A DNA stretch of 42,620 nucleotides from a virus: IMG/VR virus record IMGVR_UViG_3300036719_002804, one strand, 5' to 3'. The notes beneath the pieces were generated by a model. The model made no database searches. It saw nothing but the letters and a program-made list of their open reading frames with translations, and was not told the origin of the DNA. Position numbers and translations under genes: made by a program. Below are positions 1 to 42,620 of the stretch, one piece after another. Positions within the stretch are counted from its first letter, which is position 1; every line of letters starts with the position of its first letter.

Positions 1-7645: not shown

Positions 7646-8423
7646 CCCCACCCCCAGCCGCCCGCCGCTGCGGGAGGGAGTGAAAGCCCTGATTGATGCG
7701 GAGGTCTATCTGTTCCGCGCCGCTGCAGCCTGCGAAGTGGAGACGGAATGGGCGCCCGATGACTGGACCTACACCTGCCGTCACGGCGATGCCCAGGCCC
7801 TGTTCCAGGATGCCATCGGCGAGATCCGCGACACCCTCCCCGACCATCGCCCCGTGCTGGTGTTCGGCAGCCGCAACAGCTTTCGCTATGGCGTGTGGCC
7901 CCAGTACAAGGCCAACCGCAAGAAGCGCCGCACGCCCGCCGGCTACCGGCAGCTGGTGGACTGGGTGACCAAGGCCGGCCCGGCCCGCGGATGGCAGACC
8001 GCCGAGCTGCCCGACATCGAAGGCGACGACGTGCTGGGCGTGCTCCATGAGTGGGGCGACGTGATCTGCTCGATCGACAAGGACATGCTCACCCTGCCTG
8101 GCTGGCACCTGCGCAACGGTGAGCTGCGGGAGGTGAGCCTGCTCGATGCCGACCTGGCGTTCTACGCCCAGACCCTCACCGGCGACACCAGCGACAACTA
8201 CCCCGGCTGCCCGGGCTATGGCCCGGTGACGACGCAGAAGGCGCTGGCCGGCTGCACCAGTGAGCTGCAGATGTGGCAGGCCGTGCTCCAGGCCTTTGAG
8301 AAAAAAGGCTTCGGCGAGCACTACGCCATCACCCAGGCACGCTGCGCACGCATCCTTCGCGCTGGTGAATACGACCTCGAGAACCAGACTGTCCGCCTAT
8401 GGAGCCCCCCGGTAGCCTTGTGA
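7638..8423 (+). CDS. T7 gp6-like 5'-3' exonuclease (FEN/PIN family)
   Basis: ALIDAEVYLFRAA, WPQYKANRKK, IEGDDVLG, SIDKDMLTLPG and LTGDTSDNYPGCPGYGPVT match the FEN-type exonuclease motifs. AGGAGG at 7623..7628. Confidence 0.8.
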   Translation: MPDPTPSRPPLREGVKALIDAEVYLFRAAAACEVETEWAPDDWTYTCRHGDAQALFQDAIGEIRDTLPDHRPVLVFGSRNSFRYGVWPQYKANRKKRRTPAGYRQLVDWVTKAGPARGWQTAELPDIEGDDVLGVLHEWGDVICSIDKDMLTLPGWHLRNGELREVSLLDADLAFYAQTLTGDTSDNYPGCPGYGPVTTQKALAGCTSELQMWQAVLQAFEKKGFGEHYAITQARCARILRAGEYDLENQTVRLWSPPVAL

Positions 8424-8430
8424 TGTCTGC

Positions 8431-8607
8431 ATGGATGCAGTGTTTCCCATCGTCTCCGACGAACTGATCAAGCGGCTCGACGCCACCTTTGGCCGAAAGC
8501 CCGATCGCTCGATGACTCATCGAGAGATTGATCACCTGATCGGTGAGCAGACGGTGGTGGATTGCATCAAGCGCTGGCACGCCGAACAACAGGAGGGTCT
8601 CAGCTGA
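8431..8607 (+). CDS. Hypothetical protein (58 aa)
   Basis: Hand-translated: MDAVFPIVSDELIKRLDATFGRKPDRSMTHREIDHLIGEQTVVDCIKRWHAEQQEGLS. The stop overlaps the next ATG (TGATG). Confidence 0.4.
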   Translation: MDAVFPIVSDELIKRLDATFGRKPDRSMTHREIDHLIGEQTVVDCIKRWHAEQQEGLS

Positions 8608-9008
8608 TGTGCTTCGGAGGTTCGGCCCCGCGGGCAACCATCACCATGCCGGACATGGGCGCCTTTGATCGGATGGCCGATCAGCAGATGGCCGCGCTGC
8701 GCCAGCAGCAGGAGAGCTCCACCATGCTGATGCAGGAGCGGCTCAACCAGGCCACCCTCAACCAGCAGGGGACGATGCAACAGCTGCTGGCGGCACAGGA
8801 GCAGCGCGCATCGCAGACCGCTGCCGACGCTGCACGGATGGCAGCGCTGATCGGTGCGCCGACTCCCGAGCCGGCCGCCAAGGCGCCGGTGCTGGGCAGC
8901 GGTCGCCAGGGGATGGCCAGCCCCCAGGGCAAAACCACCCTGCGCATCGAGCCCAAGGCGGCCAGCGGCAGCAAGGCCGGCACCGGCCTCAACATCGCCA
9001 GGTACTGA
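8607..9008 (+). CDS. T7 gp6.7/gp7.3-like virion protein, paralog 1
   Basis: N-terminus MCFGGS (T7 gp6.7 begins MCF). Q-rich coiled middle. C-terminus GTGLNIARY (T7 gp7.3 ends GGGINI). Located just upstream of the portal gene. Confidence 0.55.
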   Translation: MCFGGSAPRATITMPDMGAFDRMADQQMAALRQQQESSTMLMQERLNQATLNQQGTMQQLLAAQEQRASQTAADAARMAALIGAPTPEPAAKAPVLGSGRQGMASPQGKTTLRIEPKAASGSKAGTGLNIARY

Positions 9009-9010
9009 TC

Positions 9011-9406
9011 ATGTGCATGGGATCAACCCCCCAGCCCCCCAAGGTTGCGTACCAGGGGCCCTCCAACAAGGAGATCAAGCAGCAGGAGAAGCAGCTCAAC
9101 AAGGCCACCAAGGCAGCAGAGGCCGGCCAGGCCGAGTTCCAGCAGCAGCTGCAGGCCCAGATCGACGAGGCCAACGCCGCCGCCGCGGCAGCTGCCGAGG
9201 AACTGCAGCAGCAACAGGCCGCGATCAGCTCCAACGCAGCCATGGCCAACCAGGCCTACACCGTCGAGACCACGCAGCAGGCGCCGGCCGCTGCCGCCCA
9301 GACCACTGAGGCCATCCAGCCCGCCACGGCCGCCGCGCCGCGCACCCCAAGCCTCACCATCGGCACCCGCCGCGCACCGGCCACCGGGTTGAACATCGGC
9401 CGATGA
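9011..9406 (+). CDS. T7 gp6.7/gp7.3-like virion protein, paralog 2
   Basis: N-terminus MCMGS. Q/A-rich middle. C-terminus ATGLNIGR. Same architecture as 8607..9008. Confidence 0.55.
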   Translation: MCMGSTPQPPKVAYQGPSNKEIKQQEKQLNKATKAAEAGQAEFQQQLQAQIDEANAAAAAAAEELQQQQAAISSNAAMANQAYTVETTQQAPAAAAQTTEAIQPATAAAPRTPSLTIGTRRAPATGLNIGR

Positions 9407-11031
9407 CAGCAGAGAGCCGCTACAAGAAGCTGGAGCCAGCCCGCAACCACTGGATCGGCCGTGGCCGAGAGGCGTCCGCGCTCACGCTGCCCTGGGTGAT
9501 GCCGTTCGATGGCGAACCCGAGGCCCAGGCGCTGGAGAAGATCGACCACCCGTGGGATGGCATCGGCCAGCGGGGTGTCCACAACATCGCCAGCCGGCTG
9601 CTGCTGGCCCTGCTGCCGCCCACCGAGACCTTCTTCCGGTTCGTCCACGACGACATGGCCTTTGCTGCGCAGCAGGCCGAAATGATTGCGACCGGCGCCA
9701 GCCCGGAGCAGATCGCTGAGCTCAAGACCCAGGTGGACAAGACCCTGGGGATGATGGAGCGGGCGGTGCTGCGCAGCATCGAGGCCAGCAACGACCGCAC
9801 CGCCCTGCACCAGGCGCTGCTGCACCTGATCATCGCCGGCAACTGCCTGATCTGGCTGCCCAAGGAGGGCGCCAAGGTGTTCAACCTCTACCGCTATGTG
9901 CTGCGCCGCGACCCCGTGGGCCGGCCGCTGGAGGCGGTGGTGTGCGAGCGGATCCCGGCCGACGAACTGCCCGAGGCGGCCCGCAAGATCCTCGATCAGG
10001 TGGAGCCGATGGATCCACTCACCGAGGAGCGCCCCGGCGGCGGCACCGAGACCCTGCCCGACGAACGGCTGGTCAAGGTCTACACCCACATCACCTGGAA
10101 CAAGAACCGCTGCAGCTGGTATCAGGAGCTCAAGGGCCAGCGCATCGAGGGCAGCGAGGGCAGCTGCAACCGGGAGCACAGCCCCTGGATCCCGCTGCGC
10201 ATGTTCGCCATCGACTCGGAGGACTACGGCCCGGGCTATGTCGAGGCGGCCACCATGGCCGACCTGCAAACCGCCAACGCCCTCACCCGGGCGCTGACCG
10301 AGGGCGCACTGGTCAGCTCGATGTGCAAGTTCCTGGCCAAGCCGGGCGCAGCCGTCACCGCCAAGCAGTTCAACGAGGCCGCCAACGGCGCCTGCCTCAC
10401 CGGCAACCCGGAGGACATCGCCGCCGTGCAGGTGGGCAAGGGCAGCGATCTGGCGGTGGCCGAGCAGCGGCTGCAGCGGGTGGAGGCCCGGCTGGCCGTG
10501 AGCTTCATGCTGAACGAAGCCCGCGACTCGGAGCGCACCACGGCTGAGGAGGTGCGGATCCAAGCGCAGCAGATCGAGAACAGCCTGGGCGGGATCTACA
10601 GCGTGCTCACGACTGAGTTCCAGTACCCCTACATCGCCCGGCGGCTGTACCTGCTCACCCAGTCCGGCGGGCTGCCCAAGCTGCCCGACGACACCATCAA
10701 GCCGGTGGTGAGCGTGGGCCTGGCGGCCGTGGGCCGGGGCAACGACCTCGAACGCCATGCCCGCTTCATGCAGATCCTGCAGCAGACCATTACCCCCGAG
10801 GGCACGCTGCAATACCTGATCCCGTCGGAGCTGATCAGCCGCCTCGCTGCCGCAATGGGTATCGACACGGTGGGCCTGATCAAGGGCCAGCAGCAGATCG
10901 AGCAGGAGCAGCAGGCCGCGATGGAGGCCCAGCAGCAGGCGGCCGTGATGCAGTCGGCGATGGCCGACCCGCAGAAGCTGGCCAACGCCGCCCAGACCGT
11001 TCAAGAGATCCAGCAACCACAACCTGAATGA
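9403..11031 (+). CDS. Portal (head-to-tail connector) protein, T7 gp8-like
   Basis: LTLPWVMP...HPWDGIGQRGVHNIASRLLLALLPP parallels T7 gp8 YTIPSLFP...TPWQAVGARGLNNLASKLMLALFP. 542 aa, with T7 synteny. Confidence 0.9.
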   Translation: MTAESRYKKLEPARNHWIGRGREASALTLPWVMPFDGEPEAQALEKIDHPWDGIGQRGVHNIASRLLLALLPPTETFFRFVHDDMAFAAQQAEMIATGASPEQIAELKTQVDKTLGMMERAVLRSIEASNDRTALHQALLHLIIAGNCLIWLPKEGAKVFNLYRYVLRRDPVGRPLEAVVCERIPADELPEAARKILDQVEPMDPLTEERPGGGTETLPDERLVKVYTHITWNKNRCSWYQELKGQRIEGSEGSCNREHSPWIPLRMFAIDSEDYGPGYVEAATMADLQTANALTRALTEGALVSSMCKFLAKPGAAVTAKQFNEAANGACLTGNPEDIAAVQVGKGSDLAVAEQRLQRVEARLAVSFMLNEARDSERTTAEEVRIQAQQIENSLGGIYSVLTTEFQYPYIARRLYLLTQSGGLPKLPDDTIKPVVSVGLAAVGRGNDLERHARFMQILQQTITPEGTLQYLIPSELISRLAAAMGIDTVGLIKGQQQIEQEQQAAMEAQQQAAVMQSAMADPQKLANAAQTVQEIQQPQPE

Positions 11032-12002
11032 CCACCACCCCCACCATGGACATCACGCCCGAGCAGATGGCGCTGGCCGGCCCCGGCCACGACAAGGACG
11101 CCCTGGCCGGGTTCCTGCGGGAGATCGCCGAGGAGGATGCAGCGCTGGCCGCCGGCACCATCCAGCCGCCGGCGCCCGCCGCCCAGTCTGACTTCGCCAC
11201 GCTCACCGTCGAAGGCGACGAGGTGGAGGCCGAGAACGACGAGCCGGCCGGCGAGGCCAGGCCCCTGGCCGGGAAGTTCAAGAGCCCCGAGGAACTGGAG
11301 AAGGCCTACCTGGCGCTGCAGCAGAAGCTGGGCCAGCGGGCCGATCCAGCTACCGAGGAATCCTCGACAGCTGACCCTGAGCCGGTGGCCCCGCTGTCCC
11401 GCGAGGAGGCCGTTGGCCACTACGGGGAGACCGTGGTGGCAGCAGCCGAGCGCGAGGGCATCGACCTGGCGCTGTGGGATGCCGCAGTGCAAAAGGGCGA
11501 GGACACCAGCGCCATGCGCGACAAGCTGGCCGGCGCCCTTGGGCTGCCCGCGCAGCTGATCGAGCGCTACGAGGCCGCCTTCCGCCCTGCTGCCGCGGCC
11601 GACACCACCGCCCCAGGCCTGAGCGATGAGGACGCCGCGGCCGTCCGTTCCCTGGTGGGCGGCGACCAGCAATTCGCCAAGCTCAGCCAGTGGGCTGCCA
11701 CCAACCTGAGCGAGGCCGAGCTGGCCAGCTACAACGATGCGGTAAACACCGGCAGCCGGGCCGCCGCAGAGATGGCGGTGCGGTGGCTGCAGAACAAGGC
11801 GGCCAGCGCCGACAGGGAGCCCGACCTGGTGCTGGCCAGCGGCGGCAACGCCACCCCAGCGCTGGATGTGTTCGAGACCGAGGAGGAGGCGCTGGAAGCC
11901 AAGGCGGCGCTCACCAAGGGCGGCAAGCAGCGCTACCTGGTGGACGAGAAATACCGCCGCTACATCGACGCGAAGTTTGCGCGATCCCCGGTCTTCCTGT
12001 AG
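11028..12002 (+). CDS. Scaffolding protein (T7 gp9 position)
   Basis: Acidic, Ala/Glu-rich and helical, lying between portal and capsid. ATGA overlap with the portal stop. Confidence 0.7.
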   Translation: MTTTPTMDITPEQMALAGPGHDKDALAGFLREIAEEDAALAAGTIQPPAPAAQSDFATLTVEGDEVEAENDEPAGEARPLAGKFKSPEELEKAYLALQQKLGQRADPATEESSTADPEPVAPLSREEAVGHYGETVVAAAEREGIDLALWDAAVQKGEDTSAMRDKLAGALGLPAQLIERYEAAFRPAAAADTTAPGLSDEDAAAVRSLVGGDQQFAKLSQWAATNLSEAELASYNDAVNTGSRAAAEMAVRWLQNKAASADREPDLVLASGGNATPALDVFETEEEALEAKAALTKGGKQRYLVDEKYRRYIDAKFARSPVFL

Positions 12003-12008
12003 TAAGGG

Positions 12009-12034
12009 TGCATGAGTTCATCTGCACTCATGCA
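12009..12034 (+). promoter_or_regulatory. 9-bp stem hairpin between the scaffold and capsid genes
   Basis: TGCATGAGT (12009..12017) pairs with ACTCATGCA (12026..12034), with an 8-nt loop and no U-tract. Confidence 0.4.
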
Positions 12035-12109
12035 GAGCACAGGCCGCCCGAGGGCGACACCCTGATCGCAAAAGCCTGGGGATAGCAGAGGCTCACCGCA
12101 AACCCTGCA

Positions 12110-13144
12110 GTGACGCTTATCACGCCATCGCGGCTTGGCCAAATCAAAGGCAACGCCGCAGACAACTACGCCCTGTTCCTGAAACTGGGTATGTCGGAGG
12201 TGCTTACGGCCTTCGATCGCAAGACTGTTTTCACCGGCCGGGTGAAGGAGCGCTCCATTCGGGGCGGCCAATCTGCCCGGTTCAAGGTGACGGGTCGCCG
12301 GATTGCTGGGTATCACACCCCCGGCACGCCGATCACCAACGTCGCCACGGACGCCAACAACCCCAACCCCAGCAACGCACCGTCGGATCGCAACGAGGAG
12401 ATCATCAATCTCGATGGTCTGCTGGTGGCGCCTGACTCGGTGTACGACCTGGACGACCTCATGGAGGATGTCCAGTACCGGCAGGACATGATGCACCAGC
12501 TGGGCGAGGCCCTGGCCCGCGAGAAGGATGCCCGGATTGCCCGGGTGCTCTATGCCGCGGCCAAGCGCACCACCGAGCCGCTGAACAAGGCCAGCAATGC
12601 CGGCCGCACCGGCACCGCCCGGACCCTCAGCGCCGGCTATGCCGCAGCTTCCAAGCAGGCCAAAGGTGATGAGCTCGCTTCTGTAATCGGCGACATCAAA
12701 GTCGCCATGCAGAAGAAAGACGTGCCCGTTGAGGACATGGTGGTTGTCGTCCCCCCGGACGAGTACGACTTCCTGAACGAAGGCTCCAAGGTCATCAATG
12801 CCGACTTCAACCAGGGCGCTGCCAACGGCACCTTTGGCGGCGGCACTATTGGCCGGGTGAAGGGACTCCCCGTAATGTGGTCCAACCACGTCACCCAGGC
12901 GGCCTACACCAACACGACCTTCGACCGCAACGCTGCCTACCAGCAGAACCTGTCGAAGTGCCGGGCGCTGATCTTCCACAAGGACGCCATCGGCTGCCTC
13001 ACCCTGCGGCGCCCGCAGCTGCAGATGACCAGCCCTGGCGGTGACTACAACGTGGTGTACCAGAGCCAGCTGTTCGTGGCCCGGATGGCAATCGGCATGG
13101 GCATCCTCCGCGCTGAATGTGCGGCAGTCGTCGAAGTGCCCTAG
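12110..13144 (+). CDS. Major capsid protein, T7 gp10-like (HK97 fold)
   Basis: ALFLKLGMSEVLTAFDRKTVFTGRVKERSIRGGQSARFKVTGR parallels T7 gp10 ALFLKVFGGEVLTAFARTSVTTSRHMVRSISSGKSAQFPVLGR. GTG start, so the exact start is uncertain. Confidence 0.9.
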   Translation: MTLITPSRLGQIKGNAADNYALFLKLGMSEVLTAFDRKTVFTGRVKERSIRGGQSARFKVTGRRIAGYHTPGTPITNVATDANNPNPSNAPSDRNEEIINLDGLLVAPDSVYDLDDLMEDVQYRQDMMHQLGEALAREKDARIARVLYAAAKRTTEPLNKASNAGRTGTARTLSAGYAAASKQAKGDELASVIGDIKVAMQKKDVPVEDMVVVVPPDEYDFLNEGSKVINADFNQGAANGTFGGGTIGRVKGLPVMWSNHVTQAAYTNTTFDRNAAYQQNLSKCRALIFHKDAIGCLTLRRPQLQMTSPGGDYNVVYQSQLFVARMAIGMGILRAECAAVVEVP

Positions 13145-13169
13145 TCTTTGACGGGAGCAAGGGTCATGG

Positions 13170-13204
13170 GGCCCCAGCGTTTGGCACGCTGGGGCCTTTT
13201 TGTT
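13170..13204 (+). terminator. Intrinsic terminator downstream of the capsid gene
   Basis: GGCCCCAGCG (13170..13179) pairs with CGCTGGGGCC (13187..13196), with a 7-nt loop, followed by TTTTTGTT. Confidence 0.8.
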
Positions 13205-13242
13205 GGCACCGATAGCATGAGGACTGCACCCCCGCAGAGCAG

Positions 13243-13884
13243 ATGGGCGTCGAGAACCAGAGCGCCACGCCTGGCCGCACCACCCTGCTGGATGCGGTGA
13301 ACGTGGTGCTGATGAACATCGGCGAACAGCCGGTGAGCACCCTCGAAAATCAGCAGGTGCTGGAGGCCCGCACCGCCGAGGCCACCATCCTGGAGCTGCA
13401 CAAGGAAGGGCAGACCCGCGGCTGGAGCTGGAACAGCGAGCGCGCCTACCCCTTCACCCGCGCCACCAACGGGGAGATCACGGTGCCGGCCAACATCGTC
13501 AGCTGGCAGCCGGACCCCTACGAGTTTGAGCACCGCTACCAGCTGCGGGGCCAGCGGGTCTACGACAAGGAGAGCCGCAGCTACCAGATCAGCGTCAGCG
13601 AGCTGCGTGCCGATGTGGTGTGGCTGCTGCCGTGGAACGAGTGCCCTGAGGCCTTCAACCGCTGGAGCCTGATCCGTGCCGCCCGGGTGTTCAGCGCACG
13701 CACCATCGGCGATACCGCCGGGGTGCAGTACACCGCCCTGGACGAGCAGCAGGCGCTGATCGAGCTGCTCCGGGTGGAGAACATTCAGGAGGCGCCGAAC
13801 ATGATCACCGGCCGGCGGCGGTTCCCCACCTTCCAGCCGGCTGAGGGCCTGACCGATCGGCTGCTGGGAGGCGTGTTCCTGTGA
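13243..13884 (+). CDS. Tail tubular protein A (adaptor), T7 gp11-like
   Basis: LLDAVNVVLMNIGEQPVSTLE...GWSWN and PECF-like NECPEAFNRWSLIRAARVF parallel T7 gp11 (AVNDILASIGEPPVSTLE, RGWTFN, MPECFRYWIVTKASRQF). Confidence 0.85.
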   Translation: MGVENQSATPGRTTLLDAVNVVLMNIGEQPVSTLENQQVLEARTAEATILELHKEGQTRGWSWNSERAYPFTRATNGEITVPANIVSWQPDPYEFEHRYQLRGQRVYDKESRSYQISVSELRADVVWLLPWNECPEAFNRWSLIRAARVFSARTIGDTAGVQYTALDEQQALIELLRVENIQEAPNMITGRRRFPTFQPAEGLTDRLLGGVFL

Positions 13885-16376
13885 GCCTGGTCAGCTACAT
13901 CATCCCCAACCTGATCCAAGGGATCAGCCAGCAGCCGGACGCGCTGCGCGATCCCACCCAGGCCGAGGTGCAGATCAATGCCATGAGCTCCCTGGCTGAT
14001 GGCCTGCGCAAGCGGGAGGGCACGCAGCCGATCGCCAAGGTCTCCAGCCAGCCGCTGGGCAATGCGGCCCTGCACCTGATCCAGCGCGATGCGGCAGAGC
14101 AGTACCTGGTGGTGCTGGCCAGCAGCGGCATCAGGGTGTTCGAGCTGCTCACCGGGATCGAGCGCAGCGTGGTGGCGCCCGATGGCTACAGCTACCTGGC
14201 CGGCGGCTCCAATGCGCGCCTGGACCTGCGAGCGGCGACGATCGCGGACTTCACCTTCATCAGCAACACCCAGCGGCTGCCGGCGATGCTTGCCGACACC
14301 GCCCCGGCAACGCCGCGGCCTTCTCCCCATGAGTGCCTGGTGTGGGTAAAGGCGGCCAACTACGGCCAGACCTACACGGTGAACCTCAACGGCACCGCGG
14401 CGACAGTGCAGACCGCCATCCAGCCGGTGGTGGTGAATGGGGCCACTGTCACCGAGAACCGGATCAGCGCCGACGACATCGCCGCCCAGCTGCGCACCGC
14501 CCTGCTGGGGGTGGCCGGGGTGACGATCAGCCGGCGCGGGTCGGTGCTGTGGATCCGCAGCAATGACCCGATCACGGTTGATGCCACCGACGCCAGGGCC
14601 AATGCCGACATCACGGCGATCCTCAACTCGGTGCAGGTGTTCAGCGAGCTGCCGACGGTTGCGCCGGAGGGATACCAGGTCAAGGTTGATGGGGACCCCA
14701 GCAACAAGTTCGACAACTACTACGTCCAGTTCGTCCCCAGGCAGGGCGGCTTTGGCGAGGGCGCCTGGGAGGAAACCATCGCTCCAGGGCTGCAGTACCG
14801 CATCGACCCGGCCACCATGCCCCATGTGCTGGTGCGGCGGCCGGGCGGTACGTTCTGGTTTGGTCCTGCCGATGGCCAGACGACTGCTGGCGTGCAGATC
14901 CCCCAGTGGGGGCAAAGGACCGCAGGGGATCTGGAGTCAGCGCCCGACCCGTCATTCATCGGCCGCCCTATTCAGGACATCTTCGTTTACAAGAACCGGA
15001 TGGGATTCCTGGCGGACGAGAAAATCATCCTCAGCCGCACCAGGGACTTCTTTGAGTTCTTCCCCGAGACCGCTACCGCCGTCCTCGACACGGACCCGAT
15101 CGACCTGACGGCAACCAACCCACGGGTGGCGCTGCTCCGGTACGCCGTCCCGTATCAGGACGAGCTGATCGTTTTTGCGGATCAGATCCAGTTCCGGCTT
15201 AACTCTCAAGGGGCGCCGCTGACTCCCGCCACGGCCCAGATCACCCTGCTCACGCAATACGAGATCGACCCAAACGTGCGGCCGATCCTGGTGGCTGGCT
15301 CGATTGTGTTCTGCCAGGCAGATGCCGACTGGTCGCAGTTCCAGGAGTTCAGCATCCGCGGCGCCGGCACCGCGCTGGTAGCGGACACCAACGATCTCAC
15401 GCCCTATGTGAGCAGCTACATCCCCAGCGAAGTCACCCGCATGGCGGCCAATGACATTGGCTATTCGTGGTTTGCCGTGTCTGAAAAGCCTGGCTATCGC
15501 AAGCGGATCTATGTGTTCAAGTATTTCAACCGCAACACCGGCGAGGGTGTGCGGCGGGAGCAAAGCAGCTGGAGCCACTGGGAGCTGAGCGGCGCCACTC
15601 GCATTTTGCAAATCGTGTGTGTGCAAGAGGTGCTCTATGTCCTGGCCCAGTACGACGACGGGGTGTGGCTGGAGAAGATGTCGGTCACCGACCGCACCAG
15701 CACGCCTGGCGGCCTGCCGCTGCCGCTGCTGGACCGGATGGTGAGCACCACCAGCGCCACGCCCAACCCGCTGCGCGTGGCCAACGGCAGCTACGACCCG
15801 GACACCGACCGCACCACCTGGACGCTGCCCTACACGGTGGCTGCCCGGACGATGGCGGTGCAGCGCCGCGACCCGGCCCAGGGCGGCGGCACCCTGCTGG
15901 GCGAAGCCAGCTCTGGCAACACCATCACCGCCCGCGGCGACTGGCGCGACCGGGAGGTCTGGTTCGGCGAGGCCTACCAGTTCCTCTACCGCTTCACCCG
16001 GTTCAAGCTCTACCGCGATGCCGGTGATGGCCGGGTGCCCGGGAATGTGGAGCGGCTGCAGGTGCGGCACGCCAAGCTCCGCTACCACGGCACCCTCTAT
16101 TTCCAGGCCCATGTGATGGCCGAGCGCCGCGATGCAGCCGTCTACACCTTCACCGGCAAGGAGCTGGCGGTGCAGGCCTCAACACACGGCGCCGAGGTGT
16201 TCCCCGCCTCCGAACCCAGCCCGCAGCGCTACCTGGATGGGGTGTTCACCATCCCGATCCAGTCCCGCGGGGATACCTGCATTGTTGAGCTGCGCAGTGA
16301 TCGACCGGACCCGGCCCAGTTCGCCACCTGCGAATGGGTGGGGATGGCCCACAGCAAGGCGAGGGTGGCGCGATGA
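13881..16376 (+). CDS. Tail tubular protein B (nozzle), T7 gp12-like
   Basis: IPNLIQGISQQPDALRDPTQAEVQINAMSSLADGLRKR parallels T7 gp12 IKNLKGGISQQPDILRYPDQGSRQVNGWSSETEGLQKR. GTGA overlap start. Confidence 0.9.
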   Translation: MSLVSYIIPNLIQGISQQPDALRDPTQAEVQINAMSSLADGLRKREGTQPIAKVSSQPLGNAALHLIQRDAAEQYLVVLASSGIRVFELLTGIERSVVAPDGYSYLAGGSNARLDLRAATIADFTFISNTQRLPAMLADTAPATPRPSPHECLVWVKAANYGQTYTVNLNGTAATVQTAIQPVVVNGATVTENRISADDIAAQLRTALLGVAGVTISRRGSVLWIRSNDPITVDATDARANADITAILNSVQVFSELPTVAPEGYQVKVDGDPSNKFDNYYVQFVPRQGGFGEGAWEETIAPGLQYRIDPATMPHVLVRRPGGTFWFGPADGQTTAGVQIPQWGQRTAGDLESAPDPSFIGRPIQDIFVYKNRMGFLADEKIILSRTRDFFEFFPETATAVLDTDPIDLTATNPRVALLRYAVPYQDELIVFADQIQFRLNSQGAPLTPATAQITLLTQYEIDPNVRPILVAGSIVFCQADADWSQFQEFSIRGAGTALVADTNDLTPYVSSYIPSEVTRMAANDIGYSWFAVSEKPGYRKRIYVFKYFNRNTGEGVRREQSSWSHWELSGATRILQIVCVQEVLYVLAQYDDGVWLEKMSVTDRTSTPGGLPLPLLDRMVSTTSATPNPLRVANGSYDPDTDRTTWTLPYTVAARTMAVQRRDPAQGGGTLLGEASSGNTITARGDWRDREVWFGEAYQFLYRFTRFKLYRDAGDGRVPGNVERLQVRHAKLRYHGTLYFQAHVMAERRDAAVYTFTGKELAVQASTHGAEVFPASEPSPQRYLDGVFTIPIQSRGDTCIVELRSDRPDPAQFATCEWVGMAHSKARVAR

Positions 16377-16822
16377 GGTGGGCAGCGCCAACCCAGACCA
16401 GGGCGATGCAGGTGGCCGCCCACTTACGCAAAGAGGACGTGATCGAGGTGTTCTGCAGCCATGGGCTGCAAGGCGTGGATGCAGTGCTCGAGAGCTGGAA
16501 AAACTCTCCCGATTGCCGTTGCATAGAAGGAGATGATGGTGAGCCAGTGGGATTGTGCGGCGTGGCATCTGGCGGGGTGATCTGGCTGCTGGCCACCGAT
16601 GCGCTGCTGGCTACACCCAGCCACCGGCGGCAATTCATCAGGGGTGCAAAGCAGTGGGTGGATGACCTGATGGCCGATGGCGCTGGGCCACTGCACAACT
16701 GGGTGCTGGCCAAGCGCACCCGCACGCTGCGATGGCTGCAGTCGCTGGGGTTCGTCGTGGCCACGCCACGGCCAATGGGGCCCTGCAGTGAGCTGTTCTG
16801 CCGCTGCAGCAGGGGGGCCTGA
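16373..16822 (+). CDS. Internal virion protein A, T7 gp13 family (GNAT-like fold)
   Basis: Correct position and size (149 aa). Pattern DGEPVGLCGV...IWLLATDAL...RTLRWLQSLGFVV is typical of the Phage_T7_Gp13/DUF2833 family. ATGA overlap. Confidence 0.6.
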   Translation: MRWAAPTQTRAMQVAAHLRKEDVIEVFCSHGLQGVDAVLESWKNSPDCRCIEGDDGEPVGLCGVASGGVIWLLATDALLATPSHRRQFIRGAKQWVDDLMADGAGPLHNWVLAKRTRTLRWLQSLGFVVATPRPMGPCSELFCRCSRGA

Positions 16823-17631
16823 TGGTTGGCATGACCCCACTGATCGGCTCCTTGGCGATGGGCGGGGCGAACGCCCTGCTGGGGATGTTCGGCGCCGGCC
16901 AGCAGCAGGCTGCAGCGCAGCAGGACTGGCTGAACCAGCGCGCTCAACAGGATGCCAACACCCAATTCGCCCAGTGGCAGGCGGGCTTCAACCAGCGACT
17001 GACGGACGCCAACCAGCAGCACAGCTACTGGCAGGCAACGCTGGCGCACAACCAGCAGCTGGCCTATGTGAACAGCCTGCGCAACTTCGAGCTGAGCAGG
17101 GCAATCGCCCAGGCCGAGGTGGTGGGCCAGACCAGGGCGGCAGCGGGCGCGGACTTTGCGCTGCAGTCGCAGGCGCTGAGTCAGCAGTTGGTCGAGACCT
17201 CGATGGCCGATGCCGTGGCCTACCAGCAGTACCAGGTGGCGGCGCTGAAGGCGCGGTCCACCGTGGCGGCCAGCGGGCAGGAGGGGAGCAGCATCGACCG
17301 GCTGATCAACGACTACGCCCGGCAGCAGGGCGACTTCGCCGCGATCCAGCAGATCAATGAGGGGTTGCGCAACAGGCAGTTCAGCCGGGCCCAGACCGCG
17401 CAGGTGACGCAGTACCTGAGCCAGTACAACAGCCAGCAGTTCTACGAGCAGCAGCCGTACCTGGAGCCGATGGCGCCGTTCCAGCCGCTGCCCACGCTGC
17501 TGATGCCGGCGGCACCCACCTTCACCGGCACGGGCCCCAGCCGTAGCGCTGGCGTGCTCAATGGCCTCACCGGCCTGATGGGCGGGGTGCAGGCCGGGCT
17601 GAGCACCTTCGGCACCCTGAGCAACATCTGA
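16822..17631 (+). CDS. Internal virion protein B, T7 gp14-like
   Basis: Gly/Ala-rich N-terminus and Q-rich coiled coil. EGSSIDRLINDYARQQGDF parallels T7 gp14 EGSSMDRIKRVTEGQFIRE. Confidence 0.7.
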   Translation: MVGMTPLIGSLAMGGANALLGMFGAGQQQAAAQQDWLNQRAQQDANTQFAQWQAGFNQRLTDANQQHSYWQATLAHNQQLAYVNSLRNFELSRAIAQAEVVGQTRAAAGADFALQSQALSQQLVETSMADAVAYQQYQVAALKARSTVAASGQEGSSIDRLINDYARQQGDFAAIQQINEGLRNRQFSRAQTAQVTQYLSQYNSQQFYEQQPYLEPMAPFQPLPTLLMPAAPTFTGTGPSRSAGVLNGLTGLMGGVQAGLSTFGTLSNI

Positions 17632-20516
17632 TGGCACTCCCCCAGAACCAGATCAGGCCCCAGGCCCAGCCGCTGAGCACCTTCATTCAGCCCGCACGGC
17701 GGAATGTCGCGGGGCCAGCAGGGCCGATCGAGATCCCCCGGGTGCAGCAGATCAATGTGATCGGCCAGGCCAGCGGCGGCGATGCACCGGGGGTCAACCG
17801 TTTCCAGCAGGTGGCGCAGGCACTGGCGCCGTTCAACCAGCAGCTGACACAGCTGATGGGCACCGGCCTGCAGGTCTACGCCCAGGCCGAGGTGCAGAAG
17901 GGCGTGAACGAAGCGCTGCGGGCCAAGGCCCTGCTGGAGGAGCAGCAGGCCCAGTCGGGCGCCGAGTACGCAGCCGAGAACCGCAAGCTGGCGCAGGCCG
18001 ACCCGATCGCTGCGCTGGCGATGGATACGGTCAACCCGTTCCGGCAGGCGGGGCGGCAGCGGACGCTGGCGCGGCTGGCCGGGGCCGAGATGCGCACCTC
18101 CCTGCTCAACTCCTACCGGGCCAACCCCGATCTGGTGCTGATCAACCCGGGCACACCCGAGGGCGCGGCAGAGCTGGGGCGGTTCAAGGCAGCCGAGGTG
18201 ACCAAGGTTGCCCAGAAGTACGGGGTGGATCAAAGCTCCCCGGGCTTCACGCAGTTTGTGGCGCCCGAGGTCAACCAGGCCTGGGATCGCATCACCGAGG
18301 TCCAGTGGCAGGACCGCAAGAACTACCTCACCAGCACCATCCCGCGGACGGCGACTGCCGAGATCCTGGGGATCTACCAGGCAGCGGTGAGCCTCAAGCA
18401 GATCGAGGTGTTTGACCCCGATGGCCGCCAGCGGATTGTTCGCCAAGAAGATGGCCCCGAGGTGTGGGAGCAGGCGCTGACGAGTCGCTTCCAGCTGGTG
18501 CTTTCGCGCATCAGGGACGAGACAGGGCTGCCGGGCCAGGCCACGCAGTTGGTGCAGGAGACCGTCGCCAACGTGCTCGCGCAGGCTGAGGCATTTGGCC
18601 TGGGCCAGCTGAGGCGGGTCATGGCCTTCGCCCAGGTGGGCCCGCCTAACGCCGACGGCCAGCCCGGCCAGCTGGCGGGGATGATGTTCCCCGACGTGTT
18701 CCTCGATCAAGAGATCAAGTACGGGGAGGTCAAGTACAAGCGCGACCAGCGGAGGCGGGAGGATCTCAGCAGGGGGTACCAGGACGACCTGGCCCAGCTC
18801 ACCTACTCGATGCCCGATGGGCCGGAGCGGCTGGCAGCGATCGAGAAGCTCCGCGCCAGCGAGGATTACAAGGGGCTGGGCAATTTCGAGAAGCTGGAGC
18901 TGGAGCAGAAAAGCAGCGCCACGATCGACGCAGTGCGCAACTTGGGCCGCAGCAGTGAAGGAGTCGAGCAGCTGCTGCTCGACATGGACGGCCGCTATGG
19001 CACCGCCTGGGATCCCAGCCAGGCCGATGCCGAGATCGAGGCCGCCCTGGCCGCCGCCCCAGACGACAAAAAGGCCGAGCTGCGCCGCCAGTACGCCGCC
19101 ATCCGCCGGCGCAACAACGAGCAGAAGGCCTCACCCACCGCACCGCAGGCCAATGCGGTGATCGAGCGGACGATCAAGGCCAACCTCAGGGCCGCCTACC
19201 CCAACTCGGTCACCGAGGCCGCCTTGCGCGGGGTGAGCGTCGAGAGCGTGATGGCCGGCTGGACCGATGCCAACGTGGCCGAGTCGGCACGGCGGCAGTT
19301 CAGCGCCTTCCAGTCCCACATCAACAACCGGATTGCGGAGGAGCAGGGCAAGCTGGGCCGCCCGCTCACCCCGGCCGAGGTGACCCAGGTGTCCAGCCGG
19401 GCGGTGGAGGAATACGGCAAGAGCACCCCATCGGCCCGCCAGTACCTGTTCCCCGGTGTCGGCGGTGTCCCCGGCGCACAGGGGGCCCCGGCCCAGCCCG
19501 CTGCAGCAGGGCAGCAGAGCAGCGGCCCGCCACCTGGCACCAAGCCATTCACCGGCAAGACCTACCCCAGCAGCCAACTCGACAACATCCCCGACCGTCG
19601 GGCGCTGCTGCAGAGCTGGCGCAACCAGCCGGTGCTCGATGCCCAGTCGGTGGTGAACGAGGGCAACCGGATCCTGAATGGCCAGCAGCCCAGCGCAGCG
19701 CTCCAGCGCTTTGCCCGTGAAGCCGGCACCACCCCGGGCCAGCTGATCAATCGCCACCTGGACTACTACCCCGGCATGGAAATGACACCACAGGAACGGC
19801 AGCGGCTGATGCGCGACGGGCGCCAGGCCCAGGGCGCGGCCAGCAATGCGCAGAGCACGGCGGCCCGCCGCGGCAACCCCACCCCTGGCCCAGTCGCAGC
19901 CGCTGGCGGCTGGCTGATGGACATGCTGCTGGGCGCCCGGCCTGCAGTGGCGGCCCAGCAGTCTTTGTCGTCAGCGGTGGGGATGGGCGGCGGTCAGCAG
20001 GTGGCGGCCCGAGGGAGTGGCGGCGCTTCGGGCCTCCTGGGGCTGATCCGTAGCGGCGAAGGCGACTGGAACTCGGTCAACTTCGGCACGGTGAACAACG
20101 CCGGCCGGGGGATCGGCACCATCACCAACCGCTCGATCGGCTCGCTTGAAGCGATGCAGAACAGCAGGCAGGTGTTTGCCGTCGGCGCCTACCAGTTCAC
20201 CCCGGGCGTCCTGGCCCTGGCCCGCCGCGAAGCAGGCCTGCCGCCCGCCGCCCCCTTCTCCCCCGCCAACCAGGACAAGATGGCGATGGCGCTGCTCACT
20301 GGCTCGAAGCGGCCAGCACTGGCCAACTACCTGACCGGCCGCAGCAGCGACTTGAACGCTGCCCACTGGGAAGTCGCCAGGGAATGGGCGGCGCTGCAAG
20401 CCCCCAATGGACGGGGCGTCTACGACGGCGACAGCGCAGGCAACAGGGCCAGCATCCCTGCTGCGCGAGTGCGGGAAATGCTGATCCAGGCCCGCCGGGG
20501 AATCTCCGGGAGGTAA
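17631..20516 (+). CDS. Large internal virion (ejection) protein with a C-terminal lambda-lysozyme-like lytic transglycosylase domain
   Basis: T7 gp15/16 position. The C-terminus (about 20030..20500) has SGEGDWNSV...VGAYQFTPG...FSPANQDKMAMALL...EWAALQ, resembling the GH104/lambda R pattern SEG...GRYQL...FSPxxQDxxA...WASLP. Confidence 0.65.
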   Translation: MALPQNQIRPQAQPLSTFIQPARRNVAGPAGPIEIPRVQQINVIGQASGGDAPGVNRFQQVAQALAPFNQQLTQLMGTGLQVYAQAEVQKGVNEALRAKALLEEQQAQSGAEYAAENRKLAQADPIAALAMDTVNPFRQAGRQRTLARLAGAEMRTSLLNSYRANPDLVLINPGTPEGAAELGRFKAAEVTKVAQKYGVDQSSPGFTQFVAPEVNQAWDRITEVQWQDRKNYLTSTIPRTATAEILGIYQAAVSLKQIEVFDPDGRQRIVRQEDGPEVWEQALTSRFQLVLSRIRDETGLPGQATQLVQETVANVLAQAEAFGLGQLRRVMAFAQVGPPNADGQPGQLAGMMFPDVFLDQEIKYGEVKYKRDQRRREDLSRGYQDDLAQLTYSMPDGPERLAAIEKLRASEDYKGLGNFEKLELEQKSSATIDAVRNLGRSSEGVEQLLLDMDGRYGTAWDPSQADAEIEAALAAAPDDKKAELRRQYAAIRRRNNEQKASPTAPQANAVIERTIKANLRAAYPNSVTEAALRGVSVESVMAGWTDANVAESARRQFSAFQSHINNRIAEEQGKLGRPLTPAEVTQVSSRAVEEYGKSTPSARQYLFPGVGGVPGAQGAPAQPAAAGQQSSGPPPGTKPFTGKTYPSSQLDNIPDRRALLQSWRNQPVLDAQSVVNEGNRILNGQQPSAALQRFAREAGTTPGQLINRHLDYYPGMEMTPQERQRLMRDGRQAQGAASNAQSTAARRGNPTPGPVAAAGGWLMDMLLGARPAVAAQQSLSSAVGMGGGQQVAARGSGGASGLLGLIRSGEGDWNSVNFGTVNNAGRGIGTITNRSIGSLEAMQNSRQVFAVGAYQFTPGVLALARREAGLPPAAPFSPANQDKMAMALLTGSKRPALANYLTGRSSDLNAAHWEVAREWAALQAPNGRGVYDGDSAGNRASIPAARVREMLIQARRGISGR

Positions 20517-20519
20517 CCC

Positions 20520-23500
20520 ATGCCCATCAAGTTCACCGGCTCCGGCCAGCCTGTTGTCCCCGACAAGCCGCAGCAGGCACCCAAGTACACCGACCAGAAC
20601 CGCCCGCTCGGTTCGCGCTCCGTCCTGGGCGGCCGCCAGGTGGTGTGGGCTGGCCCCGATTGGCGGTGGCAGTCCCCCGCCAGCTACCAGCGGCTGCAGA
20701 GCACCGGCAAGCTCAACCGCTCGCCCTGGAGCAACCCGCTCGGGGCGATCAAGAACGAGCTCAAGTACATCGGCAAGCAGATCGGCGACACCAACCGCCG
20801 CAACCCCCAGGGCTTCGGCGGCCGGGTGCGGCAGGCGGTGACCGGCTCGCTCCCCGGCCTGAATGTGATGAACGTGCTGCCCACCATCGCGGGGCAGACC
20901 GGCCGCAACATCAACGCAGCGCTCACCGTGGGGGCCGCCGAGAACGCCGGCAAGCTGGTGGCGGCCGCCACGCAGGAGCTGCGCGGCAAGCCCGCCAACC
21001 CGGAAGGCAGCAGGCCCGGCAACTTCATCGAGCGGGTGAGCCAGGCCGGCTACCGGGTGATGGGCGCCACCCCGCCCGGGCAGCAGAACGAGTTTGAGCG
21101 GGGCCTGGATGCCACCGCCCGCAGCGTTGGCGCCTCCGTGATCGCCACCGCTATAGCCGTGAAGGCCATCCCTGCCATTGGCGTTGGCGCCACGGGGGCG
21201 GTGATCACCGCCGGCGCACGCTGGGCCGCTGGCGAGCTGCTGGCCACCTTCGCGGACGACAACCGCGGCGGCAACCTGGCCAACCTGGGCGATGCCTTCG
21301 GGATGAAGCTGCCCCTGTCGGTTGACGTGGGCGAGGACGACTGGATCGACTCGGCCATCAAGAGCCTCATCCCCAACGCCTTGCCCGGCGTGGCCATCAG
21401 CGGCGTGGGCGAGGTGGCGGCCGGGGTGACGCGCAGCCCAGGCATCATCAGCTCCCTGCGCAACAGCAAGCGGTGGACCGCCAGCAACCGCAAGGTGGCC
21501 GAGATCACGGACGCCCGCGCACAGCTGGAGCAGGCCGGGGTCACGATGACCGACCCGGACACGGGCGCGATTGCGCTGCGCACGTCCGAGATCGAGGCAG
21601 AGGCGACAGCGCAGGCAGAGATCGACAGGTGGATTGGCGGCGGCGGTGAGCGCCCCCCGGCGGCGCCGGCCCTGCCTGCTGCCGAGCCCACCCCCACTGC
21701 AGCGCCGGCCCTGCCTGCTGCGGCCGATGCCCAGCCACCCAAGGCGGCCGAGCCCGGGGCGGCCGGCGGCGGCCAGCTCGAGGTGGAGGGGGTCGAGGAC
21801 AGCCCGTTCGAGATGATCTACGACCCCAAGCTGCCTGAGGCAGACGTGGTGTTCAATCTGGTGCGGGACCTGGACGACGACCAGCTGCAGATGCTGGTGA
21901 GCCAGCCGGGGCCAGTGGTGGAGCAGCTCGATCAGATGCTGCAGGAACGGCAGGCAATGCCGGTGCGGCCGGAGCTGGCGCAGGGTGCGGTGATGGCCCC
22001 GAGCGAGAACATCGCCGAGCGACTGGACCCCAATGGCCAGCCGATCCCCTACGAGGCCACGCTGGAGGCCATGCCGATGGACACGCTGCGGAGCGCGGCG
22101 GCACCAGACAACAACCCCGAGCTGTCACGGCTGATCGGCGACCTGACCGGCCGCGACTGGGAGGAGTTCACCAAGGCAGACATCATCGAGGGCCTGGCCG
22201 CCTACCAGCAGCAGACCGGCCAGAGCCTGCTGGTGCGCGACTGGAACCAGGGGATGCGACCCACGACCGAGATCGCGGCCGACCCCGAGCGGTTCCAGTT
22301 CAAGCAGGGCGTGAACGAGCAGGGCGAGCAGCTGGGCAGCAGCCTCGCTGGCGTGAACCGGTGGGACACCAATGCCGAAGGGGTGCTCGATGTGTGGACC
22401 GATCCGGCCGATGGCCGCACCTATGTGGTGAACGGCCACAACCGGCTGGCGCGGGCGCTGCAGCTGGGCATCCCCACCGCGCCGGTGCGCGAGCTGCCGG
22501 CGGCCACCGCCCAGGAGGCCCGGGCCATGGGGGCCCTGTCGAACATCAAGGCCGGCCAGGGCACGGTGTTCGATGCGGCCAAGTTCATGCGCGACAGCGG
22601 GATCACCAGCCCCGACCAGCTGCAGCAGATGGGTGTGCCGATGAGCAGCGGCAATGCGGCCCGCGGGCTGGCGCTGGCGCAGCTGCCGGACAACATCTTT
22701 CAGGCTGCAGTGGATGGCCGGCTGTCGGTGGGCAAGGCGGCCTCCCTGGGCGGCAGCGGGCTGGATGACGACGGGATGCAGGCAGCGTTCAAGGCCCTGG
22801 GCAGCCGGGACATGAGCGATGCCAAGTTCAGCGAGGTCATCCAGCAGGTGCAGACCACCCCGCGGATGAAGGTGGACGACGGCCAGACCAAACTCCCGTG
22901 GGGCGACGAGCCGGCGATCCTGCTGCTGGAGCAGAAGGCCGACCTGGTGGTGAAGATCCGCCAGGACCTGCTCAAGGACAAGCGCTTCTTTGGCACGGCC
23001 GCCAAGGGCGCCGGCCGGCTGGAGCAGGCGGGCAACAAGATCAACGTGGCCGGCAACAAGGCCATTGCGGCCGACACCGACACGGTGTTGCGCACCTTCG
23101 ACCAGCTCAAGTACACAGAGGGCCCCGTCAGCGACCTGCTGAACGACGGCGCCCGCCAGATCGCCGAGGGCGCCAAGCCTGGCGTGATCGCTGATCGGAT
23201 CCGCGGCGACATCGCCGAGGCCGTCCGCCGCAGCCTCGATGAGCAGGGGATGCCCACCCAGCGGCCGACGGGGGCCGTGCCGACCGATGACGGCTTCGAC
23301 CTGGAAGCAGAAATGGCGGACAGCGCACGCGCCAGGGAGGAGGCCGATGCCGTGTTCGCCGAAGCGGATGACCTCCTGGCCGGGATGCGAGAGAACACCG
23401 GCCGCATGGCCGAAAACGCCCGCCGGATGCTTGAGGTATCGGCCGGCATCGACGACATCGACGGGGCCGTGCCGACCGATCGGATCGTGCCCAGCCCCCG

Positions 23501-24470
23501 CGTCCTCTCCCCCGAGGAGCGCGCTGCGCTGCAGATCCAGGCCGTGCAGAAGGCCGCCGACCAGGCCGAGATCCGCCCACCCGAGACCCCCATCCCCGAG
23601 CTGCCCGATGGGCCCAGCGTGCGGCCCGATGTGGCCCGTGCCGATCTGGAAGCCCGTGGCCAGCTGGAGCCCGGCAGCCCCGCTGCGCAGGCCGCTGCGG
23701 ACGAGCTGCGGCTGGGGCTGGAGTTCGCCGAGCGCGATGCGCAAATGCAGGCGATTGCGCGGGAGGGCGCCCGCGATGCGATGGATTACGAGCTGCTCAC
23801 CTTCGAGCAGAAGAAGGAGCTGGGCATGGCGGATGGGTATGACCTGGTGCCGCCGGGCCAGACCCTGATCCACGGCACATCCCAGAAAGCTGCCGACTCG
23901 ATCATGGAGGGCGGCTTCCGCCCGTCACGGGTCAAGGCCGGCGGCGCGCTGCTGGGGGATGGGGTCTACATGGCCACCGACTCCCGTTACGCCGGTGCCT
24001 ACGGGAAGGTTGCCGTGGGAGGGGAGGTGCCGGAGGGCGCCCGCATCCTCGACCTGGTGGGCCAAGGCAAGACCGTTTCGGACTTCGCCGAGGAGATCGG
24101 CGTGGGCCGGCCGGCGGATGTGTTCGAGGGCGAGCGGTATTTCAACGATGCGCAGCAGACCCGGGTGCGGCAGTGGGCCGTGGACAACGGCTACGACGGC
24201 ATCAAGTTCGACCCCGCCTTTGACGAGGTGGGCGCAGGGGCCAGTGAGGTAGTGATCTACAACCTCGACCTGGCGAACCGGATGGTGGGGTCGAAAGCAG
24301 GCCTGGCCCCGCCGCCGGTGCGGCCCGAGCCGATGAGGCTGACGGATGGCGACGAGCCGCCAGTCAAGCCCCGCAGCAAGGCCGCCGACCAGGCCGCCCG
24401 CAAACAGATCGAGGCCAACGAACAACGCATGGCCGAGATCCGCCGTCAAGCTCAACAGGAGGGCTGCTGA
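20520..24470 (+). CDS. Polyvalent internal virion protein: central ParB-like domain plus C-terminal PARP-like ADP-ribosyltransferase domain
   Basis: ParB-like region at about 22265..22520 (DPERFQFKQ...GRTYVVNGHNRLARALQLGIPTAPV). ART-like region at about 23850..24275 (LIHGTS...GDGVYMATDSRYAGAY...ASEVVIYN, an H-Y-E pattern). GGGAGG RBS. Lies among the gp14-16-like genes. Confidence 0.6.
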   Translation: MPIKFTGSGQPVVPDKPQQAPKYTDQNRPLGSRSVLGGRQVVWAGPDWRWQSPASYQRLQSTGKLNRSPWSNPLGAIKNELKYIGKQIGDTNRRNPQGFGGRVRQAVTGSLPGLNVMNVLPTIAGQTGRNINAALTVGAAENAGKLVAAATQELRGKPANPEGSRPGNFIERVSQAGYRVMGATPPGQQNEFERGLDATARSVGASVIATAIAVKAIPAIGVGATGAVITAGARWAAGELLATFADDNRGGNLANLGDAFGMKLPLSVDVGEDDWIDSAIKSLIPNALPGVAISGVGEVAAGVTRSPGIISSLRNSKRWTASNRKVAEITDARAQLEQAGVTMTDPDTGAIALRTSEIEAEATAQAEIDRWIGGGGERPPAAPALPAAEPTPTAAPALPAAADAQPPKAAEPGAAGGGQLEVEGVEDSPFEMIYDPKLPEADVVFNLVRDLDDDQLQMLVSQPGPVVEQLDQMLQERQAMPVRPELAQGAVMAPSENIAERLDPNGQPIPYEATLEAMPMDTLRSAAAPDNNPELSRLIGDLTGRDWEEFTKADIIEGLAAYQQQTGQSLLVRDWNQGMRPTTEIAADPERFQFKQGVNEQGEQLGSSLAGVNRWDTNAEGVLDVWTDPADGRTYVVNGHNRLARALQLGIPTAPVRELPAATAQEARAMGALSNIKAGQGTVFDAAKFMRDSGITSPDQLQQMGVPMSSGNAARGLALAQLPDNIFQAAVDGRLSVGKAASLGGSGLDDDGMQAAFKALGSRDMSDAKFSEVIQQVQTTPRMKVDDGQTKLPWGDEPAILLLEQKADLVVKIRQDLLKDKRFFGTAAKGAGRLEQAGNKINVAGNKAIAADTDTVLRTFDQLKYTEGPVSDLLNDGARQIAEGAKPGVIADRIRGDIAEAVRRSLDEQGMPTQRPTGAVPTDDGFDLEAEMADSARAREEADAVFAEADDLLAGMRENTGRMAENARRMLEVSAGIDDIDGAVPTDRIVPSPRVLSPEERAALQIQAVQKAADQAEIRPPETPIPELPDGPSVRPDVARADLEARGQLEPGSPAAQAAADELRLGLEFAERDAQMQAIAREGARDAMDYELLTFEQKKELGMADGYDLVPPGQTLIHGTSQKAADSIMEGGFRPSRVKAGGALLGDGVYMATDSRYAGAYGKVAVGGEVPEGARILDLVGQGKTVSDFAEEIGVGRPADVFEGERYFNDAQQTRVRQWAVDNGYDGIKFDPAFDEVGAGASEVVIYNLDLANRMVGSKAGLAPPPVRPEPMRLTDGDEPPVKPRSKAADQAARKQIEANEQRMAEIRRQAQQEGC

Positions 24471-24472
24471 CC

Positions 24473-27400
24473 ATGGCCAACAACTGCAACGACTTCCAGG
24501 AGCAGCTGCTGAAGCTGCAGGAGCAGAACGCTCAGCTGCAGAAAGACCTCGAAGCATCCGAACGCGCACGCAAGGCCGGCGAACAGTTCCTCAAAGACGA
24601 GGTGAAGCGCCAGTTCGTCATCCCCATGCAGGACGGCACCTCGCGCTCGATCAGCGATGCGGAGATCAACCGGGCCTACCACGACTATGTGTCGCGCATG
24701 AGCTCCGACGAGCTGGACCGGATGGTGCAGCGGGGCCTGGGCAACCGCGCCAAGCCCGTCGGCGCCGAGGGCCGCTTCGTCAACTACCGGCAGCTGATCG
24801 ACAACGCCAACATCCAGAACGCCGAGGACTACGCCAAGCTCAGCGAGGCACTGACTGGCGCCTGGAAGGAGCTTGACCCGGACGACTTTGTCTTCGTGAC
24901 CGAGGTGTACGGCCGTGAGCGGCTGCTGCAGTCCGTCGCCGATGCCTACAAGGAGTTCACCGATGCCGACACGATCGCCGCTGCCCTGGCCAACAACGCC
25001 GCGGCCTTCACCACCCTGGCCGAGCGGATGACTCGCCTGCGGTTCCTGTCGGAAACCGCCAAGACCAGCTACCTCGACACGCTCAAGGCCGTGACCGAGT
25101 ACATGCGAACCACGTCCAGGGCGGTTGTGGCTGAGGAGCTCAAGGAAGGGTCGGGGGATCTTGGGCGCCGCGTTCACAGCTCTTACAAGCTGGCAAAGAT
25201 GGCTCACCGGCACGTCAACATGGCCAAGCGCCGCACCGGCCAGGCGCTTCGCAGCCTGCAGGAGGACTTCGCCGCACCCGATAACTTCCGGGTGGACATG
25301 ACCGAGGCCGAGCAGACGATCGGCGCATCCGCCCGCGACATTCGCTCTGACGAGCACTTCGGCCGGGTGATGGAAGCGATCGACAACGGCAAGACGAACC
25401 CGACCAAGGCGGCAGAGCAGATCGAGCAGCTGCGCATCGCCGCCATGGTGGATGGCATCGACCCCGGATCGCCGCTGGACAAGGGCTGGGAGAACCCTCA
25501 CCTGCGCTTCGGCAATGCGCTGGTGAAGGACAGCCAGCTGCAGAACTTCGGCAGCCAGGTCAAGGCCAACCTGATGGGCACCTGGCTGGCCAACACCCAC
25601 GGCTTCATCCACCAGTCGTTCGAGAACATCGGCAACCTGACCCCCCACGGCACCCGGTTCAGCCGTGAAGCGTTCGGCGAGGGCCTGCGCATCGCCTGGG
25701 AGAGCGCGGCCTACAGCCACAATGCGGTGCGGCGCAGCTGGCGCGAGCTGGCGGCCGATTCCTTCCTCCGCGGCGATGCACCGTTCGGCGGCAACCTCGA
25801 CACCTACGGCAGAAGCAGCAGCAACAACGAGCAGCTGCTGGGTCAGGTGCAGGCGATCATCGAGCAGCCGTACCGCCCCGGCGGCCCGCTGCGGCCCGAG
25901 AACTGGGCCAGCACCGTCCACAAGATCCAGGCTGGCGTGGCCATGCTCCGCTACCACTGGAGCGGCAAGAACCCGGCGATGCTCACCCCCGCGCTGCGGG
26001 CGATGAGCGCCACCGACAGCGTGCTGGGCTACGACGCCTTCGCGTTCAAGCTGAAGAACGACCTGGAGATCAAGGCCCGCCGCGATGGCGTGCAGCTGGG
26101 CCTGCTAGATCAGCGCACCCGCGACGAGTGGGTAACGAAGCAGATGGAGGAGGCCTTCTACCAGGCCGCCCCCACCGAGGCGAACGTCAAGGCCTTCCGC
26201 CGGCAGCACAAGCTCAAAGGCAGCGACATCACCGACGACGAGATCAAGGCGATCATCACCGCCGAGCGGGTGCGGCAGACCTACGGCCGCCCCACGCTGG
26301 ACACGCCAGAGGCGCAGGAGGCAATGGCCTACTCGCTCAGGAACCGGATGCAGGCAGCGCCCGAGGGCGGTCTGCCTGGCGCCATCGACACGGCCGTGAT
26401 GGAAGCGCGCAAGCACTGGGCCGTCGATGCGCTGGTGCCCTACTGGCGGGCGCCGTTCAACCAGTTCCTGTTCGACACCCGCCTCACCTTCGGGCCGCTG
26501 GCGGAAACGATCGAGATTATCTTCGACAAGAACCCCACCAAGGAGCAGATCGCCAAGGTGCAGGCCGGCTGGGTGGTGACCGGCGGCCTGCTGGGCCTGT
26601 TCGCCGGGCTGGACATGATGGGCCTGATCGAGGGCAACGGGCCGCTGGAGCCGAACGCCCGCCGCGCCTGGCTGCTGGAAGGCAACAAGCCAAACACCCT
26701 CGCCGGTGTGCCCTACCTGGGCGGCCTGCCGATCCTCAACACGCTGTTCCTGTGGAAGGACATCAAGGAAACCTTCGTCAGCGGCACATACAGCAACTTC
26801 GACCAGAACAAGGCTTGGTGGGGGATCGCCCAGGTGCTCACCAGTCAGCTGATCCGCCAGACCGGCTTCGGCCAGCTGCAGCGGCTGGTGGATGCGCTGC
26901 TCGACCCAGAGCAGCAGATGCCCCGGCTGGTGCAGTGGCTCGGCCAGGGCCAGCTGCCTGGCAGCGGCATCATGCGCGGCCTGCAGCGGGCCACCGGCTC
27001 CAATGCCACCGACTTCTACCGGGACGAGCTGCCCAATGCGACCGAGCGGGCAATGCTGGGTGAGGACGACCCGGCAGCCCAGATCGAGCGCAACCTGCGC
27101 AACCTGGCCTTCGGCACCATTCCCCTGCTGGGCCTCCCCGGCGGCGCACCGCGCAAGGAGCAGGACTTCCTGGGCCAGCCCATCCGGCTGGAGTTCGGCG
27201 CCGACTGGGCCGAGGCGATGAAATCCCGCTTCCACCCGCGCATGTGGCCCCGCGCCAACCAGCGGGTCTATGCCGAGCTCGACGCCCAGGGCCGCCTCAC
27301 CCTGCCCGGGCCACTGCTCACCCGTCAGCTGGAGGGGGTATCGATGAGCAGCGAGCTGCAGAAGGAGTACAACGACACCTTCGGCACCGTGAAGGGCAAC

Positions 27401-27907
27401 ATCCCCCTGGAGGCGCGGATGGCGCTGGCCGGCCGCAAGGTGTCGGTGAGCTTCCCTATGCAGCTGGAAACCCCGATCGACATGCGCAAGCAGTTCGCGG
27501 GCGCTGGCGTGGTGGTGGCCAAGAGCGGCAGCAGCGCCACGATCGACCTGGGCCCGTTCCTCTCGAAGCACGTCAAGGGCCGCACGATCGTCGAGGCCTT
27601 CACCTCCCTGTTCAACGATCCGGTCTACAAGCGGATGCAGGATCTCCCCGGCACCACCTCCGATCTGGAAGTGCGGGACATGCCGCCAGCACGCCGCCGC
27701 GCACAGGCCGCATCGCAGATGATCCAGGGCGTCTACGACTACTACCAGCTGCTCACTCAGGACCAGCTGGAGGCATCGAGCACCCCCGCCGCCCAGGACT
27801 GGCGCGAGCGGCGGGCAGCGATTGCCAGGGAGGCGTTCAAGGGTCAGACCGACAAGCTGCGCGACCTGATGGAATCCCTGGGCCAGCCAGTCCCGGCCCA
27901 GCGGTAG
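24473..27907 (+). CDS. Large internal virion (ejection/core) protein, T7 gp15/gp16 position
   Basis: 1144 aa with an N-terminal coiled coil. Lies directly upstream of the tail fibre as T7 gp16 does. No catalytic motif recognised. Confidence 0.6.
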   Translation: MANNCNDFQEQLLKLQEQNAQLQKDLEASERARKAGEQFLKDEVKRQFVIPMQDGTSRSISDAEINRAYHDYVSRMSSDELDRMVQRGLGNRAKPVGAEGRFVNYRQLIDNANIQNAEDYAKLSEALTGAWKELDPDDFVFVTEVYGRERLLQSVADAYKEFTDADTIAAALANNAAAFTTLAERMTRLRFLSETAKTSYLDTLKAVTEYMRTTSRAVVAEELKEGSGDLGRRVHSSYKLAKMAHRHVNMAKRRTGQALRSLQEDFAAPDNFRVDMTEAEQTIGASARDIRSDEHFGRVMEAIDNGKTNPTKAAEQIEQLRIAAMVDGIDPGSPLDKGWENPHLRFGNALVKDSQLQNFGSQVKANLMGTWLANTHGFIHQSFENIGNLTPHGTRFSREAFGEGLRIAWESAAYSHNAVRRSWRELAADSFLRGDAPFGGNLDTYGRSSSNNEQLLGQVQAIIEQPYRPGGPLRPENWASTVHKIQAGVAMLRYHWSGKNPAMLTPALRAMSATDSVLGYDAFAFKLKNDLEIKARRDGVQLGLLDQRTRDEWVTKQMEEAFYQAAPTEANVKAFRRQHKLKGSDITDDEIKAIITAERVRQTYGRPTLDTPEAQEAMAYSLRNRMQAAPEGGLPGAIDTAVMEARKHWAVDALVPYWRAPFNQFLFDTRLTFGPLAETIEIIFDKNPTKEQIAKVQAGWVVTGGLLGLFAGLDMMGLIEGNGPLEPNARRAWLLEGNKPNTLAGVPYLGGLPILNTLFLWKDIKETFVSGTYSNFDQNKAWWGIAQVLTSQLIRQTGFGQLQRLVDALLDPEQQMPRLVQWLGQGQLPGSGIMRGLQRATGSNATDFYRDELPNATERAMLGEDDPAAQIERNLRNLAFGTIPLLGLPGGAPRKEQDFLGQPIRLEFGADWAEAMKSRFHPRMWPRANQRVYAELDAQGRLTLPGPLLTRQLEGVSMSSELQKEYNDTFGTVKGNIPLEARMALAGRKVSVSFPMQLETPIDMRKQFAGAGVVVAKSGSSATIDLGPFLSKHVKGRTIVEAFTSLFNDPVYKRMQDLPGTTSDLEVRDMPPARRRAQAASQMIQGVYDYYQLLTQDQLEASSTPAAQDWRERRAAIAREAFKGQTDKLRDLMESLGQPVPAQR

Positions 27908-27955
27908 CGCACCCGCAGGGGAGGGGCACAATAGGTCTGCAACCGTGCAGAGCTG

Positions 27956-29983
27956 GTGTCCCTCTCCTACATCACCTACCCCGGCAACGGCAGCACCAAA
28001 GACTTTGACGTGCCGTTTCCTTACCTCAGCCGGGCCCATGTGCGGGTCGGCTACGGGTGGGACTATTTCGAGGACACGCTGACCACTGAGCTGTTCACCC
28101 CTGGCGGCTTCACCTGGATCAGCGACACCCGCATCCGGCTCACTAACCCTGCCCCCAGCGGACAGGAGCTGACCATCCTCCGCGCCACGCCCAAGGCGGT
28201 ACAGCTGGTGGAGTGGACCGACAGCTCGACCGTCCAGGCCTTTGATCACAACCGGGCCGATCTGCAGAGCCTGTATGCGATCCAGGAGCTGAACGACCGC
28301 AGCCGCTTCGCGCGCGCCAATCTGATACTCGTACCTGCTGGTGCAACCGATGCCGCGCTGGCTGCAGCGTTTGCAGATGCTGCTGCAAACGACAAGAAGA
28401 TTGTTTTTAGCGAGGATACAACTGTCAAGATCCCAACGGTTGCGGCGACCATCCAGGCGGTATGCGAGCTGGTGGTGCCTACGGTAAATGTAGAGATTCT
28501 GATTGAGAGTGGGCATGAGATCGAGAACGCCAACACGCTCAGCGACGGGGATTACGGCAAGTTCCGCATCACAAGTATTGACGCAGAGGTGAAGGTCGGC
28601 ACAAGCCTGCCTGCCACGCAAGGCGTCGTGCAGTGCTTCAACGCCACCGCCCTGCAGTGGGATGTGCTGCTGGACTGCGACGGCCTCGCGGACTATGGGC
28701 TGGCGCTGTTCAATTCGAGAGGCTACCTGGCCCCCGCGAAAGGGATCCGCAAGGCACGGCGGGCCAACCTGTTTGCCACCCAGTCGTCAACTGTCAGCGC
28801 CCCAGGAGCGCCGGGCGTGGGGAGCATCCTCGCCGACGGGCTCGAGCATGGCGCATGGATCACATGGTCGTCTTCGCTGTCCTGTCACCTGACCGACTTT
28901 CGCAACAACGGGAGCGCGAATAGCGATGGCTACGGAATCTTTGCTTCGCGGGGTTCTCACATTCAGGCTGACCGAGCCGACTACAGAGGCTCTGCAAACG
29001 GAATCCGCAACGGTCGGTCCATTGTTTGCTCTCGCATCGCCAAATTTGATGGCATTCCCGGCTACTCGATTGTCGTTATTGAACTAGGCTTTACCAGCGC
29101 TTCAGTTGGCTCTTTTGACAACTGCGGCACTGCGGGAAATGGTAAGTCCATCTTGCAAGTAGGATTTGGCGCTGGGGATCGGGATCAATCTGGCGGGCAA
29201 ATCAATGCAGAAAGCTCAACCTTCAACAATGCCAAGGCAGATCACATAGCAGAAGTAATTGGCGGCGATGGGTACATCAACATCGACAACTGTAGCGGCA
29301 CCGGGATCGAAAAGAAGCTCGCGCTCGTAAGCAGGGGTACGATCACCTGCAACCGGGGCAGCTATTCGGTGGCGGCAAGTAACGAGTCCACCGAGCTTAT
29401 CCTTTCAGCTCGCGGCGGCAGGTTCCAATCATTCGCCACGATCTTCGATGGCGGCGGCACAGTGCGGAATGTTGGCCGCGCACTGGGTGACGGCTTCCTC
29501 AGTCTAGACTCAGCTCTGTCAACCAACTTCACGGAAGCCGTTATCGCCCGCCTCGAAGATGCGGGAACATGCTACGCCAGGGGGGCGTCCCATAACGGAA
29601 GCACGAATGTTCTGCAGAGGGGGACCAACGCCAATGGTGGTTTCGCCAGATACAGCGATGGCACGCAACATTGCTGGGCATGGCTGGAAGTCACGAATAT
29701 CGCAGGGGACGGCAAGCGGATGTCCAGAACCTGGAACTACCCGGCAGCGTTCGTTGAACCGCTGGTATCAATCAGTGTCACAGGCACCATCAGCAGAAGA
29801 AACTCCAACAACGCCGTTGTGGGGACAACCGACGCAAAGCTCAAGGACTGCGAACTTCTATCCGGGGCAACATCCGCCGCCGGGCACGAGTTTTTCGTGG
29901 AGATCAATTCCACCGCCGTTACCACATTCGTGACCGGCGACACCTGCTGGATCCGCGCCCATGCCATCGGGAGGTGGTTCTGA
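27956..29983 (+). CDS. Tail fibre/tailspike with a T7 gp17-like N-terminal adaptor domain
   Basis: YPGNGSTKDFDVPFPYLSRAHVRV...ELTILRATPKAVQLVEWTDSSTVQAFDHNRADLQSLYAIQE parallels T7 gp17 DGSNRDFNIPFEYLARKFVVV...[37 protein letters not shown]. The distal part (about 28300..29983) has lower GC. GTG start. Confidence 0.85.
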   Translation: MSLSYITYPGNGSTKDFDVPFPYLSRAHVRVGYGWDYFEDTLTTELFTPGGFTWISDTRIRLTNPAPSGQELTILRATPKAVQLVEWTDSSTVQAFDHNRADLQSLYAIQELNDRSRFARANLILVPAGATDAALAAAFADAAANDKKIVFSEDTTVKIPTVAATIQAVCELVVPTVNVEILIESGHEIENANTLSDGDYGKFRITSIDAEVKVGTSLPATQGVVQCFNATALQWDVLLDCDGLADYGLALFNSRGYLAPAKGIRKARRANLFATQSSTVSAPGAPGVGSILADGLEHGAWITWSSSLSCHLTDFRNNGSANSDGYGIFASRGSHIQADRADYRGSANGIRNGRSIVCSRIAKFDGIPGYSIVVIELGFTSASVGSFDNCGTAGNGKSILQVGFGAGDRDQSGGQINAESSTFNNAKADHIAEVIGGDGYINIDNCSGTGIEKKLALVSRGTITCNRGSYSVAASNESTELILSARGGRFQSFATIFDGGGTVRNVGRALGDGFLSLDSALSTNFTEAVIARLEDAGTCYARGASHNGSTNVLQRGTNANGGFARYSDGTQHCWAWLEVTNIAGDGKRMSRTWNYPAAFVEPLVSISVTGTISRRNSNNAVVGTTDAKLKDCELLSGATSAAGHEFFVEINSTAVTTFVTGDTCWIRAHAIGRWF

Positions 29984-30102
29984 TGACCTGCCCCAACTAT
30001 TCCTGGAACGAGGTTGTGATGCTGGCAGCAGGAATGTCGCCGGTGTTGCTGTTTACCGCGTTGTTTTTCGCAGCGTTGGTCAGGGTCCAATGGACCGAGT
30101 AA
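29983..30102 (+). CDS. Small single-TM protein (39 aa), holin/lysis-accessory candidate
   Basis: Hand-translated: MTCPNYSWNEVVMLAAGMSPVLLFTALFFAALVRVQWTE. TGATG overlap with the fibre stop. Confidence 0.35.
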   Translation: MTCPNYSWNEVVMLAAGMSPVLLFTALFFAALVRVQWTE

Positions 30103-30254
30103 GGGCGATCCGCGACCACAAGCGACAGCTCGCCCAGCGGTTGCTGCGGGACGCCGATGAACGCGCCGACTGCCTGCATGCCAGGCCATCGCTCACCCCG
30201 GACCAGTGGCGGCTGATCGCGCAGTGGGTGCTGGAGGAGCCATGCCCCACCTGA
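30090..30254 (+). CDS. Small hypothetical protein (54 aa)
   Basis: In-frame ATG inside track ORF 29961..30254. Overlaps both neighbours. No motif recognised. Confidence 0.3.
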   Translation: MDRVRAIRDHKRQLAQRLLRDADERADCLHARPSLTPDQWRLIAQWVLEEPCPT

Positions 30255-30508
30255 TCCGTAGCACAGCCGGCGGGTACTTGCCGTCTCTTGCCTGGTCGTT
30301 ACGCTGCAGCAGTGCAGATCAGCTCGCCGTGGGCATTGCCGAATCCCTCACGCTTCTTGGCCTAGGCGGTGCTGGCGTAGCAGCGCTCTGGCGCATCGCA
30401 TTCGTGACAGGTCGCTTCGAGGGCAAGATCACCTCGACCCTCCAGGCAGTGCAGAAATGGCTTGAGGACCACGAAAGCCGGATCAGGCACCTTGAGGGCG
30501 ACCGATGA
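30242..30508 (+). CDS. Membrane protein with a C-terminal coiled coil (holin or i-spanin-like candidate)
   Basis: GGAGGAG lies upstream of the ATG at 30242. TM segment LTLLGLGGAGVAALWRIAFV, then a charged helical tail. Confidence 0.45.
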   Translation: MPHLIRSTAGGYLPSLAWSLRCSSADQLAVGIAESLTLLGLGGAGVAALWRIAFVTGRFEGKITSTLQAVQKWLEDHESRIRHLEGDR

Positions 30509-30756
30509 GGACACGCATCACCGGCCAGTTCGACATCTCCCTGATCCTTCCCGTTGCCGTCGGCCTGATCTACGCCGGCACCGGCGGCTGGACGGCTGAG
30601 CGCTGGAACACCGCCCTGGCTGTCATGGGCCTCTCCGTGGCCAAGAAGTCCTACGAGCAGGGCTACTGGACCGAAAACCCCGAGCTGCGCCGCCCGCCTG
30701 CCGGCATCGAGCGACCCCGCGACGAGAAGGGGCGCTTCATCCACCACGACCCATGA
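30505..30756 (+). CDS. Two-TM small membrane protein (class II holin-like candidate)
   Basis: ATGA overlap. TM segments ISLILPVAVGLIYAG and ALAVMGLSVA, followed by a charged C-terminus. Confidence 0.45.
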   Translation: MRTRITGQFDISLILPVAVGLIYAGTGGWTAERWNTALAVMGLSVAKKSYEQGYWTENPELRRPPAGIERPRDEKGRFIHHDP

Positions 30757-31049
30757 AGTGGTCCCTGGATGATGTCCGCATTATCGGGGACATCGTGGCG
30801 GCATCCCTGCTGGCCAGGATGGTCCAGCTGGTCGCCCTCAAGGCCTTCATCGAGCCCGCCGGCCACTTCATCGGCACCGCGTTCTGGCAGCGCCTCAGGG
30901 GCCTCTCCGGTGACCGGCTGCCGGCACTGCTGTGGGTGTCAGCGTTCCTGGAACACCCCGATGTAGACAATGCCCTTGGCGATCAGCGGCAGCACTCGAT
31001 CCCGCAGGTCGATGTTGTGCATCCGGAGGCAACCGAGTGTCGGGTGTAG
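30753..31049 (+). CDS. Hypothetical protein whose 3' end overlaps the convergent lysin gene
   Basis: ATGA overlap start. The last 111 nt are antisense to 30939..32102, so the true function of the C-terminal end is uncertain. Confidence 0.35.
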   Translation: MKWSLDDVRIIGDIVAASLLARMVQLVALKAFIEPAGHFIGTAFWQRLRGLSGDRLPALLWVSAFLEHPDVDNALGDQRQHSIPQVDVVHPEATECRV

Positions 31050-32102
31050 CGATTGCTTCGGCGCCCAGGCGCCAGGCCAGCCGCAAGCAGTGCCGCCACC
31101 GTGGAGCATGATGCCGGATCGACCGTTGCGGCTTTCCTGCCCTTCGAGGTCCACCATGTCGAAGCTGTACCAGCCGTAGCTCTCCGCGGTGTCTGATTGG
31201 AGCGGGTTGTTGCTCTCCTCCCAGTCCCGGTAGACCTTGCCGATCTGATACAGGCCTGGCGGGGTGTCGGTGTGGGGCTTGTTCCATTCCTTGTCGCGGC
31301 CCTGCCCCCGCGCAAGGCACGGCAGTGTCCACAGCAGCGCACCAGTGTGGCTGTAGGCACGCATCTGCTGGGTTCGGTCATTCACCAGGAGGTAGGTGTC
31401 GCCGGGCTTCATCGGCGCCTTCTTGCCCGGGCCGGCCAGGCCATCTTCTGCAGGGGTGCGGGGATCCAGCTCGAAGGTGGTCGGCTGGGCCGGTGCCGTC
31501 GTGGGGGCGTGTTGATCCATGAGGCGGATCAGCTTCTCGGCGTACTTCGGATCGGTGGCGTAGCCCTCCTTCACCAGCAGCCGGGCGGCATCGTTCCGGG
31601 TCGTTCCGCGGTTCACACCCTTGTTCTGCTCAAAATCCTTGTACCACCGGCTTACCAGGTGCTCGACAGCCGCGGTTAGCGATGGGAAGTCCTTGAACTC
31701 TGCCTGGATGGCGACATCTTTCCCGTTGATCACCTCGTTGGTGGTCTTGACCGTGCCGGCCCCCTTGAGCCCGAATGGGTTGTTGCGACCGCTGAGCGTT
31801 TTGCCCCACCCGCTTTCGAGCGCCCATTGAGCAGCCACCAGGTCGGGGTGTTTCGCGCCGGCTTTGGCAGCCATATTGCGGATCGCCTCCCAGTTGGCGG
31901 CCTGCGGCTTCTCGCTGAACTGCTGCGCCCACGGTGCGCCCTCCACCAGCAGGCCCGGGTCAGCCTTCCTGATCGCCCGCCCCAGCGCCAGGACGCCTTC
32001 GATCTGCTGTTGCTCGCCCTCGAACCATGTCCAGAAATCCAGCCATCGCTGGTCTGTGAGTTGCTTGCCGGGGTTTGCCATCATGGGTGCAGAGCTCTGC
32101 AC
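30939..32102 (-). CDS. Two-domain peptidoglycan hydrolase: glucosaminidase (FlgJ-like) plus C-terminal YkuD (L,D-transpeptidase fold) domain
   Basis: AAQWALESGWGKTLSGRNNPFGLKG...GYATDPKYAEKLIRL (glucosaminidase pattern). TPPGLYQIG...GIMLHGGG...HPTLGCLRMHNIDL (YkuD HG...S/TxGC(I/L)R motif). The start is either GTG at 32102 or the tandem ATG ATG at 32084/32081. Confidence 0.8.
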   Translation of the reverse strand: MQSSAPMMANPGKQLTDQRWLDFWTWFEGEQQQIEGVLALGRAIRKADPGLLVEGAPWAQQFSEKPQAANWEAIRNMAAKAGAKHPDLVAAQWALESGWGKTLSGRNNPFGLKGAGTVKTTNEVINGKDVAIQAEFKDFPSLTAAVEHLVSRWYKDFEQNKGVNRGTTRNDAARLLVKEGYATDPKYAEKLIRLMDQHAPTTAPAQPTTFELDPRTPAEDGLAGPGKKAPMKPGDTYLLVNDRTQQMRAYSHTGALLWTLPCLARGQGRDKEWNKPHTDTPPGLYQIGKVYRDWEESNNPLQSDTAESYGWYSFDMVDLEGQESRNGRSGIMLHGGGTACGWPGAWAPKQSLHPTLGCLRMHNIDLRDRVLPLIAKGIVYIGVFQER

Positions 32103-32107
32103 CCATG
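32082..32107. promoter_or_regulatory. Perfect 26-bp palindrome at the divergent lysin/TerS starts
   Basis: CATGGGTGCAGAGCTCTGCACCCATG is its own reverse complement. It contains the plus-strand ATG (32083) and the minus-strand GTG (32102), and is adjacent to the minus-strand ATGs (32084/32081). Confidence 0.85.
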
Positions 32108-32379
32108 CAACCGTGGCTGATAGCGATTTGCGAGAGCTCTATGACGAGGGCCACAAGCTCATCGTCAATGAGCTGGTCGAAAAGATCCGCAACGGTGATG
32201 CCAGCACCGAGGATCGGCGCCTGTTCGCCCAGCTGATGAAGCAGAACAACATCAGCGCCGCACCAATCGAAGGCACGGCCGCGGCAGCCATGCAGCGAAT
32301 GGCCAGCAAGCTGCACAGCTTCGGCACGCTGGAAGAAAAGGCCAAGGTGGTGCCGATCCGCCCGCCGGCTACCGCCTGA
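32083..32379 (+). CDS. Small terminase subunit candidate (T7 gp18-like), on the opposite strand to TerL
   Basis: 98 aa and helical. FAQLMKQNNISAAP resembles the LLKDNNIT motif I associate with T7-group small terminases. This frame has high third-position GC, and the minus-strand frames translate to R/G/C-rich nonsense. The 3' end overlaps the TerL 3' end by 11 nt. Confidence 0.5.
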   Translation: MGAELCTHATVADSDLRELYDEGHKLIVNELVEKIRNGDASTEDRRLFAQLMKQNNISAAPIEGTAAAAMQRMASKLHSFGTLEEKAKVVPIRPPATA

Positions 32380-34132
32380 CACCACCCACGGCACCGCTGC
32401 CCTTGGGGATGATCCCCAGCGCCAACGCATCCACATGCGCGCCCGTCTCGTCGAACCACGCCGCCAGGGAGGCCTCCACCAGCTCCTCCTGGCGCCTCAG
32501 TGCCGCCCGCTCCTGGTCCTGGGCCGCGGCCTCCACGAAGTGGGCTGCAGCGATCGCCAGGGCGTCGATCCGGTCGTAGTACAGCAGGCTCCCCCGGTCG
32601 GTCGTGATCCGGCTCAGCTGGTACATCAGTGACCGGGGGTGGCCCGTGTCCACGTCCCGCTCCGCGCCCTCCCAGTCCTTGCGGATCAGCTCGCTGTTCA
32701 CCACGAGCCGGTGCTGCTGCACCAGTGGCGCCAGCACGTCGATGATGCGCCGCTCCTTCTGCCCAGCTGATCTGGGCGCCTCCTCGATTGAGCAGGGGTA
32801 GATGCGCTGCATCACCGGCTGCAGGATCTTGCTGAACATCCCATCGCCGAAGTTGGGCTCAGGGATCACAGCGTTCACTTCCCAGCGCTTGGCGATCTTC
32901 GCCAGCATCGCCAGCACATCGTCCTCATACCCGCGGGTGGTGCCACCGGATTCGAGCAGGAACAGGTTGCCGTTCAGCTCTGCCACCACCGCCCAGGCCA
33001 GTTCGTCACTGCCGCGGCCGGATGGGTCGATCGCCAGCACGCTGCGCCACTTCTCTGCCTTCGCCAGCCACCCCTGAACGGTCATCGGCCGGTGGTAGTA
33101 GCGGTCAGCACCCAGGCCCACGCATGGCAGCTCGTTGATCCGCTGCTCCGACCCAGATGCCCAGCTCACCACCTCCGGCAGCGCCTTCCCGTCCAGCGCC
33201 ATCACGATCAGATCGCCCAGGCGGATGGGGAACTTGTCGAGGGTGCTCAGCCGGCAGTTGAGCATGTACTGCAGCTGCCAGCTGGCCTTGGTGCTGCCCG
33301 TCTCCCGCTTGATCAGCTCCGTGTCATCGAACCGTTCGGGGTCGGTCGGCTCACCCACCAGCTGCGGATGGGTGGTCACCTCCTCCACCATCAGCGGGTC
33401 GAGGCAGCCGTCGTACACCTCCAGCTCATCCGGCTTGGGGTAGCGGGCCGGCCACATCCGCATCTTGTACCCGCGCTCGCGCACCAGCCGCCAGTACATC
33501 GAGGTCTCGAGGTGCGGCGTGCCGCGGAAGCTGATCTGCCGTGGTAGCGGCTGCCCCGCATCCGGCAGCAGGATCGACTCGAACTCCGTGGTGGCCTGCC
33601 ACAACCGCTCCTGCTTCAGCGGCGTGATCGAGTTGGTGAGCGTCTCGATGTCATCCGGGATGATCATCGTGGCCCGCTTGCCGGTCAACGAGGGGCTGAG
33701 GATCCCGCACGCCCGCACCGACGGCGCACCGTCACCGCCGATGATTGCTGGGCCCACATCAAACGCCAGCACGGACTGCCGCTGGTTATCCCTTGGCGCC
33801 AGGCACTGCAGCAGGTCGATCTCCCGGATGCACCGCTGCATGAAGGTGGTGATCTCCTCGGCCTTGGTTTCCGTCGCGCCAGGAATCAGGATCTTCTCCC
33901 CCTCCGGGTCGATGCGCAGCCGATGCAGCGCCCTGGCACCGCTGATCGTGCTCTTGGCAATCCCGCGGAACCCCACCGTCACCGTCCGGTCAGGGCCCAC
34001 CTCGTCCCACTCGCAGATCCGCAGCTGCTGCTTGGTCGGCTCATCCGCCAGCCCGAGCTCGCGGAGGATGTAGCAGAAGAAGTACGCGAACCGGCCGATG
34101 CCCAGTTCAGGCGGGATGGGGTAGACGCTCAT
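32369..34132 (-). CDS. terL: Large terminase subunit, T7 gp19-like
   Basis: ICEWDEVGPDRTVTVGFRGIAKS, SVLAFDVGP, LTGKRATMIIPDDIE, ISFRGTPH, LAIDPSGRGSDELAWAVV and EPNFGDGMF are colinear with T7 gp19 (FEWLEHGP...MAFRGIGKS, SFDVGP, LTGSRADIIIADDVE, LGTPQ, IDPSGRGKDETGYAV, ESNFGDGMF). Confidence 0.92.
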   Translation of the reverse strand: MSVYPIPPELGIGRFAYFFCYILRELGLADEPTKQQLRICEWDEVGPDRTVTVGFRGIAKSTISGARALHRLRIDPEGEKILIPGATETKAEEITTFMQRCIREIDLLQCLAPRDNQRQSVLAFDVGPAIIGGDGAPSVRACGILSPSLTGKRATMIIPDDIETLTNSITPLKQERLWQATTEFESILLPDAGQPLPRQISFRGTPHLETSMYWRLVRERGYKMRMWPARYPKPDELEVYDGCLDPLMVEEVTTHPQLVGEPTDPERFDDTELIKRETGSTKASWQLQYMLNCRLSTLDKFPIRLGDLIVMALDGKALPEVVSWASGSEQRINELPCVGLGADRYYHRPMTVQGWLAKAEKWRSVLAIDPSGRGSDELAWAVVAELNGNLFLLESGGTTRGYEDDVLAMLAKIAKRWEVNAVIPEPNFGDGMFSKILQPVMQRIYPCSIEEAPRSAGQKERRIIDVLAPLVQQHRLVVNSELIRKDWEGAERDVDTGHPRSLMYQLSRITTDRGSLLYYDRIDALAIAAAHFVEAAAQDQERAALRRQEELVEASLAAWFDETGAHVDALALGIIPKGSGAVGGVRR

Positions 34133-34262
34133 GCAGAGAGCCCCCCTGCCGAAGCAGAAGGGCCCTCACACCACCACCGAACCAGTAGAACCAGAGCTTT
34201 CGCTGCTGCTCTTGATTCAGTGGAACCCCGGGAACCACCCCAGCAGGTCATCACAAGGTAGC

Positions 34263-34592
34263 TCAACTGGCGGTGTAGCCCACTTCCACCCAGGTGCCCT
34301 CGTAGGCCAGCACCTTCTGGATCAGCTCGTTCTTGGTGAAGTTGTCCAGGTCCACCGTCTCCCCCCAGCTGGCCAGCAGCAGCGCCGCCAGCGCCGACTT
34401 GGTGAGTGCGTTCAGGAAGGTCACCCGCGCCTGCACCGCCGTGACCTGCGGGGCGATGAACGCTGGGGCTGCAGCACCGAGCTCAACAATCCGCCGCCAG
34501 ATGCGCCACAGCGGCACCACCGACTCGTTGATGCTCATCGCACACCGCACCGCGCTGTCCAGAAAGACATTGGCCGACTGGTTGGCGGACAT
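34263..34592 (-). CDS. Hypothetical protein (109 aa)
   Basis: Coding-like frame upstream of TerL on the same strand. No motif recognised. Confidence 0.45.
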   Translation of the reverse strand: MSANQSANVFLDSAVRCAMSINESVVPLWRIWRRIVELGAAAPAFIAPQVTAVQARVTFLNALTKSALAALLLASWGETVDLDNFTKNELIQKVLAYEGTWVEVGYTAS

Positions 34593-34620
34593 CGCTGCAG
34601 CGGTGGAGAGCAGTCACACC

Positions 34621-35076
34621 CTACCCAGCCTCATCCAACTCATCCAGCTTGGGGATCCTCGTCAGCTCGTCCCATTGGTGGAACAGGTAGCCGCGTTTCT
34701 CGCCGCCAATCCAGATCAGCCTGGGATTGAACAGGTAGTAGGCCTCATGCTTGACCGGATCGACCGCACGGGTCAGCAGGCCCTCCACCTTCAGCCGCTT
34801 GATCGAGGCCGCTACGTCCGGCTGCTTCATCTTCAGTTGCTCGGCCAACACCGTGCCCTTCACGTTGCAGCGGCCGGTGCGCCAGTTCATGTGGGCCACC
34901 AGGCCGAGCACCACCGCTGAATCCCTCAGCTGCAGCCGCCGCTCGCCCGTTGCCTCCAGAACGGCATCCATCAGCTCCTGGATCGAAATCATTGCGAAGT
35001 TCTCGCTGGCGCCCTGTCTAGGCTTCATGTGCTTGCGTTCATGTGCTGTCGCAGGCGGCCCGTACCTAGTAGCCAT
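34621..35076 (-). CDS. Winged-helix (MarR/Rep-like) DNA-binding protein, first gene of the leftward arm
   Basis: VVLGLVAHMNWRTGRCNVKGTVLAEQLKMKQPDVAASIKRLKVEGLLTR is a typical wHTH recognition segment. It borders the large noncoding region. Alternative internal ATG starts exist. Confidence 0.55.
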   Translation of the reverse strand: MATRYGPPATAHERKHMKPRQGASENFAMISIQELMDAVLEATGERRLQLRDSAVVLGLVAHMNWRTGRCNVKGTVLAEQLKMKQPDVAASIKRLKVEGLLTRAVDPVKHEAYYLFNPRLIWIGGEKRGYLFHQWDELTRIPKLDELDEAG

Positions 35077-35712
35077 CGGCCTCTAGGAATACCCACCACT
35101 CAATGGCCGTTGAGTGGTGGCAAGGGTTCTGCCATACCCCGAAACTATAACTACTTAGTCTGACCTCGACACGGAGTCCTCTCCACCACTGCAGACCTGT
35201 CGTGGCCTCTGATCTCTCTACTGGGGAGAAATTGAAATCCAGGGACAACAAGACGACCCACCCACAGCCGCAACAGCCCCAACCCGCCTACAGCCGGGCT
35301 CCACACCCACCAGCCCCGCCACGCCACACACCCCGCCGCCCAGCTTCCGCCGGGTTGGCCCCGGGGCGCACCAGCTGCATCCACGCAGAACTCTCGCCCG
35401 CCCTCGCCCCCGCTGCTGACCTGCCCCGTCGCTGAAGGTCGATTTTGGGTCGCGCGATCTGGTGGGGTCCCCTGCGCGTGGCGCAGCCGGTTCCCCCCTG
35501 CCGGGGGGCCTGCAGCCGCCCAGGGCCGGCCGGTGCGGGGCTGGGCCTGCCTGCTGGCGCCGGTGCTGGCCAGCAAGCACCCACCCTTGCCTGATCGCCT
35601 GCGGTGGCTGGGACTGCAGCGGATAGGGGATCCGCTGAGCTGAGCTGGTGGGCCTGCGGGTGAGTGCGAGCGCACCGGCCAGGGGCCTCGCGGTCCTATG
35701 CGTGCCCAGGCA

Positions 35713-35741
35713 TTACCACATACCTTACGAATTGTTACAAG
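35713..35741 (+). promoter_or_regulatory. Weak sigma70-like promoter candidate for the rightward accessory arm
   Basis: TTACCA (35713..35718), a 17-nt spacer, then TACAAG (35736..35741), within the only AT-richer patch upstream of 35812. Each hexamer matches consensus at only 4 of 6 positions. Confidence 0.25.
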
Positions 35742-35811
35742 TACACGATCGCCGGCCTACCACCACTCCGCACCTGTGCGGCCTGCCTACATACTCAGGA
35801 GGCCTGCAGCA

Positions 35812-36084
35812 ATGCAGATCACCACCACCGAACCTCGACAACTGATGACCTACACACGCGAGCCAGCCTGGCGCGCTGTGGCTGGGGCAGGGCATCGCAA
35901 GCGGCTGTCGCCGCGTCCGATACAACGCCGCACCACTGGCGCCGGCCGGCCTACTAGGGACTGGAGCGCACTGAGCCTGGCCTGCGTGGCGCTGTGGACG
36001 GCGGGGATGATCGCCGCGGCCCTGGTGCCGCCGGTGCCCGCTCTGCCGCCCACTGCAGCCATGCAGGACACGCTCAGGCGATGA
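35812..36084 (+). CDS. Small membrane protein (90 aa)
   Basis: AGGAGG lies 9 nt upstream of the ATG. TM segment LSLACVALWTAGMIAAALV. Confidence 0.5.
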   Translation: MQITTTEPRQLMTYTREPAWRAVAGAGHRKRLSPRPIQRRTTGAGRPTRDWSALSLACVALWTAGMIAAALVPPVPALPPTAAMQDTLRR

Positions 36085-36154
36085 CGACAGCCCGGAGGGG
36101 CTCAGGCCTCTCCCTGCTGCCCTCAGCAGCACACGACCACCAACCACCGAGCCG
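36083..36154 (+). repeat. Intercistronic double-hairpin element, copy A
   Basis: GACGACAGCCCGGAG flank. Stem 1 is GGAGGGGC/GCCTCTCC (one G.U pair). Stem 2 is CTGCTG/CAGCAG. A CA-rich tract and the ATG at 36155 follow. Confidence 0.7.
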
Positions 36155-36589
36155 ATGACCACGACCACACCACGGATCAACCACAGCTGGGCAGCCGATG
36201 CGGCCCGATGCGCTGGAAAGCGGTCCGAAGCGGCCCGGCTTGCCTGCGGCCTGAAGTGGAGAGGGGGGGAGCTGGGCTACATGGGCCCGCGTCATCCGAC
36301 GGAGGGATGCCCCCAAGAAACCTGGGACCGCTGGGAAGCCGCCGTCGAGGTGCACAGCGGACTGGTGGGCTTGCTGGTGTCGCACCGGCGCCGCCAATGC
36401 CACCGCTACCGGCAGGAGGCCCTCTCAATCGAGGGGGCCAAGCCCAAGGACTACAGCCCGCAAGAGATCGAGCTGGCCGGCCCTACCCAGGGCTGGCTGG
36501 CCCTCGACGGCGGCGCCCTGGGCCCGCTGTTCAACAACCACACCACCACCACCACCACCGATGGCCTTTCACTACCGCTCGACCGATGA
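36155..36589 (+). CDS. Hypothetical protein (144 aa) with poly-Thr tracts encoded by the (ACC)n repeat
   Basis: This frame has a plausible composition, whereas the alternative frames are R/P/G-rich. The start follows element A. Confidence 0.45.
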   Translation: MTTTTPRINHSWAADAARCAGKRSEAARLACGLKWRGGELGYMGPRHPTEGCPQETWDRWEAAVEVHSGLVGLLVSHRRRQCHRYRQEALSIEGAKPKDYSPQEIELAGPTQGWLALDGGALGPLFNNHTTTTTTDGLSLPLDR

Positions 36590-36749
36590 AGCCCGCGCCG
36601 CTCTCTATGACGCGGCGATGGTGCTTTTGCAGGCAGACCCGCAAATCAGGCTGCCGTTCTCACTGGGGACGATCACCGACCTGAGCAACCTTTGCCGCCG
36701 CATCGCCGAAGGGCAGCCGGTCTCATCGTCGCCCCTGCTCGACATCTGA
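36561..36749 (+). CDS. Hypothetical protein (62 aa)
   Basis: The ATG is immediately preceded by an (ACC)n tract at 36533..36560. Helical sequence. Confidence 0.45.
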   Translation: MAFHYRSTDEARAALYDAAMVLLQADPQIRLPFSLGTITDLSNLCRRIAEGQPVSSSPLLDI

Positions 36750-36817
36750 CACCAGCCCGGAGCCCTCACCGGCTCCCTGCTGGTCTCACCAGCACACCAC
36801 CACCACCACCACCACCG
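36748..36817 (+). repeat. Intercistronic double-hairpin element, copy B
   Basis: GACACCAGCCCGGAG flank. Stem 1 is GGAGCC/GGCTCC. Stem 2 is GCTGGT/ACCAGC. An (ACC)n tract and the ATG at 36818 follow. Confidence 0.7.
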
Positions 36818-37780
36818 ATGACCAAAACCGCAGCGCGCAAACGCAATACCTACGACGGGCCCACCAGCGAGGAGATCCTTGTCGCCGATCTGGTGGGCCT
36901 GATGGAGAGCTCCGAGCTCCCGCCATGGCGCCGTGAATGGAGCGGCCACCAGGGCGAGCACCGGAACCTCATCAGCGGCCACCACTACCGCGGGTGCAAC
37001 CCGATCCTGTTAGAGCTCGGCGCCATGATGCGCGGCCACACCCTGCCCTTGTGGGTGGGAGCAGCTGAGGCCAAGGGGCGCGGCTGGTGGCCCCGCAAAG
37101 GGACCAAGGCCGTCCGCATCGTGCGGCCGCAGCTGAACAAGCGCGAGGAGCGCGACGACGACGGCAAACCCAAAACCGGGCCCGATGGCACGGTGCTCGT
37201 AGCTGCCTGGGTCAGTTACAAGCCCTGCGCAGTGTTCAATGCCGCCGACCTGGTGGGCAACGACGACGAGACCGCGGCCACCCTGGCCGATGCGATCGCC
37301 GCGGCCCTGGGCCAGCAAAGCAACGACAAACCGCCAGCGGTTCGCCTGCCGGCCGCCGAGGCCATCCTCGAGGCCTGGCCGGTGCCCACAAGCTGGGGCG
37401 GGGTGAAGGCCTGCTACAGCCCAAGCCTGGATCAGATCAGGATGCCGGCCGCCGAGGCCTTCGCCAGCCGGGAGGCAATCCTGGCCACATGGGCCCACGA
37501 ACAGGCGCACAGCACCGGCCACAGCAGCCGGCTGGCTCGCGATATGGCCAACACCTTCGGCAGCAAGGCCTACGCCAAGGAGGAGCTCATCGCCGAGCTG
37601 GCCGCGGTGCTGGTCTGCTACCGGCTGCAGATCGGCTGCCAGCTGCAGAACCATGCCGCCTATCTCAAGGACTGGGCCCAGATCCTCAAAGAGGAGCCCA
37701 AAGCCCTGTTCAAGGTGCTGAGCCAGGCGCGCCAGGCCGCCGATCTGATCGCACCCGAGGCACCAGCCGAGGAGGCCTGA
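36818..37780 (+). CDS. ardC: ArdC-like antirestriction protein (N-terminal ssDNA-binding DUF1738-type domain plus C-terminal zincin metallopeptidase)
   Basis: ELPPWRREW...NLISGHHYRGCNPILL...WVGAAEAKGRGWWPRKGTKAVRIV (ArdC N-domain pattern). WAHEQAHSTGHSSRLARD...YAKEELIAELAAVLVC (HExxH-type ArdC protease motif). Confidence 0.8.
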   Translation: MTKTAARKRNTYDGPTSEEILVADLVGLMESSELPPWRREWSGHQGEHRNLISGHHYRGCNPILLELGAMMRGHTLPLWVGAAEAKGRGWWPRKGTKAVRIVRPQLNKREERDDDGKPKTGPDGTVLVAAWVSYKPCAVFNAADLVGNDDETAATLADAIAAALGQQSNDKPPAVRLPAAEAILEAWPVPTSWGGVKACYSPSLDQIRMPAAEAFASREAILATWAHEQAHSTGHSSRLARDMANTFGSKAYAKEELIAELAAVLVCYRLQIGCQLQNHAAYLKDWAQILKEEPKALFKVLSQARQAADLIAPEAPAEEA

Positions 37781-37786
37781 TCACCC

Positions 37787-37853
37787 GACACCAGCCCGGA
37801 GCGGATCCGTCCGCTCCCTGCTGGTCTCACACCAGCACACCACCACCACCACC
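37787..37853 (+). repeat. Intercistronic double-hairpin element, copy C
   Basis: GACACCAGCCCGGAG flank. Stem 1 is GGAGCGGA/TCCGCTCC. Stem 2 is GCTGGT/ACCAGC. An (ACC)n tract and the ATG at 37854 follow. Confidence 0.7.
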
Positions 37854-38123
37854 ATGAACAACACACCACCAACGACCGCGGAGCTGGCCCTGCTGGGCTG
37901 CTGGGCTGTGGCCCTGGCCCTGCGCACCCTGCTGGCCCATGGGCTGGCCCTAGCCCTGCTGCTGGCGGGCTGGCGGCCGGCCCGGCCCGCCGTGACCATC
38001 ACACCAGCACCAGCACCAGCACCAGCACCAGCACCAGAGCCGGCGCCCGCGCCCAAGAGATCACCGCGCGCCCGCAAGCGCACCACCACCAAACCCGCCC
38101 GCGTTCTGGAGGCGATCGCATGA
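37854..38123 (+). CDS. Membrane protein with a Pro-Ala repeat linker and basic C-terminus
   Basis: TM-like LALLGCWAVALALRTLLAHGLALALLLAG, then PAPAPAPAPAPEPAPAP. Confidence 0.5.
   Translation: MNNTPPTTAELALLGCWAVALALRTLLAHGLALALLLAGWRPARPAVTITPAPAPAPAPAPEPAPAPKRSPRARKRTTTKPARVLEAIA
38002..38037 (+). repeat. Hexanucleotide tandem repeat (CACCAG)x6 inside a CDS
   Basis: Six perfect CACCAG units encode the (PA)n tract. Confidence 0.9.
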
Positions 38124-38632
38124 GCATCACAGAGCAGGAAATCAAGCTGCACGCCCTATGGGCCATGGGCTCGCCTGATGGCGAGCGACTGGTAAGGATC
38201 GGCGCCAACCTCGCAGGCGTCAACCTCGCCAACGCCTACCTCGCACGCGCCAACTTTCTAGGGGCCAACTTCACAGGTGCCGACCTCACAGGTGCCGACC
38301 TCACAGGCACCGACCTCACAGGTGCCAACCTCACAGGTGCCGACCTCCACCGGGCCAACCTCCACCGGGCCAACCTCAAACGGGCCGAACTCACAAGATC
38401 CAACCTCAGACGGGCCGACCTCACAAGATCCAACCTCGCCGGGTCCAGCCTCAAGCGCGCACAGCTCAGAAGCGCCCAACTCGCAGGCGCCAACCTCGCA
38501 GGCGCCAACCTCGCAAAATCCAACCTGAGGGGCGCCAACCTCAGGGGCGCCAACCTCGCAGGCGCCAACCTCGCAGGCGCGCGCCTCGAAGGATCCAGCC
38601 TTCGGGAAAAGCCCGAGAAGAAGGAGTCATGA
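38120..38632 (+). CDS. Pentapeptide-repeat protein (Qnr/MfpA-like beta-helix, possible DNA mimic)
   Basis: About 25 consecutive A(N/D)LxG-type pentapeptides (ANLAGVNLANAYLARANFLGANFTGADLTGADL...). GGAGG RBS. ATGA overlap. Confidence 0.85.
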   Translation: MSITEQEIKLHALWAMGSPDGERLVRIGANLAGVNLANAYLARANFLGANFTGADLTGADLTGTDLTGANLTGADLHRANLHRANLKRAELTRSNLRRADLTRSNLAGSSLKRAQLRSAQLAGANLAGANLAKSNLRGANLRGANLAGANLAGARLEGSSLREKPEKKES

Positions 38633-38814
38633 ACATCAACCCGATCGAGGCCGCCCTTTTGGCCCAGCTGCTGCGCCCCAGGGTGGCGCTGCTCACCGAA
38701 CTGCTGGCCGCCCAGGTCCAGGCCCTGCCGCCCGGGGATGACAGCTGGGCCGACACCGAGGACCAGCTACAGATCGCCGCGGCCACCCTGCAGAAAGTGG
38801 AGGCGATCCGATGA
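38629..38814 (+). CDS. Hypothetical protein (61 aa)
   Basis: AAGGAG RBS. ATGA overlaps at both ends. Confidence 0.45.
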   Translation: MNINPIEAALLAQLLRPRVALLTELLAAQVQALPPGDDSWADTEDQLQIAAATLQKVEAIR

Positions 38815-38960
38815 GACGCCTGGCACGCTTGCTGCGGCCGCTGGGGGTGCCGGCGCTGATTGCCCTGGTGCTGACCCTCTGGCCGCTGTTCCAGTTCCTC
38901 TGGCTGGTGGCCCTGGCCATCGGCTGCGTGTGGCTGGTCATCAGGAGGCCGAAGCTGTGA
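38811..38960 (+). CDS. Small two-TM membrane protein (49 aa)
   Basis: Hand-translated: MRRLARLLRPLGVPALIALVLTLWPLFQFLWLVALAIGCVWLVIRRPKL. ATGA and GTGA overlaps. Confidence 0.4.
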   Translation: MRRLARLLRPLGVPALIALVLTLWPLFQFLWLVALAIGCVWLVIRRPKL

Positions 38961-39292
38961 GCGCCAGCCCTGCAGATGTGGCCGCCATGATCCGCGGGAT
39001 CCGGGCGGCCCAGCCGTACCTGAGCGCTGCTGCAGTTGAGGCACTCTTGCGCATCGCATCCGGCGCAGACAGCGCGCCCGAACTGCACCGGCAGATGGGA
39101 ATGAGCATCAGCCAGGCCGAGCGGCTGGTGCTCATCCTCTGCGGCCGTGGCACCACCGGGATCAAGGCCCGTCGCAGCAACCTGAGGCTGATCGAGCGGA
39201 CCAGACACCCCCATAAATCAGGGTTCCGACTGGCCCTAACCCAGAACGGCCGTGATTTGATAGCTAGTACATTTGCACCATCAACCCTATGA
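38957..39292 (+). CDS. Winged-helix (MarR-like) DNA-binding protein, 111 aa, GTG start
   Basis: LRIASGADSAPELHRQMGMSISQAERLVLILCGRG...RLIERTRHPHKSGFRLALTQNGRDL fits a wHTH pattern. GTGA overlap with the upstream stop. Confidence 0.5.
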   Translation: MSASPADVAAMIRGIRAAQPYLSAAAVEALLRIASGADSAPELHRQMGMSISQAERLVLILCGRGTTGIKARRSNLRLIERTRHPHKSGFRLALTQNGRDLIASTFAPSTL

Positions 39293-39434
39293 GGATAGCC
39301 CTGATCGCGTCGATCGCCCTGCCGTTCCCTACCGGCTGGCGGGAGCTGAACCTGTGGGTCGAGGAGCACGGCGGCCGGCGCCGCCTTGCTCTGCATCGGT
39401 GCCACACTACTAGTAACCGCTGCCACATAGGCCC

Positions 39435-39752
39435 ATGGATCTGGCTGCGCTTTCCCATGCCCTGGCCGTGTTTGCAGCGCAGGACCCTACTAGGTTCCCG
39501 CTCCACCAAGCGCGACTGTTCTTAGAGGTCGCCGCGACCGAGCCCTGCACCTTCGAGCACCTGGAGGAGGCCATGAACCTCACCAACTCCAGCATCTCCC
39601 GCAGTGTCTCGGCCTTGTCCGATCGCAACCGCCACGGCGACCGCGGTTACCGGCTGCTCACCGTGGAACGCGACCCGGACGAGGGGCGCCGATTCCTGGT
39701 TCGGCTCTCCAGCAAGGGCCGCACCCTGCTGCAGCAACTGCAGCGCATCTGA
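39435..39752 (+). CDS. MarR-family winged-helix transcriptional regulator
   Basis: LEEAMNLTNSSISRSVSALSD...GYRLLTVERDPDEGRRFLVRLSSKGRTLL is the classical MarR recognition helix plus wing (DPxDxR...LTxKG). Confidence 0.7.
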   Translation: MDLAALSHALAVFAAQDPTRFPLHQARLFLEVAATEPCTFEHLEEAMNLTNSSISRSVSALSDRNRHGDRGYRLLTVERDPDEGRRFLVRLSSKGRTLLQQLQRI

Positions 39753-39782
39753 ACACCACCACCACCACCACCGAGAACCACC

Positions 39783-40769
39783 ATGGCCGGATCAGTCCGG
39801 CGGACAGCTGATGGCTGGATCGCCGATGTCACCGTGGGCGGCACCCGCCGCACCGCCAAACGCAAGACCAAAGCCGAGGCCATCGAAGCCAAGCGCCAGA
39901 TGCTGGAGCTGCTGGTGGCCCGCCAGGCCGGCGAGCCCGACGGCATCACCATCAAGGACGCCCGCGGCCTCTCCCTGCGCATCCGCTGGGCCGGCAAGGC
40001 CTTCGAACGCACCGCCTCGATCTATTCCCAGGCCGCCGTGGATCACTTCGGCCCGCTCACCCAGCTGGGCAGCATCACCGCCCCGATGGTGAACGAGTGG
40101 CGCCAGCTGCTGCTGGCCGGCGGCAACCGCCCTGGCACCGTCAACGCCAAGACCAGCTGCCTGCGGGCCATGTTCAGCGATGCCGTGCTGCACGGCCACC
40201 TGGGGGCCATCCCGGCAATGCCCCGGCAGCTGACCAACCGCAACACCAAGGACCGCACCTTCACCGAGCAGGAGATCGCCGGCTTTTGCGATGCGTTCCA
40301 GGCCATGGGCCAGCCCGCCGCGGCCGATCTGTTCGTGTTCCTACTGGAGAGCTGCGCCCGCTGGGGCGAGATCGAAAAGCTGAAGCGCCAGGACGTGGAC
40401 ATCGAGCGGGCCCGCGTCACCTTCTGGGAGACCAAGGCCAACCGGGCCCGCTCGATCCCGCTCACCCGCCGGGCCATGGATGCCCTGCTGCCCCATCTGC
40501 CGGCCGTCCCGGGCCATCGGGTCTGGCCCTACCGCTACAGCGAGTTTCGCTGGCTGTTCAGCAAGGCCAAGGAGCAGCTGGGGATCACCGACGAGGCGCT
40601 GACCATCCACTGCACCCGGCACACCTGCGCCAGCAAGCTGGCCAGCCGTGGGATCCCGCTTCATCAGCTGATGACCTTCGGCGGGTGGACCTCGCTCCAG
40701 AGCGTGCAGCGCTACCTGCACCTGCACACCGAGGCCCTGGCCAGCTGCGTGGCAGCGCTGGAGGCCTGA
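39783..40769 (+). CDS. int: Tyrosine recombinase / phage integrase
   Basis: Catalytic pattern ESCARWGEI (Arg), HCTRHTCAS (HxxR), GGWTSLQSVQRYLH (Trp/His and the nucleophilic Tyr). Confidence 0.85.
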   Translation: MAGSVRRTADGWIADVTVGGTRRTAKRKTKAEAIEAKRQMLELLVARQAGEPDGITIKDARGLSLRIRWAGKAFERTASIYSQAAVDHFGPLTQLGSITAPMVNEWRQLLLAGGNRPGTVNAKTSCLRAMFSDAVLHGHLGAIPAMPRQLTNRNTKDRTFTEQEIAGFCDAFQAMGQPAAADLFVFLLESCARWGEIEKLKRQDVDIERARVTFWETKANRARSIPLTRRAMDALLPHLPAVPGHRVWPYRYSEFRWLFSKAKEQLGITDEALTIHCTRHTCASKLASRGIPLHQLMTFGGWTSLQSVQRYLHLHTEALASCVAALEA

Positions 40770-40813
40770 ACTCAATCGGATGTATCCACCAGCCGTAGAG
40801 TGACTGCCGAAAT

Positions 40814-40852
40814 GGATGCGGATCGGTGCCGAAATCGGCATCCTCCGCATCC
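40814..40852 (+). promoter_or_regulatory. Nested hairpin downstream of int
   Basis: Outer arms GGATGCGGA (40814..40822) and TCCGCATCC (40844..40852). Inner arms TGCCGA (40827..40832) and TCGGCA (40835..40840). Followed by CCCCAAAACCCCAAAA, not a U-tract. Confidence 0.5.
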
Positions 40853-40887
40853 ACCCCAAAACCCCAAAACCCAGGCCACGATTGCCC

Positions 40888-40930
40888 GGGGGTCTAGCTA
40901 TCTGGTGAAAGCAGCGGACTCATAAACCGT
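40888..40930 (+). other. tRNA(CAU)-like 5' half (acceptor 5' strand, D-arm, anticodon arm); candidate attP core or tRNA remnant
   Basis: GGGGGTC TA GCTA TCTGGTGA AAGC A GCGGA CTCATAA ACCGT. It has U8, a GG-containing D-loop and a 7-nt loop with U33-CAU-A37. No T-arm or acceptor 3' strand follows. Confidence 0.45.
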
Positions 40931-41042
40931 TTTCAAGTTCTGCATCCCTGCAGATGTCCCGCCGAAACTGCAGCCCGGGGCACACTGATCAACTCTGCGG
41001 GGGTGGGTTGTAATAAGTGCATCCCGCTACCGATGCCGCACC

Positions 41043-42620
41043 TTGTCTGCATCCGGCAGTTCATTCACCGCCCCCGAGGAGCAGCAGCGGCATCTGGAAC
41101 AGCGGGCCGAGGAGGCCGCTGCCAACCGCGCCGCGATCGACCGGGCCCGGCTCCGGCAGCAGGAGCGCGAGAGCGTCACCGAGTACGGCAGCGTCCTGCT
41201 CCGCGCCCACGGCGAGCGTGTGGCCCTGGCGCTGGAGCACACCATCGGCCTGGCCATCACCCGCCAAGTGGTGGCCGGCCCGTATCACGCCGGCATGCGG
41301 CTGCTGTTCCACATAGGCGAGAAGGGGCCCCGCTCGATCGCTGCCGTGGCGCTCACCGTGGTGCTGGACCGGATCAGCCGGCCCGGTTCCCATAGATCAA
41401 TGGCCAACGCCATCGGCAAGGCGATCGAGACCGAGATCAGAACGCTGCCGGTTGAGGACAGGGGCCAGGATCTGCTGCGCATCGGCCGCCGCCGGCACGG
41501 CAAGGCCCTGGCATCAACCGAGAACCTCAAGGCGCTCGGGATCACGGCCGCCCCCTGGACCCGCGAGGAGCGCTTCCAGGTGGGTGCTTTCCTGCTGGGG
41601 CTGATCATCACCGAAACCCAGCTGCTGCGCACCTTCAAGTCGGTGAGCTGTCGCGGCCTGCAGCTGGCGCCCGCTGCAGCGGTGGCCGAGATCATTGCCG
41701 CCAATCCGCCGCGGCCCAGGCCGGCCCGCAAGCTGCCGATGCTCACCCAGCCCAGGCCATGGGCGGGGATGACCGGCGGCGGCCACCTGGGCAACACGCA
41801 GAAGCTGGTGCGCTCACGCCAGGGCCACCCCCTCGACTATCTGACCACTGAGGCGCTGGCCCCTGCCCTGCGGGTGGTGAACACCCTGCAGGCGCAGCAG
41901 CTGGAGATCGACCCATGGGTGCTGGCGCATCAGCGCATCGCCTGGGATGCCTCGATCCGGGGCCTGTTCCCGGTGAGCAGCCGGCCTCCGGAGCTGCCGC
42001 CCATGCCCCATGAGCTGGTGGGGCGTGAGGCGATGGCCCAGCGCCACCGGGATCTCGATGCCTGCCACAACGACCGCAGGGTCAACGCCCGCATCCGCAA
42101 CAGCATCGAGACATCAATTCGCCAGGCCGAGCAACTGGCCGGCCAGCCGATCTGGTTCAGCTACTGCATGGACATGCGGGGCAGGGTCTACACCGCCAAC
42201 CGGGCCACGACTCACCAGGGGCCGGACTGGGAGAAGGCCCAGGTGCTGGTGGCCAATGCCCGGCCCTGCGATGACCGCGCCGCCGACTGGATCTTCAAGG
42301 CAGCCGCGATCCACTGGGGGATCAAGGGCAGCTGGGTGGACCGGCTGCAGTGGGGGCGGGACCAGCTGGAGCGGATGCTGGCCGCGGCCGAAGACCCGGT
42401 AGAGCGGGCCCACCTGTGGCGCGATGCCAAGGAGCCCTGGCAGTTCCTGCAGTGTTGCCGGGCCATGCAGCTATGGCTGGAGGATCCGTCCCAGCCGATC
42501 CGGCAGCTGGTGCGGCTGGACCAGACCACCAGCGGGCCGGGGATCATGGCCGCCCTGGTGCGCGACCAGGCCATTGCCCGGGCGTGCAACCTGATCGGCA
42601 CCACCCGCCACGATCTCTAC
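41043..42620 (+). CDS. T7-like single-subunit RNA polymerase, N-terminal part (ORF runs off the window end and continues at 1..952)
   Basis: Hand-translated frame: ...PRPWAGMTGGGHLGN (cf. T7 PKPWTGITGGGYWAN), IWFSYCMDMRGRVYTAN (cf. T7 IWFPYNMDWRGRVYAV), EPWQFLQCCRAM (cf. T7 SPFCFLAFCFEY). There is no in-frame ATG near the 5' end. TTG at 41043 is the best candidate, so the start is uncertain. The in-frame stop upstream is at 40986. Confidence 0.85.
   Translation, partial: MSASGSSFTAPEEQQRHLEQRAEEAAANRAAIDRARLRQQERESVTEYGSVLLRAHGERVALALEHTIGLAITRQVVAGPYHAGMRLLFHIGEKGPRSIAAVALTVVLDRISRPGSHRSMANAIGKAIETEIRTLPVEDRGQDLLRIGRRRHGKALASTENLKALGITAAPWTREERFQVGAFLLGLIITETQLLRTFKSVSCRGLQLAPAAAVAEIIAANPPRPRPARKLPMLTQPRPWAGMTGGGHLGNTQKLVRSRQGHPLDYLTTEALAPALRVVNTLQAQQLEIDPWVLAHQRIAWDASIRGLFPVSSRPPELPPMPHELVGREAMAQRHRDLDACHNDRRVNARIRNSIETSIRQAEQLAGQPIWFSYCMDMRGRVYTANRATTHQGPDWEKAQVLVANARPCDDRAADWIFKAAAIHWGIKGSWVDRLQWGRDQLERMLAAAEDPVERAHLWRDAKEPWQFLQCCRAMQLWLEDPSQPIRQLVRLDQTTSGPGIMAALVRDQAIARACNLIGTTRHDLY
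42494..42620. repeat. Terminal overlap copy 2, identical to 1..127
   Basis: Exact 127-nt identity with the window start. Confidence 0.95.

What the first reader, a model, noticed from the sequence alone, without database searches (positions are those of the whole stretch)
20520..24470. Ejected polyvalent virion protein carrying a ParB-like domain and a PARP-like (H-Y-E) ADP-ribosyltransferase domain
T7 has two large internal core proteins (gp15, gp16). This genome has three giant ORFs in that position (961, 1316 and 1144 aa).

The middle one contains a ParB N-terminal-type segment at about 22265..22520 (DPERFQFKQ...VVNGHNRLARALQLGIPTAPV). About 130 aa from its C-terminus (about 23850..24275) it reads LIHGTS...GALLGDGVYMATDSRYAGAYG...GASEVVIYN. 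That is the His / Gly-x-Gly-x-Tyr / Glu-x-x-(V/I)-x-Tyr layout of PARP/diphtheria-toxin-class ARTs.

Internal core proteins are ejected into the host ahead of the DNA. This would therefore be an injected host-modifying or anti-defence effector, functionally analogous to T4 Alt but fused to the T7-type ejectosome. It fits the polyvalent-protein concept described by Iyer, Aravind and colleagues. I am not aware of such a fusion being described for T7-like core proteins.
Basis: partly seen in the sequence, partly recalled or inferred. Interest (0 to 1): 0.85.

Follow-up and report, generated by a model that had tools for sequence, protein, structure and literature searches.

The report
Phage virion protein carrying swappable PARP-like enzyme
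A T7-like phage has an extra giant gene among its DNA-ejection genes, encoding a conserved scaffold with a ParB-like DNA-binding module and a PARP-like ADP-ribosyltransferase; related phages swap this enzyme for other cargo, so it is probably a protein weapon delivered with the DNA.

Summary
ORF 20520..24470 (+, 1316 aa) is a real gene in a T7-like structural operon, between nozzle and tail fibre, flanked by 961-aa and 1144-aa ORFs.

Residues 1106-1265 are an ADP-ribosyltransferase (ART) of the H-Y-E clade:
- A 32-sequence profile hits only PARPs and tankyrases among solved structures (best E=2.4e-6).
- Pfam PARP matches 28 of 32 relatives.
- An AlphaFold model (pLDDT 93.6) matches PARP1/2/3/4 and diphtheria-toxin folds (probability 1.00).
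- H1118, Y1150 and E1243 sit in strands 1, 2 and 5.

Residues 578-790 resemble the ParB N-domain plus HTH. The support is only moderate (E=4.5e-4, hhalign 80%), and no structure was modelled.

New here: the ART is an internal cassette. Forty homologs share the scaffold and the last 50 residues. At two hot-spots bounded by Pro-rich junction motifs they carry other ART-like, HExxH or unknown modules.

This fits the known polyvalent-protein concept (Iyer 2017), in a T7-like setting I found no description of. Ejection into the host is inferred from gene position only, and the enzyme's target is unknown.

The parts
20508..20513 (+). Ribosome-binding site GGGAGG, 6 nt upstream of the ATG
   Evidence: Read directly from the sequence.
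20520..24470 (+). Whole gene, 1316 aa: polyvalent protein in the internal-core (ejectosome) gene block
   Evidence: GC3 is 0.90. Forty homologs were found, and an identical protein lies on at least 7 contigs.
20520..21809 (+). Conserved N-terminal scaffold region (residues 1-430). It matches no known family and is presumed to be the virion-incorporation or membrane module.
   Evidence: It is conserved in all 40 homologs at 25-95% identity. It has no Pfam, NCBIfam or PDB match.
21105..21221 (+). Gly/Ala-rich hydrophobic stretch (residues 196-234), a possible membrane-inserting segment
   Evidence: The Kyte-Doolittle 19-residue window peaks at 1.79. The stretch is conserved in the family consensus.
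22251..22889 (+). ParB-like N-terminal domain plus ParB-type HTH (residues 578-790). G639-H640-N641-R642 are invariant and align to the ParB GERR box; N675 aligns to the ENLQR box.
   Evidence: Profile A3 against the PDB: the top 7 hits are all ParB/Noc/Spo0J, best E=4.5e-4. hhalign against Spo0J gives 80% probability, E=1.5e-5. Pfam HTH_ParB matches 7 of 14 members, sub-threshold. JGI names 3 homologs 'ParB-like'. The match weakens with the broader profile.
22890..23234 (+). Helical region (residues 791-905) that always travels with the ParB-like module
   Evidence: It matches phrog_21 together with the ParB region, E=5.7e-45. It is found with the ParB module in 13 distant giant proteins.
23235..23504 (+). 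Cassette hot-spot 1 (residues 906-995), after the junction EQG(M/L)PT(A/Q)RP. Here it holds a short acidic helical module.
   Evidence: Homologs carry from 21 to 301 residues at this site, including two other ART-like modules.
23505..23834 (+). Conserved connector (residues 996-1105), ending in ...YELxTFEEKKxLGMxDGYD
23835..24314 (+). PARP-like ADP-ribosyltransferase domain (residues 1106-1265), occupying cassette hot-spot 2. H1118 is at nt 23871-23873, Y1150 at 23967-23969, Y1161 at 24000-24002 and E1243 at 24246-24248.
   Evidence: Pfam PARP E=7.2e-5 on the whole protein and 1.2e-5 on the isolated domain, both below the gathering score. Family profile against the PDB: PARPs only, best E=2.4e-6. 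AF2 model pLDDT 93.6. Foldseek matches to PARP1/2/3/4 and diphtheria toxin at probability 1.00 and to phage PolyVal ARTs.
24303..24347 (+). Pro-rich junction motif LAPPPVRPEPMRLTD (residues 1262-1276), marking the cassette boundary
   Evidence: The motif is present in 30 of the 41 proteins searched (40 homologs plus fragment P0041), twice in one multi-cassette protein.
24315..24467 (+). Conserved basic/helical C-terminal tail (residues 1266-1316), ending in an invariant Gly-Cys
   Evidence: The truncated homolog P0041 has the same ending.
17631..20516 (+). Upstream neighbour, 961 aa, with a C-terminal lysozyme-like peptidoglycan-hydrolase domain (residues 810-961, nt 20058..20513). This is typical of ejection proteins.
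   Evidence: tblastn finds 95 phage records; the features under the matches are annotated lysozyme, endolysin, tape-measure or tail protein.
24473..27907 (+). Downstream neighbour, 1144 aa, with a weak match to an internal-virion-protein family
   Evidence: phrog_6651 'internal virion protein', E=4.4e-4. There is a syntenic homolog in uvMED phage S31C1.

Best explanation
The gene encodes a polyvalent effector that occupies an extra slot in the internal-core (ejectosome) gene block of a T7-like podovirus.

**Scaffold.** The conserved part consists of:
- an N-terminal 430 aa with a hydrophobic segment;
- a ParB-like NTP/DNA-binding module plus a helical region;
- a connector;
- a 50-aa C-terminal tail.

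I infer that this scaffold is packaged in the capsid with the core proteins and expelled through the tail at infection.

**Cargo.** Two internal cargo bays, bounded by conserved Pro-rich junctions, hold exchangeable modules. In this phage the second bay holds a catalytically intact H-Y-E ADP-ribosyltransferase related to PARPs, diphtheria-type toxins and the ART-PolyVal family.

**Proposed action.** Once in the cell, the enzyme would use host NAD+ to ADP-ribosylate a host macromolecule before any phage gene is expressed. The most likely target is a protein of the defence or transcription/translation machinery. This would resemble T4 Alt or the anti-CRISPR ART AcrIF11. The ParB-like module would keep the protein at the entering DNA or act on nucleotides or DNA.

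**Shown:** the gene, its context, the ART fold and triad, a ParB-like profile match, and the cassette mosaicism.
**Inferred:** packaging, ejection, enzymatic activity, and the target.
For: **Context**
- The gene lies between the nozzle and the T7-type fibre, in a tightly coupled operon with 269-, 961- and 1144-aa ORFs.
- The window also has a T7-type RNA polymerase, exonuclease, portal, capsid and terminase genes.
- The upstream 961-aa protein ends in a muralytic domain.
- The same five-gene layout occurs in Prochlorococcus phage P-SCSP1g, uvMED phage S31C1 and metagenomic contigs.

**ART**
- Pfam PARP gives E=7.2e-5.
- The family profile hits 117 PDB sequences at E<1, and the 60 listed are all PARP-family ART domains: PARPs, tankyrases and one ZAP (PARP13) entry.
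- 28 of 32 relatives hit Pfam PARP, and 15 of 32 hit ART-PolyVal.
- A relative, P0049, passes the PARP gathering score at 56.7 bits.
- The AF2 model has pLDDT 93.6 and pTM 0.89, with H13, Y45 and E138 in strands 1, 2 and 5.
- Foldseek returns PARP1/2/3/4/10/12/14/15 and diphtheria-type toxins at probability 0.9-1.0.
- Phage PARP-like and PolyVal ARTs match at E down to 2.4e-6.
- hhalign pairs H1118, Y1150 and Y1161 with PARP1 H862, Y896 and Y907.
- The triad is intact in 35 of 52 domain copies. Where it is lost, H and E tend to be lost together.

**Polyvalent nature**
- Two cassette hot-spots hold alternative modules. Segment identities are discordant between homologs. For example, P0005 is 95% identical in the N-terminus but lacks the ART, while P0010 is 53% identical in the N-terminus but has an 89% identical ART.
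- The same ParB-plus-helical module lies upstream of this ART type in 13 distant proteins of 1100-3200 aa.
Against: - There is no direct evidence that the protein is in virions or is ejected.
- The scaffold has no detectable similarity to T7 gp15 or gp16, or to any solved structure.
- The query's own Pfam PARP score (22.8-25.4 bits) is below the gathering threshold of 26.7.
- Sequence-profile alignments cover only the H...Y...Y half of the domain. The Glu is placed by motif, conservation and the model's secondary structure.
- The ParB assignment loses significance with a broader profile, and Pfam ParBc and DdrB-ParB do not match.
- The one cultured relative, P-SCSP1g, has a degenerate triad (K-Y-E).
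- No ADP-ribose eraser or reader was found among the window ORFs that were scanned.
Confidence: 0.62

Rival explanations
1. The protein is the same packaged protein, but the ART acts on nucleic acid rather than on protein. Guided by the adjacent ParB-like DNA-binding module, it would ADP-ribosylate host DNA, phage DNA ends or RNA. This would resemble DarT or the pierisin/scabin type of DNA ADP-ribosylation. The effect would be to block host replication or defence nucleases, or to mark and protect the entering genome.
For: The ParB-like plus HTH module is always found upstream of this ART type, in 13 distant giant proteins as well as in the close family. The H-Y-E clade includes nucleic-acid-modifying ARTs (established knowledge; reviewed in PMC9503650 and PMC8120803). 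A stand-alone homolog of the ParB-like module sits beside an FtsK/SpoIIIE DNA translocase in a cyanobacterial mobile element, which points to a DNA-handling role.
Against: The closest fold and profile matches are protein-modifying PARPs and toxins, not DarT. Many homologs keep the ParB module but replace the ART with unrelated cassettes, so the two are not an obligate pair.
Confidence: 0.15
2. The domain works mainly as an NAD+ glycohydrolase. On entry it would deplete or reshape the host NAD+ pool, or destroy NAD-derived immune signals, rather than modify a specific target.
For: The NAD+-binding H-Y-E triad is intact. ART-fold enzymes can hydrolyse NAD+ when no acceptor is present (established knowledge). 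NAD+-centred defence and counter-defence is widespread in phages (PMC9503650).
Against: Only a few copies per virion would be delivered, which makes them a poor sink for a millimolar metabolite. The catalytic Glu and the PARP-like acceptor-side strand are conserved, as in true transferases.
Confidence: 0.08
3. The protein is not ejected. It is a late-expressed cytoplasmic or assembly protein whose ART acts in the producing cell, for example in late host shut-off or superinfection exclusion. Its position among the core genes would reflect only co-regulation.
For: No proteomic or structural evidence for packaging exists. The scaffold shows no homology to known core proteins. Authors of the cultured relatives only 'speculate' that the large genes encode internal virion proteins (PMC9860041).
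Against: The position is conserved between a muralytic core-type protein and another giant ORF, upstream of the fibre, in all relatives. Both termini are conserved while the cargo is internal, which suggests structural constraints on the ends. The polyvalent-protein precedent includes P1 DdrB and the N4 virion RNA polymerase, both of which are packaged (PMC5512222).
Confidence: 0.1
4. The ART-like domain is catalytically dead or purely structural (a pseudo-enzyme), kept as a binding module.
For: 17 of 52 domain copies in the wider family have degenerate triads (Q-Y-Q, K-Y-E and others), including the cultured phage P-SCSP1g. Inactive versions are therefore clearly tolerated.
Against: This copy and all its close relatives keep H, Y, Y and E invariant. 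H and E tend to be lost together elsewhere, which implies that they are under joint functional selection where they are present.
Confidence: 0.05

Closest known systems
Polyvalent proteins of phages and conjugative elements (Iyer, Burroughs, Anand, de Souza, Aravind 2017; PMC5512222)
   Same: It is a large multidomain phage protein encoded among late virion genes. It combines an ART with a ParB/Srx-type domain, and in homologs with HExxH metallopeptidase-like modules. Orthologs show extensive mosaicism. It is predicted to be delivered with the DNA.
   Different: That paper's text does not mention T7-like phages (0 occurrences of 'T7-like'; its three 'podovir' mentions, as far as displayed, concern the N4-like Roseovarius Plymouth podovirus 1). 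Here the cargo sits in two internal bays between conserved N- and C-terminal scaffold parts and is bounded by a repeated Pro-rich junction. It is not appended to MuF, portal or virion-RNA-polymerase modules.
ART-PolyVal (Pfam PF18760) / Tox-ART-HYD2 clade, prototyped by the ART fused to the N4-like virion RNA polymerase of Roseovarius Plymouth podovirus 1
   Same: It is an H-Y-[EDQ] clade ART found in virion-associated giant proteins of podoviruses. 15 of 32 relatives match PF18760. Structure matches include PolyVal ARTs and a roseophage virion RNA polymerase.
   Different: The described family has an H-Y-D active site (PMC5512222), whereas this one is H-Y-E. This one scores better against Pfam PARP (28 of 32 relatives), and the query itself does not match PF18760. 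The carrier protein is unrelated to the N4 virion RNA polymerase.
PARP catalytic domain (Pfam PF00644) and diphtheria toxin / exotoxin A catalytic domains
   Same: The fold is the same (Foldseek probability 1.00, TM-score normalised to the query 0.45-0.51). The signatures are the same: HG[ST], GxG[VI]Y[FM], a second Tyr, and E-x-x-[VI]-[YF].
   Different: The domain is a compact 160 aa with no PARP helical regulatory domain, and it has a different helical insert between the two halves. Identity to PARPs is 13-19%. The query scores just under the Pfam gathering score. Nothing indicates poly-ADP-ribose synthesis.
T4 Alt (packaged, injected ART)
   Same: The proposed logic is the same: an ART carried in the capsid, injected with the DNA, and acting before phage gene expression.
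   Different: Alt belongs to the R-S-E clade (Alt/VIP2) and is a single-domain head protein of a myovirus (PMC5512222). There is no sequence relationship.
T7 gp14/gp15/gp16 internal core (ejectosome) proteins and phiKMV-type internal virion proteins
   Same: The genomic slot is the same, between tail tube B and the fibre. The sizes are similar. The neighbour carries a muralytic domain, as do T7 gp16 and phiKMV gp36 (established knowledge).
   Different: No detectable sequence similarity was found. This lineage has one more giant ORF than T7. Whether the protein is part of the core stack is unknown.
Chromosomal ParB/Spo0J/Noc and the DdrB-like ParB of phage P1
   Same: The box aligned to GERRxRA has an invariant Arg, followed by a ParB-type HTH. 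As with DdrB, it sits in a virion-gene context.
   Different: The motif is GHNR rather than GERR. There is no ParA partner and no ParB C-terminal dimerisation domain. Pfam ParBc and DdrB-ParB do not match. CTP binding is untested.
Polymorphic toxins (CdiA-CT, Rhs) and the phage anti-CRISPR ART AcrIF11
   Same: As in polymorphic toxins, a conserved delivery scaffold carries variable effector cassettes demarcated by a short conserved motif. AcrIF11 shows that a phage ART can be a specific anti-defence enzyme (PMC12421852). An anti-CRISPR structure, 6kyf, appears among the fold matches; from memory this is AcrIF11.
   Different: These are analogies only. No immunity gene is evident here, and delivery is by virion rather than by a secretion system. 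There is no evidence of CRISPR targeting.

Membership tests
ADP-ribosyltransferase superfamily, H-Y-E (PARP / diphtheria-toxin) clade | Split beta-sheet ART fold | tested here: met
   The AF2 model has pLDDT 93.6 and pTM 0.89. The top 50 Foldseek PDB hits are almost all PARP or diphtheria-type toxin catalytic domains, at probability 0.9-1.0 and best E=5.3e-4. BFVD returns phage PARP-like and PolyVal ARTs at E down to 2.4e-6.
ADP-ribosyltransferase superfamily, H-Y-E (PARP / diphtheria-toxin) clade | His in strand 1, Tyr in strand 2 and Glu at strand 5, all conserved | tested here: met
   H1118 is invariant, and Y1150 and E1243 are at least 90% conserved, across 32 diverse relatives. They fall in model strands 10-15, 44-47 and 138-141. 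H, Y and the second Y align to PARP3 and PARP1 H/Y/Y. The triad is intact in 35 of 52 copies.
ADP-ribosyltransferase superfamily, H-Y-E (PARP / diphtheria-toxin) clade | H, Y and E cluster around one NAD+-binding cleft | not testable with these tools
   Model coordinates are not exposed. Only the secondary structure and the Foldseek summary are available.
ADP-ribosyltransferase superfamily, H-Y-E (PARP / diphtheria-toxin) clade | NAD+-dependent ADP-ribosyl transfer | not testable with these tools
   This needs a biochemical assay.
Pfam PARP (PF00644) | Score at or above the gathering threshold (26.7 bits) | tested here: not met
   The query scores 22.8 bits as the whole protein and 25.4 bits as the isolated domain. 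Relatives do pass, for example P0049 at 56.7 bits. Overall, 28 of 32 relatives match at E<0.01.
Pfam ART-PolyVal (PF18760) / Tox-ART-HYD2 | Profile match and an H-Y-D active site | tested here: inconclusive
   15 of 32 relatives match at E<0.01, but the query does not. The third catalytic residue here is Glu, not Asp, whereas the family is described as H-Y-D in PMC5512222.
ParB/Srx superfamily (ParB N-terminal domain) | Profile similarity, in register, to the ParB N-domain box with its conserved Arg (GERRxRA) | tested here: inconclusive
   The top 7 PDB hits of profile A3 are all ParB/Noc/Spo0J, at E from 4.5e-4 to 4.4e-3. hhalign against Spo0J gives 80% probability and pairs VVNGHNRLARA with IVAGERRFRAA. 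The broader profile A5 gives no PDB hit and only 4% probability, although in the same register. Pfam ParBc does not match.
ParB/Srx superfamily (ParB N-terminal domain) | ParB/Srx alpha+beta fold | not tested
ParB HTH domain (PF17762) | Profile match following the N-domain | tested here: inconclusive
   7 of 14 members match, with best E=0.017, below threshold. A distant relative, P0082, matches at E=8.4e-4. The best PDB alignments cover this region.
DdrB-like ParB of polyvalent proteins (Iyer 2017) | Match to the DdrB-ParB profile | tested here: not met
   No Pfam hit to a DdrB-ParB model at E<=1.
Polyvalent proteins (Iyer 2017) | Two or more unrelated effector-type domains in one large polypeptide of a phage or mobile element, encoded among virion or late genes, with mosaic architectures among orthologs | tested here: met
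   The protein has a ParB-like domain and an ART. It lies in the structural operon. Two cassette hot-spots hold alternative modules in 40 homologs.
T7 gp15/gp16-type internal core proteins | Sequence or structural homology to gp15/gp16 or to annotated internal virion protein families | tested here: not met
   No PDB hit for the full-length family profile at E<1. No PHROG 'internal virion protein' hit for this ORF; only the 1144-aa neighbour has a weak one. The evidence is positional only.
T7 gp15/gp16-type internal core proteins | Presence in the virion and ejection into the host | not testable with these tools
   This needs virion proteomics or cryo-EM. The papers on the cultured relatives give no such data.

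The most novel reading that the evidence does not exclude
The family is a polymorphic-effector delivery platform built into the T7-type ejection apparatus. A conserved scaffold has two internal cargo bays whose boundaries, the Pro-rich junctions EQG(L/M)PTARP and LAPAPVRPEP(L/M)xLxD, serve as recombination joints and possibly as cleavage sites. Through these, near-identical phages would exchange ARTs, metallopeptidase-like modules and unknown modules, much as CdiA and Rhs toxins swap their tips. In this reading, the ParB-like module and the ART act together at the entering DNA, either on DNA itself or on DNA-bound defence proteins.
Probability: 0.3. Interest if true: 0.8.

Novelty: new variant of a known kind. 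Interest (0 to 1): 0.6.

Why it matters
T7-like phages are usually thought to eject only channel-forming core proteins. A conserved extra core-block protein that carries interchangeable enzymes would mean these small phages also pre-load anti-host or anti-defence weapons, which would act before transcription starts.

The cassette bays give a ready-made catalogue of candidate early effectors, many with no known family. They also give a natural design for loading cargo into T7-type virions.

The lineage is common in aquatic metagenomes and includes Prochlorococcus phages. The effectors may therefore influence infection outcomes in abundant marine and freshwater bacteria.

Tried and rejected
1. 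The first AF2 model of the ART, from 9 close homologs, was useless (pLDDT 46.9). It was replaced by a model from a 32-sequence alignment.
2. The word-indexed homolog search with the ART alignment returned only one protein, P0041. That protein is the C-terminal fragment of a disrupted homolog, not a stand-alone ART.
3. The full-length family profile against the PDB gave nothing. NCBIfam and PADLOC also gave nothing.
4. Broadening the ParB profile with stand-alone homologs (A5) lost the ParB hits instead of strengthening them.
5. Pfam scans of ten alternative cassettes gave only weak hints: DUF3990 at E=0.01 and ART-PolyVal at E=0.049. Calling them ART-like or metallopeptidase-like therefore rests on motifs alone.
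6. I looked for ADP-ribose erasers, readers or NAD-salvage genes in the window and found none among the ORFs scanned.
7. Megablast of the gene against 50,697 phage genomes found no close DNA relative.
8. Literature searches for ART plus internal virion/ejection proteins of T7-like phages found nothing relevant.
9. I considered whether P0155 is a stand-alone ParB-like protein. It is a fragment of a frameshifted T7-like structural region.

Full report
**1. Observation**

ORF 20520..24470 (+) exists exactly as described: ATG start, 1316 codons, and all quoted peptide strings present. It has a GGGAGG ribosome-binding site. It is packed 3 nt after the stop of the 961-aa ORF and 2 nt before the ATG of the 1144-aa ORF. 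Its codon-position GC (0.72/0.49/0.90) matches that of the identified structural genes. An identical protein is found on at least 7 metagenomic contigs of up to 42.8 kb, and 40 homologs were retrieved. It is a real, conserved gene.

**2. Context**

The window is a T7-like podovirus genome. Identified genes include:

| Coordinates | Gene |
|---|---|
| 17..952 | C-terminal part of a T7-type RNA polymerase |
| 7638..8423 | exonuclease |
| 9403..11031 | portal |
| 12110..13144 | capsid |
| 13243..13884 | tail tube A |
| 13881..16376 | nozzle (Pfam E=4.7e-220) |
| 27956..29983 | T7-type tail fibre |
| 32369..34132 (−) | large terminase |

Between nozzle and fibre lie ORFs of about 150, 269, 961, 1316 and 1144 aa. 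T7 has gp13, gp14, gp15 and gp16 in this slot (established knowledge), so there is indeed one extra giant ORF. The same five-gene layout recurs in several relatives:
- Prochlorococcus phage P-SCSP1g, where the middle protein is 2563 aa;
- uvMED phage S31C1, where it is 1484 aa;
- metagenomic contigs.

The 961-aa neighbour ends in a lysozyme-like domain shared with tape-measure, tail and endolysin proteins. That is typical of ejected wall-degrading proteins. The 1144-aa neighbour weakly matches a PHROG 'internal virion protein' family (E=4.4e-4). The target itself shows no similarity to T7 gp15/gp16 or to any solved structure outside its two recognisable domains. Its assignment to the ejectosome is therefore positional.

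**3. The ART domain (residues 1106-1265, nt 23835..24314)**

- Single-sequence Pfam gives PARP at E=7.2e-5, which is 22.8 bits and below the gathering score of 26.7.
- An exhaustive HMMER search of 1.84 billion representatives found 106 relatives at E<1e-3. Most sit inside proteins of 1000-3200 aa.
- A 32-sequence alignment of diverse relatives (24-56% identity to the query) shows H1118 invariant, with Y1150, Y1161 and E1243 at least 90% conserved.
- The profile of that alignment hits 117 PDB sequences at E<1. The 60 listed are all PARP-family ART domains (PARPs, tankyrases, one ZAP/PARP13 entry); the best is PARP3 at E=2.4e-6. HGT aligns to the PARP HG[ST], and GxGVY to GKGIYF.
- 28 of 32 relatives hit Pfam PARP (best E=1.2e-8), and 15 of 32 hit ART-PolyVal. 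Relative P0049, with two tandem copies, passes the PARP threshold at 56.7 bits.
- hhalign pairs H1118, Y1150 and Y1161 with PARP1 H862, Y896 and Y907 at 85% probability.
- AlphaFold2 on the 32-sequence alignment gave pLDDT 93.6 and pTM 0.89. H falls in strand 10-15, Y in strand 44-47, and E opens strand 138-141.
- Foldseek against the PDB returned almost only PARP1/2/3/4/10/12/14/15 and diphtheria-type toxin catalytic domains. Probability was up to 1.00 and the TM-score normalised to the query was 0.45-0.51.
- Foldseek against viral models returned phage 'PARP catalytic domain' proteins (E=2.4e-6), PolyVal ARTs, a MuF fusion, a 1022-aa 'ParB/Sulfiredoxin' phage protein and a roseophage virion RNA polymerase.
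- Across 52 domain copies the triad is H-Y-E in 35. Where it is degenerate, H and E tend to go together, for example Q-Y-Q four times. That is what one expects of a catalytic pair.

I could not measure spatial clustering of the triad, because coordinates are not exposed.

**4. The ParB-like module (residues 578-790, nt 22251..22889)**

- phmmer of the whole protein gave Spo0J as the top PDB hit, at E=0.12.
- A 14-sequence profile that includes the P-SCSP1g and S31C1 proteins gave ParB, Noc and Spo0J as the top seven PDB hits. E ranged from 4.5e-4 to 4.4e-3, and the hits cover the N-domain box and the HTH.
- hhalign against Spo0J gave 80% probability (E=1.5e-5). It pairs YVVNGHNRLARA with DIVAGERRFRAA, SNIK with ENLQ, and LPDNIFQAAVDGRLS with LPENIQQLIAEGTLS.
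- G639, H640, N641, R642 and N675 are invariant.
- JGI's pipeline names three homologs of the module 'ParB-like chromosome segregation protein Spo0J'.
- One such stand-alone homolog lies next to an FtsK/SpoIIIE translocase in a cyanobacterial integrative element.

Against this:
- Pfam ParBc and DdrB-ParB do not match, and HTH_ParB is sub-threshold.
- A broader 29-sequence profile lost the PDB hits and dropped to 4% hhalign probability, although it kept the same register.

I rate the ParB call as probable (about 0.75). It is a divergent GHNR variant with a ParB-type HTH, and it is not a DdrB-like ParB. No structure model was made for it because both prediction jobs went to the ART.

**5.

Segment-wise comparison of the 40 homologs shows three conserved parts: residues 1 to about 1108, the ParB and helical block, and the last roughly 50 residues, ending in an invariant Gly-Cys. 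The ART segment, by contrast, is present in only about a dozen homologs.

In the others the same bay contains different modules:
- a different ART-like module (FHGA...YGxGFY...HQVRIYWDP; one member matches ART-PolyVal at E=9e-5);
- HExxH-containing modules;
- at least four small domains with no family;
- or almost nothing.

Modules are separated by a repeated junction, LAP[AP]P[VAI]RPEP[LM]xL[ATV]D. This motif is present in 30 of the 41 proteins searched (40 homologs plus fragment P0041) and twice in one multi-cassette protein.

A second bay follows EQG(L/M)PT(A/Q)RP at residues 906-995. It holds 21 to 301 residues, including two further ART-like modules: LVHATT...GTGVYVGD...AEIVIFD, and RLYRGT...GDGLFMTPD. 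The query has a short acidic helical module there.

Identities are discordant between segments. P0005 is 95% identical in the N-terminus yet lacks the ART. P0010 is 53% identical in the N-terminus yet has an 89% identical ART. This indicates recent exchange.

In the wider ART family, 13 proteins of 1100-3200 aa have the same ParB-plus-helical module upstream of this ART type. The cultured P-SCSP1g protein also has both, but with a K-Y-E triad.

**6. Mechanism**

What is shown:
- a conserved gene in the ejectosome block;
- an intact H-Y-E ART fold;
- a ParB-like module;
- a hydrophobic segment at residues 196-234;
- internal cassette bays.

What is inferred: the scaffold is packaged with the core proteins, expelled at infection, and anchors at or crosses the inner membrane. 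The ART then uses host NAD+ to modify a host target before phage transcription. This is analogous to T4 Alt, to the ARTs fused to the virion RNA polymerase of N4-like phages (PMC5512222), or to the anti-CRISPR ART AcrIF11 (PMC12421852). The fast turnover of cassettes argues for a conflict (anti-defence) role rather than housekeeping.

Rivals are nucleic-acid modification guided by the ParB module, NADase activity, action in the producing cell without ejection, and a pseudo-enzyme. They are listed with their tests in the rival-explanations section.

**7. Comparison with what is known, and novelty**

Polyvalent proteins combining ARTs, ParB/Srx domains and metallopeptidases in virion-gene contexts were defined in 2017 (PMC5512222), and head-packaged ARTs were reviewed in 2022 (PMC9503650). 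The kind is therefore known.

- The 2017 paper's text does not mention T7-like phages or cyanophages.
- The papers on the cultured relatives leave these genes unannotated and only 'speculate' that they encode internal virion proteins (PMC9860041; PMC10575957).
- Full-text searches found no description of an ART in a T7-like core or ejection protein.

The features that look new are the H-Y-E (PARP-leaning) ART, the GHNR ParB variant with HTH, the both-ends-conserved scaffold with two internal junction-bounded bays, and the T7-like ejectosome position. Together these make it a new variant of a known kind.

**8. Verdict**

- Packaging, ejection, enzymatic activity and target remain untested.
- Interest is 0.6.

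Noticed in passing
window 17631..20516 (residues 810-961 = nt 20058..20513): The 961-aa upstream giant ORF ends in a lysozyme-like peptidoglycan-hydrolase domain. The domain is shared with tape-measure, tail and endolysin proteins of cyanophages and Burkholderia phages. This suggests a muralytic ejection protein, like phiKMV gp36 or T7 gp16.
   Followed up: partly
window 39783..40769 (+): A tyrosine integrase (Pfam Phage_integrase, E=2.1e-19) is present in a T7-like genome, so the phage may be temperate.
   Followed up: no
window 5067..6530 (+): A 487-aa protein has a methyltransferase-like N-terminus (Cons_hypoth95) plus DUF4942. Its N-terminal domain also matches PHROG families built from giant (1200-3400 aa) methyltransferase-containing proteins. 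It may be a free-standing relative of a polyvalent-protein module.
   Followed up: no
window 36692..37780 (+): A 362-aa ORF matches PHROG 7245 'anti-restriction protein' (E=1.8e-62). This is a second candidate counter-defence gene in the same genome.
   Followed up: no
window 30939..32102 (-): An endolysin-like protein combines a Glucosaminidase domain with a weak YkuD (L,D-transpeptidase fold) match.
   Followed up: no
window 24315..24467 (residues 1266-1316): The C-terminal tail is conserved to the very last residues. Gly1315 and Cys1316 are invariant in 32 homologs, and the same ending occurs in the truncated P0041. This is unexplained. It could be a packaging or interaction signal, or a site of modification.
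   Followed up: partly
L001 10621..18312 (Prochlorococcus phage P-SCSP1g, 2563-aa protein; ART-like region residues 1538-1696): The cultured relative has the same ParB-like module and the same ART type, but the catalytic His is replaced (LRKGTS; triad K-Y-E). In the wider family, 17 of 52 copies have degenerate triads, with H and E often lost together (Q-Y-Q).
   Followed up: partly
L009 8001..9011 (cyanobacterial metagenome scaffold): A stand-alone 336-aa homolog of the ParB-like plus helical module sits beside an FtsK/SpoIIIE translocase, a DUF3987 protein and a XisA/C-type recombinase, in what looks like an integrative mobile element.
   Followed up: no
homologs P0003, P0016, P0033, P0004, P0014, P0022, P0031 (cassette regions): At least three further ART-like cassette types occur in the two bays: LVHATT..GTGVYVGD..AEIVIFD, RLYRGT..GDGLFMTPD, and FHGA..YGxGFY..HQVRIYWDP. 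P0014 carries two different ART types in tandem, and P0049 carries two copies of the query's type.
   Followed up: partly
window 3092..3655 (+) and 1638..2027 (+): One small protein has an NrdR-like zinc ribbon (E=3.7e-10). Another is a RusA-type Holliday-junction resolvase (E=1.8e-7). Both lie in the early/replication region.
   Followed up: no

Follow-up and report, generated by a model that had tools for sequence, protein, structure and literature searches.

The window, the whole 42,620-nt stretch of viral DNA that was analyzed (IMG/VR record IMGVR_UViG_3300036719_002804), represents, in circularly permuted form, a T7-like podophage genome of the S-SRP02 type, in which genes for RNA polymerase, a gp2.5-like SSB, exonuclease, portal, capsid, tail tube, and terminase were found. 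Its early gene block (35812..40769, + strand) has the same architecture as that of S-SRP02 and includes, all on the + strand, small ORFs (35812-36084, 36155-36589, and 36561-36749), an ArdC-like gene (36818-37780), a further ORF (37854-38123), a pentapeptide-repeat gene (38120-38632), a weakly matching MarR-like ORF (39435-39752), and a tyrosine integrase gene (39783-40769; PF00589 and phrog_1, both general phage families), while the RNA polymerase gene runs across the window ends, downstream of this block. The small ORFs flanking the repeats described below had no matches in Pfam or PHROG, and S-SRP02 carries an annotated MarR gene at the position equivalent to that of the window's weak MarR-like ORFs. 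To our knowledge, the high-GC freshwater cyanobacteria that host such phages have no Rho and carry several RNase III paralogues. Cyanobacteria possess one to three RNase III genes plus Mini-III (PMC10989914). HIP1 (GCGATCGC), a marker of cyanobacterial hosts, was not enriched in the window (3 observed versus 2.1 expected).

Three stop-to-start gaps of this block, all between early ORFs and upstream of the integrase and RNA polymerase genes, carry copies of one repeat. A scan of 34100-41200 gave no site resembling a sigma-70 promoter. Of its four terminator-like matches (3.1 expected from shuffles), three were on the − strand and the fourth, at 34807-34823, preceded the early genes; neither the surroundings of the three elements nor the stretches separating early genes contained a U-tract terminator on the + strand. 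A host sigma-70 promoter or U-tract terminator at the elements was thus rejected within 34100-41200, as was a phage RNA polymerase promoter, since copies are absent from the middle and late regions of the window and the block conserved upstream of GGAG measures only ~11 nt. S-SRP02, the closest cultured phage, contains no copy of the repeat, and hairpins, promoters, and terminators are not mentioned in the paper describing it.

Three copies of an extended irregular hairpin

A preliminary description had assigned a single layout to the three gaps, and every sequence feature that it listed was found in place. A conserved flank, GAC(G/A)(A/C)CAGCCCGGAG, is followed by a first stem, which is GGAGGGGC/GCCUCUCC in copy 1 (36094-36113, with a G.U pair), GGAGCC/GGCUCC in copy 2 (36759-36776), and GGAGCGGA/UCCGCUCC in copy 3 (37798-37817), then by the linker CTCC-CTG, a second stem of CUGCUG/CAGCAG or GCUGGU/ACCAGC, and finally CAGCACAC, a CA-rich tract, and an ATG. 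The pattern CCGGAG-N(4-24)-CTCCCTG occurred three times in the window against 0.14 expected, a number reached in 0 of 100 shuffles. Moreover, a covariance model built from copies on other contigs scored the three copies at 49.7, 56.4, and 47.6 bits on the + strand (cmsearch) and their reverse complements at ~12 bits; it revealed no further copy in the 42.6-kb window, the next best match having 13.6 bits.

The flank is indeed conserved, but it is not single-stranded: it pairs with the CUGCUG segment as the 5′ arm of a lower stem, which extends the element to an irregular hairpin spanning about two turns and containing a conserved 2x2 internal loop. The two hairpins of the original layout can both form, but the second is an exclusive alternative to the extended fold, because it re-uses the CTGCTG segment of the lower stem: the 3′ arm of that stem can pair instead with a copy of the 5′ arm lying just downstream. 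For copies 2 and 3, the minimum-energy fold does not consist of two separate hairpins but of a single extended one, with the 5′ flank paired to CUGCUGGU.

In copy 1, the extended hairpin (36082..36125, + strand) has the stop codon TGA (36082-36084) at its base, a lower stem of CAGC (36088-36091) and GCUG (36116-36119), an internal loop of CC (36092-36093) opposite CU (36114-36115), and an 8-bp hairpin 1 (36094-36113) with the loop UCAG. The alternative hairpin 2 (36115..36131; UGCUGC-CCUCA-GCAGCA), whose 5′ arm also serves as the 3′ arm of the lower stem, precedes a C/A-rich leader without a Shine-Dalgarno motif (36132..36154) and ATG 36155. Copy 2 (36747..36788, + strand) is built likewise from a base of stop TGA (36747-36749) and UCA (36786-36788), a lower stem of ACCAGC (36751-36756) and GCUGGU (36779-36784), CC opposite CU, and hairpin 1 (36759-36776), with hairpin 2 at 36778..36794 (UGCUGGU-CUC-ACCAGCA) and a (CAC)n leader (36795..36817) ahead of ATG 36818 of the ArdC-like gene. 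In copy 3 (37787..37828, + strand), the base is formed by GA (37787-37788) and UC (37827-37828), the ArdC stop codon (37778-37780) lying 7 nt upstream of the helix; the lower stem of ACCAGC (37790-37795) and GCUGGU (37820-37825) and the loop of CC opposite CU lead to hairpin 1 (37798-37817, loop UCCG), and hairpin 2 (37819..37837; UGCUGGU-CUCAC-ACCAGCA) is followed by a (CAC)n leader (37838..37853) and ATG 37854.

Constrained folding gave −23.8 kcal/mol for the extended form versus −24.1 kcal/mol for the two-hairpin form of copy 1 (difference, −0.3), −24.6 (the minimum-energy fold) versus −20.8 kcal/mol for copy 2 (difference, 3.8), and −27.4 versus −24.7 kcal/mol for copy 3 (difference, 2.7). 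Compared with shuffled sequences, copies 2 and 3 were far more stable (z = −6.0), but copy 1 reached only z = −1.7, so that energy by itself would lend weak support to copy 1.

A covarying RNA family in freshwater phages

Pattern and model searches recovered ~170 distinct copies from the viral contigs of IMG/VR, where more than 100 freshwater phage contigs carry the element. The shared helix (columns 3-44) starts from a base of UGA/UCA, usually with the stop codon of the upstream gene. Above this base come a mismatch between two pyrimidines and a lower stem of 6 bp; a nearly invariant 2x2 internal loop, (C/A)C opposite CU, then leads into a variable upper stem of 6 to 10 bp, capped mostly by a tetraloop. 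With 3 + 6 + 6-10 bp plus the 1x1 and 2x2 loops, the helix has 18 to 22 stacked positions, and the extended hairpin thus amounts to ~18 to 22 bp, or about two helical turns. The core, CAGC-CC-GGAG / CUCC-CU-GCUG, is near-invariant, partly by construction, since some copies were gathered with patterns that fix it.

Pairing is preserved throughout this family, as had been anticipated for homologous elements in relatives. In a gap-free subset of 41 copies, 96% of cells were paired, whereas shuffling gave 85% and sliding the partners gave no more than 53%; in a model-based alignment of 127 distinct copies the figure was 95.3%, and 0 of 500 shuffles were as high. Changes on both sides were seen in 12 of 15 pairs among these 127 sequences, which bears out the earlier claim of selection on structure rather than sequence, with the counts being drawn from related metagenomic sequences and not from independent events. 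Even the lower-stem core is replaced as a pair, CAGC/GCUG giving way to UGGC/GCCA in 10 copies and to CCAC/GUGG, CAUC/GAUG, or UCUC/GAGG in others. The reality of the structure, including that of copy 1, is settled by this family-wide covariation, and the three repeats are confirmed as real copies of one structured RNA element, previously uncatalogued.

Both mutually exclusive folds covary. Within the window, the difference in stem 2 between copy 1 and copies 2 and 3, previously read as covariation, is a register shift without column-for-column compensation; true compensation in this stem is found in the wider family, where the arms of hairpin 2 track the changes of the lower stem (UGCUGC/GCAGCA, UGCUGG/CCAGCA, GUGGG/CCCAC, and UGAUG../..CAUCA). 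In both pairings, the segments bound their own partners 2.3 to 3.0 kcal/mol better than swapped ones, which none of 1,000 permutations matched. On average, the extended form was favored by 2.3 kcal/mol in 102 copies with a CA leader and by 5.3 kcal/mol in 71 others. The commonest CA-leader subtype (GACGA...GCUGCC), to which copy 1 of the window belongs, has an A-C mismatch in the lower stem and folds of equal energy. A fragment beginning on the 3′ side of the internal loop folded into a hairpin from its second nucleotide in 94 of the 102 copies.

Several features place this selection on the sense RNA. Hairpin 1 contains 107 G.U pairs versus a single A.C, and tetraloops, mostly closed by a C-G pair, cap 93 of 118 distinct hairpins (44 UNCG and 11 GNRA); the G.U excess and these loop types, together with the strand-asymmetric model scores (48 to 56 bits on the + strand, ~12 bits on the − strand), are the grounds on which selection at the DNA or cruciform level was rejected. 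Rfam 15 gave no matches in the window at gathering thresholds and no match overlapping any copy at an E value of ≤5, and the element is described in no Rfam family or paper. Whatever its function, Rfam thus lacks a structured RNA family that is well supported.

The element is common to T7-like phages and unrelated phages of a primase/helicase type. In the latter type, it is found in non-coding tandem arrays, where as many as seven copies follow one another every 120 to 145 nt, and where the same structure has AGA in place of UGA at its base and reading frames are absent. Tandem Repeats Finder reported nothing on these arrays, the spacers being too divergent, and Rfam gave only sub-threshold miRNA-like hairpin noise. 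An exact-core scan of 185,579 genomes, among the at least 120 stretches listed, placed true copies on two phage-like contigs (L026 and L098), the remaining listed matches being chance coding hits; no sign of a host-wide REP-like repeat was seen among these listed stretches. Among close relatives, homology breaks and indels coincide with the elements: one contig (L008) has one element where the window has two flanking the genes at 36155-36749, and ArdC is 69 to 74% identical between relatives whose flanks are 83 to 96% identical. Indels without elements also occur, at the pentapeptide gene and at small ORFs beside CA tracts. The element marks breakpoints for the exchange of early accessory genes, ArdC and others, among such phages.

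Candidate functions at early gene junctions

The element is closely tied to the ends and beginnings of genes. Its helix base coincides exactly with a stop codon in 85 of 99 copies, where one in three would be expected from frame alone, and a start codon follows 29 to 85 nt further on in 102 of 102 copies, or 45 to 100 nt from the core. The leaders in between are poor in G and U (84% C+A, 5% U), and a Shine-Dalgarno core is absent from 74 of 89. As the preliminary description had noted, no U-tract follows either hairpin, and C/A tracts stand there instead, so the hairpins are not classical intrinsic terminators.

On the basis of position and geometry, our preferred, though tentative, reading, to which we give a probability of roughly 0.4, is that the element acts as a putative site of processing and stabilization of the RNase III type, with an unstructured leader of C and A only behind it. 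Each copy would be a cis-acting element in the sense RNA of a polycistronic early transcript, its extended helix forming first, during transcription. A host double-strand-specific endonuclease of the RNase III family would cut at or beside the conserved internal loop, as at the R sites of T7. Hairpin 1 would then stay on the upstream message as a 3′ barrier to exonucleases, while the freed CUGCUG would snap onto its downstream repeat and place hairpin 2 within 1 to 2 nt of the new 5′ end, shielding the downstream message from 5′-end-dependent decay. The unstructured leader would permit initiation without a Shine-Dalgarno sequence and, as a by-product, the conserved DNA could serve as a recombination point for swaps of early-gene cassettes between phages.

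Several observations speak against processing by RNase III. Canonical bacterial RNase III has little sequence specificity, so that the near-invariant core is not obviously explained. The commonest CA-leader subtype combines its A-C mismatch with equal-energy folds, and S-SRP02, the sole cultured relative, lacks the element. The helix is also interrupted twice, and a bulge-helix-bulge can let the Escherichia coli enzyme bind without cutting (PMC1540722). Moreover, a stop codon that coincides so precisely with the base of the helix could hint at a role linked to translation instead.

It is also conceivable, if unlikely, that the same structure works uncleaved, as a stability and insulation module. 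The gaps would be kept either paired or free of U and G, denying entry to RNase E, and neighboring coding sequence would be kept from folding onto the next start region; two folds would keep the G-rich segment paired whether or not a terminating ribosome opens the 5′ arm. The composition of the leaders, with the rest of the gap paired, agrees with this. RNase E is single-strand-specific and is induced by T7-like cyanophages; infection with P-SSP7 increases host RNase E through an early MarR-type protein, and the phage RNAs are shielded by forming duplexes (PMC9692554). The weak MarR-like ORFs of the window, at the position of the annotated MarR gene of S-SRP02, fit the same picture. A generic need for pairing nevertheless leaves the near-invariant core, the internal loop, and the Y-Y mismatch unexplained, as it does the non-coding tandem arrays of other phages.

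Hairpins that bind proteins typically combine, as here, a conserved core with a distal stem that varies freely, and the 4 bp + 2x2 loop + 4 bp core might be recognized as an operator by a sequence-specific RNA-binding protein of host or phage that represses, times, or anti-terminates early expression. The presence of the element in two unrelated phage types favors a common and probably host partner. Among the known precedents, the put (HK022) and nut (lambda) RNAs act on RNA polymerase, and phage coat proteins and RegA-type repressors act on translation. We nonetheless regard such an operator as rather improbable: put and nut sites occur once per operon rather than gap by gap, and the distance of its core from the next start codon is large for a steric translational operator. 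Nor did a protein candidate emerge, the flanking small ORFs having no family matches and no RNA-binding protein common to both phage types being evident among the best 30, which were inspected, of ~200 cross-class protein matches; the matches that could be placed, those to the window's own genes, were of lysis and packaging types, and the other shared ORFs were unannotated.

In a broader and comparably doubtful scenario, the element would be a portable RNA junction with two states, which a host factor of freshwater picocyanobacteria would recognize and which unrelated phages would have adopted independently. It would split and stabilize early messages in the T7-like phages. In the arrays of the primase/helicase-type phages, it would be the processing signal for the release of a family of small RNAs of ~80 to 100 nt, built of repeated GGCNN pentamers and perhaps acting as decoys for a protein of the host that binds RNA or DNA. 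Refolding triggered by cleavage, with the 3′ arm of the cut helix turned into the hairpin that caps the 5′ end of the following RNA, would then represent a new design principle of operon processing.

The position of the stop codon, the nearness in energy of the two folds, and the scarcity of Shine-Dalgarno cores would also suit a translation-linked switch, in which a ribosome terminating at the UGA of the helix base melts the 5′ arm in favor of hairpin 2 and so couples the downstream to the upstream gene, with retention or re-initiation on the C/A tract as possible routes. We judge this very unlikely, because in either fold the start region downstream consists of C and A only and is unpaired, and the switch would neither expose nor hide it; furthermore, the same structure occurs with an AGA base in arrays without reading frames, and the stop codon of copy 3 lies upstream of the helix.

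The coincidence of homology breaks and indels with elements (L008; ArdC), and the nearby tyrosine integrase gene, would be expected of recombination signals bounding mobile early-gene cassettes, whether like attC sites, which act as single-strand hairpins, or like PeSL cassettes. Such a DNA-level function appears highly improbable, however, given the RNA-stability signature of UNCG/GNRA tetraloops with C-G closure, the absence of attC R-box sequences (GTTRRRY/RYYYAAC) and of a promoter in the repeat, the indels at sites without elements, and the fact that ordinary homologous recombination is expected to exchange at any conserved 40-nt block. Finally, factor-independent terminators or attenuators lacking a U-tract can be practically dismissed: stable GC-rich hairpins with UUCG-type loops directly after stop codons resemble them, but C/A tracts rather than U-runs follow either fold, the scan found no terminator-like site at any copy, and up to seven tandem copies, or copies before every early gene including essential ones, would be self-defeating.

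Implications and comparison with known elements

If the processing mechanism holds, T7-style early mRNA processing would not be peculiar to enterobacterial phages but would be matched by a counterpart of distinct structure in those that infect high-GC freshwater cyanobacteria. The element would then provide a natural, compact substrate of ~45 nt with a fixed core for defining what RNase III paralogues, or another factor, recognize, as well as a ready-made cyanobacterial operon part consisting of a stop, a processing hairpin, a 5′ cap hairpin, and a Shine-Dalgarno-free leader.

The early mRNA of T7 contains the RNase III signals R0.3, R0.5, R1, R1.1, and R1.3. This precedent, invoked in the preliminary description, has gained weight, considering that the window is itself a T7-like genome with its copies between early genes upstream of the RNA polymerase gene. 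Like the T7 signals, the element is intercistronic in the host-transcribed early operon of a T7-like podophage, occurs in several gaps with a shared core, and has no terminator function. Its irregular hairpin, too, runs over about two turns and includes an internal loop, in keeping with E. coli RNase III substrates, which typically span two helical turns and in which internal loops restrict cutting to one strand and protective 3′ hairpins remain (PMC1540722). Products with a 3′ hairpin are expected of the element as well, its cleavage being inferred only. Unlike the T7 signals, it has a symmetric 2x2 internal loop plus a second conserved mismatch, and a downstream repeat of its 5′ arm that forms a second, exclusive hairpin followed by a C/A-only leader, and its host is a cyanobacterium with several RNase III paralogues. 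The likeness is one of position and geometry.

The PeSL cassettes of T4-type phages consist of an early sigma-70 promoter adjoining a stem-loop. As with these, the element forms regulatory blocks repeated between small early genes in a plastic region, at points of gene gain, loss, and exchange; in contrast to them, it has no promoter (none was predicted in 34100-41200) and almost no T after its hairpins, and its structured core is strictly conserved and shows covariation, with a choice of two folds. REP/BIME sequences, which occur in many extragenic copies across host chromosomes and can stabilize upstream mRNA, are likewise short, GC-rich intercistronic hairpins. The element differs from them in its strict orientation with transcription, its specific internal loop, and its tie to stop and start codons; among the at least 120 stretches listed by the exact-core genome scan, true copies lay on two phage-like contigs, with no dispersal over host chromosomes apparent in that list. 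With integron attC sites, whose R″ and R′ boxes have extrahelical bases and which an IntI integrase recombines, it shares a conserved paired base, an unpaired central spacer, a variable terminal stem, strand specificity, and the arrangement of one element per promoterless cassette with a tyrosine recombinase gene nearby. Unlike attC, it carries no R or L box consensus (RYYYAAC...GTTRRRY), its core being CAGC-CC-GGAG...CUCC-CU-GCUG; its tetraloops are RNA-typical, and the nearby integrase is of an ordinary phage type (phrog_1).

Three elements in the phage early region and their relatives

The stop-to-start gaps at 36083..36154, 36748..36817 and 37787..37853 (copies 1, 2 and 3) had been credited with a common layout of conserved flank, hairpin 1, CTCC-CTG, hairpin 2 and a CA-rich tract before the ATG, and all of these features were borne out, with the composite pattern CCGGAG-N(4-24)-CTCCCTG occurring three times in the window versus 0.14 expected. 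With a covariance model trained solely on copies from other contigs, the three sites scored 56.4, 49.7 and 47.6 bits on the + strand, versus ~12 bits for their reverse complements and at most 13.6 bits elsewhere in the window. Searches for the core, with exact as well as degenerate patterns, revealed copies on more than 100 IMG/VR contigs, with 135 distinct pattern matches; a structure-based rescan permitting core changes yielded 173 distinct elements, and ~280 matches to the model lay within the collected loci. When 185,579 prokaryotic genomes were scanned, the matches listed were chance coding matches apart from L026, a Lake Mendota contig that carries the element and is probably mis-binned, and L098, a contig of a 'Prochlorococcaceae' MAG near-identical to the early region of the window; host chromosomes likely lack the element. 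No matching family was found in Rfam 15 for the window or the tandem arrays described below, lenient thresholds included.

The window represents the genome of an Autographivirales-type podophage in circularly permuted form, with a G+C content of 66%. Its gene set proved T7-like in PHROG and Pfam scans. A T7-like RNA polymerase gene spans the window ends, with its C-terminal part at 17-952; genes for a gp2.5-like SSB, exonuclease, portal, scaffold, major capsid, tail tube A and B, internal virion proteins and tail fibre lie on the + strand, and the - strand carries those for an endolysin (30939-32102) and a T7-type large terminase (32369-34132). The endolysin-terminase segment (30939-34132) thereby runs against every other structural and replication gene, an arrangement shared with freshwater Synechococcus phage S-SRP02 but uncommon among T7-like phages. 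The unusual overall architecture is likewise that of S-SRP02, the sole GenBank phage with nucleotide similarity to the window (69% across the integrase region); a model search found no copy of the element in its genome, and neither its paper nor full-text literature searches yielded a description of such repeats.

The three copies sit within a + strand gene block upstream of the polymerase gene, composed of small ORFs (35812-36084, 36155-36589 and 36561-36749), an ArdC-like anti-restriction gene (36818-37780), an ORF at 37854-38123, a pentapeptide-repeat gene (38120-38632), a weak MarR-like ORF (39435-39752) and a tyrosine integrase (39783-40769). Judging by position and synteny, this block appears to be the counterpart of the T7 host-transcribed early region. 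The ORF at 37854-38123 contains a (CACCAG)n hexanucleotide run (37990-38030) coding for a repeated Pro-Ala tract, and its small protein is probably membrane-associated. Two - strand ORFs (34263-35076), of which 34621-35076 has a weak, sub-threshold MarR-type match, are divergent from the early genes and separated from them by a ~700-nt non-coding stretch (35076-35812), which may be a lysogeny-switch or early-promoter region; within it, about 35430-35850 shows 69-81% conservation in several related contigs.

An extended hairpin and its competing partner

The preliminary description placed the conserved flank beside two separate hairpins. Instead, the minimum-energy fold of copies 2 and 3 is one extended hairpin, in which the flank GAC-ACCAGC and GCUGGU-CUC form a lower stem and hairpin 1 is stacked above it, with a 2x2 internal loop (CC/CU) between them. 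This extended helix is strongly supported across the family, and the complementarity is kept in homologues from other contigs. In 41 gap-free copies, 96.1% of cells were paired versus 84.6% after shuffling and ≤53% with slid partners, while CG, GC, GU, AU and UA all occurred at the two free lower-stem positions. Across 127 distinct model-aligned copies, 95.3% were paired with both-sided changes in 12 of 15 pairs, which are not independent events because the alignment was fitted to the model and the sequences are related; none of 500 shuffles reached any of five pairing measures, and slid partners gave only 43-60% pairing, so the register of the helix is specific. The initial search patterns fixed the core, and in the rescan permitting variation the lower-stem core covaried, CAGC/GCUG being replaced by UGGC/GCCA in 10 distinct copies and elsewhere by CCAC/GUGG, CAUC/GAUG or UCUC/GAGG. 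At the helix base, U-G-A pairs with U-C-A where a copy follows an ORF; elsewhere A-G-A with U-C-U prevails. Two non-canonical features are conserved, a mismatch of two pyrimidines (C-C in 116 of 173 copies) and an internal loop of (C/A)C opposite CU. The upper stem measures 6-12 bp, and the whole helix comprises ~18-22 stacked positions, or about two turns.

Hairpin 2 is real and its arms covary, as initially proposed, but it competes with the lower stem rather than standing independently. Its 5' arm is the CUGCUG(NN) segment, identical with the 3' arm of the lower stem, and its 3' arm repeats the 5' flank further downstream; since both pairings of this common segment are kept, the element is a three-segment, two-state structure. 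The compensation in stem 2 reported for copy 1 relative to copies 2 and 3 turned out to be a two-nucleotide register shift, true compensation being found only in the wider family (UGCUGC/GCAGCA, UGCUGG/CCAGCA, UGCUGGU/ACCAGCA, UGCUGCC/GGCAGCA, GUGGG/CCCAC and UGAUGUCUU/AAGACAUCA; in copies outside the C/A-leader class, CUGCUCUC/GAGAGCAG and CCACCC/GGGUGG). For both pairings, own partner segments were 2.3-3.0 kcal/mol stronger than swapped ones, which none of 1000 permutations equaled. The extended fold was preferred by a mean of 2.3 kcal/mol in the 102 copies with a C/A leader and 5.3 kcal/mol in the other 71; the extended and two-hairpin forms had energies of -23.8 versus -24.1 kcal/mol in copy 1, -24.6 versus -20.8 in copy 2 and -27.4 versus -24.7 in copy 3.

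The element acts as sense-strand RNA. Hairpin 1 showed 107 G.U versus 1 A.C in the C/A-leader class and 59 versus 2 in the other class, an excess partly biased by search patterns that permitted Y on the 3' arm; interior pairs free of this constraint still included 15 and 17 G.U pairs. Tetraloops ended 93 of 118 distinct hairpin 1 sequences, with 44 UNCG, 11 GNRA and mostly a C-G closing pair; UNCG loops account for 1.6% and GNRA loops for 3.1% of the possible tetraloops, and it is as RNA that both are exceptionally stable. The orientation of every copy is that of the flanking genes. The element is a conserved, bistable sense-strand RNA between early-gene stop and start codons, followed by an unstructured leader, and the probability that it is a functional cis-acting RNA structure is estimated at about 0.9.

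Proposed cleavage and rival explanations

RNase III-type cleavage of the extended helix is tentatively proposed as the mechanism, by analogy with known substrates. The helix would serve as substrate for a double-strand-specific endonuclease, and if the internal loop were cut on its 3' side, the upstream RNA would retain hairpin 1 and the CUGCUG segment would be released. In folding of the fragment from that side, a hairpin starts at the second nucleotide in 94 of 102 copies; a 5' stem-loop at such a position reportedly guards against 5'-end-dependent decay in E. coli ompA work. Such cutting and refolding would explain the conservation of both pairings. E. coli RNase III substrates typically span two helical turns, and internal loops confine cutting to one strand, leaving a protective 3' hairpin (PMC1540722); cyanobacteria have 1 to 3 RNase III proteins and also Mini-III, the Bacillus homologue of which shows sequence specificity (PMC10989914). 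However, the doubly interrupted helix resembles arrangements bound by RNase III without cutting (PMC1540722), and the lower stem is weak in copy 1 and its subtype. The structure might instead be an uncleaved module for avoiding RNase E (compare PMC9692554).

The strict core sequence, also a point against cleavage, suggests a more specific reader, and the element could be a protein operator. Non-coding tandem arrays of the same hairpin occur on contigs from another type of phage (large primase, SF2 helicase and phrog_4652 protein), which speaks for a partner shared by phages that infect the same hosts. Arrays of up to 7 copies with a period of 120-145 nt lie downstream of the conserved phrog_4652 gene, as in contigs L193 (3790-4600; 7 copies at 3792-4572), L180 (6860-7610, - strand; 6 copies), L191 (4300-5000, - strand) and L205 (8040-8740; 6 copies). 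Their spacers are GGCNN pentamer repeats (e.g., GGCAUGGCGAGGCGUGGCAU), and the copies retain the core, internal loop and competing hairpin 2; the arrays may be processed small RNAs or protein-binding decoys.

A translation-linked switch would fit the position of C/A-leader copies, in which the UGA at the helix base is the stop codon of the upstream ORF in 85 of 99, and the start of an ORF of 40 codons or more lies 29-85 nt (median, 37) past GCUG in all 102. Array copies, however, have AGA/UCU at the helix base and no ORF before them, so a terminating ribosome is not required for the structure. Base composition over the final 20 nt of the leader is 52% C, 33% A, 10% G and 5% U, and a Shine-Dalgarno core is present in just 15 of 89 distinct leaders. 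C/A leaders precede five early genes of the window (36155, 36561, 36818, 37854 and 39783) and none of its middle and late genes; two, of (CAC)n or C and A only, lack the hairpin element (36541-36560, ATG 36561; 39753-39782, integrase ATG 39783).

A DNA recombination signal would account for identity shifts and indels that fall at elements in BLAST comparisons of the early region with related loci, a coincidence that points to the conserved DNA as a crossover point. The related contig L008 is 83% identical to the window up to 36078, followed by one element and immediately by ArdC; thus, the window has, and L008 lacks, genes 36155-36749 plus one element. ArdC is 69-74% identical to the window in L008 and L098, compared with 83-96% for the flanks, and L008, L098 and a third relative, L013, have an additional small ORF after copy 3 with CA tracts on both sides. 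Indels also occur at sites without an element: the pentapeptide-repeat gene (38132-38627) is absent from these three contigs, otherwise 92-96% identical, a clean gain or loss in which stop and start codons overlap and no repeat element flanks the gene. Ordinary homologous recombination suffices for all boundary patterns. Finally, a terminator would suit hairpins between genes, but neither hairpin is followed by a U-run, as the preliminary description had recognized, scans detected nothing terminator-like on the + strand close to the three elements or in the gaps of the early genes (4 terminator-like matches versus 3.1 expected from shuffles), and no sigma-70-like promoter was found around the elements and early genes.

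Among known systems, the T7 early RNase III signals are nearest in kind; unlike them, the element has a three-segment, two-state design, a fixed core and a coupling to C/A leaders.
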